Of a DNA stretch of 64,000 nucleotides, positions 1 through 64,000 are shown one piece after another. The number at the start of each line of letters is the position of its first letter. Within the stretch, counting starts at the first letter, position 1. The stretch comes from Blastocladiella emersonii ATCC 22665 (taxonomy: Eukaryota > Fungi > Blastocladiomycota), in NCBI GenBank assembly GCA_025594325.1, contig JANHCV010000006.1:1957496-2021495 (forward strand). Reading direction: 5' to 3'. Position numbers and translations under genes: made by a program. Under the pieces are notes generated by a model that searched no databases, was not told where the DNA came from, and was given only the letters and a program-made list of their open reading frames with translations.

Positions 1-1244
1 GAGGTCGGGGCGGCGGCGCACGTCGCGCGAGACCACGTCGGCGATCGCGTCGCCGTACGGGTGCGCCTCGTTGTACAGGACCACGTCGGGGCGCAGGGTG
101 CCCGTGGCGCGCGCGCGTTTCCCCTGGGCAGCGCGCTGGGTGGCCTCGGCCGCGCACGTCGGGCACGCGGGCGCGTCGCCGTCGCTGAAGACGGCGGCCA
201 GGTCAGACGTGAACGGGAAGGTCGCGCGGCACAGGTTGCACCGCACGGCCGACAGCGTGCCGTGCAGCTGCACCACCGTGTCGGCGACCGTGGGCGCCGA
301 GAGCTTGGCCGTGACGCTGGCGCGCGGCGGGCTCGAGCCGGCCGGCGCGTCCGACGAGAGCGAGATGGACGACGAGAGGCCGAGGTCGCTCATGCCGAGT
401 GTCGACAAGGGCGCCGTGTCGTCGGACTGCGAGTGCGGCGGCGACGGCGGGACGGCCGAGGCCGCAGACCCGGCGGCGAGCCCCGCAGGCCGGGTGGGCG
501 GGACGGGCGCGCCGACACCCGCGCGGTCCTCGAGCCCGTCAATGTTCTGGGTGTAGCAGCGCAGCAGCTTGCCCGAGGAGCTGAGGCGACGCAGAAAGTG
601 GTGGGCGGGCGTCGGGCGAGCGTCCTCGGCGGCGTCGCGCAGGCCCGCCATGAACGAGAAGAAGAGGCGGGTGGTCGGCTCGGCGCGGAAGACGCCGGCG
701 TCGAACAGGTCCTGGCCCTTGACCACGGTGCCCGGCGGCGCGTGCGTCTTGGCGAGGCGGTAGAGGCCGTCCTCGGAGCGGAAGTCCTACGTTGGGTGGT
801 GGCGAGGGGACGAGAGTGAGCGAGGGGCGTGGGACGAGGGAGAACGGGACGGTGTATGCAGTCGCCTCCGTCTCCGTAGACTCCTGAGCGAGGAGAATCC
901 CGTACAGGGATACCGGCCGAGACCGAGATTCCGGCGCCGGCAACCACGGCGACGCGCTTGGCGGCGTACAGCGCCTCGGCCGTTTCGCGGACAGCGAGCT
1001 CGAAGGCGGCCGACGCGGGCGTCAGCGCCACGGGCGCGGCGGGCGACGGCGCGACGACCACGGCGGGCGAGTTGCGGCGGCGAAGGTTGCGGTGACCCGA
1101 CTCGGGCGTCGGGGTGCCGGGCGGGACCAGGGCGGCGGCAGGGACGTCGTCGTCGAGGTCGAGGCGGACCCGGCGCGGCGTGGTTCGCGGCGGCGGGGCG
1201 GGGGCCGACGCAGGCGCCTTGCGCGGCGTGCGCTTGGACGCCAT
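1..1244 (-). CDS. Sir2-family NAD-dependent deacylase, Hst3/Hst4-like; 3' end runs off the window
   Basis: Exon 1 (1244-906) ends GAGISVSAGIP. Intron 905-787 (GTACGG..TAG). Exon 2 reads DFRSEDGLY..KGQDLFDA..YTQNIDGLE..VVQLHG..CNLC..CAAR..LRPDVVLYNE. The KGxDLFD and PDVVLYNE motifs fit the Hst3/4 subclass. Confidence 0.92.
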
Positions 1245-1870
1245 GGGGTTGCCGGAGGTGAGGAAAGGGGCGGAGAGTGTCGGGAGCCGGGCAGATCGCA
1301 GTGGGACGGGACGGTCTCGCGGCGGCGGGGCACGCTAAGGCGGGGCCAGTCGAGTTTCGCGCCGATGGCCGGCCTTCGTCGCAGGCGCGCGCAGGGCAGT
1401 GTGTCGCAGGCACAATGCAGCAAGTCGTGCGAGTGGGGTGGCCGTGCAGCTCACGCTAGACGGGCCGGGCCGCGGCCGCGGCCGCGAAGGACGTGGACGG
1501 CCTCAGCGACGACGGCGGCGACGGCGGCCCGTGCAACGTCTCCCGCTCCCTGGTCTCCCTCCTCTCCGCTCCTGCCTTGCGCTCAAATGGATCTCATGGA
1601 ACAGACCTGCCGCTTGATCGTGACTCAGTGGGACGTCAACTGCGCGTCGCGCCCGCGTTGAGGGGCGGACGTGACGGGCGGCGAGTCCGGGTGGCCGTGT
1701 CTCTCGGATGCCTGCCAGAGAAGCGTGGCCGCCGCCCCCGGCCGGCCGACTCTTGCGTCGTTCCTGATGCGACCTTCTCTGTGGCATGCGTGCCGGTGTG
1801 AGTTAGGGTGTCCGACTTCGTGGCTGCCGGATCGCGCGGGCCGAGGTGCTGGCCGCGTCGTGCTCAGTGT

Positions 1871-2367
1871 CAGGTGCTGCTCGAGGCCGAGGAGCTCACG
1901 TCGCAGCCCGACTACGTCGACGACTCGCCCGCCGTCGAGAACGACATCACCATCACCGACGCGTCGTTCGAGTGGGACGAGGGCGCCACGCTCTTCGACC
2001 ACGTCACGCTCGCCATCCCCAAGGGCGCGCTCGTCGCTGTCTGCGGGCCGGTTGGCTGCGGCAAGACGGCCCTTCTCTCGGGCATCGTCGGCGAGATGAA
2101 GCGCACGTCGGGCTCCGTCACCATCGCCGGCTCGCTGGCCTACTGCCCGCAGCAGGCGTGGATCCAGAACGCGACCGTCAAGGACAACATCCTGTTCGGC
2201 CGCGCCTTCGACGAGCAGCGGTACCAGCGCGCGATCCGCCTCGCGTGCCTCGAGCGCGACCTGCAGGAGTTCCCGAACGGCGACATGACCGAGCTCGGCG
2301 AGAACGGCGTCGGCGCGTCCGGCGGCCAGAAGCAGCGCGTCAACATTGCTCGCGCCATCTACGCCGA
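1871..2367 (+). pseudogene. Partial inverted duplicate of the NBD1 region of the ABCC transporter at 9325-13826
   Basis: Reverse-complement match to 11922-12418; 1964-2342 is identical to 12325-11947. Contains Walker A GPVGCGKT and ASGGQKQR, but no Walker B and no TMD. The frame continues into unrelated sequence and stops at 2476. Confidence 0.85.
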
Positions 2368-3500
2368 CGCGTCGCAGCTGCTCTTCGAGCGCGGCGAGCC
2401 GATCAACCCCATCTTCGTTTCATACCCTGCGCACAAGCTAGGGGCATGGAACAGGGGGGCTCCCTCGCCGTCTTGACGCTCAACTTCCCGCGAGATCGAC
2501 CGAACTAGGCCGCAGCCAGTACGCTCATCGAGTACGACCTGTTGATCCAGACGCGATCCAACACGGTATCGCACCACATGCATGTCAAGGCCTCCGCTTG
2601 TCGATACGTCTGCTTCGCCCAAGGTAGCCAACAAGGGCGAGGACTCTTCCTTGCCAACCAGCACGCGATGCTTCGCGCCCTGTTCTTTTCGCGCCTTGTT
2701 CGTTTCCAATACAGTAGGGGACTTGTTTTGCGTTCATAGCACAGTCGCTCCGCGAATGGCCGCCATGAGGAGCCGTCGGCGTGGTGGCGAACGATGCGGG
2801 CCGACGCGATGCGCCACGGAACGAGTCGCGGTCGTCAACCTGTGAGGCGCTGGTTCGCGGCGCGTCCGACTCCACGCGGGTCCATGGTCATGGCCACCGA
2901 GAGGCCGGAAAGTCGGAAACCGGTGCACCCTCGCGTCCATGACGGCAAAGCGGCCATGCAGGCGGCCATGGCCCGACTCGGGGTCGGGTTTTGAGCCACG
3001 GTGGCGCGGTGACAAGCCTCCCGACTCATGGCTAAGCCACTCGGACAGCGGCCGGCTCCGCCACACGGACAACATGTGTGACGGCGACCATGGCCATCAG
3101 CGCTCTTTCACCACTCATAACGTTGTGTGCGCTCCGTCGCCGATACCCGCTTCGCGGCGACCCATCCTCTCCGACTCGGTCCTACCACGCTCTACACACC
3201 ACCTCCACCACCAGCGCTCGCCGTGGTGTCGCCGACGCAAGACCGCAGTTAGACGCTCACCCGTCGCTCTCGCACAGCCTGGCGCTGTCCTCTCTCATCC
3301 CCGCCATCACCATTCCCTCGTCGGTGCAGCGTTGACGCTGTCCTCGACCGTGTGCCAACTCTCCCCTCGTCGGCAGTCAGTCGCAGCGATTGATACGCCC
3401 GACCCGGTCTGACCTCGACCACAACCGCAACACATCCAACCGTAATCGCAAGCAGGCCGGTCCTGCCGCATCATCCAACACCCCACCCAACTCGCCAAGC

Positions 3501-3982
3501 ATGGGCAAGGGCGGCTTTGCAGAGTGGGCTCAGTATCAGGGGCTCGGCGCAGGCGCCGCGCTCATCTGCGGAGGCCCACTGACCTTCTTCTACCCGCTGT
3601 GGTACCTCGGACCCTTTGGGCTGTACGTGTCCTGACATGGTCACCCTCGACAGACACGCTCGAGTCGTTGACCCTCCCGTTGATGCCGTGTAGCATCCTC
3701 GGCGCCATCGTCTTGTTGCTCGAGTGGCCCGTGGCCGGGGTTCCTGGCGTGCTCGGGGCAGCGTACGCCAAGTACTGGGTCCGCGGTTTGCTGTACGTGC
3801 TGCTGTCGGGCCCGTGCTACCTGCAGGCGGCGCTCCTCAACGGCGGCATGTTCCTGTCGTGCTGCGGGTTGACGTACCTGTTCGCGCACTCGCAGGGCGA
3901 AGAGTACAAGCCACCACGCGGGCGCGGCGGCGGCGGCGGCAAGGTGGCCCCGCCGCCGCGAGCGCAGGGCGAGAAGCGGTAG
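3501..3982 (+). CDS. p22phox (cytochrome b-245 light chain)/NoxD-like NADPH oxidase membrane subunit, 136 aa
   Basis: Exons 3501-3622 and 3694-3982; the 71-nt intron (GTACGT..TAG) joins them in frame. Protein: MGKGGFAEWAQYQGLGAGAALICGG..LLLEWP..YWVRGLLYVLLSGP..YLFAHSQGEEYKP with a Pro-rich tail. These blocks parallel p22phox (EWAMWA, LLEYP, YYVRAVLHLLLSVP, YLLAAVRGEQW) and fungal NoxD (MGK, EWP, YFWAYSEGE). Confidence 0.78.
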
Positions 3983-4149
3983 CCGGCGTGGCGCGCCCTC
4001 CTCGTTCGTGCCGGCTGGCCGTGTGCGCGTCGTGTGGGTGCCAATAAGATATCACTTTTTGCTCAGCTGCTGGCGTGTCTCGGGCGGGACGGGGCGAGGG
4101 GGGAAACGATCATGTTGAGGGCGAATGTGTACAGCGAGAAATCGGGCGG

Positions 4150-4563
4150 CTACTGCTCCATGGGGTCCGTGCCCAGCTTCTGGAACTCGGCGCTACATGA
4201 CACGGGGATGCGGTCAGCGGGGAGGTATCGCGGCGGTCGAGACGCGGAGCACGCACCGCAGCTGGTTGGAGAAGTCGTCGGTGGTCTCGTCGTCGTCCCA
4301 GTTGTCCTCCCACGCGTGGATCTCCTCCTTGTTCTCGTCGGCCTCGTTCCAGTCTGTGGACGGGCACGGTGAGCGGCGGTGCATTGGATCGACGGGCGAG
4401 CGAAGGACGCCGGCATACCCTCGATGGGGAAGTCCTCGAACTCGTCGTCCTCCTCGAGGATGCCGAGCGACGGCAGGGCGGGCTTGCCATCGGCGGGCTG
4501 CGCGGCGGCGGGCGCCGGGGCGGCGGCCTTGGCGGGCTGGGCGAACGAGGCGTTGTTGCTCAT
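4150..4563 (-). CDS. SEM1: SEM1/DSS1 26S proteasome lid subunit
   Basis: Exons 4563-4419, 4353-4257 and 4192-4150 give [37 protein letters not shown], the DSS1 signature. Both introns are canonical GT-AG. Confidence 0.95.
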
Positions 4564-4863
4564 TGCAGCGAGTGGGATGCGTGTGGTTGATGCGTAGCGT
4601 TCGTCGTTGCGGGTTGCGGGGGAGCGAGGCATAGGGTAGAGGCGAAGAAGCCGAGTCGCGTCGACGCGAGTGCGTCACGTTCACGCCGCCCACGCGATGT
4701 CCACACTTTTGCGGGCGAGCGCGTCGCGCCCTCATCCTCCCCCCACCCCGCCTAGAGATCCTTCACGGAACCCATGCAACTCGGTGCATTGCGCACCCGC
4801 CCCACGCATCTGCCTGCGCGCCGCGAGTGAGCCGCGAGAGAGCCCGCCCCCGCCCCCGCCACG

Positions 4864-7800
4864 ATGCCGTCCATCCTCAAGATCCGCGTCAACTGCGCGC
4901 GCGACCTGCCCGTCATGGACCGGTCGTCGGAGCTCGCTGACGCCTACGCCGAGGTCCGCTTCGGCGACCTCGACCCGCAGCGCAGCGGCATCGCCCGCAA
5001 GACCCTCAACCCCGTCTGGAACGTCGACTTCCGCTTCGAGGTCGCCGACGACAGCATGCTGCAGAACGAGCCGCTCGAGATCCGCGTCCTCGACTACGAC
5101 GCCATCACCGCCAACGACGCCGTCGGCTCCGTCCTCATCGATCTCGACCCGCTGCTGCAGCTCGACTCGGGCGTCGACGACCGCGTCGCCCAGATCTCGG
5201 GCTGGTTCCCGCTCTACGACACTTTGCGCGGCATCCGCGGCGAGATCCACGTCCAGGTCCGCCTCCAGTTCTTTGGCGACGCCAACCCCTTCAAGGACTC
5301 GTCGGCCGGCGTGCAGGTCCGTAATTTATCGTTTCTCGCGCTGTATGACGAAAATTAACCCATCCTACCGCGCAGTTCTTCACCAGCACCCAGGTCCCCG
5401 CCTGCTTCTCGCTCGACGCCATGACCGGCTTCGTCGACGCCCTCGTCGTTGACGACGACCCGGAGTACTCGGTCTACGACAACTTCCGCACCCCTCGCTC
5501 CTCCAACGAGGCCCGCCAGAAGCTCCTGTTCCGCCTCTCTGGCCAGCTGCGCCGCATGCTCGGCAAAAAGGCTCTCGAGATGCGCGCCAACGCCATTGTC
5601 GGCTTCAAGCAGTGCTTTGACCTCGAGAACCACAACAAGTCCATTGTCGGCCGCGCTATCGGCACCGCCTGCTTCGTCACCCCACTCGCCCGCGGCAACG
5701 CCGCCGCTGTTGCTCCCGCCAGTGATCCGCACGCGAGCACCTTCGCCGCCGCCTCGGCGGCCGCCGCGACCATGGAGCTCGACCCCAATACGGTCCGCGA
5801 GGAGCAGGAGAGTCTCGAGATCACCGCCGCCGAGACGCCCGCTTCCATGCAGCCGCAGCACCTCCTTCACCACCACCACCACTCGCAGTCGGCGACGGCG
5901 CGTCATTCCGGCTACACGCGCCAGCGCAGCCACAGCGCGACGGGACTCACGCCCAACGCCGCCTCGGCGCTCGCCCATCGCACCTCGGCCTCGGGCATTG
6001 ACCGCGGCCTGCCCACCGCCTTCTCGGACACGGTCGACTCGCGCCCGGCGCCCGGCGCCAACGGAGCCACCTACGATACTTCGGTCTCGACCAACGGCCT
6101 GCTCGGCAGCGGGCTCGTCCCGACTGGGCTCTCGTCGAACGGATCGCCCGCGGGCTCGCTCGCCATCGCCACGCAAACCGCTACCGCGTCTGCCTCAGCA
6201 ACTGGATCCGGCCACCACGTCGGCCCGCATCACGCGCCAGGCACCGTGCGCCCGTCCACGAGCGCGACCGCGTCCCACGACCTCGACTCGCCGTCGACGC
6301 CGACCCTCGGACCGCTGCGCCCGCTGCCGTCACCCACGCTCGGCGCCACCGCCAGCGGCGGCGGACCGCTCAGCCCAAAGTCGAGCGCCATGAACGCATC
6401 CGCCAGCGCCGCCGTCGCGCGGCGCGAAAGTCGGCGGCGCGGCCGGCGGCGTCGCGGGGATGTGGGGTGGCTCGAGCAGCCGGTCCAACTCACCACCATG
6501 ATGGGTTTCCCGGGCCACAGCGTGGTGCGCGTCGGCGGCGTGGTCGGCGCCAAGAGCGTCAAGCTGCTGAGCGGGTGGGACGAGGCGCTCGCCCACACGC
6601 GCGATCTGTGGTGGCAGGAGCTGCGCGAGGAGATCAAGGCCCACGCCAAGAACCTGCGCTGCTCGCACGTCCTTGGGTACCGCGAGACCACCAGCGTCCA
6701 CGACGACCTCGTCGTGCTGTCCGCCTCGGGCACCGCGGCCAACCTCGACCTCGAGCACGACTCGGTGCCCTGCCGCATCGCCCACGTCCCGTACCCGCGC
6801 GCGCCGACGCCGTTCCCCATGGGTTTCGCCGTCTGCGCCGGATGCCGCCGCCGCCACGTCCCGCAGCTCCTCATGGCGACTATCGACCCACCCGCCGACC
6901 TCCCCGTGGCTGGGCCCGGCACGCTCGTTGAGGCGCACGTGTACCGCGCCAAGAAGCGCAAGGACGGCGAGACCAACGCCGCCAACGTCTCGGACGCGAT
7001 CCCGTTCGCCGAGTACGACCTGCACAAGCAGCTGCTCGGCCGCATGCGCGCGCTCGGGTGCAACGCCCTGTTCGGGCTCCAGGTGCAGCTCGCCATGGGC
7101 GATGAGTTTCTCGTGGCGGTCGCGACGGGCACCGCGTACCGTCTGCCGTTCCTGCCCTCGTTTGGCAACGCACCGGGCGATCTCGCTGGCGGACCCGCGG
7201 CAGCGTCGGGCGTCCCACCCGGGAGCGGCGACGATGACTCGTCTGACTCGGACGACGATTCGGTCGTGTCGGGCCTCAGCGGCGGGAACGCCGGTGCTAC
7301 GGCAGCAGGAGGCCTGACAGCGGGCACCGCGGGCGTCGGGTACTCAACGTCGGCCGCCGCGCAGGGCTCCGAGTGCAACGCGGCGATCCTCGACGCCGAG
7401 GAAGCCATGGCGGGGATCGACCTCACGCCGGGCCTCCTATCGCCACAGCTCTACAACGGCGCACCACCAACTGCGCAGGTACCCGGTGGCGGCCCGCTGT
7501 TCCGGCACCAGCTCGTCCTCGCGGTGCGGCAAGTCACGCTCGGCCGACCCGCCGCCGGGTACGCGTACGGGGGCGGTCCGTCCGCAGGACTTCACGGCGC
7601 GGCAGCGGGCGGTGCGGGCGGTGCCAGTGGCGGACTCGGCGGCGGTGCGGGCGCCATCGGGACGCTCGGCGGCGTGTCGACGACGGACGCGTACCACCAC
7701 CAGCTCGCGGCCGTCCTCCAGGCCATGTACACGCAGGTCGCGCTGCGGCAGGCGTTCCTGCACCCGGCGATCATTGCCGGTATCACGCACGACATCTCGG

Positions 7801-8960
7801 TCGTGTCGTCGACGCAGATCCAGGTGCGCATGGCGGGGATCGTCATGGGCCGGCTCGACGTGCCCGAGGATTGGGGCATCGACGTGGCCGCGGCGACGCG
7901 CGGCGCGCTCTCGCCATCGGCCGATGTCGCGGCGGCGGTGACGCAGTCGGGCGGGCTCGCGTCAACCAGCGGGTGGTGGGGCGAAGCCGCCGGCGGCGGG
8001 CGGCGGCAGCAGTCGTCGTCGAGCTGGGGCGATCCGGTTGGCGGAAGCTACGGCGGTGGGACCGCGCTCCTCTCGCCGCCGCCGCTCGAGCTGCCGGGCG
8101 CTGCTGGCGCCATGGGATCGACCGCTACGGGGCTCTCGTCGGCGCAGGTGCAGGCCATGGAGCAGCTGATCGACGAGGAGGTGGTGTTCGAGACGGACGA
8201 GAACGAGTGGGCCGGAAACGGCACGGGGGTGGTCCCGCGCGTCTCCAACGCGTCGAGCCACGCAGTGCGGCCACGGTCCCGGTCGCGCACCCTCGACACG
8301 GCGCTCCCGCCACCACTGCTCAGCCCGACACTCGCGCCCATGTCGACGGCGGGTCTCGCGAGCCAGTACCCGGGTCTCGCCGAGCTCATGGGCGGGATCG
8401 GCGGGATGGGTTCGGCGCCGCCGGTTGAGATCACGCCGCTCGCAACGATCCCGCACACGCGCCCCACGGCGTACCTCGGCCGGCTCGCGCTGCATTTCGT
8501 CAAGGAGACGTCCGAGCACCACGCGCACCACCACGGTCACTACGGGCACCACCAGTACGGCACGCACCCGCACTACACGGGCGGGCCCATGGGCTCGTCG
8601 TCGCTCGCCAACCCGCTCGGGCTCGCGGCCGAGCCGTTCCCGACGGGCGACGACGACGACCACGAGTCGGACGGCATGGGCGCGTTCGTGCAGCTCGCGT
8701 GGACCGAGATCCTCGCTGTCGTCGCGGCACACGTCCAGGCCATGGGCGGTAACGCCCTCGTCGCGTTCCGCGTCGAACACTCGGGATTCCACGAAACCAT
8801 CAAGAACCAGGCGTACGCGCTCGTGTGCGTCTCGGGCGATGTGTGTCTCGTGAAACCCGCGGTATCGGCGGCCACGGCGGCGGCGGTGCCAAGGACCGGC
8901 GCGGCCGAGTCGATCTTCTCGCGCGAGTCCGTGGTCATGTCGCCGAACGGAAGGGATTGA
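4864..8960 (+). CDS. C2 domain-containing protein 5 (C2CD5/KIAA0528)-like
   Basis: N-terminal C2 domain (LKIRV..RDLPVMDRSSELADAYAEVRFG..ANDAVG..GWFPLYDTLRGIRGEI). Intron 5317-5375. Then DDDPEY..FRTPRSSNEARQ..GKKALEMRANAIVGFKQCFDLE, closely matching animal C2CD5. Later repeats resemble YbjQ-like domains (GGNALVAFR). Confidence 0.88.
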
Positions 8961-9324
8961 ACGACGTCGTTGTACTTGAAGCAGAAACTCATACACGGAG
9001 CATGGTCATTGCACTACGAACGGAGGACTTGGTTCTGCAAGGAAGCATGTCGACCGCGCTCACGTTCAGGGCAGGGAAGACGAGCAAGCCGAGCGAGGTC
9101 AGAGCACCTCGCCCCCTTGGTCAGAGAGCAAGCCGAGCGAGATCAGCGATACGATCACGCTTGAGTGTGGCGCGTCGCGTCTCACGCATCGAGAACTCAG
9201 GTCGATGCTCTAACACAAGGAAGATCGTTAATACAGGGCAAGGCGTATAATTTATCGAAACAAGGCAACAAAAATTCAAGACACACTCGCCCACGGCGCG
9301 AGCAGGATGGGGTATTGATTGCTT

Positions 9325-12300
9325 CTACAGCTCGAGGTCGAGGTCGAGCTTCTTCTCGACGGCGAGGCGGCGCAGCAGCGCGGCGTTGGCGGGGCCGGTC
9401 TCGTCGACGAGCGCCGTGAACAGCGACTCGGGGCACGACAGGAGCTCGGCGGGCGACGCGAGCTCGGCGACACGGCCGTGGTCGAGCACCAGGACATAGT
9501 CGTAGTCAATGATCGTATTGAGGCTACGGAATGAGGGGTTAGTTGCGATTCGGGAGCAGTTAACGAGTCGAAGCGAGCGTACCGATGGGCGATGGTGATG
9601 ACCGTCGCGTGCACAAAGTCGCGGCGGATGGCCGTCTGGATCAGGCGGTCGCCCTCGACGTGCACGCTGGCCGTGGCCTCGTCCTATTCGTTGCGAAGGG
9701 AGGAACGAGTGAGTAGCGCGGTCGAATCAAGTCAAAGAGAAGCGGACGCGTACCATGACCAGGACGTTGGCGCGGTGCACCATGGCGCGCGCGAGGCACA
9801 GGAGCTGGCGCTGGCCGACCGACAGGTTCTCGCCGCCCGTCGAGATGGGTGCGTCGAGCTTCTCGGGGAGCGTCTGGACGTAGTCGTAGAGACCGGCCGA
9901 CTTGAGGCTACACACGCGACGGCGGGCACGCGAGTCAGACCGAGTTCTCGCGAGCCGCGCGATATGAAGAAGACGGACCAAGCCCAGATCTGCTCGTCGT
10001 CGGCGGAGCCCTCGCGGTCAATGTTGGACCGGATGGTGCCCGAGAACAGGACGGGCTCCTGCGGGATGATCTTCATGCGCTTGCGCAGGTCGTGCAGGCC
10101 GATCTTGGCAATGTCGACGCCGTCGATGATGATGGAGCCCTCCATGAGCTCGACGAGGCGGAACAGCGCGATGAGCGTCGTGGACTTGCCCGATCCCGTG
10201 CTAGTCGCGGGTCACGGCGGGAGGGTCAGTTCATGGCCGAGTCGAGCGAGCGAGCAGAGAAAAAGGCGTACCGGCCGACAATGGCGAGCTTGGAGCCCGC
10301 GGGGATGGTGAACGACACGTCCTTGAGCACGGGGTCGAGGCCCTCGCGGTAGGCCATGGTCACGTTCTTGAACTCGATCTCGCCGTGCTCGGGCCACGAC
10401 GCCGACGGCGGCCGCACGTCCGTGACGAGCGGCGGCTCTTGGGGGATGCGATAGGCGATCTCCGACACGCGTTCGACCGAGTTAAGCTCGACTTCCGTTT
10501 GCGCGACCTGGCGGACCATGAGGTTGAGGACGCCCGTGACCGACAGAGAGTAGCTGAGCGAGAGCGAGAGCGTGGCCACCGACGTCGAGCCGTTGGCGGC
10601 GGCCATGACCGAGAAGACACCCGATGCGAGGACGAGGCAGGCGCCAATGGACTCGAGACGGATGCTGAGCCAGCGCGACGCGCACTGGAGCATCCAGAAC
10701 GGCCGGTTGTTGAGGTCGATGAGGTCGCGGCTCGCCGTGAGGAAACGAGTCTCCTCGCGGTAGGCGCGAATCGTGGACAGGCCAGAGAGGGAGGAAGAAA
10801 AGAGGGAGAAGAGAGGAGACCGGGTGATGGAGTCGAGGCGCTTGATCTCGCGACTGGTCGCGCGGTACAGGAGCTGGATGAACCAGTACACGACGAGGAG
10901 CGGGACGAGCGGGGCGGCGAAGATTGGGGTCGCCGAGATCATGAGGCCGAGCGTGGAGAGGGTCCCACCAATGGCGATGAGCAGCAGGCGGATGGCGTCG
11001 GGCAGCGTGTTGTCGCCCGACTCGGTGTCCTTGCTGAAGCGGTTGACGATCTGGCCGAGGGTGTGCGTGTCAAAGTAGGACATGGGCGAGCGGAGGACGC
11101 TGAACACGGCCTCGCGGTGAAGCGAACGAGATGCGCGAACGCCGGCGAAGGCGAACGTGGTGCCGAAGATGAGCGCCGTGAAGCACTGGCCGATACCGCC
11201 GCCAAAGTAGACGTAGAGGTACGTGTCGGTGGAGAGGCCGTACGAGTCCTGTGTCCAGTCCTTGAGCCACAGGTCGGTGAAGAGACGGGCACCGGTGTTG
11301 AGGGCGAGCAGCAGCATGATGACCAGAACGGTCCCGACGCCGCCCATGGCCTTGATGTACGCGACGATGACACCGGTCTCGACGGTGCCCGTGGCGCGCT
11401 CGTCCTCCTGCATGAGGGCGCCGGGCGCGGGCTTGGCCACGGCGACGGCCGCCGCCTCCTCGTCCTCGTCGGCCTCCTCGATGGCGGCGGCCGAGAGCAT
11501 GGCCGACGCGAGCGACCCGTTGGACATGCGCTTGATGGAGGCGACGAGCGACGCGTGCGACTCGCGACGACGTGCACGCTCGGCCTGGGCCTCGGCCAGC
11601 TTGGCGGCCGCCGCGGGGTCGGTGAAGGTCGAGACGGCCGACGACGCGTCCGAGTCCGTGTCGGCGCCACCAAACGTGCGCATCTGCTCGGCAAACTCGC
11701 CGTTGGCCTGCATGAGCTCCTCGTAGGTGCCGAACTCGGTAATGGTGCCGAGCTCCTTGAGGTAGATGACGTAGTCGCACTTGGGCACGTAGTGGAGCGC
11801 GTGCGTGACCAGGACGCGAGTCTTGCCCTTGAGGGCCTCGCAGATGGTGTTTTCGAAGACCTTCCGACCGATGTGGGCGTCTAGGGCAGAAATTTGATCA
11901 TCCAGCAGATAGCTGTCGCAATCGGCGTAGATGGCGCGGGCGAGGCTGACGCGCTGCTTCTGGCCGCCGGACGCGCCGACGCCGTTCTCGCCGAGCTCGG
12001 TCATGTCGCCGTTCGGGAACTCCTGCAGGTCGCGCTCGAGGCACGCGAGGCGGATCGCGCGCTGGTACCGCTGCTCGTCGAAGGCGCGGCCGAACAGGAT
12101 GTTGTCCTTGACGGTCGCGTTCTGGATCCACGCCTGCTGCGGGCAGTAGGCCAGCGAGCCGGCGATGGTGACGGAGCCCGACGTGCGCTTCATCTCGCCG
12201 ACGATGCCCGAGAGAAGGGCCGTCTTGCCGCAGCCAACCGGCCCGCAGACAGCGACGAGCGCGCCCTTGGGGATGGCGAGCGTGACGTGGTCGAAGAGCG

Positions 12301-13826
12301 TGGCGCCCTCGTCCCACTCGAACGAGGAGTCCGTGATGGTGATGGCGTTGGTGACGGCGGGCGAGTCGTCGACGTAGTCGGGCTGCGACGTGAGCTCCTC
12401 GGCCTCGAGCAGCGCCTGGATACGGCCGATGGCGACCTTGGCGTCGACCGAGAAGGCGATGATCATGGGCAGGACTATAGAGCGAGAATCCGTTGAGTTG
12501 TCAGTCGAAGATCACACCAACGATCACGGCTGGTGGCGACCGGCGGCGACCGCGACCACGACGCGTGATGGTGACCACGCGCGACCGCACGCTCGAGGCA
12601 CACGCCACACACGAAAACCACGTTAACGTACACATGAGGGGAAGACGCAGCTGATTGAAGAGCGCCAGAGACGAGAAGACCACGGCGGGCGTGAGCGGGT
12701 TGCCCTGCCAGTAGTACACGGCGTACATGAGGATGGACGCGATCGAGGGCATGAGCGAGGCGAGGGCGTTGATGTTGGCGCGCCAGACGGCGAGGCGGCG
12801 CACGAGGCCGAGCTCGCGCTCGCGCAGCTCCATGACGGCGTCGGTGGCGAGCGACTCCCAGCCCATGAGCTTGAGCACCTTGGACGACTGCAGCATCTCG
12901 GTCATGAGCCGCACGCGCTCGTCGGTCACGAGCTGCGACTGCTTGCGCACGCCCGTCAAGACCGTCATGACCTTGCCTTGGATGGGCATGAAGACAACCA
13001 GGAGCAAAAACCCGACGGCGACGGGCAGCCCGTCGAGCAGCCGGACCAGCAGCGCCAGCGTCACGGCGATCTGGATCGGCGCCGACCAGATCATGTGGAG
13101 GAACTGCAGCACGATCTCGAGGCGGTACACGTCGGAGGCGATGATGTTGGTGACTTTGCCCGGGTTGAAGGCGCCGGCGCGGGCGCGGGCCGACAGGCGG
13201 AGCGATTTCGCGTACACGGCCGTCACCATGCCCGAGCGCAGGCGCATGCCGACCTTGGCGGCGATGACGAAGAGGATCGAGTTACAGAAGGTGGTGGCGA
13301 GCTGGAGGCCGAACATGGCGAGGACGAGCAGGTAGCCGTAGGACGCGTCGTGGCCCGAGCCGGGGAACTGGCGCGGGAACCGCAGGTGCAGGTCCTCGAG
13401 CGTGAAATACTCGAGCAGCGACTGCAGCACCGTCGGACTGTACACCTGGGCGGCGATGCCGAGGGCGTGCGGGATGGCGGCGAGCGCCCACGTCGTGCCG
13501 AAGACGGTCCAGAGCATGCGGAGCAGCGACGCGGGCTTCCCGTCGGCGCGCGCCGTCTCGGCATTCCACCCGTCCTCGACGAGCTTGCCGTTGTGCTCGG
13601 CCGACAGCTGGTCGTAGAGCTGGTACATGTCCGACTGCTCGAGCGGGGCGCGGTACCCGCGGCGGATCGTCGGCGTCATCCACGAGAAGAGCAGCCACGA
13701 CAGCCAGTTGACGCGGCCCTCGGGGATGATCTTGGTGTCCTTGGGCGCCCGCTTGTCAACGGCGGGTGGCGCAGCCGTTGCCGGCGTGGCCGTGACCTTC
13801 TCGTCGATCTGGACGGTGGCGGCCAT
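9325..13826 (-). CDS. ABCC (MRP/YOR1-type) full-size ABC transporter without TMD0
   Basis: Exons 13826-12632, 12474-10272, 10200-9979, 9907-9754, 9683-9583 and 9523-9325, all joined in frame by GT-AG introns. TMD1-NBD1 ([12 protein letters not shown]), then TMD2-NBD2 ([35 protein letters not shown]). The start ATG at 13826 is inferred. Confidence 0.93.
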
Positions 13827-14523
13827 GGCGAAGGTGGTGGCGGAGGTGATGGAGGGCGAACTGGTCGTGGCCGCGGTGCTTGACGATGTCGATGGGCGTG
13901 AAGGTGCAGGAGGAGCGACGACGACCACGAGCGCAGACCAAGTGGTAGAACTTGGTGGCGACGATGATCCAAAGAGCGCTGGGCGGCGGGAGAGCGAGGG
14001 CGGCCGCGGGTTCTTGTAGGCCGCGGGGGCGACGCCGTCCCTGACATCGGCGAAGGGTCAGAAACCCTCATGGCCGCAGGCGTGGTCGCGGCGACGCGGG
14101 AGGGTTACATCCGCGCGTGTGGCGGCGTGGCGCAATGGCCTGGACCCGCTTTGCCCACTGCCGCCCCGCTTGTTTGGCCGCGGGGCGCCGCCTTGGCGGG
14201 GAAGCGGCGGCGCCGCCGGCGCTGCGAGGGCGACCGGGCCTCCGCTTTGCCGAGCGGATACGCGGGCGCGGTCGCGCGCGCCTCGACCGCTTCTCCGCGT
14301 GGATCCGTCATCCACGGCCAGCCAGGTGGCGCACGCACTCCATCGCGAGCGGCGTCGCGAAAGATTCCATGGCGCGCACGGGAAGCATCGCGGGAGATGT
14401 CGCGACAAGTTCTCCAAAGTCGGAGGCGATGATCCGGGTGGTGATCGCGGTCAGGTGCAGCCAGAGTAGCATGATATCATAGTGTATTAGTCGAGTGTAG
14501 CTAGAACAGGGGGCAGGCTAGGG

Positions 14524-16062
14524 TTACTTGGTCCGGGTCAGGACCTTCTCGGTGAGCTGGACGAGGGCGTCGCGGGCGGGCGACGGTGGCCACGCGCCGA
14601 GGGCGGCCGCGGCCGTCTGCGCGTGCACGGCGGCCCAGTCGCGCGTCTTGACGAGCCCCTGGCTCGCGTGGACGAGGTCAAAGGCGAGCGCCGCGTCGTC
14701 GGGCTCCGAGAAGCGGCGGTCGATGAGCGGCTGCAGCTCCGGGTACTCTTGCGCGGCGAACAGGACGGGCGCGGTGGCGAGGCCGAGCTTGAGGTCGGCG
14801 CCGCCCGCGGGCTTGCCGAAGGTGACGGCGGACCCGGTGAAGTCGAGCAGGTCGTCGACGAGCTGGAACGCGAGCCCGAGGTGCTTGCCGTACGTGTAGG
14901 CCACGTCGGCGACGGCAGGTGGCGCGCCGCCGAGCACGGTCGCGGCGCGGCACGACTTGGCGATGAGGGCGGCTGTCTTGAGGTACGTCTTCTCCATGTA
15001 GTGGTCAAACGCCGGGGACGGGTTCGGGACGGCCGAGGGCGACTGCCACGAGGGCGTTGGCCCGGACCCGGTGTTGCGCAGCTGCATGACCTCGCCCTCG
15101 ACGAGGTCAGCGATGACGGTGGCGAGCAGCTCGACGACCTCGCAGTGGCGCAGGCGGGCGAGGGAGAGCGAGGCGCGGGCGAGCAGGTAGTCGCCGGCGA
15201 GAATCGCCATCTTGTTGCCGTGCTCGGCGTTGACCGAGGGAACGCCACGGCGCGTGGCGGCCGCGTCGATGACGTCGTCGTGCAGCAGCGAGGCGGTGTG
15301 GATCATCTCGGTGATTTCGGCGAGGCGGCGCTGCGTCGGCAGGATGCCGGACGCGCTCACGTCGTAGGCGGTGGCGGAGAACCCGCGGGTCACGTCGTCG
15401 TGGGCGAGGACGGGGCTGATGGGGGTGTCCATGTAGGCGAACGAGCCCGTGTGCGGCTGGCGGGCGGCGGCGTCGACGGGAACGACTGAGGGCGCGGGGG
15501 CGGCGGTCCCTGGTGGGTGGGCGGTGCGGGCGGCGAGCGAGATGAGGAGGACGAGCAGCGGGCGGATGTGCTTGCCGTTCTGGTTGAAGTAGTAGTGCGA
15601 CATGCGGCGCAGCACTTCGCTGTCGGTGGTGAGCAGCTTCTGGACGTTGGCGGTGAGCGAGGCCATGTCCTGGCCGAGGATCTCCATGGGGTCGACGAGC
15701 TTGCCGCCGGGCGGGACGACGAGCTTCTCGGCGTGCGCAAGCGTCTGGTTCCACGACGCCTGCGCGGATAGTGGTGGCAAGGCGGCCGCGGCCTGCGCGG
15801 AGCCGCTCGCGGCAGACAGCGAGCCGAAGAGGCGGGACAGCGACGCCGCGGCCGCGCCCACCCAGCTTGCCGAAGGAGCAGCAGTCGCCGGTGCCGGCGT
15901 CGCAGCAGCCGTGGCGGCAGGACCGGCCGCGGTCGACTTGGCCGCCGAGGGAGCGACGGCGGTCGAGCGGGACCGCGCGCCCGTGGCAGCGAGCGCAGGG
16001 ACGAGGCGGCGGCCCGCCACGCGCCGCGCGGCGAGGGCCGGGCGGATCGAGTTGGCCAGCAT
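14524..16062 (-). CDS. COQ1: Trans-polyprenyl diphosphate synthase for ubiquinone side chain (COQ1/Dps1-like) with mitochondrial presequence
   Basis: GKHIRP, FARM LLHDDVID, GNKMAILAGDYLL, KTA and SARM FQLVDDLLD motifs. The first ATG of the 822-aa ORF that gives an Arg/Ala-rich presequence is at 16062. Confidence 0.92.
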   Translation of the reverse strand: MLANSIRPALAARRVAGRRLVPALAATGARSRSTAVAPSAAKSTAAGPAATAAATPAPATAAPSASWVGAAAASLSRLFGSLSAASGSAQAAAALPPLSAQASWNQTLAHAEKLVVPPGGKLVDPMEILGQDMASLTANVQKLLTTDSEVLRRMSHYYFNQNGKHIRPLLVLLISLAARTAHPPGTAAPAPSVVPVDAAARQPHTGSFAYMDTPISPVLAHDDVTRGFSATAYDVSASGILPTQRRLAEITEMIHTASLLHDDVIDAAATRRGVPSVNAEHGNKMAILAGDYLLARASLSLARLRHCEVVELLATVIADLVEGEVMQLRNTGSGPTPSWQSPSAVPNPSPAFDHYMEKTYLKTAALIAKSCRAATVLGGAPPAVADVAYTYGKHLGLAFQLVDDLLDFTGSAVTFGKPAGGADLKLGLATAPVLFAAQEYPELQPLIDRRFSEPDDAALAFDLVHASQGLVKTRDWAAVHAQTAAAALGAWPPSPARDALVQLTEKVLTRTK

Positions 16063-16620
16063 GGTGCGTGATGTTCTCGCGGGCAGATCGCAGGGGGTTC
16101 CGAGCGGACGCAGGAGTCGATGCGTGGAGATCGGGGCAGCAGCGCGGGCGCCTCGAGCGATGGTGCAGCTTCGTTGCAAGTACGTGGTGGTCGGGAGAGA
16201 GCCAGGGACTGGGGCGGCGGCCAGCTGGCTGACGAGAGGAGTGGTGGCCGAGCAGGTGGCCGAGCCGCGATGGAAACTTGTTGTATCACGCGAGATCAGC
16301 CGCCGCCCGCCGCCCGATGAACAACGCGTTTCGGGCCACGCCCGGCCCCGGACCGCGAGGGTTGCTCGCAGCGCGCACTCAATTGCATCATTGCGCGCGG
16401 CCGAGGATATCCGTGCTCTGCTGCGACCGTTGGCGGCCCGAAAGCGTTTGGCTCTGGTGGTCAGTGTGGCCGCGCGGCACGTGGCCGCTGCGAGACTCGC
16501 TGCGAGACACGGCTCGCGACGCGTCGCGCCACGCGTTCCCCGCCCACTCTCGACACCGCGCCGCTCCCCCCACTCGACCTCGACCCCGTTGACCCGTTGA
16601 CTCGTTTCACGCCCGTGATC

Positions 16621-18549
16621 ATGCTCTCGAGCGCCGTGCCCGCCATGTACCAACCGCCACCGCAGCAGCGCGCTTCGCAGCCCGACCTGACGCGGCTGCC
16701 GTCGCTTCCCGCCGACGCGCCGCAGCCCACTCCGCCGCCCGACTACCCGTCGCTGTCGCGCGGAACCCCAAAGTCCGTCGACCTGCTCACGGGCCCGGGC
16801 AAGCTGCGCGGCTTCTTCCACGCCGTCCGCCAGGATGTGCCCGAGCACGCCGCGGGTCGCCGCCTGCACAATGCCCAGGCCCACCCGTTCGGCATGTCGG
16901 GCCCGCTCCCGCCTCCCTCCTCGACGACGTCCAACGGCGATGCGGGACCTGGGGGAGGGAGCGGCGTCCCCGCGCTGCCGTCGATCCACCAAAAGTACGA
17001 GCGGATGCTGGGCAAGAAGCCCGGGTCGCCGCGGGCCGCCACGCGCGGAAACGGCACTGCGACGGGCAGCTCAGGCGATCTCACCGACGACCGCGCGGCC
17101 GACACGCGCAAGTCGACGTCGTCGCTTTCGCCGAGCAAGCGCGCCAACTCGTCGGGCATCCCCGTCCCGCGCTCGCGCACCGTCCCGATGCGCACCGCGT
17201 CCTCGACCGTGCACCAGGCCGTCCACGCTGCTGGCGCCGCCGCGTCGGCAAAAAGTCCGTCCGCGCGTCGCTCGCTGCCGCCTGGCCGCAGCAGCCGGAA
17301 CGGCAGCGTCGCGGGCAGCACCACGAGCCTGATCCCCGGCCCCAACACGGCCGCGCGACGGACTGCGCCGCCGCACCCGCATCATCGCGGTCCTCCGCCG
17401 CCGCTACCGCTCCAGCAGCAGCAGCCGGACCCCGTCTCGGCCGCGGCGTACCGCGCCATGGGCTACGTGACCTCGGCTCCGCCGTGGGACGCGGCCAACG
17501 CGCAAATGTACGCCGCCGCCGTCGCTGGCCAGTACCCGTCGTCGTCACCGCAGTCGCAGATGGCCATGCCGCCGTGGACGGGGTACCCGCCGCCGCCGAA
17601 CCAGCAGATACTGCAGCATCAGCAGACGTCGATGCTTCCCTTGTATCCGCAGCCGCCGCCGACCGGCATCCCCATGGCCCCGTCGGCCGCGGCCAAGATC
17701 CAGTCGGCGCGGTTGCGCCAGCAGCAGATGCACCAGTCGCGCGCCGCCTCGCTCGCGTCGCTCGCTCCCGCGCCCAACGACGGCCAGCAGCCGTTCTGGC
17801 AGCAGCAACAGCCGCAGCCCGTCCAGTACGCGCCGTGGCCGCCGCAACAGCAACAACAACAACAACAACCGCAGCAGTGGCAGAACATGGCCGCCGCCGG
17901 CCAGGGCCAGCCGTACCAACATCAGCAGCAGCCGCAGTACTACCCTCCTCAACTGCAACAACCACCGCCGCCGGCTGTCGCGCACCTTGCACCATCACGG
18001 CCGCCAGTTTCGACGAGTGCTGCCGCCGCGCCATCGCTGAAACCTGCTGCCGCCAAGAAGGCGCCCGAGCCGCGGCCGCAGCCTCTGAAGCAGAAATCGG
18101 CCAAGACCGCTGCGCCGCCGCCGTCTAACTCGACGTCGCCTGCGCCCAAGGCCCGCGAGACACCCGCTCCCGCTGCTGCTGCACCTTCGAAACCAGCGCC
18201 GCCGCCGCAAGAGCCAGTCGAGCCCGCCGCTGCGCCTACGCCGACGCCGAAACCGCCGCGCAAGAAGCCCGCGGCGACGACGGCGGCCGACGAGAAACCG
18301 CTCCCTCGCCCGCTCGCCGAGATCCCTGCGAACGCGACGATCCCGCCCGACCTCGCGGCCGCGGACCCGAACCCGTCGCTCGTGCCGTGCGGCCAGTGCG
18401 GGCGCAAGTTTGCCGCCGACCGGCTCGCCAAGCACGAACCGATCTGCGCGACGGCGGCCGCGGGCAAGGAGCGCCGCGGGACCATGGACATGGCCGAGAT
18501 GCGGCGCGCGGCCATCGTGAGGGAGAACTCGCCCGAGAAGCGGCACTGA
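16621..18549 (+). CDS. Pro/Gln-rich low-complexity protein with a C-terminal C2HC zinc finger (ZC2HC1/zf-C2HC_2-like)
   Basis: LVPCGQCGRKFAADRLAKHEPIC near the C-terminus. Coding-like codon usage across the ORF; polyQ tract at about 17845-17875. Confidence 0.75.
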   Translation: MLSSAVPAMYQPPPQQRASQPDLTRLPSLPADAPQPTPPPDYPSLSRGTPKSVDLLTGPGKLRGFFHAVRQDVPEHAAGRRLHNAQAHPFGMSGPLPPPSSTTSNGDAGPGGGSGVPALPSIHQKYERMLGKKPGSPRAATRGNGTATGSSGDLTDDRAADTRKSTSSLSPSKRANSSGIPVPRSRTVPMRTASSTVHQAVHAAGAAASAKSPSARRSLPPGRSSRNGSVAGSTTSLIPGPNTAARRTAPPHPHHRGPPPPLPLQQQQPDPVSAAAYRAMGYVTSAPPWDAANAQMYAAAVAGQYPSSSPQSQMAMPPWTGYPPPPNQQILQHQQTSMLPLYPQPPPTGIPMAPSAAAKIQSARLRQQQMHQSRAASLASLAPAPNDGQQPFWQQQQPQPVQYAPWPPQQQQQQQQPQQWQNMAAAGQGQPYQHQQQPQYYPPQLQQPPPPAVAHLAPSRPPVSTSAAAAPSLKPAAAKKAPEPRPQPLKQKSAKTAAPPPSNSTSPAPKARETPAPAAAAPSKPAPPPQEPVEPAAAPTPTPKPPRKKPAATTAADEKPLPRPLAEIPANATIPPDLAAADPNPSLVPCGQCGRKFAADRLAKHEPICATAAAGKERRGTMDMAEMRRAAIVRENSPEKRH

Positions 18550-18666
18550 CTGAGCGAGAGTCGAGAGAGGCAGGCAGACAGAGACGGAGAAGATTTTTGA
18601 ATAGAAGTGACGATCGTGTACATGTGTATTGTGTGAGAATCCAAAAACTCGGGGAGCAAAAGCTGC

Positions 18667-21600
18667 TTAGAGCGAGGCAACGACGCGGGAGCCAGCGGCG
18701 TCGACGAGGTCGACCCACTTCTCGCCGTCGTAGATCTGGCGGAGGAAGTCGGACGAGCCCTCGCCCATGGCGCCGACGGCGCCGGGGATGCCGGCCTTGC
18801 GCACGTCCTCGCTGGTGAGCGCGAGCTTGTACGCGTCGACGGCGGCGGCGCCCGTGAGCTCCTTCTCCTTGCCGGCGCCCGTGCGCACCTTGACGACGCT
18901 CGGGACCTGGATCGCCTCCTCGAACGACATCCAGATGCCGGTCGTGACCGAGATGGCAATCACCTCGAACGACGTCTCGCACGAGATCACGTCCCACGAG
19001 CCGGGAACCGTGGTCGGCTTGGGCGCGGCCGTCGAGGTCGAGGTGCAGGGGGTCGAGGTCGAGGTCGAGGTCGAGGTCGGCTTCTGGCAGTCAATGCCGT
19101 TGCACGTCTTGGTCGAGGTGGTCGACGAGGTCGTGGTGGTGGCGGGGACCGACGTGGGCACCTCGGTGGCGGTCTTGGTCGACGTGGTGGTCGACGACGG
19201 CGTCTGGCAGTCGATACCGTTGCAGGTCTTGGTCGAGGTCGACGCGGTCGAAGTCGAGGCGGACGTGGTCACGGCAGTCGAGGTCGAGGTCGAGGCCGAG
19301 GTGGTGACGGTGACCGACGTCGAGACCTCAGTGGCGGTCGACGACGTGGGCTTGGGCTGCTCGGGCTCCTTGCCGGTGTTGGTGGTGCACGGGGTCGACG
19401 ACGACGCGGGCACGGGCGTGGCGGTGGTCGAGGTGACGGGGCAGTCGTAGCCGACGCACGCCGTCGAGGTCGGGACCGTGGTCTCGGACGCGGGCTTGGT
19501 CTCGGTGCTGGTGCAGGGCGTGGTGGTCGGGACGGGCGCGGGCGTGGTGCAGTCGTAGCCGTTGCAGCCGGGCGTCGTGGTCGGGACGGTCGTCTCGGTC
19601 GCGGGCTTGGTCTCGGTGCAGGGCGTAGAAGTCTCGGCGGGGACGGTCGGGACCTCGGTGGCGGTCTTGGTGCACGGGGTGGTCGAGGGAACCGGGGCGG
19701 GCGTGGTGCAGTCGTAACCGTTGCAGCCGGGGGTGGTGGTCGGGACCGTGGTCTCGGTGGCCGGCTTGGTCTCGGTGCAGGGCGTCGAGGTCGGGACGGG
19801 CGCCACGGGCGTGGTGCAGTCGTAGCCGTTGCAGCCGGGCGTCGTCGTGGGGACGGTGGTCTCGGTGGCGGGCTTGGTCTCGGTGCAGGGGGTGGTGGTC
19901 GGGACCGGGGTCTCGGTGCACGGCGTCGACTTCTCGGCGGGGACGGTCGGGACCTCGGTGGCGGTCTTGGTCGTCTCGGTGCAGGGCACGGTCGGGACGG
20001 GCGTCGGCTCCTTGGGGACCTCGGTGGCGGTGCCGGGCGTCGGCGTGCAGTCGTAGCCGTTGCACGGGGTGGTGGTCGGGACGGGGGTCTCGGTGCAGGG
20101 CGTGGTGACGGGGACCGGGGTCTCGGTGCACGGCGTGGTGGTCTCGGCCGGGACCGTGGGCACCTCGGTGGCGGTGGCGGGCTTGGTCTCGGTGCAGGGC
20201 ACGGTCGGGACGGGCGTGGGCTCCTTGGGGACCTCGGTGGCGGTGCCGGGCGTCGGAGTGCAGTCGTAGCCGTTGCACGGGGTGGTGGTGGGCTTGGGCT
20301 GCTCGGGGACGGTGGCGGGGACGGTGGCGGGGACGGTCGGGACCTCGGTGGCGGTGCCGGGGATGGTCTCGGTGCAGGGCACGGTGATGGTCGGGATCTC
20401 GGTGTCGACGGGCACGGTGGTGGTCGGCTTGGGCTTGCACACGGTGCAGGTGGTCTTCTTGGGCGGGGGAGGGAGCGGGGTCTCCTCCTCGCACGGCACC
20501 GTGACGGTGGGCACCTCGGTTTCGACGGGGACGGTCGGCGTGGGCTTGGGCTTGCACACGGTGCACGGCGTCTTGGTCGGGACCGAGGTGGTCGGGACGG
20601 CGGTGTCGACGGGCGGTGGGGGCACGACCGTGGTGGCGGGCGGCGTGTACGTGTCGACGGGCGGCGGGGGCACGACCGTGGTGGCGGGCGGCGTGTACGT
20701 GTCGACGGGAGGAGGAGGCACGACGGTGGTCTTGGGCGGCGTGTACGTGTCGACGGGCGGCGGGGGAACGACGGTGGTCTTGGGCGGGCAGTCGGGGCCG
20801 GGGCACACCGGGGTGGTGGGCTTGGGCTGCTCGGGCTCCTTGGGCGGCACGCAGTCGGGGCCGTCGCACGGCACGGTGGGCACGGGCTTGGGCACGCAGT
20901 CCTTGCCGTCGCACGGGACGGTCGGGACGGGCTTGGGCACGCAGTCCTTGCCGTCGCAGGGCACCGTGGGCTTGGGGGCCGGGGCGGTGCAGGAGGTGCA
21001 CGGCTTGCGGGTGCGGCACTTCTTGTGCTTCTTGGTCTTGGTGACGGGCGCCGTGGTCGGGACCTCGGTGGCGGTCTTGACGGGGGTGCCGGTGCACGGG
21101 GTGGTGGTGGCGGGGACGGTGGACGAGGCGGGGACGGTCGGGTAGCCGGTCGGGGTGGCCTTGCCCGTGGACGACGAGATGACGGTGCCGGTGGCGGTCG
21201 AGGAGGCGGGGACGGGGGTCGACGAGGTGGCGGGCGGCTTGGGCACGGCGGTGGTCGGGGGCGGGGTGGGCTTGGGGGTGTAGGCCTCGTTGCGCTTGCG
21301 GAGGAGCGGCGAGTTCTTGAGCGACTTGTTCTCGTACTTGCACTTGCGCACGGTGACGAGGGTGAAGGACTTGTAGGTGACCGAGGCGGAGAAGGACAGC
21401 TTGGTCTTGATGAAGTCGGACTGGGCCGTGACGCCGCCGAGCTGCTTGGCGATGGGCGAGCCCTTGGACTTGAGGAAGGACACGGCCTTGCTGCTGAAGT
21501 CGTCGATGTCGGAGCAGCACTTGCCCTCCTTCTCGCAGGTGGACAGGCAGCTGCAGGCGAGCGCGCTGGAGCGGCCGGGCGCGAGCGTGTCGGCGCAGGA

Positions 21601-21786
21601 CATGGCCATGCCGGCCGACGCTACGAAGGGACGAGCGAGGGGGATCCGAGTCAGCGCGATGATCGGCGAGGGCGAGGGCGGGCGGCGAGAGCGCCGAGCG
21701 CGCGAGAAGAACGCACCGTCGAGCGGGGCGGCGTTGACCGAGGGGGCCAGGTAGGCCATGACGGCGATGAGGGTAAGCAGCTGCAT
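18667..21786 (-). CDS. Secreted mucin-like Thr/Pro/Cys tandem-repeat protein
   Basis: Signal peptide MQLLTLIAVMAYLAPSVNA and a probable 96-nt in-frame intron at 21716-21621 (GTGCGT..TAG). A Cys-rich N-terminal module is followed by nested repeats (PCDGKDCVPKPVPTV, TTVVPPPPVDTYTPP, TPCTET, CNGYDC, CNGIDCQ) and a non-repetitive C-terminal ~110 aa. Confidence 0.85.
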   Translation of the reverse strand: MQLLTLIAVMAYLAPSVNAAPLDGAFFSRARRSRRPPSPSPIIALTRIPLARPFVASAGMAMSCADTLAPGRSSALACSCLSTCEKEGKCCSDIDDFSSKAVSFLKSKGSPIAKQLGGVTAQSDFIKTKLSFSASVTYKSFTLVTVRKCKYENKSLKNSPLLRKRNEAYTPKPTPPPTTAVPKPPATSSTPVPASSTATGTVISSSTGKATPTGYPTVPASSTVPATTTPCTGTPVKTATEVPTTAPVTKTKKHKKCRTRKPCTSCTAPAPKPTVPCDGKDCVPKPVPTVPCDGKDCVPKPVPTVPCDGPDCVPPKEPEQPKPTTPVCPGPDCPPKTTVVPPPPVDTYTPPKTTVVPPPPVDTYTPPATTVVPPPPVDTYTPPATTVVPPPPVDTAVPTTSVPTKTPCTVCKPKPTPTVPVETEVPTVTVPCEEETPLPPPPKKTTCTVCKPKPTTTVPVDTEIPTITVPCTETIPGTATEVPTVPATVPATVPEQPKPTTTPCNGYDCTPTPGTATEVPKEPTPVPTVPCTETKPATATEVPTVPAETTTPCTETPVPVTTPCTETPVPTTTPCNGYDCTPTPGTATEVPKEPTPVPTVPCTETTKTATEVPTVPAEKSTPCTETPVPTTTPCTETKPATETTVPTTTPGCNGYDCTTPVAPVPTSTPCTETKPATETTVPTTTPGCNGYDCTTPAPVPSTTPCTKTATEVPTVPAETSTPCTETKPATETTVPTTTPGCNGYDCTTPAPVPTTTPCTSTETKPASETTVPTSTACVGYDCPVTSTTATPVPASSSTPCTTNTGKEPEQPKPTSSTATEVSTSVTVTTSASTSTSTAVTTSASTSTASTSTKTCNGIDCQTPSSTTTSTKTATEVPTSVPATTTTSSTTSTKTCNGIDCQKPTSTSTSTSTPCTSTSTAAPKPTTVPGSWDVISCETSFEVIAISVTTGIWMSFEEAIQVPSVVKVRTGAGKEKELTGAAAVDAYKLALTSEDVRKAGIPGAVGAMGEGSSDFLRQIYDGEKWVDLVDAAGSRVVASL
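19080..20960 (-). repeat. Coding minisatellites within the secreted protein gene
   Basis: 45-nt units at about 20590-20780 (TTVVPPPPVDTYTPP) and 20840-20960 (PCDGKDCVPKPVPTV). Longer duplicated blocks at 19500-19870 and 19980-20290; duplicated CNGIDCQ block at 19080-19240. Confidence 0.85.
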
Positions 21787-22002
21787 CTTGGTGTAGGAGG
21801 GGTGGTGGTGGTCGGGCGTGTAGTGTAGCGTCGCGAGGAGGTGGTGGTGGAGGGGTTGGTCGTCACGGACAGCGAGCGATCCAGTCTATGGGGAGGAAGT
21901 ATGGACAAGAGGAGGGGAGGGAGGGATGTCGATCGTCTATAGAATCTCACAGGTCCGTGGAACGACTGGCAAGGGAGATAGGAGGGCCGGGGCGCGCGCC
22001 GT

Positions 22003-22009
22003 CTTTATA
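22003..22009 (-). promoter_or_regulatory. TATA box candidate for the secreted-protein gene
   Basis: TATAAAG on the minus strand, about 220 bp upstream of the ATG at 21786, in very GC-rich context. Confidence 0.55.
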
Positions 22010-23740
22010 CAGGCGAGCGCGGTGGCGGCGCGAGGACGGAGGCGGCGACGCGTCGTCGCGATCCGCAGCAGCGGGCGGGCGGGCGACCAGAATGGGGCCG
22101 AGGGCGAAACATGGCGGCGGCCGCAGCGGTTGCGGGCAGTGACGCCCTTGCATTGAGTTGCATGATGTTTCTGCGCGGGGGCGGCGGGAGAGAGCGAGGA
22201 GTGCGGGCAGGAGCGGCGCTGTGGCGCCCACTCGGCCGCGGCGACGCGTCAGCAAGCCACGCGTGACGCGGCCCGTCCTGCAGTCCTGCACCGCGACCTG
22301 CACCGCGACCTGCACGCGGCCGGCCGCAGCAGCAGGATTCGCCCCCGCCGGCACCGGCGACGGTGATGAACGTTCCCGCTAACCACCCCGTGCAATATGG
22401 ACAGCGTCGCCGGCCCTGCAGGGCCCGCCGCGTGCGCCACTCGGTCGGCCCTGAGCGCGCCGCGGTGCCCTCGCCATCGTCGAGGTGTTGCCGTCGTGGT
22501 GCCGTCGCGGACCCTGAGGAAGCGCGAGGGAAGTCAACGACGGCGTGAAGCACCACCAAAGTCTCCCGGACATCACGTCGCGTCCATCGCGCTCGCCGTG
22601 CGTGCAGTGCCGATCGCGCCGTGTCTACGCCTCGGCCGCCGCGCCAGCGCCCGCTGCCGCGCCCGATGCGCTGTGGCGGCGACCACGGCAACGTTGCAGC
22701 CGTGTGGCGAGAATGTGTGGCGGACATGCGTAGCGAGCCCTGCAGGATTCCAGCCGTGACCGTGGCCACGCGGTGCCGTCACATTTCTCGCCCGCACGTT
22801 CTCCTGCTGCCCTGGATGAAATGAAATCGATGACCCATCGTCGACGCCGACCGCCACCTCGAGCCGCAGTCGCCATCGAGGCCGTGGTCGCCGCCGCCGA
22901 CCAGGCCGCCCGCCGACTTCTCTCTTCTCGCCTTGTCGCATCGTCTTCGTCCATGTATCGTTCGCGGGTTGCGGCTCGGCCTTGACCTTGACGCGTCTTC
23001 TGCCCTGTTCGTCGACGGCGAGCCGAGAACAGTCGTCACGGTCATGATCCGCGATCAGCCTTCCTTGGGCCATCGCGACGACTGCGGCCGCCGAGCCGCT
23101 CCCCGAAGCCGACCGTCTGCTCTCCCCGCGTTGCTACTCTATGCCGTGTCCGCCCTCGGCCGCTCATTCTCGGCATCATCTCGGCCATCATGTGGCCGGC
23201 TTTTGTTGAACGTCCCGACTCAGCGGCCGTTCCTCTTCTCGCCATCCACGGCCACGGCCACGACACGCTCGTCGCATCCTTTTTTGAACTTGAGCGCCTG
23301 CCGCCGCCTTGATTTCGGCCGGATTCTTGTCCATCGCGAGGTGCGCCGCCGAGCGGATCCGCAAGCGTCCGCTGCGACGCCACCTCGCCTCGGATGCTCT
23401 CGCAGTCACCGACGACGCGTCGCGACGTCGCCAAGACGCGGATCTCTCTCATTCTGACTCTCAGCGCCGTGTCGGCCGCCTCAGTCACGCACGTCGTGGC
23501 ACACCTCGCGCTTCGAACCAGCGTCAGAACACACGGCGAGCGATCCCATTTGAAGTATATTTTGGTTGGCCGGCCGGTCCATGACTTCGGCGCTGGCGCA
23601 AGGCTTCGGCGTTACTGTAGATACATAGATATAAAAGAGAAGAAGATGGCGATGAAGAAAAGCAAAGCGACACCCAGAAAACTCGTCCCGTTCCCGTTCC
23701 CGCGCTCGCGCGACCCGCGCGGCAGCAGCGACGGCATCGG

Positions 23741-24910
23741 TTACTCGACGCGCGCGCGCTTGGCGGCGGGTTCGGCCGAGACGGCCCTTGGGCGCTCCGC
23801 CGACGCGGACGAGGAGGACGCGCGGCGGTACTGGTCGTCGTCGTCGTCCGAGGACGCGACGTTATCCCCGCTCGACGTGTCGTCGGCCTCGAACTCGTCG
23901 CGGCGGCGGCGGCGGCGGCCGTTGCCCGCGGTGGGCGAGGGCGGTGCGGAGCTGGACGGCGAGCGGATGCGCAGCATCTTGACGCCGGACTTGAAAGCCT
24001 GGACGAACCCCTTGACGTAGTGCGACGACTTGTGCTCCCAGGCGCGGACCGTCTCGCGCCACTCGTCCTTCCACTCGGCGACCTCGGCCTTGATCTCGTC
24101 CTTGATCTCCTGGACCGACTTTTCGACGGCGAGGCGCTTCTCGGTGAAGAAGCCGATGTTGAGCTCGCGCGGCGACACGCCGCGGGCGAGGTTGCGGCGC
24201 AGGTACTTGTCGTAGTCGCGCACGATGCGGGTGATCATGTCCGAGGTGGAGACCCCGTCGGTGCGCTTGGTCGGGAGGAAGCGGCCCTGCTGCTTGACAA
24301 AGGCGTACACGTCGGCCACGTCGCCGGCGGCGTAGGGGATGTCGTCGTGGGCGACGTAGTCGATCTGGTGCTTGTCGAGGAACTCCTGGGTCACGATCCA
24401 CGGCGCGTCCTCGACCACCTCGTCGACCCACTTGCAGTGCGCGACGCTCGCGTACCGCTCTACGTCGGTCATGACCGTCTTGCCCTTGCGCGCGTGCGTC
24501 TCGCGGTCGCTGCACACGCCGACCAGCAGGTACACGTCGGGGAACGCCTGCTTGGCCTGCTGCAGCGCGCGCGCGTGCCCGTAGTGGAACAGGTCGTAGA
24601 TGCCGTCGCAGTAGATGCGCACGGGCCGCCCCGTCGGCGGCGCGTTGATCGAGTACGTGGTCGCCGACACGTCGACCGACGGCGACTGCAGCACCGCGTC
24701 GGGGATGTGCGGCGTCGATGCGCCCGATGCGGACGCGGACGCCGTGCCGGGAGCGGCTGCAGCGGCGGAAGCAGACGCGGAGGCGGCCGACACGGCCGAC
24801 GTGTCGTCGGCGGCGGACATGGCCGACGTGTCGTCGGCGGCGGACATGGCCGAGATCGAGTCGGCCGTCGACAGCGGAGTCTCAGGGCGGGAACTGGATG
24901 GCGTTGACAT
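23741..24910 (-). CDS. PCT1: Choline-phosphate cytidylyltransferase (PCT1/PCYT1)
   Basis: [26 protein letters not shown] (HxGH motif), [24 protein letters not shown] and [19 protein letters not shown]. The start is taken at [12 protein letters not shown]. Confidence 0.93.
24794..24853 (-). repeat. 27-nt tandem duplication (MSAADDTSA x2) in the PCT1 N-terminal tail
   Basis: ggccgacgtgtcgtcggcggcggacat occurs twice head to tail, followed by ggccga. Confidence 0.9.
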
Positions 24911-25216
24911 GGTTGATGCGTAGCGAATGTTGTGCAAGGAGAGGGAGGGGGAGCGCGAGGTGCCGGATGAGGGGAGGGGAGCGGCGGCGCTGTGCGCGGC
25001 CGTGTGAAAAACCTTGGGCGGCGAATCGCCTTCCCTGCGCGGGCGCCGCCGACTGAAACGGGGGCGTCGTGTCCTCGCGACGCCCACCTCGTCCCTGTGT
25101 CCGTTCCGACTTGGACCCAGCGGCAGAATCTGCGCGCCATGATGTAGTGATGTCACAGGGAATTCGTTGTATTGTATGAGATACAGATGCAATCGACCAC
25201 GGCGAGCGACGACAAC

Positions 25217-28200
25217 CTAGTCCTCCTCGGCCTCGTACTCGGCCTCGGCGCCGGCCAGCGCCGACGTCGGCGACGCGGCCCGGCCAAACGCCGGCGACGG
25301 CACGGGCGACGCGCCCGCGGCCATGCCCGACGCGGACGCGACGCGCGGCAGGCCCGCCCACTCGCGCATCACGTCCACGACGTGGTGCGGCGACTGTACA
25401 TGCCAGTCGGCCAGCGTGCGCTTGGTGCTCGACCCGACCGTCACCGTCCACGCGTGCCGCGGGTGGTACCGGTCGCGCGCTGCGCCGTGCTCGCCCGTCG
25501 TCGGGCTCGTGGCCGCCGACGCAGACGCGGACGCGGTGGGCGCCGCTGTGGTGGTGGGTGCCGCCGCGTCGAGCTGGTGGCCGAGCAGGAGCACCTCGTC
25601 GGCCTTGGCCTCGCCCTCACCGCCGTCGACGCTGCCAGCCGCGACCGCCGCCGCCGCCTCGGCCGCCGACTGGTGCAGCGCGCGGAACATGTCCTCGTCG
25701 GTGCGGTCGTCGCCGACGCAGAAAACGTACTCGAAGCGCGCGCCGGGCGGCGCCGCCGTCGCCAGCAGCCGCTTGACAATCTCGCCCTTGTTGACGGCAA
25801 TCGGGCGCACCTCGAGGTTCTTCTTGCCGACCAGGATCTCGAGCGGCCGCTTGCTGAGCGTCGAGTTCTCGAGGTGATTCTGGCACTCGCGCGCCTGGAA
25901 CGCGCCGAAACTCGGGTCGGCGAGCCGGTAGTGCCACGTCACCGAGCACCGCTTGTGCTCGATAAACGACCCGGGCGTGCGCTCCGTGTAGAAGTTGAAG
26001 ATGTCGACCACCTCGGGCTTCCACACGGCCGGGTCGTCGCCGTGCTCCTCGGTCAGGTCGAGCCACCCGCGAGCGTCGTACGGGTACTTGAGGAACGACC
26101 CATGCTCGGCGCTGAGCCCGAGCCCGTCAATGTGGCCGACCCACGCGTCGAGCGTCGCCTGGTCGCGCCCGCTGATCACGAACACGCGGTTCGCCGGGTC
26201 CGCGCACAGGGCCGCCAGCGCCTCGAGCAGCTCGGGCGTCGGCCGCGCCATCTCGGGCACCTTGACGATTGGCCTACACGTATGGGTGTGCGTGTGGGGT
26301 GAGTCAAGTGGATCGCGACACAGCGTTGAGACAAGAGAAATGAAGACGTACGAGAGCGTCCCGTCGTAGTCGAACAGAATCAGGCGCATCGGCCGCAGCG
26401 CGCCGTCCTCACCGCCCAAATCGGCGACGGACGCGCGGTACTCGGCGAGACACCGCTCGCGATGGAGGTACGGCGTCGTGTGCGCGTCGAGGGCGCCGCC
26501 CGCGCCGCTCTGCAGCCGGGCACGCGTGCCGACGAGCGCGCGCGCAAACGACCGCGCCCACTGCGGCGCCGTGTACCGGGCAACGTGGTCCATCATCTGG
26601 TGGTGGCGCGCAAACTTCTCCTCGCGCGGGATCGTGAGCGCGTCGTGCAGGGCGGCCGCGACGCCGGCAAAGTCCCACGGGTTGACGAGCATGGCGCCCG
26701 ACAGCGAGCCCGCCGTGCCCGTGAACTCGGACAGGATCAGCGGCGCCATGTGCTCCTGCTGGCACACGACAAACTCGTGCGACGTGGTGTTCATGCCGTC
26801 ACGCACCGACGTGATGAGCCCCGCGTCGGCCGCCGTCAGCAGCGCATAGTACTCGTCGGGCGCGATCGCGCGGTGGATGTGGTGCACGGGCTGGAAGTCG
26901 AGCGAGCCGTACTTGCCGTTGATGTTGGCGACGAGCTCCGACACCTTGGCCTCGAGCTTGGCCGCGCTCAGCCCGCCGCCAATACCCGCGGACCCGCCGC
27001 TGCCACCGGAACCCGAGGAGGCCGCGATCGACGCGCCGCCGCCGCCGCCGCCGCCCGCGTCGCCGGGGAGCACGAGCTGGCCGCCCGTGGTGGTGGGCGA
27101 GGTGACCTGGATCAGCACCACCTTGCCGCGCCACTCGGGGTACGTCTCGAGGAACTGGCCAAACGCCTTGAGCTTCTGGTGCACGCCGCGCATCTGGTCG
27201 AGCTTGTCGCGGCCGACCACGATGCGCTTGCCCGCGTACATGTCGCGCAGGGCGGCGGCCTTTTCGGCGACGGCGGGGGCGCGGCGCTTGACCTCGGTGC
27301 GCTGCGCGTCGATGCCGATCGGGAAGATGCCGACGGCGACGTGGTGGCCGTGGAAGTCGATGCCCGTGGGCGACGACTCGAGGCCGAGCACGCGGGTGCA
27401 GCACGACACAAAGTGGCGGCAGTACGAGTAGGTCTGGAAGCCGACGAGCGAGGCGCCCAGGATGCCCTCGAGCAGCGGGGTGCGCTTGGGCAGGCACCGG
27501 AACACCTCGGACGACGGGAAGGGCGTGTGGATGAAGAGGCCGATGGCGGCGAGGTGCGCCGTCTCCTCGCCGTGGACGCGGGCGAGCTCGGCGCGCAGCA
27601 GCGAGGGCGCGAGCAGCAGGTGGTAGTCGTGGACCCAGATGAGGTCGCCCTGCGGGTCGTAGTGCTCGGCGGCGACCTGGGCAAACGCGAGGTTGACGCG
27701 CTCGTAGGCGGCCCAGTCGAGCAGCTCGCGGCGGCCGTCCGTGGCACCGTCCCACAGAATGTAGTGGAAGAGCGGCCACAGCGTCGACTTGCAGTACCCC
27801 GAGTAGTGCTTGCTGGCCGTGTCGTCGTCGACGAGCACGGGGATGCACCGCTGCTCGCGCCACAGCAGGTCGGCGAGCTCGGCGCGGTCCGCAGCCGACA
27901 GCTCGTACTGCTCGACGATGCGGCCGTGCGAGTCGACGATCGGGCCGAGGGTGCCAATGTAGACGGACTCGTGGAAGGGTCCGGTGGCCGCGCTCGCTGT
28001 AGATGCAGGGTCGGTGGGTGCCGATGCAGCGTCGCACGCGTCGGGCGAGGCGGCGGCCTTGTGGGCGAGCGACTGGATGCCGGCGTAGAGGGCCGAGTGG
28101 CCGCGGCGCGGGGCGAGGGCCCAGCGCGGGGTCGGCGGGGTCGCGGGCGAGATGGCGGCGGCGGCCGCAGCGGGATCAGCGGACGCGTTGTCGGGCGAGT

Positions 28201-28777
28201 CGTTGAGGGCGCTGGTGGAGCCGCCGTGCGTGGCGCCCGCCGAGCTGACGCCGGACCCGGGGGCGGGCGAGGACGTGGAGGCCGAGGCCGAGGTCGGGAG
28301 CAGGCGCAGGGCGGGCGGGTTGGCCGAGGCGTTGGCGGCGCGGGCGCGGTGCTGCTGGTCGCGCAGCTGCTGGGCCTGGATCTCGCCGAGCGCGGCCACG
28401 AGCGCCGAGGCCTTGACGCCGGCGGCGGCGGTAGCAGCGGCAGCGGCAGCGGCGGGCGCGTCGGTGATGATGGGGGCGGCGTGGGCGAGGGTGGGCAGGA
28501 CCGCGTTGTGGGTCGAGGCGCGCGAGTGGCGGCGCGACGAGGCGCCCGAGACGGACGCGGAGCCGGCCATGCTGGAGCCGGCGACGGCCGACGACAGGCC
28601 CGTGAGCGGGTGGCCGCCGAGGCGCGCGTCGGCGGGCACGTCGAGGAGCACGGCCTGCACGGGCAGCGTGTGCAGCAGGTGCAGGATGCGGCCGGCGGCG
28701 CACGGCGCGGCGGTGCAAGCGGCAGCGGCAGCGGCAGCGCCGGGCCCGGGGATCGCGGTGATGCTGGGCGGGACCAT
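25217..28777 (-). CDS. TPS2: Trehalose-6-phosphate phosphatase, TPS2 type (GT20 synthase-like domain plus HAD phosphatase)
   Basis: LWPLFHY, WVHDYHLLL, FIHTPFPSSEVFRCLP, GRDKLD and DGMNTTSHEF (TPS2-type variants). HAD motifs FDYDGTL, SAEHG and GDDRTDEDMF. Probable 78-nt in-frame intron at 26351-26274. Confidence 0.9.
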   Translation of the reverse strand: MVPPSITAIPGPGAAAAAAACTAAPCAAGRILHLLHTLPVQAVLLDVPADARLGGHPLTGLSSAVAGSSMAGSASVSGASSRRHSRASTHNAVLPTLAHAAPIITDAPAAAAAAATAAAGVKASALVAALGEIQAQQLRDQQHRARAANASANPPALRLLPTSASASTSSPAPGSGVSSAGATHGGSTSALNDSPDNASADPAAAAAAISPATPPTPRWALAPRRGHSALYAGIQSLAHKAAASPDACDAASAPTDPASTASAATGPFHESVYIGTLGPIVDSHGRIVEQYELSAADRAELADLLWREQRCIPVLVDDDTASKHYSGYCKSTLWPLFHYILWDGATDGRRELLDWAAYERVNLAFAQVAAEHYDPQGDLIWVHDYHLLLAPSLLRAELARVHGEETAHLAAIGLFIHTPFPSSEVFRCLPKRTPLLEGILGASLVGFQTYSYCRHFVSCCTRVLGLESSPTGIDFHGHHVAVGIFPIGIDAQRTEVKRRAPAVAEKAAALRDMYAGKRIVVGRDKLDQMRGVHQKLKAFGQFLETYPEWRGKVVLIQVTSPTTTGGQLVLPGDAGGGGGGGASIAASSGSGGSGGSAGIGGGLSAAKLEAKVSELVANINGKYGSLDFQPVHHIHRAIAPDEYYALLTAADAGLITSVRDGMNTTSHEFVVCQQEHMAPLILSEFTGTAGSLSGAMLVNPWDFAGVAAALHDALTIPREEKFARHHQMMDHVARYTAPQWARSFARALVGTRARLQSGAGGALDAHTTPYLHRERCLAEYRASVADLGGEDGALRPMRLILFDYDGTLSYVFISLVSTLCRDPLDSPHTHTHTCRPIVKVPEMARPTPELLEALAALCADPANRVFVISGRDQATLDAWVGHIDGLGLSAEHGSFLKYPYDARGWLDLTEEHGDDPAVWKPEVVDIFNFYTERTPGSFIEHKRCSVTWHYRLADPSFGAFQARECQNHLENSTLSKRPLEILVGKKNLEVRPIAVNKGEIVKRLLATAAPPGARFEYVFCVGDDRTDEDMFRALHQSAAEAAAAVAAGSVDGGEGEAKADEVLLLGHQLDAAAPTTTAAPTASASASAATSPTTGEHGAARDRYHPRHAWTVTVGSSTKRTLADWHVQSPHHVVDVMREWAGLPRVASASGMAAGASPVPSPAFGRAASPTSALAGAEAEYEAEED

Positions 28778-29677
28778 GGTTCGGTTCCGTCGTGGTCGGT
28801 GGTGTCGATGCGTTGCAGGGACTAGAGCATGGATTGATTGCGTGGAGGGAGCGAGGGCGCGGGGAGGGAGGGCGCGAGAGTTAGCTCGCAGCGGAGCAGA
28901 GCGTGTCTTGCAGGCGCTCGCACCAGAGGGAATGGGATGGAGATGGACGCGAGACGAGGCGATGGACGCGAGACCTGGCGGGAGGTGGGGGCGTGGCCCG
29001 CTTTTGTACTCTGGCCGCGGTCGGATGGAAACGCGTCGAAAGCGAAGCCTGGCGACGCGTCGGTCGTCCTTCTCGTCGTCCCTGGACTCAAGCGTATCGG
29101 CGGCGCCACGGACGGGGTGATTGGCGGGACCGACGCTGGCCGCGGCCGGCGAGTCGCGATAGCGTGGGCTCGGCGGGCCGTGACCTCACCAAGCACACGC
29201 CGCGCGACGCGTCTCGATAACGGCCAGGGATCGACGGCCTCACGTGGACCAGCTCAGCCAATCGTCGCATGTCTCGCGGCGTGTCTCACACCCGAGCATC
29301 GCCGACCGAGCGCGCTGCCGGCCGCGTCCAGCGAGGACGTGGGCAAGGACGGGAGCATGAGATGGGGGCGGTGCGAACGAGAGTTGGTCGCTTGTGAACC
29401 GGTGCGGCGGCGAAGTGGTTCACCGGGGCAGGGCGACCCCAACTCGGTGCAACGAGTAGCGCCGGCTTTGGCGGTCGCAGGCGTGGCCTCGAAGCGGGTA
29501 ACAGGCGACGTGGGCGACGTGGGTGAGCGGGCGCGCCGCCGCTGTCTCCCGCGCGCGCGGACGAGACGCGGCTGGAGGTAACGCGCACGTGGGCGCAGTG
29601 TCATGGCCGTCACGGCACGACCCAGTCGCGGTCGGCCTGCCGTGCGCGCGCGCGCTCCCTTCTCCCGCTCCCACTAA

Positions 29678-29685
29678 TATATAAA
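29678..29685 (+). promoter_or_regulatory. TATA box candidate upstream of MOT1
   Basis: TATATAAA about 250 bp before the ATG at 29936, in GC-rich context. Confidence 0.55.
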
Positions 29686-29935
29686 CCGCGTCGCACCCCC
29701 GCGCCCCCGCACCTGTTACCATGTATCGATCAACCGATCCGCCCCCGGCCCGCTGAGGCACCGCTGCCTCCCTTGCCCGCCCGCCCTCGGTCTGCGCTCG
29801 CTGCCCGCGGTTGCTGCGCACCTGTCCCTGCCGACCGCTGCTCCCTCTCCCCCTGCCCCGCCGACCCCCCTTGCCACTTGCCGCACGCGGCACCGGATCC
29901 CCCGATCCACCGCCCGCCGCCCGATCTGCGCGCCA

Positions 29936-32900
29936 TGGATTCGGCGGCCGCCCCTCCCGCGCCCGCCGCGGGTGCCGCCAAGGCCGGCGCGACGCGGCTC
30001 GACCGCCTGTTCCAGCTGCTCGACGCGCCCGCCTCCACCCCGGCCATCCGCGCCGCCGCCGCCAACCAGATCGCCGACCTCGCCGCCGGCCCCGACGGCG
30101 CCCTGCCCGGCATCGTGCGCCGCCTGCTGCCCCTCTTCCGCTCCAAGCTGTGGACCTCGCGCTCCGCCGCCGCCCAGGCCCTCGAGCTCATTGCCCGCAA
30201 GACCCTCTCCTCGTGGGACCCCGCCGCACCGCTCGACCCGCTGCCCGACCCCGTCCCCGATGCGCATGCCCTCGCGGCCCACTCGGCCGCCTGGGCTACC
30301 GCCGACCTCGCTGCCCTGCTCGACGTCGCCGCCACCATGGCCCTCCCGCGCCTGCTCGCCACCCGCGACAACGTCCCCAACCTCTCCGGCGTCGACCTGC
30401 ACCACGCCGCAGTCCAGCGCGCCGCCATCCTGCGCAACCTCGGCATCTCGCCCGACCTCGTCGATGGTACTTGCGCGCTCGACCCACTCACTTCCTTGCG
30501 AATCCAAACTGACATCCGTCCTCCCATCGCATCGGTCTAGGTTCCTTTGCACCTGCACCTCCCGCTGATCCCGCTCCGGCACTCGCTCCGACACCGGTCG
30601 CTGCGACCCCCGCCAAGTCAGCTCGCGGTCGTGCCCGTGGTGCTGCTGCCGCGCGCGACCTGCCCAACACCCCCTCCTCGAGCACCTCGTCGCCCGCCCT
30701 CGCGCCTGCTGCTACGACGGCCACTCCGCCGCCACCGCAGCATGTTCCGACACCCGCCGACGACCCCGCCGCCATCGAGGCCGCCCTCGCTGACCACGCC
30801 CTCAGCGCGCGCGAGAAGAATGCCCTCAAGCGCAAACTCAAGCAGCTCAAGCGCACCGCGAGCGATGCGTCCATATCCGCCGCTCGCGCTACCCCGCCGC
30901 CACCGGCCGCTGCTCCTGCACCTGCTGCTGCTGCTCCGCCGGCACGCCCCGTCAAGCGCGCGCGCATCCAGTCGTCCAGCTCGCTTGCCCCCTCCTCGGA
31001 CCTCGCCGCCGTGTCCAGCGACGTCGTCATGTCCGAGGCCGACTCGGGCCCCGCTGAGCCCGTCATCATCGCGTACCGCGGCGGCGCACCCGCACCGACT
31101 GCTCCGGCGACCGAGCAGCCCGACGCCGAGCCCGCGACACCGGTCCCGTGCTGGCCGTTCCAGGCCCTGTGCGACCTCCTGTGCCACGACCTCGCCGATC
31201 CCACCTGGGAGGTCCGCCACGGTGCCGCCATCGGCATCCGCGAGCTCATCAAGGTCCAGGGCCACCTCGCCGGCCGCGTCGGTGCCGCCCTCGTCGACAC
31301 CGCAATTAACGACAACCTGAACCGCCGCTACCTGCACCACGTCGCGCGCACCCTCATCGTCGTCCTCGCCCGCGACCGCTTCAGCGACTTCATCAACGAC
31401 ACGGTCACCGTCCCCGTGCGCGAGTCGTGCGCCCAGGCGCTCGGCGTCATCGCCAAGCACCTCTCGCTCGACGACCTCGAGGCCCTGCACAAGCAGCTCG
31501 TCGCCCTCTCCGACTTTGCTATGCAGTCGGGCCTCGCCGTCCCGCACAAGAACCCCAAGGCCGACCGCTCCGTGTGGGCCCTCATGCTCTCGGCCCTCCT
31601 CGGCATCAAGTACCTGCTCGCCGTGCGCCAGGACGCCCACGACCGCCTCTTCCTCAAGTCGTTTGCCACCATTGGCTTCGGCCTGCAGAACACGGACGAC
31701 GACGTGCGCGCCGTCGCGTCCGCCGCCATGCTCCCGCTCGTCGGCACCCTCGTCGAGAAGGCGAGCTTTGGCGAGCTGAGCCTCCTTCTGCAGTTCCTCA
31801 AAAAGTGCCTCGACTCGTGCGACGACCTGAGCGCCTCCACCAGCTCCGTCATGGACCTGCTCGCCGCCCTGTCCGAGTCGCCGCGCGTCGCCCGCATCCT
31901 GATCCCGCTGCTGAAACCCGTCCCGGGCGCGTCCACCGGCGACGTCTCGCCGCCCGAGCCGCCCAAGCCGCCGCTCCTCGGCCTGCCCCCGCTCTTGTAC
32001 AAGTTCTTCCGCCACCCGCTCGCCTGCGTGCGCGTCGCCGTCGTGCGCATGTTCAAGGCGTTCATGGCCATCGAGGCCGTCACGGAGCCGCGCCAGGAAA
32101 CGTGGTGGATCCGCCACGAGCCGCTGCGCCACGTCTTCCAGAACTTTTTGTTCGAGGAGGCCGACCCCGCCGTCATCGACGTGACCTCGGACCTCTGGCG
32201 CGCCATGGTCGACTATCTCGCCGTCCACGGCGCCCTGCCGCCCATCTTCGCGCCGCTGTTCCAGGCCATGCTCCAGCTCGCCTTCACCCCCATTGGCACC
32301 GCGCTTGACTGCGACTTGCTCCTGTTCGCCCCGCACGACGAGGCGGCGGCCGCGAGTCGCCGCCCGCAGCCTCGGCCCGCCGCTGATGCCGTCGCCAGCA
32401 AGCCCGCAGCAGCAACTGGGCGTGGTCGCGGCCGCGCTCGCGGGCGTGGTGGCAGTCGCGGCGGGTCTTCGGTGCCCGTCTCGCCGGCGCTCTCCCACGG
32501 CTCGGTTGCTGGGAACGGCTTCGACGAGGCGTACGACGCCAAGGGCATGTCCAAGCTCGACCCCGCCGAGTTCTCGTACGACCGCGCCATGATCAAGCAA
32601 GACCTCGCCGTGCTCTCGCCGCGCGCCATTCTACACGGCCGGCTCGTCGCATGCAAGGCGCTGGGCTACGCCCTCGCCAAGTGGCCGCCCGCCCCGGCAC
32701 TCGCCCCCGAGACGGCGCTCTCGGAGCTCACCGAGTACCTTGACACGGACTGGGCCTTCCAGCGCCAGCTCGCCGCACTCGTGCTGCAGGAGTACGCGGT
32801 CGCGCGCCGCGCCGTCTCGGCCACCCCCGAGTCCGAGGACCCCGCGTCCGTGTTCCCGCAGTTTGCCGCCGTCATCGCCAAGCTGCACGCCGTGCTCGCG

Positions 32901-35900
32901 GGCAGCCACCCGCCCACCGCCGGCCGGTTCCTCGAGCTCGGTCCCTCGCACAACCGCGTCTACGCCGAGTGCCTCCGCACCGCGCGCCGCGAAAATGTCG
33001 CGCTCCCGGCGCTCGACCAGTTCCACGTCGCCGTGCACGCTGCTCACCTCGCCGCGGCTGATGCTGACGTTGCCTCGGCCGTGGACGCGTACTCGGCGCT
33101 CGCCGCGCAGCTTGAGACCCGCGTCGCGTCCTCGATCGCGGCGGCCCTCGTTGCCCTCGCCGCGCTCCCGACCAAGCTCAACCCAGTCGTCCGCTCGCTC
33201 ATGGCGGCGGTGCAGACCGAGCCGAACCAGGAGATCCAGGAGTGCACCGCACGCGCCGTCGCCCTTCTCGCGCGCCTGTGCCGCGGCAAGCCAGTCGTCG
33301 ACAAGGTCGTCGGGAACCTCGCCGTCCTGCTGTGCAGCGACCCGCAGCGCACACCGCTCGTCGTCGCGTACGCCAACGACTCCGCGGTCCCCGGTGGCAT
33401 CCTCACGCTCGTCAAGCAGGACGAGGCGGCCGCGGCGGCCGAGGCTTCCGCCACAGCGGGCGAGGGCCGCGGGCGGCGGTCCGCCAACTCGTCGTCGGGT
33501 CCTGCTGCACCTGCGCCGTCGAGCGATGCCGTCGTCGTGGCAGCTGCGGCGGTCGCTGGACAAGATGTACACGCGGTGCCCTCGACGCCCGGCCAGATCA
33601 CCCACCGCGGCGCGGCCATGACGATCTCGGCGCTCGCAGTCGAGTTCGGCACCGAGCTCTTCGACGCGGTGCCCAAGCTCGCGGAGCTCGTCCAGATCGC
33701 CGAGTTTGCCGCCGCCGTCAAGGCCACCGCTGGGTCGCCCGAGGCGGTCCAGGCGCTCATTGACGCGCTGCAGCTCGTCGCGTCCCTCGCGCCAGTTGTT
33801 GCCAGGCACGCCGTCGGCTCCAGCGTCACCCTGATCGCCGACCAGCTCATCCCGATCGTCGCGCTGCTCGATTCGCCCGCTCCCGTCGTGCGGTACATGG
33901 CGGCGCTCGCCATCGCCGCAGTCGTCGCGGCTGCTCCAGTCACCGCGATGCCCGTCGTCGTCGAGTACGTCGTTCCGCGCCTCTCGACTGCCGGATCCCC
34001 TGACGCAGTCCACGCGCGGCGCGGTGCCGCCGAGACGCTGCACCACGTCGTTACGGCGCTCGACCACGGCGTCCTGCCGTACGCCATCTTCCTCGTGGTC
34101 CCGCTTATGGGCGCCATGTCCGACTTTGACGACGCGGTCCGGCGCGTGGTGTCGTCGAGTTTCGCGACGCTGCTCAAGCTGATCCCGCTCGAGGAGGCGA
34201 TCCCCGACCCGCCCGGGTTCCCGGCGCACCTGGTCGCTCAGCGCGCCGCCGAGCGCGCGTTCCTCGGGCAGCTGCTCGGGACCACGCCCATCGAGCCGTA
34301 CACGGTGCCCGTCGCGCTGCGCGCCGATCTCCGCGCGTACCAGCGCGACGGTGTCGCGTGGATGATGTTCCTCAACCGGTACAAGCTGCACGGGATCCTG
34401 TGCGACGACATGGGCCTCGGCAAGACGCTGCAGACGATCGCAGTGCTCTCGTCGCACCACCACCACGTCAACGGCGGGCTCTCCCTCGTCGTGTGCCCGT
34501 CCACGCTCACGGGCCACTGGGTGCACGAGATCCACCGGTACTCGCCCAACCTCTCGGCCATGTGCTACACGGGGTCGGTCGCCGAGCGCCGCAAGCTCGC
34601 GGCGCAGGTCGCCGCGGGGCTCGCGCCGCGCACCGTGGTGGTGACGAGCTACGAGGTGCTGCGCAATGACGTGGACGTGTTCCGCGGGGTGGCGTGGGAG
34701 TACTGCGTGCTGGACGAGGGCCACGTCATCCGCAACGCCAAGACCAAGGCGACGCGCGCGTGCAAGGCGGTCCGCGCGCGACACCGGCTCGTGCTGACGG
34801 GCACGCCGATCCAGAACAACGTGCTCGAGCTGTGGTCGCTGTTCGATTTCCTGATGCCCGGGTTCCTCGGGACCGAGGCCCAGTTCAGCGAGCGGTTCTC
34901 CCGGCCCATCCTCGCGTCGCGCGACGCGAAAAAGTCGTCGGCCGAGCAGGAGCGCGGCGTCCGCGCGCTGCGCGACCTGCACCGCCAGGTCCTGCCGTTC
35001 ACGCTGCGCCGGCTCAAGGAGGACGTGCTCGACGACCTGCCGCCCAAGATCATCCAGGACTACTACTGCGACCTGTCGCCGCTCCAGGCCAGCATGTACC
35101 GCGATGTGGTCGAGGGTTCCTCATCGGCGGCATCGACGGGCTCCGGTGCAGCTACCGATGGCGACGCGGACGGCAGCAAGAAGAAGCACGTGTTCCAGGT
35201 GCTGCAGACGATGCGCAAGATCGCGAACCACCCGGTCCTGCACCTCCGCGGCGCGGGCGCCGGTGCCGTGGCAGCGGGCGGCAGTGGACCCGCCATGTCG
35301 CAGGCGACGCGCGCGCTGATGCCGGCGGACCCGCGCGCGCTGCACGACCTCGAGCAGGCGCCCAAGCTCGCGGCGCTGCGGCAGCTGCTCAACGACTGCG
35401 GGATCGGCGTGCGTGCCCCGGCGGACGCGACGGCGGCCGAGGGCGGCGCGGCGCCGGGTCACCGCGTGCTCGTGTTTGCGCAGATGAAGCTCATGCTCGA
35501 CTTGATCGAGCGCGACCTGTTTGCGGCGCACATGCCCGGGGTCAGCTACCTGCGGCTCGACGGGTCGACGGACCAGCGGCACCGGCACTCGCTCGTGCAG
35601 CAGTTCAACGACGACCCGTCGATCGACGTGCTGCTGCTCACGACGCAGGCGGGCGGGCTCGGGCTCAACCTCACGGGCGCCGACACGGTCATCTTTGTCG
35701 AGCACGACTGGAACCCGATGAAGTACGTTCTCGTTTTCGTTCACCGAGAACTGGACTCGAACAAAGCTAACCCGTGGTTGCGCGCGTGTGTAGGGACCTG
35801 CAGGCCATGGATCGCGCGCACCGACTCGGGCAGAAGCGCGTGGTGTCAGTCTACCGCCTGATTGCGCGCGGCACGCTCGAGGAGAAGATCATGGGGCTGC

Positions 35901-36157
35901 AGCGGTTCAAGCTGCACATTGCCGGCCAGGTCGTCAACCAGCAGAACGCGGGGCTCGAGACCATGGACACGGACCAGCTGCTCGACCTGTTCTCAGTCGA
36001 CGAGGTGGTCGGGTCGTCAAGCGCGGGTGCTGCTGGCGCCGGAGGCAAGGAGGAGGTGGCAGCGACGGCGGCGGCGGTGCTGCAGGACCTCGACGACCTC
36101 GCGGCGCAGCAGTACGAGGACGAGTACAACATGGACGGGTACCTTGCGTCGCTGTGA
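29936..36157 (+). CDS. MOT1: TBP-associated SNF2-family ATPase MOT1/BTAF1
   Basis: Exons 29936-30466, 30541-35722 and 35794-36157. Motifs [45 protein letters not shown]-like [10 protein letters not shown]; SNF2 motifs [42 protein letters not shown]; then [20 protein letters not shown]. Confidence 0.95.
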
Positions 36158-36242
36158 CCACGCGGCGCCACGACGAAGAAGAATCATGATGGAATATACT
36201 AGTCTCTGTTTGTTTCTGCTGCTTACACGCAATCGATCGGCG

Positions 36243-37931
36243 CTACCGGATGTGCCACCACGGCACGTTCTCGACGTTGGGGAAATCGACGGCGTCGGGG
36301 CAGGTGGTGACGTTGACGCGGTCGGCGGGGGTCATCTTGCGGACCGTGTCGAAGGCGAGGAGCGAGTCGCGCATGAACCACCAGCGGCAGAAGGTGGAGA
36401 GGGGCCAGGCGAGCGTCGCGTCCTTGCTGGCGTCGGCGGCGGCGCACAGATCGAAGAAGGGGGCCGTGTAGGCGTTGAGTTCGGCGAGGTTGGTTTCCAT
36501 GGTGTTCTCGAAGGTGCGCGTGTCCATGTGCTTGACGGGGAGGGCGTCGATGATGGCGAAGCGGCAGTAGCCGTAGGCGCCGCACGCCGGGTACCAGGCG
36601 TTGTCGACGCCCCAGGTGGCGCGCGCGTCCCACGGGATGACGCGCCAGGCGCACGGCCACGCGCCGCGGCTAATGATGGGCAGCATGACCTCGACAAAGG
36701 TCGAGAAGCGGCCGACCTGGCCGCCGTCGCGCTTGCGGACGACTGGGCCCTGCAGGCCGTGCTCGCCCCAGGTGAGCGAGGGCTGGGCAAAGTGGACGTG
36801 GTAGTCCTTGAGCAGCTGGGTGAAGGCGACGGGGTCAAAGTAGGACTCGGGCTCGATGTCGTCGTCCCACAGCCAGATGTAGTCGTAGTTCTGGACCACG
36901 TCGGGGGTGAGGAACCGCTTGGCGAAGTAGAACTTGGTCTGGCCAATGGCGCGCACGGCGACGGCGTTCTTGTACCAGGGGAGGTCGTCCCAGGTGGAGT
37001 TGTCCCAGTGGAAGATCATGAAGGAGAAGTCGGCCATGCCGAAGCGGCGGACGAGGCGGTCGACCATGGGCTTGGCCTTTCTGCCGGCGGGGATGGCGAT
37101 GAGGCCGAGCTTGCGGCGGAGCTCGCGCGGGCGCGGGCCGGCGACGCTGACCATGCGCTCGACGTTGCCGGGCTCGCGGTCGACGAAGCCGTAGGTGGCG
37201 TCGATGACGGAGCGCTGGTGCACCACGTTCTCGGACAGCGAGGTCGAGTGCACGTCGCCGGCGGCGGGGTACCAGGTGCCGGGTGGCGAGGTGGCGGCCG
37301 CGGCAGCGACGGCGGCCGGCCCGCCGCTCACGACGAGGCCACCGTTCCCGCCGGGAGCGCGCACGAGCGAGGGCGGGAGGTAGCCGCCGGCCTCGGGGGT
37401 CGCGGGGGTGGACGCGTAGTAGACGAGCGCGGCGAGGACGAGCAGGGCGGCGAGGGCGGCGGCGGCGGGCCGGGCGGGCAGCGGGACCGAGGCGCCGCCG
37501 GGGAGGCGCAGGCGGCGCTTGCCCCACACGGAGACGGCGGCGGGCTGGGCGAGGCGCAGCAGCGACGGGTGCGGCGATCCGGCGGCGTAGGGGTCGGCGG
37601 TCGGGGTCGCGACGCGGTGCGACGACGAGGAGGAGAGGGGCGGTGGTGGCGGCGGGTAGGCCTTGCGGGTGGTGGCGGGCGACGGGTGCGGCGAGTGGGT
37701 GGCGAAGGGCGATGGCGCGGGCGACGCGGCCGCGGGTCCAGCGGTGGAGAGTGGCGGCAGGTAGGGCATGGCGCCGGGCGCGGGCGCGAAGCCGAGCGGC
37801 GGCAGCGGGTTCGGCGGCGGCGGGGTCGCGGCGGGCGACGGCGCGAGCGACGAGGCCGAGGCGGCGGCCGACGCCACGAGGCGCAGGCGGTCCTCGTTGC
37901 CGCCGTGCGGATGCATGTTGTACATGGACAT
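36243..37931 (-). CDS. DUF707-family putative glycosyltransferase, type II membrane protein
   Basis: Pro-rich N-terminus, one TM segment (AALAALLVLAALVYYA), stem, then LIAIPAG..VDRLVRRF..FMIFHWD..QTKFYFAKRFLTPDVVQNYDYIWLWDDD..QPSL..FVEVMLPIISRGAWPCAW..WGVD. This is colinear with plant DUF707 motifs. The start is taken at MSMYNMH. Confidence 0.82.
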   Translation of the reverse strand: MSMYNMHPHGGNEDRLRLVASAAASASSLAPSPAATPPPPNPLPPLGFAPAPGAMPYLPPLSTAGPAAASPAPSPFATHSPHPSPATTRKAYPPPPPPLSSSSSHRVATPTADPYAAGSPHPSLLRLAQPAAVSVWGKRRLRLPGGASVPLPARPAAAALAALLVLAALVYYASTPATPEAGGYLPPSLVRAPGGNGGLVVSGGPAAVAAAAATSPPGTWYPAAGDVHSTSLSENVVHQRSVIDATYGFVDREPGNVERMVSVAGPRPRELRRKLGLIAIPAGRKAKPMVDRLVRRFGMADFSFMIFHWDNSTWDDLPWYKNAVAVRAIGQTKFYFAKRFLTPDVVQNYDYIWLWDDDIEPESYFDPVAFTQLLKDYHVHFAQPSLTWGEHGLQGPVVRKRDGGQVGRFSTFVEVMLPIISRGAWPCAWRVIPWDARATWGVDNAWYPACGAYGYCRFAIIDALPVKHMDTRTFENTMETNLAELNAYTAPFFDLCAAADASKDATLAWPLSTFCRWWFMRDSLLAFDTVRKMTPADRVNVTTCPDAVDFPNVENVPWWHIR

Positions 37932-38521
37932 GGTGCTGCGTCGGGCGCGCGGGCGAGGGCGCGTTAGGGGAGGAGAAGAAGATGGCGGCGGGCGGGCGGC
38001 CTTGGCGGCCAACGCGGCGGCGCCGCACCGCGTGATGTCCCGCAGCGAGCCGCGCGCGCGTCGCTGTCTCGCACCCGCGCTCATCCCCGCCGACCTCGGC
38101 CCGCCTCCGCGACTCCGCGACTCCACGGCTCCGCGGCTCCGCGACCGCCGATCCCTCTGGCGGAGAGCCGAGTTGCTGGCCCGCCTCACGGCGCCCTCGC
38201 CCGCTCTTCCCCCCACCGTGATCGCGCTCGGCCTCGAGACGCCCACCCGCGTCACCGGGCGGCGGCTTCGACTCAAGCGACCATGCCGCCACCACCTCGC
38301 CCTCGCGGCTCGCTCAACTGCGACCACGGCCATGATCCTGCTGCTGGCGGCCACACGAGGAGCAGCGCGACGGCGACCGGGTCCGCCCGCCCACACGTGA
38401 TTCTCGACGCGCCCCGTTTGGTGCCCTCGCTCGGCGCCTCTCGCTGCATCACCGCTGTTGCGGGCACTCGCTCTCTCCCCCTCAACCGTATACCCCCGCT
38501 ACCTTGCTACGCATCAACGCC

Positions 38522-39929
38522 ATGTTCCGCGCCGGCGCCCCGCTGGCCGCCTCCGCGCGCCGCGCCGCCTTTGCCCACCCGCGCCGCCACGCCTCGCGCC
38601 TGTCGCCGCGCACCGTCCTCAAGTTCTCGGGCAAGTCCTACGCCAGCACCGCCATTGCCCTCGCCGCCGTCGGCCTCTACTTCTACCCGGCCGAGCGCGC
38701 CGACGCCGCCAAGGAGGCCGTCCACGCCACAACCTCGGTCGACTGGGCCGCCGACCAGCTCGCCAAGCGCGCCTGGGCCTACTCGGTCCTCGCCAAGCTG
38801 CCCCTCGACTACAAGCTGAGCCCCGCCGACCTCGCCGCTGCCGCCAACGCCAACGCCGCCGCGGCCACGGCTAACCGCGACGTGCCCGCCAACCAGGTCA
38901 AGCTCAGCGCCTTTGGCCGCGAGATTCAGTTCGACCTCGGCGACATTGACGGCATGATCAACGACGCCAAGACCTCCATTGCCAAGCTCGTCGACAGCAA
39001 CGCCGAGACCCGCTTTGCCCGCTCCGCCGTCGACTCGGCCACCAAGACCCACCTCGACGACGCCAACCGCCTGCCCTTTGGTGCGCATTCCCCCTCGCTC
39101 TGCCCCCCTCCACGCACGCGCGCTAACCCTCGCTCATGTAGCCCGTCCCGAGGTCGGCACCCGCGCCTTCGCCTGGCTCATCGACTCGGCCTTTGTCGGC
39201 CTCGTCGCCGCCCCCTTCTGGGGCACCTTCCTCTACGGCGCCGTCGCCAGCGCCGCGTGGCTGTCCAAGGACTACCTCTTCACCCTCCTCCCCGTCGGCA
39301 ACGGCTCGCCCGGCAACCAGCTCCTCGGCCTCGAAAAGGTCCACGTCGCCACCGCCACCGCTGTACGCCCCGCGACCGCCGGCGCTACCCCCGCCAAGGC
39401 CGTCGACGTCAACGACGTGCTCGCGTCCGAGCTCCCGTCCGTCCTCGGCCACAACACGCTGCGCTTCCTCACCTGGTGCGCCGCCCTCGGCCCCGTCTCC
39501 TCGCTCGCCACCCTCGCCTGGGCCGGCTACGCCCTCTTCAACGGCGTCGAGGAGACCATGGTCGCCTGGGACAAGTTTGCCGGCGTCCAGGTCGTCCACC
39601 GCGCCGACCTCGAGCACTTTGCCACCACGGGCTCCGTGCCCATCCGCACCCGCCAGTCGAGCCAGTTCGCCGTCGACGTCGACCTCGTCCGCGACGGCTC
39701 GGCCACCGCCAGCACGCCCGACCAGCACCGCGAGCTCGTCGGCAAGTTCAAGCTCAACGACCGCACCATCTCGGCCGGCGTCGAGGTCATCCCCGGCGGC
39801 GGCGGCAACGGCCGCCCCAACGCCAAGATCGTCGTCAACTACGTCCGCGACGGCGTCGCGTCGCGCTCGGAGCTCGAGCTCCCCGAGTTTGTCACCATTA
39901 AGGACGACACGTCCTCGCGCAAGAACTAG
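38522..39929 (+). CDS. RDD-domain membrane protein with a mitochondrial-type presequence
   Basis: Exons 38522-39080 and 39142-39929 (61-nt intron GTGCGC..GCTAAC..TAG). RDD-like RAFAWLID..GSPGNQLLGL..AWDKFAGVQVV. The N-terminus is Arg-rich and acid-free. Confidence 0.68.
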
Positions 39930-40309
39930 GAAACCTCCCCCAACCTATACACTACACTTGTTCATTGTCTGATTCGTGCGCTCGTTCGCGGATGAGCAGG
40001 GGCGGGCGACGGCCCGTGAAACGCGGACGCGACAAGCTCGCGGTCGCCCTCCGCGCCGCCGCGCGCCGCGTTCCCCTCTCTCCTCGCCTCCCAACACCCG
40101 CGTTTCTCTTGTTATCGCTGCATTACGCTTCATGCAACTTGTGCTCCACGACTCGACGATTCGACCGTAATCTGCCCACAAACCCGCTTCGGCCACGCTC
40201 TCCCTGCTCCCGCACTTGCGCTGCTCGCTGCTCTCGCCGAGCCCAACTCGGCCTCCCCACCAACAACACCACATCCTACATCCGACGACCCTCGTCAAGG
40301 CCGACCACC

Positions 40310-42512
40310 ATGACGCACCCGAAGCTCGCCTGCGTGGTACGGCCTCTTCCTCCTATGCTGCCCCAGCGGGCCGCCGCCATCGCGTCGCGCTCACCGACCC
40401 GGCCCCGCGCCCCTCTCGCTCGCAGATGGTCGGGCTCCCCGCCCGCGGCAAGACGTACATCTCGCAGAAGGTGCGCGGCTACCTCGAGTGGATGGGCACC
40501 TCGTGCAAGGTCTTCAACGTCGGCATGTACCGCCGCCAGACGGCCGGCGCCAACTGCCGCAGCGACTTCTTCGACCCCACCAACAAGGAGGCCATTGCCC
40601 TGCGCAACGAGGCCGCCACCATGGCCCTGCACGACATGCTCAAGTGGTTCGACGAGGAGGACGGGTGCGTCGCCATCTACGACGCCACCAACACCACGCG
40701 CGAGCGCCGCGACCGCGTCCACAAGGTGTGCAAGGACCACGGCATCGAGGTCATCTTCATCGAGTCCATCTGCCACGACCCCGACGTGATCATCAACAAC
40801 ATCACCGAGGTCAAGGTCTCGGGCCCCGACTACGCTGGCATGGACCCCGAGCTCGCCACCGAGGACTTCAAGGCCCGCATGCGCCACTACGAGAAGGCCT
40901 ACGAGACCATTGCCGAGGAGGACCGCTCCTTCATCAAGCTCATCAACGTCGGCTCGCTCGTCATCGTCAACCTCATCAAGGGCTGGCTGCAGTCGCGCAT
41001 CGTCTACTTTTTGATGAACCTGCACACCCAGCCGCGCCGCATCCTCTTTAGTCGGGTACGCGTTCGTGCTGCACCCATTCGATGCGACCCACACTCACGC
41101 CCTCGCTCCCCCATCAATCACAGCACGGCGAGTCCATGTACAACCAGCTCGGCCTCCTCGGCGGCGACTCGGACCTCAGCCCGCGCGGCCAGCTCTACGC
41201 CCAGTCGCTGCCCAGCGTCATCCGCCGCGCGCTCGGGTCCGCCGAGCAGCCGCTCACCGTCTGGACCAGCACCCTCAAGCGCACGCAGCAGACGGCCGCG
41301 TACCTCGAGTTCACCAAGCTCGCGTGGAAGGCGCTCGACGAGCTCGACGCGGGCGTGTGCGACGGCATGACCTACGAGGAGATTGAGCAGAAATACCCCG
41401 AGGACTACCTCGAGCGCGACAAGGACAAGTTCCGGTACCGGTACCGCGGCGGCGAGTCGTACCACGACGTGGTGGTGCGGCTCGAGCCCATCATCATGGA
41501 GCTCGAGCGGCAGCGCAACATCCTCATTATCGGCCACCAGGCCATCCTGCGCTGCATCTACGCCTACTTCATGAAGATCCCGCACGACGAGCTGCCCTAC
41601 ATCAAGATCCCGCTCCACACGGTCATCTCCATCACCCCGCGCGCCTACGGCTGCGACGAGGAGCGGTACTCGGTCGACATCCCCGCCGTCGACACCCACC
41701 GCGACCCGCGCCGCGCCCACTCGTCCTCGGGCATTGCCCGCTCGCCCTCGGCCAGCCTGTCCGACTCGGCGTCCTCGGCGGCGTCCGCGGCAGCCGGAGC
41801 CGACGCCAACGTCGCCATCGCGAGCAACGGGCTCAAGATCCGCATGTCGGCCACCACGGTGAGCAGCGTGCCCGCCGGCCCGTTCCCGATCAGCCCCGCC
41901 ACGCCGCGCGGGTCCACGGCGGGCGTTGGTGGTGATGTGTCCACGGTTGCTGCTGCCGCTGCCGCGGCGGCGGTGATGTCCGCCTCGAGTCCGGCGCCCG
42001 CGACCAACGGCGACACCGGTGATCCTGCAGCAGCGGCTGCTGCAGCGGGCCTGTCCAAGCTCTCCCTCGTGGATTCCATGTCCTCGCCCTCGTCCACGTC
42101 GCCCGCGCCGTCGATGATCGCGACGACGTCCCCGCTCACCGCATCCCCCGGCTCGCCCACATCCCTCGTTGTCGACACCGCCAGCGCAGCGACCGTTGCC
42201 GCCGCGGCTGCGGCCGTGTCGCGGCCGAGCCACCCGCCCACGCCGTCGCGGTCCGGCACCGCAACGCCCAAGTCCAAGGTCGGCTCGCCCACGGCGGCTA
42301 CGGCAGCGGGTGGGCACTCGCTGGTGCCGCCTGAGAAGCTGGTCAACGCACCGCACCTGGCCGAAGTGGACGCGGCCGAGGCGGGCGCCGAGCCCGGCGT
42401 CAAGGTGACGGTGGTCGAGCCCGAGCCGACGCCCGTGATCCCTGGCCGCCGCGCCCGGACCAGCGACGGCGCCGTCGACGACGCGGTGATTGGCGGGCAG
42501 CTCGTCGACTGA
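40310..42512 (+). CDS. Bifunctional 6-phosphofructo-2-kinase/fructose-2,6-bisphosphatase
   Basis: Exons 40310-40336, 40426-41055 and 41124-42512. Kinase motifs MVGLPARGKTYIS, FNVGMYRR, YDATNTTRERR; phosphatase motifs SRHGES, ELDAGVCDGMTYEEI, GESYHDVVVRLEP and GHQA. Low-complexity C-terminal tail. Confidence 0.94.
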
Positions 42513-42955
42513 GGTCAACTGGTCGCTGGTGCTGGGCGGGCGGGCGGGAACGCAGCCCCCGTGTTGTGAACCTGATACAATGCTATGTTGCGCGAAATAT
42601 CCATGTATCGCCTTCAATCGTGCTCGTGGTTTGGTTTGGCGTGGTTTGGCTCGTCGCGGCGTTGGCGAGTCGGAAACGCATGCTCGAGCGAGCCCGAGCA
42701 CACGTGCCCCTGCAGCAACGCGCGATGCGCCACAACAAGCGACTCAGCGAGCCATCCACCACCTCTCCTCCCTTTGTCAAAACATCCCCTATCTGGCAGC
42801 CAGAAACCCAGACAACTTGCAGCAACAGGAAGGGTACGTCTGTGCGGCCTGAAAGAGGCAGCTGGCGACCCGCTGACGCCTTGCCCTCGTCCATGTGTAC
42901 TCCCGCACGCCCAGCTCGCAACTCGCACCTCGAAACCTCTTCCACGCCATCGACC

Positions 42956-43594
42956 ATGTCCGACTCGACGTTCTTCCTTCCGGAGTTTGCTGCGGCGCTC
43001 GCCCTGCTGCAGGATCCCCGCACTCCCGACTCGGTCATCCAGGACGACGTGGACCGGCGCTCGCTCGCGATTGCCGACCGCGCCGACGGCGCTGACGAGG
43101 ACCGGACCGTCGAAGACCTCATGGACATGCACGCCATCATTGCCCTCTCCCACTACCTCATGGCCGGCCTGCACCGCGCGGTGCCCAACACGATCGACGG
43201 CGCTGCAACGGTGGAGATGGAGCTCGACACGTGGTACTACAGCTGCGTCGCGCGCCTCGAGCTGATCCCCGACCAGCATCTCCTGCGCAAGGCGTTCCTC
43301 CTGCCGTGCCTCGAGCTCGCGCAGCTGCACCTCGACGTGGCGTCGGATCCGGCAGCGCCAGATCGCCCACGCTCGGTCCTCGCCTGGGTCCTCGCCGACC
43401 TCCACCACCGCCTCGCCAAGCTCGCCTCGGCCGCTGGCCTCGACAACGAGGCGTGCGCGTACCTCGCCGCAGCCGAGCCCTACCTCGGCGACGACGAGGA
43501 GCTCCTGGGCCTGCACCGCGAGTGCACCCTGCTCGTGTGCGCGGCCGCGGTCGAACGCCGGTGCGCGATGCGCGAGCCAGTGCGCGAGCACTAG
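42956..43594 (+). CDS. Hypothetical all-alpha protein, 212 aa
   Basis: Single-exon ORF from MSDSTFFLPEF with the genome's typical C/G-ending codon bias and amphipathic helical pattern; no motif recognised. Confidence 0.6.
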   Translation: MSDSTFFLPEFAAALALLQDPRTPDSVIQDDVDRRSLAIADRADGADEDRTVEDLMDMHAIIALSHYLMAGLHRAVPNTIDGAATVEMELDTWYYSCVARLELIPDQHLLRKAFLLPCLELAQLHLDVASDPAAPDRPRSVLAWVLADLHHRLAKLASAAGLDNEACAYLAAAEPYLGDDEELLGLHRECTLLVCAAAVERRCAMREPVREH

Positions 43595-44254
43595 GGCGTG
43601 ACGCGCCTCCACGTGGCGGCTGCGCCTCGCTGTCCGTCGGACCTGCCGCCTCGCTTGCACCCGGCTCGCTCCTCGCTGCCGCTCTCTCTCCCTCTCTCCG
43701 CCAATATGCACACAATACACCCCTTTCATTCGCTCCCCCTATACTGCCATTTCATCGACACCACCCATGCAACCTGCGAGCCGTCGAGCGCGCTGCGACG
43801 GTTATGCTCACCAGCGCCGTGCTGCAACCGTGTCGCTCCTCCGCTCGCCGCACCAGGCCTGATTGCCGTCGACGCGGCCGGCCCGCCCGTCCGTGCGCCC
43901 CATCCACTCCTCGCTCGCTTTGTCGCGGGACTCGCACAACCGACTCGGCGCAGCCGCCCGCGGTCGCCGGCTTTGCTGCCGCCCGCCGCCGTCGCACGGC
44001 ATGGTCGCTCTCCATCACCGCGCACTCCGCTGCCGACGGGAACGAGGACGACGGCAATATGCGCACGAGCAACTCCCGCGCCTCGCCCGCTGCTGGCCGC
44101 GGCGGCACCTCGCCCACCCATCCCTCTACGCTGCTGGTGCCGGCGCCTGGATCCTCGAACGCTTCTTCGCGCGAAAACTCTTCATCGCTCCCGCCGAGAT
44201 TCGTGTCCTCCTCGTCGACGCCGACCCTCGCTCCGCCTGCCTCGCTCGCCAGCC

Positions 44255-45878
44255 CTCGGGCTGAGCGACACCGTGCCGCGCCTGCGCCGCATCTCCGAGA
44301 TCCACCGCCGGAAAAAGGAGCGGTCCGGGTCCATCTCGTCCATTGCCTCGCTGCTGCCCGCCGCCATGGAGGTCACGGACGCCGACCCGATCGCCAACGT
44401 GGTCCTGCCCGCCATACTGCCCGAGCCGACCCACCTGCCGCTGCGCAACTCGTGGAACTTTGATGTGTGGTCCTACACCCACGCCGAGCTCCTCGTCTTC
44501 CTCGTCGACATGTTCGCCGACCTCGGCCTGCTGCACACGTTCCGCATCGAACCCGACACCTTCCTCGAGTTCCTCAAGTCGGTCGAGCCCGGCTACAAGC
44601 TCAACCCCTACCACAACTTCCGCCATGCCTTTGACATGACCCAGGCCGGCTACCTGTTCCTCCGCACCTGCTGCGCCTGCGAGTCGGACGAGAGCTACAC
44701 TCCGCCGTCCACGGGCACCAACAAGTTTGACGCCGACTTTTCCGGCGCCGCTGTCCCGCACACGCCCACGTCCCATCGGCTACTTGATGGCCGCCGCCCT
44801 CAACGCCGCGGTCGCCGCCCAGCAGGCCAGCACCTCGGCGCCCGCCGCGTCCTCGTCGCCGCCGCGCAAGATCCCGCGCCTCATGTTCACGCTGCAGGAG
44901 CAGCTCGCCTTCATGCTCGCGTGCGTGTGCCACGACCTCGAGCACGACGGCAAGACCAACAACTTCCACATCGTGACGCAGTCGGACCTCGCCGTGCTCT
45001 ACAACGACCAGTCGCCGCTCGAGAACCGCCACATGCACGAGGCGTCGCGGCTCATCGCCAAGCACGCGCTCCTCGCGCAGCAGACGCGCACGGTCCAGGC
45101 CGAGATCCGCCAGCTCATGGTGCGGTCGATCCTGTCGACGGACCTCGCCAAGCACGTCGACATCCTGGCCAAGTTCAACGAGATCTGCCCGGCGTTCGAC
45201 GCCACGGACCGCGAGCACCGCGCCCGGTCGCTCGAGATGCTCATCAAGTGCGCCGACGTGTCGAACGTGATCCGGCCGCTGCACCTCGCCAAGGGCTGGT
45301 CCGACTGCATCCAGGAGGAGATGTTCCAGCAGGGCGACGTGGAGCGCGAGCAGGGGCTGCCCGTGTCCGGGTTCGGCGACCGCCTCGCGCCCCAGTCGGC
45401 GCGCCTCGGCATGTCCTTCTCCGAGTACATGTGCGCGCCCCTGTTCCGCACCATGGGCAAGGCCATTCCGCGCATGGAGGCGTACCTCAAGAACATTGCC
45501 GTCACGCGCGACTACTGGGTCGGCGTCCTCGCTGAGACCGAGACCGACACGGAGGAGGGCACCACCACCACCGGTTCGTCGTCCGTCACGCCGTCGTCGT
45601 CCGAGGGCGGCTCAGCACCCGCCTCGCGCCGACCGTCCGAAGCTCTCGCGGACGACTCGGTCATTGGGCTCGGACCGACGAGCCGGCGCCGGTCGTCCAG
45701 CAAGTCGGTCACGTCCGCCACGTCGTCCAACGGCAGCACCAGCGAAAACGCGCCCGCGGGCACGACACCGTCACCGCCGCCGCCAGTCCAGGAGGAGGAG
45801 AACGCGGATTCGTCGCGGGCCGACGCCGCCGCCGCCTCTGACCCAGCAGCACTCCGCGGTGACGCCGCAGCGCCATGA
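44255..45878 (+). CDS. Class I cyclic-nucleotide phosphodiesterase (PDEase_I), split across two reading frames
   Basis: Frame A: WNFDVW..NPYHNFRHAFDMTQ. Frame B from about 44775: CHDLEHDGKTNNF, LYNDQSPLENRH, ILSTDL, LIKCADVSNVIRP, EEMFQQGDVE. The 5' end is unresolved; ATG 44366 has a GCCGCCATGG context but coding-like sequence extends upstream. Confidence 0.85.
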
Positions 45879-47284
45879 CGGCCGCTGGTCGTCGGCCTGT
45901 CGCCTCGCGATGAGAGCGGGTTTGTGTGATTTCCCCATCGCTTTCGCGTCCAATAGATATCTTTACACTTGACATGATGAGCAACGACGTTCATTTCTTC
46001 AAGCGCCTCGACGATGAGGGGACAGTCGGCACGCTCGCCATCCAAGAGCTAGCTCGTTGCGTTTGTTTCATGTTCCTGTCCGGCGTGCGGCCAACCTGTC
46101 GTCGCCCGCGACGGCGCGCGCGCGCAAGCGCGGCATGACGACCAACGCCGAGCTGGTTGACGAGAACAAGATCCACCCGAATCGCGCCCTGCGGTCGGCC
46201 GACGTCATGTGCGCGCAGCATCACCACCAAGAAGCGGGCGGGTCCGCGAGGGCGAGACGCTGTCAGTGCTGTTTGGCGTCGACCCGTTGTTGCGCGCGCG
46301 CGCGCGAACAAGGACATGCGTTCCGAGGTGGACGGCGATGCGGCCGGCACCAAGCATCGCGGCTTGGGGGCGCCACCAAGTACACGAGATTCGCGCCGAG
46401 CCGCGCTGAAAGGGTTCCCGATGTGGCTGGCACACGTTCCAGAGACCTGGCCTGACGCGACGACGGTAGCATGAAGTAGAAGCGGGGCCGGCTGCCAGGA
46501 TGAGCCAAGGCCACGACACGCAGCGGCGCTCGAGGGCAGCGACGCGCTCGCCGGGCGGCGGAGAGCGTGTTTGGATTCAGCAAGGTTGAGCAGGGACGGC
46601 GACGGGTTGATAGCGCGCACCTGAGAGCGAGAGCAAGCGCGAGGCTTCAGCCAGACGGCAAAGCAGTAGCGAGCGGTCGAAGAACACGGTGGCGCAAGAC
46701 GTGAAGGCTGGACGGAGCACGGAACGCCGCCGTCGGCGAGGCCATGCAGCGACGCGGCGCCCGCCGTCAGGCTCGCGAGCGACCGAGCCAAGCGTGTTGC
46801 TGCTGGCACTGCTTCGGGCGGCAACAATCCAAGGGGCGACGGCTTACGGCGGGTGTACAGCTAGCGTGCACCACCGGCACACGCGGGGCTGCGGCTGCGG
46901 CTGCGGCAGCGGACAGGCGTCGGTCGTAGGCGCGTGCCACCGACCGCAGCCGCTCCAGCACGTCGACGGCCGCAGCGAGCGAGCGAGCGCGGACATCATA
47001 CCGCCCATGCTGCAGTCCGACACTGTATGAGAGAAAGTGCAGGGCGCGGTCGGCGAGAGGCGATGCGCGCGGGGACACGATGGCGAGTCGTTCGAGGGGT
47101 GGTGGCGCGCTCGCCGGCGGCAACAAGCGTCTGATTCATGCACGGGTCACGGGCGTATGGTGCCGCCGCGGCATGTGCGACGTGTTGATGCAGTATACAG
47201 GGATGCGTTTCATGGAGTGGTGAGGTAATATAGCGGGTCATGATCAGGAGGGAGAGCGAGGACCGCGCGTGGCGACGAGGCGCC

Positions 47285-47291
47285 CTTTATA
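47285..47291 (-). promoter_or_regulatory. TATA box candidate with no clearly intact downstream gene
   Basis: TATAAAG on the minus strand, the same core as the 22003-22009 box, about 45 bp upstream of an ATG at 47241. Confidence 0.35.
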
Positions 47292-48920
47292 CTCCTCCGC
47301 CCGCGCCCCCGCTGCCTGCCACGCGGCGGCCACCGCCACCGACAAGGACTCTGGCGCTCTGACGCAAGCAGCGAGCAGCGAGCACGAGCAGGATACGGCG
47401 GAGTCCGAAGCCGAACCACCGCCGCGGCGGCCTCGGCTGCGGGCGACTGGAGCTCGCCGTGTCGTGGGAGATCGGGTCAGCGGTGCGGCGGCTGGGCCCG
47501 TGCGCAGGTCACACCCGACTTACTTGACGACGACGACAACGACAACGAACCAGCCGCGTACGCATCTCGGGCCAAAGGGTCGACCACATGGTAAGGTCGA
47601 TCGCGCACGCGACGCCAGTGGCGCGTCGCTCGAGGACCAATCGGCATCGGGGATAGAGGGCGAAGGGACGCGCTGCGCTGCGCTGCACTACACTGCCGAA
47701 ATAGGGTGGCGCAACGGGAGGGGGCTGCTGCTTCCACATGCAAGCGTGAGACCTGCGCGCGCGCGTGTGATAACAGCAAGGAAACCAAAGTAGCAAGGGT
47801 GGCGGCGATGGTGCGCCGCGGCAGCAGGTGCGTTCCGCGTCGGAGAGCGAGCCGCCGCTGCCCCACCGCCCAGAACAGGCGCGGCCGCTCTGGGATTCGG
47901 GATGGGATCGAGAGCAGAGCGGAGGGAGCGCGACGCGAGGTCAACAACGACGACAAGCCGGACGAACACCATCAAGTCACCCAACCCACCGTGTTGCTTG
48001 CTCGTGGGCCGGGTCGGCCTACGCCCGCCGCCGCACCGACCACTCGCCCGTCCAGTTTGAGCACCATCTCGAGTTTGGCGGCAGGTCCGAGTACCTTGCT
48101 CGCTGCGCAGCGAGATCCCACAGCGAGGCAGCGAGCGAAGGCGGCTCTCACGGAGGCCAGGAGCAGCGGCGCGAGCAGCGCAGGTGGGGCGGGTGGGACC
48201 TGCGCGGGCGCGCGGAAACCAGACGACAAGCACACGCGCGCGAGCGAGCGAGCGAGCGAGCGAGAAGGGAGGCGAGTCCATTCGAGACACGACGAGAGAG
48301 CGCCGCGCCGCGCCGCGCCGGTCAAAGGTTGAGGGTGGGGGTGGGTGCTGGCGGCGGGGGCCGCCAGCACACGATTTTTCGATCATACCCTTCACTTGAG
48401 GGCAGCAGTAGCAGCGTAGGGGCGCAATGCAGCAAGACGGATCACCCAAAACCCTCAAACGCAGCTGCCGCCGCTGGATCAAGTCTAGACGGGAGGAGTC
48501 GAGTTGCCTCCGTGGCGAGAAGGGCGGCGGTCCGAGTCTGCGTTCCAGACGCCAGGATCGCATCCATTCGAGGCACAGATGCATGTTGCAGCGGGTCATA
48601 TATTCCATGAGATGTCATTGCGGGTTTGGTGAAGTCTCGACTTTGGGGATGAGTGAGCGGTCGCGATCGCCGCGCGAGCAAGCGAAAAAAGCTCGGGCAT
48701 CAGGTGACAATTGCCTGACCGCTGCGAGACGCGTTTCGAGACGCGCTTTTGGCGCTCTGCCTCGGGAGACGGGCAGACGACGCACAACTGCCTCCCAACA
48801 CCACACGCTTGATTGAGCCCATGCCGCGTCGCGCGGTGGGTGCATCACGTTCACATCGCAGAGTACGCACACGCGCGGGGGCCCAGAAGGCACTTGGGCA
48901 AAGTTGTTTTATGTATCGTC

Positions 48921-48995
48921 GGGGAGTAGTGAGCCAAAGCAGTCAGGTCTCTCTAGTTCCGGGCTGGCGAGCAGGGTTCGAGTCCCTGTCGCATC
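48921..48995 (+). ncRNA. tRNA-like / Pol III type-2 promoter-like element within each array unit (not a canonical tRNA)
   Basis: Perfect T-arm CAGGG-TTCGAGT-CCCTG (48972-48988) with B-box GGTTCGAGTCC and a weak A-box-like segment about 45 nt upstream. The acceptor and anticodon stems do not pair. Repeated at +2745 intervals. Confidence 0.35.
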
Positions 48996-49835
48996 TCGTC
49001 CAGTCCGCGTCATAGTATTGTAAAGGAGCCAGAGTTGCTCTGGCTGCGATGGTTCGCTACTCCAGTGGAGCAGTTGAGGCTTGGGCCGCGTACGGTGCAT
49101 GTCCTGCGGCAGACACACACGTATCATGATTGGGCGCCTAGCGTAAGATCCCGTGGCCAGGTGGTCATCTTAGACTCAACCCGCAATCGTGGCGAATCCA
49201 CGGGATAGAGGTGGAACAGATCCGGCTCAGTGGCAGTGAGCACGGTGAACACAGCAGCTCCCAGCCCCAAGCGGCTGCTCCCTCCCTTTTGCACCATACA
49301 AGAAAGTTGCGTTTACCTAAAGTACATGAAGGCGTGCACCGTACCTGCGTTTTGAGCCACTGTTACGCCGGATCAGATCAAGAACAGTGGGTCGTCGCTG
49401 TTTGCTGAACCTTCCTGAAGCTAGCTCAAGCCGTGTCCAGCGGGCGTATCTCAGAAATTTCACGTAGAACGTGTGCATGTCATGGCTAGCAAAGTTGCTT
49501 AGCTTGCGTACGGCTCTAGTTTGCCGCACCTCAAACGCTGCACAACCCAAGTGTGGCGGCTCCAAGGTGACTCTGACCAAGGACCAAACTTGAACGCTGC
49601 TGCAGCCGTATTACACACGTGCTTCTTGCCAATTGCCTGACGCTAGGTTGTAGATCTTTCAAAGATCTATCAAAGAGTATAACGAAGGTTGGGGGTGACT
49701 TGAGTCACATAAGGGAGCAATGGGCAGCAAACGTGTCTCGCGCTTGAGTCGACCGCACAAGGGCGAAACGATCAGATTGGACGTGGACACCTTCAGAAAC
49801 CTTTGAGTAGACTATTCCATCTGCAGAATGCCGCT

Positions 49836-50035
49836 GAGAACGCGCGCATAAGTCAAAGGGTGATTCCAAACGGGCGTTGTCAACCTCATCGAGTTGTGTC
49901 CAAACCGACCCCACGAGGCCAAGAAGACCAGATTGAGCATGCTCACCTTGACCAACTATGTTCGTTCAGCTATCAGCTGCAGATTGCTGTCGAGAACACG
50001 CGCCTAGGTCAAAGGGTGATTCCAAACGGGCGTTG
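49836..50035 (+). repeat. 44-nt direct repeat pair inside each array unit, 156 nt apart
   Basis: 49836-49879 and 49992-50035 match at 41/44 positions, with an identical 28-nt core GTCAAAGGGTGATTCCAAACGGGCGTTG. Confidence 0.92.
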
Positions 50036-53000
50036 ACGCGCAAAGTCCCTCGCCGCAACCCTCTTGCTGCGGCGAGGTCGCGCGCAACTCCACCTTGCCT
50101 GCCAACACGTCAAAGCTCAATCACCACCGTTGATCCGTCCAGCAGGCGGCGTTATGGAGTCTGTAGCAAAGAGTAACGTGCACGCAAGCAGCACCTTTGA
50201 GCAGCGCTGTAGAGGGGAAGTAAGCAAACTTTGAGCGCTCAATGCTGCCCACGAGATGGAGCGCAATCTTTCCCAGCTGTGTCTCATTGCACGCAAGGTG
50301 AGCAGCAGTGGCTCGTCAAGCAGGCAAGGAACAGGACAGAGTAGGGAAGGCGTGAGGGAGCCGATCTGAAGCTAAGCGTGTTCCGGAGCACCCTGCTGAG
50401 TCGAACGCGTGCTCAGCACGGCGCGCGTGCAGGCAGGCAGCCGCAGTAGCAAGTAGCGACAGGCGGGGGCTGCTGCTTCCACATGCAAGCGTGAGACCTG
50501 CGCGCGCGCGTGTGATAACAGCAAGGAAACCAAAGTAGCAAGGGTGGCGGCGATGGTGCGCCGCGGCAGCAGGTGCGTTCCGCGTCGGAGAGCGAGCCGC
50601 CGCTGCCCCACCGCCCAGAACAGGCGCGGCCGCTCTGGGATTCGGGATGGGATCGAGAGCAGAGCGGAGGGAGCGCGACGCGAGGTCAACAACGACGACA
50701 AGCCGGACGAACACCATCAAGTCACCCAACCCACCGTGTTGCTTGCTCGTGGGCCGGGTCGGCCTACGCCCGCCGCCGCACCGACCACTCGCCCGTCCAG
50801 TTTGAGCACCATCTCGAGTTTGGCGGCAGGTCCGAGTACCTTGCTCGCTGCGCAGCGAGATCCCACAGCGAGGCAGCGAGCGAAGGCGGCTCTCACGGAG
50901 GCCAGGAGCAGCGGCGCGAGCAGCGCAGGTGGGGCGGGTGGGACCTGCGCGGGCGCGCGGAAACCAGACGACAAGCACACGCGCGCGAGCGAGCGAGCGA
51001 GCGAGCGAGAAGGGAGGCGAGTCCATTCGAGACACGACGAGAGAGCGCCGCGCCGCGCCGCGCCGGTCAAAGGTTGAGGGTGGGGGTGGGTGCTGGCGGC
51101 GGGGGCCGCCAGCACACGATTTTTCGATCATACCCTTCACTTGAGGGCAGCAGTAGCAGCGTAGGGGCGCAATGCAGCAAGACGGATCACCCAAAACCCT
51201 CAAACGCAGCTGCCGCCGCTGGATCAAGTCTAGACGGGAGGAGTCGAGTTGCCTCCGTGGCGAGAAGGGCGGCGGTCCGAGTCTGCGTTCCAGACGCCAG
51301 GATCGCATCCATTCGAGGCACAGATGCATGTTGCAGCGGGTCATATATTCCATGAGATGTCATTGCGGGTTTGGTGAAGTCTCGACTTTGGGGATGAGTG
51401 AGCGGTCGCGATCGCCGCGCGAGCAAGCGAAAAAAGCTCGGGCATCAGGTGACAATTGCCTGACCGCTGCGAGACGCGTTTCGAGACGCGCTTTTGGCGC
51501 TCTGCCTCGGGAGACGGGCAGACGACGCACAACTGCCTCCCAACACCACACGCTTGATTGAGCCCATGCCGCGTCGCGCGGTGGGTGCATCACGTTCACA
51601 TCGCAGAGTACGCACACGCGCGGGGGCCCAGAAGGCACTTGGGCAAAGTTGTTTTATGTATCGTCGGGGAGTAGTGAGCCAAAGCAGTCAGGTCTCTCTA
51701 GTTCCGGGCTGGCGAGCAGGGTTCGAGTCCCTGTCGCATCTCGTCCAGTCCGCGTCATAGTATTGTAAAGGAGCCAGAGTTGCTCTGGCTGCGATGGTTC
51801 GCTACTCCAGTGGAGCAGTTGAGGCTTGGGCCGCGTACGGTGCATGTCCTGCGGCAGACACACACGTATCATGATTGGGCGCCTAGCGTAAGATCCCGTG
51901 GCCAGGTGGTCATCTTAGACTCAACCCGCAATCGTGGCGAATCCACGGGATAGAGGTGGAACAGATCCGGCTCAGTGGCAGTGAGCACGGTGAACACAGC
52001 AGCTCCCAGCCCCAAGCGGCTGCTCCCTCCCTTTTGCACCATACAAGAAAGTTGCGTTTACCTAAAGTACATGAAGGCGTGCACCGTACCTGCGTTTTGA
52101 GCCACTGTTACGCCGGATCAGATCAAGAACAGTGGGTCGTCGCTGTTTGCTGAACCTTCCTGAAGCTAGCTCAAGCCGTGTCCAGCGGGCGTATCTCAGA
52201 AATTTCACGTAGAACGTGTGCATGTCATGGCTAGCAAAGTTGCTTAGCTTGCGTACGGCTCTAGTTTGCCGCACCTCAAACGCTGCACAACCCAAGTGTG
52301 GCGGCTCCAAGGTGACTCTGACCAAGGACCAAACTTGAACGCTGCTGCAGCCGTATTACACACGTGCTTCTTGCCAATTGCCTGACGCTAGGTTGTAGAT
52401 CTTTCAAAGATCTATCAAAGAGTATAACGAAGGTTGGGGGTGACTTGAGTCACATAAGGGAGCAATGGGCAGCAAACGTGTCTCGCGCTTGAGTCGACCG
52501 CACAAGGGCGAAACGATCAGATTGGACGTGGACACCTTCAGAAACCTTTGAGTAGACTATTCCATCTGCAGAATGCCGCTGAGAACGCGCGCATAAGTCA
52601 AAGGGTGATTCCAAACGGGCGTTGTCAACCTCATCGAGTTGTGTCCAAACCGACCCCACGAGGCCAAGAAGACCAGATTGAGCATGCTCACCTTGACCAA
52701 CTATGTTCGTTCAGCTATCAGCTGCAGATTGCTGTCGAGAACACGCGCCTAGGTCAAAGGGTGATTCCAAACGGGCGTTGACGCGCAAAGTCCCTCGCCG
52801 CAACCCTCTTGCTGCGGCGAGGTCGCGCGCAACTCCACCTTGCCTGCCAACACGTCAAAGCTCAATCACCACCGTTGATCCGTCCAGCAGGCGGCGTTAT
52901 GGAGTCTGTAGCAAAGAGTAACGTGCACGCAAGCAGCACCTTTGAGCAGCGCTGTAGAGGGGAAGTAAGCAAACTTTGAGCGCTCAATGCTGCCCACGAG

Positions 53001-56000
53001 ATGGAGCGCAATCTTTCCCAACTGTGTCTCATTGCACGCAAGGTGAGCAGCAGTGGCTCGTCAAGCAGGCAAGGAACAGGACAGAGTAGGGAAGGCGTGA
53101 GGGAGCCGATCTGAAGCTAAGCGTGTTCCGGAGCACCCTGCTGAGTCGAACGCGTGCTCAGCACGGCGCGCGTGCAGGCAGGCAGCCGCAGTAGCAAGTA
53201 GCGACAGGCGGGGGCTGCTGCTTCCACATGCAAGCGTGAGACCTGCGCGCGCGCGTGTGATAACAGCAAGGAAACCAAAGTAGCAAGGGTGGCGGCGATG
53301 GTGCGCCGCGGCAGCAGGTGCGTTCCGCGTCGGAGAGCGAGCCGCCGCTGCCCCACCGCCCAGAACAGGCGCGGCCGCTCTGGGATTCGGGATGGGATCG
53401 AGAGCAGAGCGGAGGGAGCGCGACGCGAGGTCAACAACGACGACAAGCCGGACGAACACCATCAAGTCACCCAACCCACCGTGTTGCTTGCTCGTGGGCC
53501 GGGTCGGCCTACGCCCGCCGCCGCACCGACCACTCGCCCGTCCAGTTTGAGCACCATCTCGAGTTTGGCGGCAGGTCCGAGTACCTTGCTCGCTGCGCAG
53601 CGAGATCCCACAGCGAGGCAGCGAGCGAAGGCGGCTCTCACGGAGGCCAGGAGCAGCGGCGCGAGCAGCGCAGGTGGGGCGGGTGGGACCTGCGCGGGCG
53701 CGCGGAAACCAGACGACAAGCACACGCGCGCGAGCGAGCGAGCGAGCGAGCGAGAAGGGAGGCGAGTCCATTCGAGACACGACGAGAGAGCGCCGCGCCG
53801 CGCCGCGCCGGTCAAAGGTTGAGGGTGGGGGTGGGTGCTGGCGGCGGGGGCCGCCAGCACACGATTTTTCGATCATACCCTTCACTTGAGGGCAGCAGTA
53901 GCAGCGTAGGGGCGCAATGCAGCAAGACGGATCACCCAAAACCCTCAAACGCAGCTGCCGCCGCTGGATCAAGTCTAGACGGGAGGAGTCGAGTTGCCTC
54001 CGTGGCGAGAAGGGCGGCGGTCCGAGTCTGCGTTCCAGACGCCAGGATCGCATCCATTCGAGGCACAGATGCATGTTGCAGCGGGTCATATATTCCATGA
54101 GATGTCATTGCGGGTTTGGTGAAGTCTCGACTTTGGGGATGAGTGAGCGGTCGCGATCGCCGCGCGAGCAAGCGAAAAAAGCTCGGGCATCAGGTGACAA
54201 TTGCCTGACCGCTGCGAGACGCGTTTCGAGACGCGCTTTTGGCGCTCTGCCTCGGGAGACGGGCAGACGACGCACAACTGCCTCCCAACACCACACGCTT
54301 GATTGAGCCCATGCCGCGTCGCGCGGTGGGTGCATCACGTTCACATCGCAGAGTACGCACACGCGCGGGGGCCCAGAAGGCACTTGGGCAAAGTTGTTTT
54401 ATGTATCGTCGGGGAGTAGTGAGCCAAAGCAGTCAGGTCTCTCTAGTTCCGGGCTGGCGAGCAGGGTTCGAGTCCCTGTCGCATCTCGTCCAGTCCGCGT
54501 CATAGTATTGTAAAGGAGCCAGAGTTGCTCTGGCTGCGATGGTTCGCTACTCCAGTGGAGCAGTTGAGGCTTGGGCCGCGTACGGTGCATGTCCTGCGGC
54601 AGACACACACGTATCATGATTGGGCGCCTAGCGTAAGATCCCGTGGCCAGGTGGTCATCTTAGACTCAACCCGCAATCGTGGCGAATCCACGGGATAGAG
54701 GTGGAACAGATCCGGCTCAGTGGCAGTGAGCACGGTGAACACAGCAGCTCCCAGCCCCAAGCGGCTGCTCCCTCCCTTTTGCACCATACAAGAAAGTTGC
54801 GTTTACCTAAAGTACATGAAGGCGTGCACCGTACCTGCGTTTTGAGCCACTGTTACGCCGGATCAGATCAAGAACAGTGGGTCGTCGCTGTTTGCTGAAC
54901 CTTCCTGAAGCTAGCTCAAGCCGTGTCCAGCGGGCGTATCTCAGAAATTTCACGTAGAACGTGTGCATGTCATGGCTAGCAAAGTTGCTTAGCTTGCGTA
55001 CGGCTCTAGTTTGCCGCACCTCAAACGCTGCACAACCCAAGTGTGGCGGCTCCAAGGTGACTCTGACCAAGGACCAAACTTGAACGCTGCTGCAGCCGTA
55101 TTACACACGTGCTTCTTGCCAATTGCCTGACGCTAGGTTGTAGATCTTTCAAAGATCTATCAAAGAGTATAACGAAGGTTGGGGGTGACTTGAGTCACAT
55201 AAGGGAGCAATGGGCAGCAAACGTGTCTCGCGCTTGAGTCGACCGCACAAGGGCGAAACGATCAGATTGGACGTGGACACCTTCAGAAACCTTTGAGTAG
55301 ACTATTCCATCTGCAGAATGCCGCTGAGAACGCGCGCATAAGTCAAAGGGTGATTCCAAACGGGCGTTGTCAACCTCATCGAGTTGTGTCCAAACCGACC
55401 CCACGAGGCCAAGAAGACCAGATTGAGCATGCTCACCTTGACCAACTATGTTCGTTCAGCTATCAGCTGCAGATTGCTGTCGAGAACACGCGCCTAGGTC
55501 AAAGGGTGATTCCAAACGGGCGTTGACGCGCAAAGTCCCTCGCCGCAACCCTCTTGCTGCGGCGAGGTCGCGCGCAACTCCACCTTGCCTGCCAACACGT
55601 CAAAGCTCAATCACCACCGTTGATCCGTCCAGCAGGCGGCGTTATGGAGTCTGTAGCAAAGAGTAACGTGCACGCAAGCAGCACCTTTGAGCAGCGCTGT
55701 AGAGGGGAAGTAAGCAAACTTTGAGCGCTCAATGCTGCCCACGAGATGGAGCGCAATCTTTCCCAACTGTGTCTCATTGCACGCAAGGTGAGCAGCAGTG
55801 GCTCGTCAAGCAGGCAAGGAACAGGACAGAGTAGGGAAGGCGTGAGGGAGCCGATCTGAAGCTAAGCGTGTTCCGGAGCACCCTGCTGAGTCGAACGCGT
55901 GCTCAGCACGGCGCGCGTGCAGGCAGGCAGCCGCAGTAGCAAGTAGCGACAGGCGGGGGCTGCTGCTTCCACATGCAAGCGTGAGACCTGCGCGCGCGCG

Positions 56001-59000
56001 TGTGATAACAGCAAGGAAACCAAAGTAGCAAGGGTGGCGGCGATGGTGCGCCGCGGCAGCAGGTGCGTTCCGCGTCGGAGAGCGAGCCGCCGCTGCCCCA
56101 CCGCCCAGAACAGGCGCGGCCGCTCTGGGATTCGGGATGGGATCGAGAGCAGAGCGGAGGGAGCGCGACGCGAGGTCAACAACGACGACAAGCCGGACGA
56201 ACACCATCAAGTCACCCAACCCACCGTGTTGCTTGCTCGTGGGCCGGGTCGGCCTACGCCCGCCGCCGCACCGACCACTCGCCCGTCCAGTTTGAGCACC
56301 ATCTCGAGTTTGGCGGCAGGTCCGAGTACCTTGCTCGCTGCGCAGCGAGATCCCACAGCGAGGCAGCGAGCGAAGGCGGCTCTCACGGAGGCCAGGAGCA
56401 GCGGCGCGAGCAGCGCAGGTGGGGCGGGTGGGACCTGCGCGGGCGCGCGGAAACCAGACGACAAGCACACGCGCGCGAGCGAGCGAGCGAGCGAGCGAGA
56501 AGGGAGGCGAGTCCATTCGAGACACGACGAGAGAGCGCCGCGCCGCGCCGCGCCGGTCAAAGGTTGAGGGTGGGGGTGGGTGCTGGCGGCGGGGGCCGCC
56601 AGCACACGATTTTTCGATCATACCCTTCACTTGAGGGCAGCAGTAGCAGCGTAGGGGCGCAATGCAGCAAGACGGATCACCCAAAACCCTCAAACGCAGC
56701 TGCCGCCGCTGGATCAAGTCTAGACGGGAGGAGTCGAGTTGCCTCCGTGGCGAGAAGGGCGGCGGTCCGAGTCTGCGTTCCAGACGCCAGGATCGCATCC
56801 ATTCGAGGCACAGATGCATGTTGCAGCGGGTCATATATTCCATGAGATGTCATTGCGGGTTTGGTGAAGTCTCGACTTTGGGGATGAGTGAGCGGTCGCG
56901 ATCGCCGCGCGAGCAAGCGAAAAAAGCTCGGGCATCAGGTGACAATTGCCTGACCGCTGCGAGACGCGTTTCGAGACGCGCTTTTGGCGCTCTGCCTCGG
57001 GAGACGGGCAGACGACGCACAACTGCCTCCCAACACCACACGCTTGATTGAGCCCATGCCGCGTCGCGCGGTGGGTGCATCACGTTCACATCGCAGAGTA
57101 CGCACACGCGCGGGGGCCCAGAAGGCACTTGGGCAAAGTTGTTTTATGTATCGTCGGGGAGTAGTGAGCCAAAGCAGTCAGGTCTCTCTAGTTCCGGGCT
57201 GGCGAGCAGGGTTCGAGTCCCTGTCGCATCTCGTCCAGTCCGCGTCATAGTATTGTAAAGGAGCCAGAGTTGCTCTGGCTGCGATGGTTCGCTACTCCAG
57301 TGGAGCAGTTGAGGCTTGGGCCGCGTACGGTGCATGTCCTGCGGCAGACACACACGTATCATGATTGGGCGCCTAGCGTAAGATCCCGTGGCCAGGTGGT
57401 CATCTTAGACTCAACCCGCAATCGTGGCGAATCCACGGGATAGAGGTGGAACAGATCCGGCTCAGTGGCAGTGAGCACGGTGAACACAGCAGCTCCCAGC
57501 CCCAAGCGGCTGCTCCCTCCCTTTTGCACCATACAAGAAAGTTGCGTTTACCTAAAGTACATGAAGGCGTGCACCGTACCTGCGTTTTGAGCCACTGTTA
57601 CGCCGGATCAGATCAAGAACAGTGGGTCGTCGCTGTTTGCTGAACCTTCCTGAAGCTAGCTCAAGCCGTGTCCAGCGGGCGTATCTCAGAAATTTCACGT
57701 AGAACGTGTGCATGTCATGGCTAGCAAAGTTGCTTAGCTTGCGTACGGCTCTAGTTTGCCGCACCTCAAACGCTGCACAACCCAAGTGTGGCGGCTCCAA
57801 GGTGACTCTGACCAAGGACCAAACTTGAACGCTGCTGCAGCCGTATTACACACGTGCTTCTTGCCAATTGCCTGACGCTAGGTTGTAGATCTTTCAAAGA
57901 TCTATCAAAGAGTATAACGAAGGTTGGGGGTGACTTGAGTCACATAAGGGAGCAATGGGCAGCAAACGTGTCTCGCGCTTGAGTCGACCGCACAAGGGCG
58001 AAACGATCAGATTGGACGTGGACACCTTCAGAAACCTTTGAGTAGACTATTCCATCTGCAGAATGCCGCTGAGAACGCGCGCATAAGTCAAAGGGTGATT
58101 CCAAACGGGCGTTGTCAACCTCATCGAGTTGTGTCCAAACCGACCCCACGAGGCCAAGAAGACCAGATTGAGCATGCTCACCTTGACCAACTATGTTCGT
58201 TCAGCTATCAGCTGCAGATTGCTGTCGAGAACACGCGCCTAGGTCAAAGGGTGATTCCAAACGGGCGTTGACGCGCAAAGTCCCTCGCCGCAACCCTCTT
58301 GCTGCGGCGAGGTCGCGCGCAACTCCACCTTGCCTGCCAACACGTCAAAGCTCAATCACCACCGTTGATCCGTCCAGCAGGCGGCGTTATGGAGTCTGTA
58401 GCAAAGAGTAACGTGCACGCAAGCAGCACCTTTGAGCAGCGCTGTAGAGGGGAAGTAAGCAAACTTTGAGCGCTCAATGCTGCCCACGAGATGGAGCGCA
58501 ATCTTTCCCAGCTGTGTCTCATTGCACGCAAGGTGAGCAGCAGTGGCTCGTCAAGCAGGCAAGGAACAGGACAGAGTAGGGAAGGCGTGAGGGAGCCGAT
58601 CTGAAGCTAAGCGTGTTCCGGAGCACCCTGCTGAGTCGAACGCGTGCTCAGCACGGCGCGCGTGCAGGCAGGCAGCCGCAGTAGCAAGTAGCGACAGGCG
58701 GGGGCTGCTGCTTCCACATGCAAGCGTGAGACCTGCGCGCGCGCGTGTGATAACAGCAAGGAAACCAAAGTAGCAAGGGTGGCGGCGATGGTGCGCCGCG
58801 GCAGCAGGTGCGTTCCGCGTCGGAGAGCGAGCCGCCGCTGCCCCACCGCCCAGAACAGGCGCGGCCGCTCTGGGATTCGGGATGGGATCGAGAGCAGAGC
58901 GGAGGGAGCGCGACGCGAGGTCAACAACGACGACAAGCCGGACGAACACCATCAAGTCACCCAACCCACCGTGTTGCTTGCTCGTGGGCCGGGTCGGCCT

Positions 59001-62000
59001 ACGCCCGCCGCCGCACCGACCACTCGCCCGTCCAGTTTGAGCACCATCTCGAGTTTGGCGGCAGGTCCGAGTACCTTGCTCGCTGCGCAGCGAGATCCCA
59101 CAGCGAGGCAGCGAGCGAAGGCGGCTCTCACGGAGGCCAGGAGCAGCGGCGCGAGCAGCGCAGGTGGGGCGGGTGGGACCTGCGCGGGCGCGCGGAAACC
59201 AGACGACAAGCACACGCGCGCGAGCGAGCGAGCGAGCGAGCGAGAAGGGAGGCGAGTCCATTCGAGACACGACGAGAGAGCGCCGCGCCGCGCCGCGCCG
59301 GTCAAAGGTTGAGGGTGGGGGTGGGTGCTGGCGGCGGGGGCCGCCAGCACACGATTTTTCGATCATACCCTTCACTTGAGGGCAGCAGTAGCAGCGTAGG
59401 GGCGCAATGCAGCAAGACGGATCACCCAAAACCCTCAAACGCAGCTGCCGCCGCTGGATCAAGTCTAGACGGGAGGAGTCGAGTTGCCTCCGTGGCGAGA
59501 AGGGCGGCGGTCCGAGTCTGCGTTCCAGACGCCAGGATCGCATCCATTCGAGGCACAGATGCATGTTGCAGCGGGTCATATATTCCATGAGATGTCATTG
59601 CGGGTTTGGTGAAGTCTCGACTTTGGGGATGAGTGAGCGGTCGCGATCGCCGCGCGAGCAAGCGAAAAAAGCTCGGGCATCAGGTGACAATTGCCTGACC
59701 GCTGCGAGACGCGTTTCGAGACGCGCTTTTGGCGCTCTGCCTCGGGAGACGGGCAGACGACGCACAACTGCCTCCCAACACCACACGCTTGATTGAGCCC
59801 ATGCCGCGTCGCGCGGTGGGTGCATCACGTTCACATCGCAGAGTACGCACACGCGCGGGGGCCCAGAAGGCACTTGGGCAAAGTTGTTTTATGTATCGTC
59901 GGGGAGTAGTGAGCCAAAGCAGTCAGGTCTCTCTAGTTCCGGGCTGGCGAGCAGGGTTCGAGTCCCTGTCGCATCTCGTCCAGTCCGCGTCATAGTATTG
60001 TAAAGGAGCCAGAGTTGCTCTGGCTGCGATGGTTCGCTACTCCAGTGGAGCAGTTGAGGCTTGGGCCGCGTACGGTGCATGTCCTGCGGCAGACACACAC
60101 GTATCATGATTGGGCGCCTAGCGTAAGATCCCGTGGCCAGGTGGTCATCTTAGACTCAACCCGCAATCGTGGCGAATCCACGGGATAGAGGTGGAACAGA
60201 TCCGGCTCAGTGGCAGTGAGCACGGTGAACACAGCAGCTCCCAGCCCCAAGCGGCTGCTCCCTCCCTTTTGCACCATACAAGAAAGTTGCGTTTACCTAA
60301 AGTACATGAAGGCGTGCACCGTACCTGCGTTTTGAGCCACTGTTACGCCGGATCAGATCAAGAACAGTGGGTCGTCGCTGTTTGCTGAACCTTCCTGAAG
60401 CTAGCTCAAGCCGTGTCCAGCGGGCGTATCTCAGAAATTTCACGTAGAACGTGTGCATGTCATGGCTAGCAAAGTTGCTTAGCTTGCGTACGGCTCTAGT
60501 TTGCCGCACCTCAAACGCTGCACAACCCAAGTGTGGCGGCTCCAAGGTGACTCTGACCAAGGACCAAACTTGAACGCTGCTGCAGCCGTATTACACACGT
60601 GCTTCTTGCCAATTGCCTGACGCTAGGTTGTAGATCTTTCAAAGATCTATCAAAGAGTATAACGAAGGTTGGGGGTGACTTGAGTCACATAAGGGAGCAA
60701 TGGGCAGCAAACGTGTCTCGCGCTTGAGTCGACCGCACAAGGGCGAAACGATCAGATTGGACGTGGACACCTTCAGAAACCTTTGAGTAGACTATTCCAT
60801 CTGCAGAATGCCGCTGAGAACGCGCGCATAAGTCAAAGGGTGATTCCAAACGGGCGTTGTCAACCTCATCGAGTTGTGTCCAAACCGACCCCACGAGGCC
60901 AAGAAGACCAGATTGAGCATGCTCACCTTGACCAACTATGTTCGTTCAGCTATCAGCTGCAGATTGCTGTCGAGAACACGCGCCTAGGTCAAAGGGTGAT
61001 TCCAAACGGGCGTTGACGCGCAAAGTCCCTCGCCGCAACCCTCTTGCTGCGGCGAGGTCGCGCGCAACTCCACCTTGCCTGCCAACACGTCAAAGCTCAA
61101 TCACCACCGTTGATCCGTCCAGCAGGCGGCGTTATGGAGTCTGTAGCAAAGAGTAACGTGCACGCAAGCAGCACCTTTGAGCAGCGCTGTAGAGGGGAAG
61201 TAAGCAAACTTTGAGCGCTCAATGCTGCCCACGAGATGGAGCGCAATCTTTCCCAGCTGTGTCTCATTGCACGCAAGGTGAGCAGCAGTGGCTCGTCAAG
61301 CAGGCAAGGAACAGGACAGAGTAGGGAAGGCGTGAGGGAGCCGATCTGAAGCTAAGCGTGTTCCGGAGCACCCTGCTGAGTCGAACGCGTGCTCAGCACG
61401 GCGCGCGTGCAGGCAGGCAGCCGCAGTAGCAAGTAGCGACAGGCGGGGGCTGCTGCTTCCACATGCAAGCGTGAGACCTGCGCGCGCGCGTGTGATAACA
61501 GCAAGGAAACCAAAGTAGCAAGGGTGGCGGCGATGGTGCGCCGCGGCAGCAGGTGCGTTCCGCGTCGGAGAGCGAGCCGCCGCTGCCCCACCGCCCAGAA
61601 CAGGCGCGGCCGCTCTGGGATTCGGGATGGGATCGAGAGCAGAGCGGAGGGAGCGCGACGCGAGGTCAACAACGACGACAAGCCGGACGAACACCATCAA
61701 GTCACCCAACCCACCGTGTTGCTTGCTCGTGGGCCGGGTCGGCCTACGCCCGCCGCCGCACCGACCACTCGCCCGTCCAGTTTGAGCACCATCTCGAGTT
61801 TGGCGGCAGGTCCGAGTACCTTGCTCGCTGCGCAGCGAGATCCCACAGCGAGGCAGCGAGCGAAGGCGGCTCTCACGGAGGCCAGGAGCAGCGGCGCGAG
61901 CAGCGCAGGTGGGGCGGGTGGGACCTGCGCGGGCGCGCGGAAACCAGACGACAAGCACACGCGCGCGAGCGAGCGAGCGAGCGAGCGAGAAGGGAGGCGA

Positions 62001-64000
62001 GTCCATTCGAGACACGACGAGAGAGCGCCGCGCCGCGCCGCGCCGGTCAAAGGTTGAGGGTGGGGGTGGGTGCTGGCGGCGGGGGCCGCCAGCACACGAT
62101 TTTTCGATCATACCCTTCACTTGAGGGCAGCAGTAGCAGCGTAGGGGCGCAATGCAGCAAGACGGATCACCCAAAACCCTCAAACGCAGCTGCCGCCGCT
62201 GGATCAAGTCTAGACGGGAGGAGTCGAGTTGCCTCCGTGGCGAGAAGGGCGGCGGTCCGAGTCTGCGTTCCAGACGCCAGGATCGCATCCATTCGAGGCA
62301 CAGATGCATGTTGCAGCGGGTCATATATTCCATGAGATGTCATTGCGGGTTTGGTGAAGTCTCGACTTTGGGGATGAGTGAGCGGTCGCGATCGCCGCGC
62401 GAGCAAGCGAAAAAAGCTCGGGCATCAGGTGACAATTGCCTGACCGCTGCGAGACGCGTTTCGAGACGCGCTTTTGGCGCTCTGCCTCGGGAGACGGGCA
62501 GACGACGCACAACTGCCTCCCAACACCACACGCTTGATTGAGCCCATGCCGCGTCGCGCGGTGGGTGCATCACGTTCACATCGCAGAGTACGCACACGCG
62601 CGGGGGCCCAGAAGGCACTTGGGCAAAGTTGTTTTATGTATCGTCGGGGAGTAGTGAGCCAAAGCAGTCAGGTCTCTCTAGTTCCGGGCTGGCGAGCAGG
62701 GTTCGAGTCCCTGTCGCATCTCGTCCAGTCCGCGTCATAGTATTGTAAAGGAGCCAGAGTTGCTCTGGCTGCGATGGTTCGCTACTCCAGTGGAGCAGTT
62801 GAGGCTTGGGCCGCGTACGGTGCATGTCCTGCGGCAGACACACACGTATCATGATTGGGCGCCTAGCGTAAGATCCCGTGGCCAGGTGGTCATCTTAGAC
62901 TCAACCCGCAATCGTGGCGAATCCACGGGATAGAGGTGGAACAGATCCGGCTCAGTGGCAGTGAGCACGGTGAACACAGCAGCTCCCAGCCCCAAGCGGC
63001 TGCTCCCTCCCTTTTGCACCATACAAGAAAGTTGCGTTTACCTAAAGTACATGAAGGCGTGCACCGTACCTGCGTTTTGAGCCACTGTTACGCCGGATCA
63101 GATCAAGAACAGTGGGTCGTCGCTGTTTGCTGAACCTTCCTGAAGCTAGCTCAAGCCGTGTCCAGCGGGCGTATCTCAGAAATTTCACGTAGAACGTGTG
63201 CATGTCATGGCTAGCAAAGTTGCTTAGCTTGCGTACGGCTCTAGTTTGCCGCACCTCAAACGCTGCACAACCCAAGTGTGGCGGCTCCAAGGTGACTCTG
63301 ACCAAGGACCAAACTTGAACGCTGCTGCAGCCGTATTACACACGTGCTTCTTGCCAATTGCCTGACGCTAGGTTGTAGATCTTTCAAAGATCTATCAAAG
63401 AGTATAACGAAGGTTGGGGGTGACTTGAGTCACATAAGGGAGCAATGGGCAGCAAACGTGTCTCGCGCTTGAGTCGACCGCACAAGGGCGAAACGATCAG
63501 ATTGGACGTGGACACCTTCAGAAACCTTTGAGTAGACTATTCCATCTGCAGAATGCCGCTGAGAACGCGCGCATAAGTCAAAGGGTGATTCCAAACGGGC
63601 GTTGTCAACCTCATCGAGTTGTGTCCAAACCGACCCCACGAGGCCAAGAAGACCAGATTGAGCATGCTCACCTTGACCAACTATGTTCGTTCAGCTATCA
63701 GCTGCAGATTGCTGTCGAGAACACGCGCCTAGGTCAAAGGGTGATTCCAAACGGGCGTTGACGCGCAAAGTCCCTCGCCGCAACCCTCTTGCTGCGGCGA
63801 GGTCGCGCGCAACTCCACCTTGCCTGCCAACACGTCAAAGCTCAATCACCACCGTTGATCCGTCCAGCAGGCGGCGTTATGGAGTCTGTAGCAAAGAGTA
63901 ACGTGCACGCAAGCAGCACCTTTGAGCAGCGCTGTAGAGGGGAAGTAAGCAAACTTTGAGCGCTCAATGCTGCCCACGAGATGGAGCGCAATCTTTCCCA

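What the first reader, a model, noticed from the sequence alone, without database searches (positions are those of the whole stretch)
47720..64000. Highly homogeneous 2,745-bp macrosatellite with no protein gene abruptly ends a gene-dense region
Seen: at least 5.9 near-identical head-to-tail copies, with no rRNA, transposase, RT or other protein motif that I can recognise. The unit is bipartite: a GC-rich left part (45/60 GC at 48121-48180) and a lower-GC right part (24/60 at 49621-49680) that is unlike the host genes. Inference: such homogeneity implies very recent amplification or active concerted evolution, as in arrays of ncRNA genes, centromeric/subtelomeric repeats, or reintegrated rolling-circle DNA. 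Together with the Pol III-like element, hairpins and motif cluster below, this is the best candidate here for an undescribed functional element.
Basis: partly seen in the sequence, partly recalled or inferred. Interest (0 to 1): 0.75.

Follow-up and report, generated by a model that had tools for sequence, protein, structure and literature searches.

The report
Chromosome-end repeat carrying a small-RNA-like gene
The 2.7-kb repeat is an ordinary kind of non-coding chromosome-end (subtelomeric) satellite of the water fungus Blastocladiella emersonii, but every copy carries one unusually well-kept 0.4-kb piece that looks like a gene for an undescribed small structured RNA.

Summary
Window 47720-64000 has 5.93 head-to-tail copies of a 2,745-bp unit with one variable site, and it runs to the last base of contig C18.

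It is a subtelomeric macrosatellite. The same family ends contig C8 (4.1 copies). It also starts contig C11 (6.5 copies), where it joins the TTTAGG telomere directly. In all three places it points towards the chromosome end. The C18 flank is 93% identical to the flank beside the C11 array. Arrays are uniform inside but differ from each other by 0.5-3.6%. This scan had already described the family on other DNA (C11, note s1-259970).

The unit does not encode a protein. Its ORFs are frameshifted in the other arrays and have no Pfam match.

New here: unit positions 1183-1571 (window 48902-49290) vary about five times less than the rest of the unit. This block has a perfect B-box and ends at an oligo-T run. 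It has an 84%-identical paralogue on C6 whose substitutions tend to keep a long hairpin. It is laid out like this genome's SRP RNA genes. I read it as a candidate RNA polymerase III gene (about 45%), with no transcript evidence. Two other pieces resemble rDNA spacer subrepeats.

The parts
44232..46948 (+). Shared subtelomeric block proximal to the array. It overlaps the 3' part of a phosphodiesterase-like ORF.
   Evidence: 93.2% identical over 2,763 bp to C11:21526-18782, the DNA directly beside the telomere-capped C11 array.
46392..47616 (+). Continuation of the shared subtelomeric block, also present at the C2 chromosome end.
   Evidence: 81.5% identical over 1,280 bp to C2:12602-11372, about 11-12 kb from the C2 telomere.
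47720..64000 (+). Subtelomeric macrosatellite array. Units of 2,745 bp start at 47720, 50465, 53210, 55955, 58700 and 61445; the last is cut at the contig end. The + strand runs towards the chromosome end.
   Evidence: Period-2745 self-identity with one variable site. The contig ends at window base 64000. The same family is at the C8 end and the C11 start, the latter under the telomere.
48236..48264 (.). (GCGA)7 microsatellite in the GC-rich left part of the unit, once per unit.
   Evidence: Tandem Repeats Finder.
48525..48687 (+). Segment with a TATA-like CATATATT motif, related to the upstream region of a C5 gene. Possible telomere-directed promoter (inferred).
   Evidence: 80% identical over 164 bp to C5:1206826-1206982. 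That C5 stretch lies about 120 nt upstream of a 290-aa ORF with a weak Forkhead match.
48663..48776 (+). Upstream sequence blocks shared with the C6 paralogue of the core. Possible upstream control elements.
   Evidence: BLAST pieces at 74-94% identity; alignment.
48902..49290 (+). Conserved core: candidate RNA polymerase III gene for a structured RNA of about 375 nt. It repeats every 2,745 bp: 51647-52035, 54392-54780, 57137-57525, 59882-60270, 62627-63015.
   Evidence: 4 variable of 389 sites among C18, C8, C11 and C20, against 93 of 1,692 elsewhere (Fisher p = 2.6e-5). 84% identical paralogue at C6:725693-726090 and C6:933006-933403. Folding energy z = -3.2. The C6 substitutions break 11 predicted pairs against 21.6 expected (p = 0.0002).
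48975..48985 (+). B-box (T-arm-like GGTTCGAGTCC). It sits in the tip of the long 5' hairpin of the core.
   Evidence: The only exact match to GGTTCGANTCC in the unit, on either strand. Invariant in all 19 copies, including C6.
49287..49290 (+). Oligo-T run (T4; T8 in the C6 paralogue) that ends the conserved core. Candidate Pol III terminator.
   Evidence: Homology to C6 stops here, and variation between arrays resumes 6 nt later. There is no other T4 run inside the 375 nt upstream.
49742..50038 (+). Two modules of about 135 nt (49742-49877 and 49906-50038), related to each other and to rDNA spacer subrepeats.
   Evidence: 70-75% identical to three or four sites in the roughly 635-bp subrepeats of the rDNA intergenic spacer at C17:13.4-14.8 kb. 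LSU rRNA genes lie at C17:3405-6978 and 20769-24342.
50276..50276 (.). The only variable site of the array (unit position 2557; homologous sites 53021, 55766, 58511, 61256).
   Evidence: Period-2745 comparison.

Best explanation
The array is a telomere-associated (subtelomeric) macrosatellite of Blastocladiella emersonii. A non-coding unit of about 2.7-2.9 kb is stacked head to tail between a shared subtelomeric block and the TTTAGG telomere on at least three chromosome ends, always with the same strand running towards the end. Each array is kept uniform by exchange within the array (unequal sister-chromatid exchange, replication slippage or break-induced replication; this is inferred). Arrays on different ends drift apart slowly. 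The C18 contig simply stops inside its array, because reads of about 10 kb cannot span near-identical copies. The unit is a mosaic: a GC-rich part, a promoter-like piece related to a C5 gene's upstream region, a conserved core of about 390 nt with a paralogue on C6, and two modules related to rDNA spacer subrepeats. The core is the only part under visible constraint. It most likely acts through RNA polymerase III machinery, either as a multi-copy gene for a structured RNA or as an array of TFIIIC-binding B-box sites at chromosome ends. This last step is inferred, not shown.
For: Array structure. The window ends at the contig end. The same family ends C8 (period 2,740, 4.1 copies, 99.5% to C18). 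It also starts C11 (period 2,857, 6.5 copies, 96.6%). On C11 the telomere repeat is joined directly to unit position 1078. Orientation relative to the chromosome end is the same in all three. The census is complete at 19 core copies: 6 on C18, 4 on C8, 6 on C11, 1 on C20 and 2 on C6. The C18 flank is 93% identical to the flank beside the C11 array and 81% to the C2 subtelomere. Inside the arrays there are 0 (C8), 0 (C11) and 1 (C18) variable sites, against 13-99 fixed differences between arrays. Non-coding: no Pfam match; the ORFs are frameshifted in C8, C11 and C20, and substitutions show no codon-position bias. Organism and telomere motif: 21 contigs, N50 2.02 Mb, an AAACCT repeat, HiFi reads of about 10.5 kb (PMC9730499), matching the contig lengths and ends seen. 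For the core.
Against: On C18 and C8 no telomere is seen, because the contigs stop inside the arrays. Their terminal position is inferred from orientation, from the shared flank (C18 only) and from C11. The C8 flank shares nothing with the other subtelomeres over the 12 kb compared. One 2.25-kb solo copy is interstitial (C20:873433-875657). Perfect uniformity inside arrays could be partly produced by a de Bruijn graph assembler collapsing near-identical copies. Copy numbers are lower bounds, and I could not check read depth. No transcription or protein-binding data exist for the core.
Confidence: 0.88

Rival explanations
1. The array is first of all a multi-copy gene array, like 5S rDNA, spliced-leader RNA or Entamoeba tRNA arrays. 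Its payload is a Pol III-transcribed structured RNA of about 375 nt (window 48902-49290 in each unit). The subtelomeric position is secondary. This overlaps the best explanation rather than excluding it.
For: The core varies about five times less than the rest of the unit, in two independent comparisons, and has no indels. The conserved block ends exactly at an oligo-T run, both between arrays and against the C6 paralogue. There is a perfect B-box, with an A-box-like motif about 45 nt upstream. The SRP RNA genes of the same genome have the same layout: a tRNA-like B-box leader that is not a tRNA gene, then the RNA, then T4. Folding energy is z = -3.2 on the + strand against -2.6 on the - strand, and the + strand is 17 kcal/mol more stable. 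There are 4-5 compensatory pair changes, and fewer broken pairs than expected (p = 0.0002). Of the pairs that changed, 14 of 25 stay paired, against 33-37% when the partner is shifted by 1-3 bases.
Against: There is no transcript evidence. No Rfam family matches. Only two independent lineages exist (the subtelomeric unit and C6), so the covariation evidence is thin. It comes almost entirely from the 5' hairpin; the 3' domain shows 4 kept and 7 broken pairs. The A-box matches only 6 of 9 specified positions. No relative was found in metagenome contigs. The low divergence could also come from gene conversion limited to this stretch.
Confidence: 0.45
2. The array derives from a mobile element: a tRNA-derived SINE, a non-autonomous LTR element or a Helitron-type rolling-circle element, amplified in tandem.
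For: The core has a tRNA-like head with a B-box. A solo copy sits at an internal site on C20.
Against: BLAST and a covariance model both find only 19 core copies, in two lineages, with nothing dispersed. The C20 copy has no target-site duplication, terminal repeat or A-tail at its ends. Homology to C6 extends upstream of the would-be transcript, which points to copying as DNA rather than retroposition. No reverse transcriptase, transposase or Rep/helicase domain was found.
Confidence: 0.04
3. The array is a piece of the rDNA, or a satellite derived from its intergenic spacer.
For: Two modules of about 135 nt in the unit are 70-75% identical to the roughly 635-bp subrepeats upstream of the rRNA genes on C17.
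Against: This covers only about 270 of 2,745 bp. No rRNA or 5S sequence lies in the unit. The rDNA unit is 17,364 bp and sits at the start of C17. The rest of the unit has no match there.
Confidence: 0.05
4. The array is an assembly artefact: a single-copy or low-copy segment looped by the assembler.
For: The copies are essentially identical, the contig ends inside the array, and a de Bruijn graph assembler was used on reads of about 10.5 kb.
Against: Three separate arrays have different periods (2,745, 2,740 and 2,857 bp). They have different proximal junctions (unit positions 1, 1790 and 2378) and array-specific fixed differences. One is capped by a telomere. The C18 array has an internal G/A variant in a non-periodic pattern.
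Confidence: 0.03

Closest known systems
Subtelomeric / telomere-associated tandem repeats in general (for example human D4Z4 3.3-kb macrosatellite at 4q35/10q26, Plasmodium rep20, Chironomus and plant subtelomeric satellites); from general knowledge, not tested here
   Same: Kilobase-scale units lie head to tail next to the telomere on several chromosome ends. Orientation is fixed. Uniformity is higher within an array than between arrays. A shared proximal block is present.
   Different: There is no sequence relationship. There is no ORF, whereas D4Z4 carries DUX4. The organism is an early-diverging fungus with a TTTAGG telomere. The unit holds a constrained Pol III-type module.
Yeast Y' elements and fungal telomere-linked helicase (TLH) repeats; from general knowledge
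   Same: Fungal, telomere-adjacent, sometimes tandem, and homogenised by recombination. They can be amplified when telomeres are maintained by recombination.
   Different: Those elements encode a helicase. The B. emersonii unit has no conserved ORF.
Entamoeba tRNA gene arrays (PMC2652664)
   Same: These are tandem arrays of units with Pol III genes separated by non-coding DNA. They were proposed, but not shown, to sit at chromosome ends.
   Different: The Entamoeba units hold real tRNA or 5S genes, and no telomere repeats are known there. Here the Pol III-type element is not a tRNA, and a canonical telomere caps the array.
Leader-type Pol III genes (S. cerevisiae RPR1, from general knowledge; SRP RNA genes of this same genome, seen here)
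   Same: A tRNA-like stretch carrying a B-box lies upstream of the body of the RNA, and the unit ends in an oligo-T run.
   Different: The core shares only the B-box stretch with the SRP genes. It matches no Rfam family. In the predicted fold the B-box stretch is part of a conserved hairpin rather than a discarded leader.
Satellites derived from the rDNA intergenic spacer (known in plants; from general knowledge)
   Same: Part of the unit is related to spacer subrepeats.
   Different: Only two modules of about 135 nt at 70-75% identity; the remaining 90% of the unit is unrelated to the rDNA.

Membership tests
Subtelomeric (telomere-associated) tandem repeat | Adjoins the telomere repeat tract | tested here: met
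   On C11 the (CCTAAA)n tract (bases 1-95) joins unit position 1078 directly. On C18 itself this cannot be seen, because the contig stops inside the array.
Subtelomeric (telomere-associated) tandem repeat | Present on several chromosome ends in one orientation relative to the end | tested here: met
   C18 3' end (+), C8 3' end (+) and C11 5' end (-). In each case the unit's + strand runs towards the end.
Subtelomeric (telomere-associated) tandem repeat | Head-to-tail array, more uniform within than between arrays | tested here: met
   1, 0 and 0 variable sites within the C18, C8 and C11 arrays; 13-99 substitutions between arrays.
Subtelomeric (telomere-associated) tandem repeat | Proximal flank shared with other chromosome ends | tested here: met
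   Window 44232-46948 is 93% identical to C11:21526-18782, and window 46392-47616 is 81% identical to the C2 subtelomere. Not met for C8 over the 12 kb compared.
Subtelomeric (telomere-associated) tandem repeat | Copy number above single copy in the raw reads | not testable with these tools
   No read data are available here. Note s1-259970 says the repeat is over-represented in raw DNA; I did not check this.
RNA polymerase III type-2 (tRNA-like promoter) gene | B-box GGTTCGANTCC | tested here: met
   One exact match per unit, at window 48975-48985 on the + strand, invariant in all copies.
RNA polymerase III type-2 (tRNA-like promoter) gene | A-box TRGCNNAGTGG 30-60 nt upstream of the B-box | tested here: inconclusive
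   No exact match. An AGTAGTGAGCC stretch about 45 nt upstream fits about 6 of 9 specified positions and is invariant.
RNA polymerase III type-2 (tRNA-like promoter) gene | Oligo-T terminator at the 3' end and none inside | tested here: met
   T4 at 49287-49290 (T8 in C6), and no T4 run in the 375 nt upstream. Conservation stops there.
RNA polymerase III type-2 (tRNA-like promoter) gene | A transcript, or Pol III/TFIIIC occupancy | not testable with these tools
   No expression or ChIP data could be reached.
Structured ncRNA | Secondary structure kept through compensatory change | tested here: inconclusive
   The 5' hairpin has 4 compensatory, 6 one-sided and 4 broken pairs; the 3' domain has 0, 4 and 7. 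Overall there are fewer broken pairs than expected (p = 0.0002). Only two lineages are available.
Known RNA families (Rfam 15), including tRNA, 5S, SRP, RNase P/MRP and snRNAs | Score at or above the family threshold | tested here: not met
   No hits. SRP RNA and RNase P RNA genes lie elsewhere in the genome.
SINE / retroposon | Many dispersed copies with target-site duplications and a 3' tail | tested here: not met
   19 copies in two lineages. No duplication or tail at the ends of the C20 copy.
rDNA or 5S unit | An rRNA gene in the unit, or the unit matching the spacer as a whole | tested here: not met
   No rRNA match. Only two modules of about 135 nt resemble spacer subrepeats.
Y'/TLH-type subtelomeric element | A conserved helicase ORF | tested here: not met
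   No Pfam domain. The ORFs are broken in sister arrays.
Satellite centromere | A large mid-chromosome block | tested here: not met
   All arrays are at contig ends and one is under a telomere. The module search found no link to other satellite blocks.

The most novel reading that the evidence does not exclude
Each subtelomeric unit is an active RNA polymerase III gene for an undescribed structured RNA of about 375 nt, made of a long T-loop-capped hairpin plus a highly conserved 3' domain. A second locus lies on C6. B. emersonii would then keep a Pol III gene and TFIIIC-site array at its chromosome ends. The array could supply the RNA in bulk. It could also tether or insulate the ends, as B-box clusters do in fission yeast.
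Probability: 0.35. Interest if true: 0.65.

Novelty: new member of a known kind. Interest (0 to 1): 0.42.

Why it matters
Subtelomeres of early-diverging fungi are essentially undescribed. The genome paper for this species reports only the AAACCT telomere motif and does not mention satellites.

This report explains why contig C18 ends where it does, and the same holds for C8. It marks window positions from about 44.2 kb onwards as subtelomere, which matters for annotating the gene fragments there.

If the conserved core proves to be transcribed, it would be a new structured RNA family whose genes are amplified at chromosome ends. It would also be a natural system for asking whether Pol III/TFIIIC sites organise chromosome ends outside yeasts. 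If it is not transcribed, the array is simply one more subtelomeric satellite.

Tried and rejected
- **Rfam:** gathering thresholds on the whole window, then permissive thresholds on the unit and on the C6 locus. Nothing credible; the best hit was a T-arm look-alike of mascRNA at E 0.2-0.7.
- **tRNA search:** ARAGORN on the window, on the C6 and C20 copies and on the SRP loci found no tRNA.
- **RNase P, MRP or SRP RNA:** rejected. RNase P RNA genes lie on C17, and the only weak MRP-model hits fall on two of those same loci. SRP RNA genes lie on C15 and C6. The core shares only the B-box with the SRP genes.
- **Telomerase RNA:** rejected. The core has no stretch complementary to 1.5 telomere repeats. 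The one ACCTAAA heptamer lies outside the core and is mutated on C11.
- **Protein coding:** rejected.
- **Further, more divergent copies of the core:** a covariance model of the 5' hairpin found only the same 19 copies.
- **Relatives in other organisms:** two exact-pattern scans of metagenome contigs found nothing. No collection of eukaryotic genomes was available.
- **C6 context:** the ORFs around the C6 paralogue have no Pfam match. The identity of the two C6 copies comes from a recent inverted duplication, so it is not evidence of selection.
- **Interstitial telomere repeats** near the C20, C6, C8 and C5 loci: none.
- **Link to the 138-bp candidate centromere satellites** that other agents noted: none found.
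- I took the organism's name from earlier scan notes and checked it against the published assembly statistics.
- **Bacterial-type promoter/terminator scan:** not informative for this eukaryote.
Full report
**1. The observation**

Window 47720-64000 is a head-to-tail array with a period of exactly 2,745 bp. Comparing each base with the base 2,745 positions later gives perfect identity from 47720 onwards. The only exception is one site, unit position 2557 (50276 vs 53021 and 55766 vs 58511). That makes 5.93 copies with one variable site. The left boundary is sharp.

The unit is GC-rich on the left (0.66-0.70) and GC-poorer on the right (0.50-0.54). Rfam finds nothing at gathering thresholds, and ARAGORN finds no tRNA.

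The array runs to the very end of the contig.

**2. Organism and assembly**

The genome has 32.65 Mb in 21 contigs at about 70% GC. Two contig starts (C2 and C11) carry (CCTAAA)n, so the telomere repeat is TTTAGG. Earlier notes of this scan name Blastocladiella emersonii.

The published ATCC 22665 assembly fits. It has 21 contigs, an N50 of 2.02 Mb, an 'AAACCT' telomere motif and PacBio HiFi reads averaging 10.5 kb, assembled with the La Jolla Assembler (PMC9730499). That paper does not describe satellites. Reads of this length cannot span more than 10 kb of near-identical units. This explains why contigs stop inside the array, and why assembled copy numbers are lower bounds.

Many other contig ends also stop in shared repeats.

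**3. Where else the repeat occurs**

- **C8 end.** An array begins at C8:550551, at unit position 1790. It runs 4.08 copies to the contig end with a period of 2,740 bp, on the + strand.
- **C11 start.** After 95 bp of telomere repeat, the sequence continues directly with the reverse complement of unit positions 1078 to 1. Six full units of 2,857 bp follow, then a partial unit ending at unit position 2378 (C11:18781). That is 6.54 copies.
- **C20.** A solo copy of 2.25 kb (unit 143-2392) lies at the internal site C20:873433-875657. It has no target-site duplication or terminal repeats.

A search with the core sequence finds 19 copies and scored every candidate: 6 on C18, 4 on C8, 6 on C11, 1 on C20 and 2 on C6.

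In all three arrays the unit's + strand runs towards the contig or chromosome end. On C11 that end is a telomere.

The C18 flank (window 44232-46948) is 93% identical to C11:21526-18782, which lies directly beside the C11 array. Window 46392-47616 is 81% identical to C2:12602-11372, near the C2 telomere. The gene-dense, chromosome-specific part of the window therefore ends near 44.2 kb, where a shared subtelomere begins.

The C8 flank shares nothing with the others over the 12 kb compared.

This is the anatomy of a subtelomeric, telomere-associated satellite. I reached it from the contig ends before reading note s1-259970, which had reached the same verdict for the C11 array.

**4. Homogenisation**

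Within arrays there are 1 (C18), 0 (C8) and 0 (C11) variable sites. Between arrays the differences are:

| Pair | Substitutions | Identity |
|---|---|---|
| C18 vs C8 | 13 | 99.5% |
| C18 vs C11 | 93 | 96.6% |
| C8 vs C11 | 99 | 96.4% |
| C20 solo copy vs the three arrays | 56-70 | about 97% |

There are also indels that change the period. The three arrays start at different unit positions on their proximal side: 1, 1790 and 2378.

Array-specific variants fixed in every copy mean one of two things: recent expansion of each array from a single unit, or ongoing exchange within arrays. Which process is at work is inferred. Some flattening of real variation by the assembler cannot be excluded.

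The different periods, junctions and fixed differences rule out a simple assembly loop.

**5. Not protein-coding**

The nine longest ORFs of the unit have no Pfam match even at E = 1. The longest ones (345 aa on the - strand, 260 aa on the + strand) are interrupted in the sister copies. C8 has a 5-bp deletion, C11 has 1-bp and 8-bp indels, and C20 has many. Substitutions fall evenly on the three codon positions, for example 6/7/7 and 13/11/18. These ORFs are what GC-rich DNA produces by chance.

**6. The unit is a mosaic**

- **Unit 806-968** (window 48525-48687) is 80% identical to C5:1206826-1206982. That C5 stretch lies about 120 nt upstream of a 290-aa ORF with a weak Forkhead match. It contains a TATA-like CATATATT motif.
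- **Unit 944-1057 and 1153-1571** match a locus present twice on C6, at 725.7 kb and 933.2 kb. These two C6 copies lie in an inverted duplication that is more than 10 kb long and 99.97% identical.
- **Unit 2023-2158 and 2187-2319** are two related modules, 70-75% identical to the roughly 635-bp subrepeats of the rDNA spacer at C17:12.8-15.3 kb. These subrepeats lie upstream of the rRNA genes, and the rDNA unit is 17,364 bp.

**7. The conserved core (new in this report)**

Divergence between the four versions of the unit is very uneven. Unit 1183-1571 has 4 variable sites in 389 and no indels. The rest of the comparable sequence has 93 variable sites in 1,692, plus 69 gap columns (Fisher p = 2.6e-5).

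Three of the four variable core sites are private to the C20 solo copy. The three telomeric arrays differ at a single core position. Variation resumes 6 nt after an oligo-T run at 1568-1571. The homology to the C6 paralogue (84%) stops at the same oligo-T run, which is T8 in C6.

Signals for RNA polymerase III in the core:
- It holds the unit's only exact match to the B-box consensus (GGTTCGAGTCC, window 48975-48985).
- An invariant A-box-like stretch lies about 45 nt upstream, but it fits only about 6 of 9 specified positions.
- There is no internal T4 run over 375 nt.

This genome's SRP RNA genes (C15:120618, C6:64131) are built the same way. A tRNA-like stretch with a B-box lies about 25 nt upstream of the mature 5' end, and it is not a tRNA gene. 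A T4 run follows the 3' end. Apart from the B-box, the core and the SRP genes are unrelated.

Evidence on folding:
- The + strand folds at -162 kcal/mol (z = -3.2), and the C6 paralogue at -163 (z = -3.1). The - strand folds at -146 (z = -2.6).
- RNAalifold predicts a 140-nt hairpin with the B-box in its T-loop-like tip. It shows 4 compensatory changes between the two lineages, plus one more in the 3' domain.
- I also used a structure predicted from the C18 sequence alone. On that structure the C6 substitutions break 11 pairs against 21.6 expected (p = 0.0002), with 4 compensatory changes against 1.2 expected (p = 0.03).
- Of the pairs that changed, 14 of 25 stay paired, against 33-37% when the partner is shifted by 1-3 bases.
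- The support comes from the 5' hairpin. The 3' domain is conserved in sequence (11% divergent, against 28% for the 5' part), but its predicted pairs are not supported (4 kept, 7 broken).

The core is not RNase P RNA or SRP RNA, because those genes lie elsewhere in the genome. The RNase MRP model hits only two of the RNase P loci, weakly. The core matches no Rfam family, and it has no telomerase-template-like stretch.

It is not a dispersed SINE either. BLAST and a covariance model of the 5' hairpin both find only the same 19 copies. No relative turned up in metagenome contigs, and no collection of eukaryotic genomes was available.

**8. How it most likely works**

Shown:
- a telomere-adjacent tandem array on at least three ends;
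- one orientation relative to the end;
- no coding capacity;
- uniformity within arrays;
- one constrained block of 390 nt with Pol III-type signals.

Inferred:
- Arrays expand, contract and stay uniform through unequal exchange or break-induced replication, as in other subtelomeres.
- The core is either transcribed by Pol III into a structured RNA of about 375 nt, or it serves as an array of TFIIIC-binding sites.
- The promoter-like piece at window 48525-48687 points towards the telomere. On C11 the telomere is attached only about 200 nt downstream of it (unit 1078), so the last unit there could drive a TERRA-like transcript. This is speculation.

My odds are 0.88 that the array is a subtelomeric satellite, about 0.45 that the core is a real Pol III gene, and about 0.35 for the full novel reading.

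**9. Comparison with what is known, and verdict**

As a class this is a known kind of element. It resembles D4Z4-like subtelomeric macrosatellites. It also resembles yeast Y' and TLH repeats, but without their helicase.

The nearest conceptual parallel for Pol III genes in terminal arrays is the Entamoeba tRNA arrays, whose terminal position was only proposed (PMC2652664).

The family is new in sequence, and the genome paper does not describe it. This scan had already found and classified it on C11.

The added value of this report has three parts:
- assigning the C18 (and C8) arrays to that family;
- delimiting the subtelomere in this window;
- identifying the constrained Pol III-type core and its C6 paralogue.

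Noticed in passing
L068 (C15:119618-121963) and L069 (C6:63131-65477): Both SRP RNA genes are preceded by a tRNA-like leader with a B-box (GGGGTTCGAATCCCC) about 25 nt upstream of the mature 5' end. ARAGORN does not call the leader a tRNA. Both genes end in T4. This is a leader-type Pol III promoter like yeast RPR1, here on SRP RNA.
   Followed up: partly
C6:725581-736000 and C6:933500-923000 (L008/L013, L009/L014): Inverted duplication more than 10 kb long and 99.97% identical, with arms about 207 kb apart. A 2.6-kb stretch at only about 80% identity precedes it. The switch to near-identity lies about 100 bp upstream of the core paralogue. ORFs there have no Pfam match.
   Followed up: partly
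C17:1-24342 (L012, L017): rDNA sits at the start of contig C17 with a 17,364-bp unit (LSU at 3405-6978 and 20769-24342, minus strand). The spacer holds subrepeats of about 635 bp at 70-75% identity, around 12.8-15.3 kb.
   Followed up: partly
C12 and C13 ends (L029/L049, L030/L050): The first 400 bp of each of these small contigs (58.8 kb and 32.2 kb) is the exact reverse complement of its last 400 bp. The contigs may be palindromic assembly artefacts.
   Followed up: no
Contig ends L036/L041/L052 (C20 start, C4 end, C15 end), L037/L042 (C21 start, C5 end), and L021/L044/L033/L046/L048: Several contigs stop in the same repeated elements, some 100% identical over 400 bp. Most contig breaks in this assembly are therefore repeat-driven, and some contigs may be neighbours.
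   Followed up: no
C2:1-900 (L063): The telomere tract is about 900 bp long. Variant repeats (CCTAA, CCAAA, CCTA) are interspersed among the CCTAAA repeats. This end has no 2.7-kb array in its first 20 kb.
   Followed up: no
C17:1027453-1027784, C17:899240-899584, C17:927839-928183 (L065-L067): Three RNase P RNA-like genes, two of them scoring identically, each with a TATAAA about 30 nt upstream. The RNase MRP model hits only the second pair, weakly (32 bits), so no separate MRP RNA gene was identified.
   Followed up: partly
window 44232-45535: The 3' part of the phosphodiesterase-like ORF (43598-45535) lies inside the block shared with the C11 subtelomere at 93% identity. It is therefore a member of a subtelomeric gene or pseudogene family.
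   Followed up: no
window 48345-48370: Perfect 11-bp GC-rich hairpin followed by ATTTTTC, on the + strand of every unit. Its meaning is unknown.
   Followed up: no
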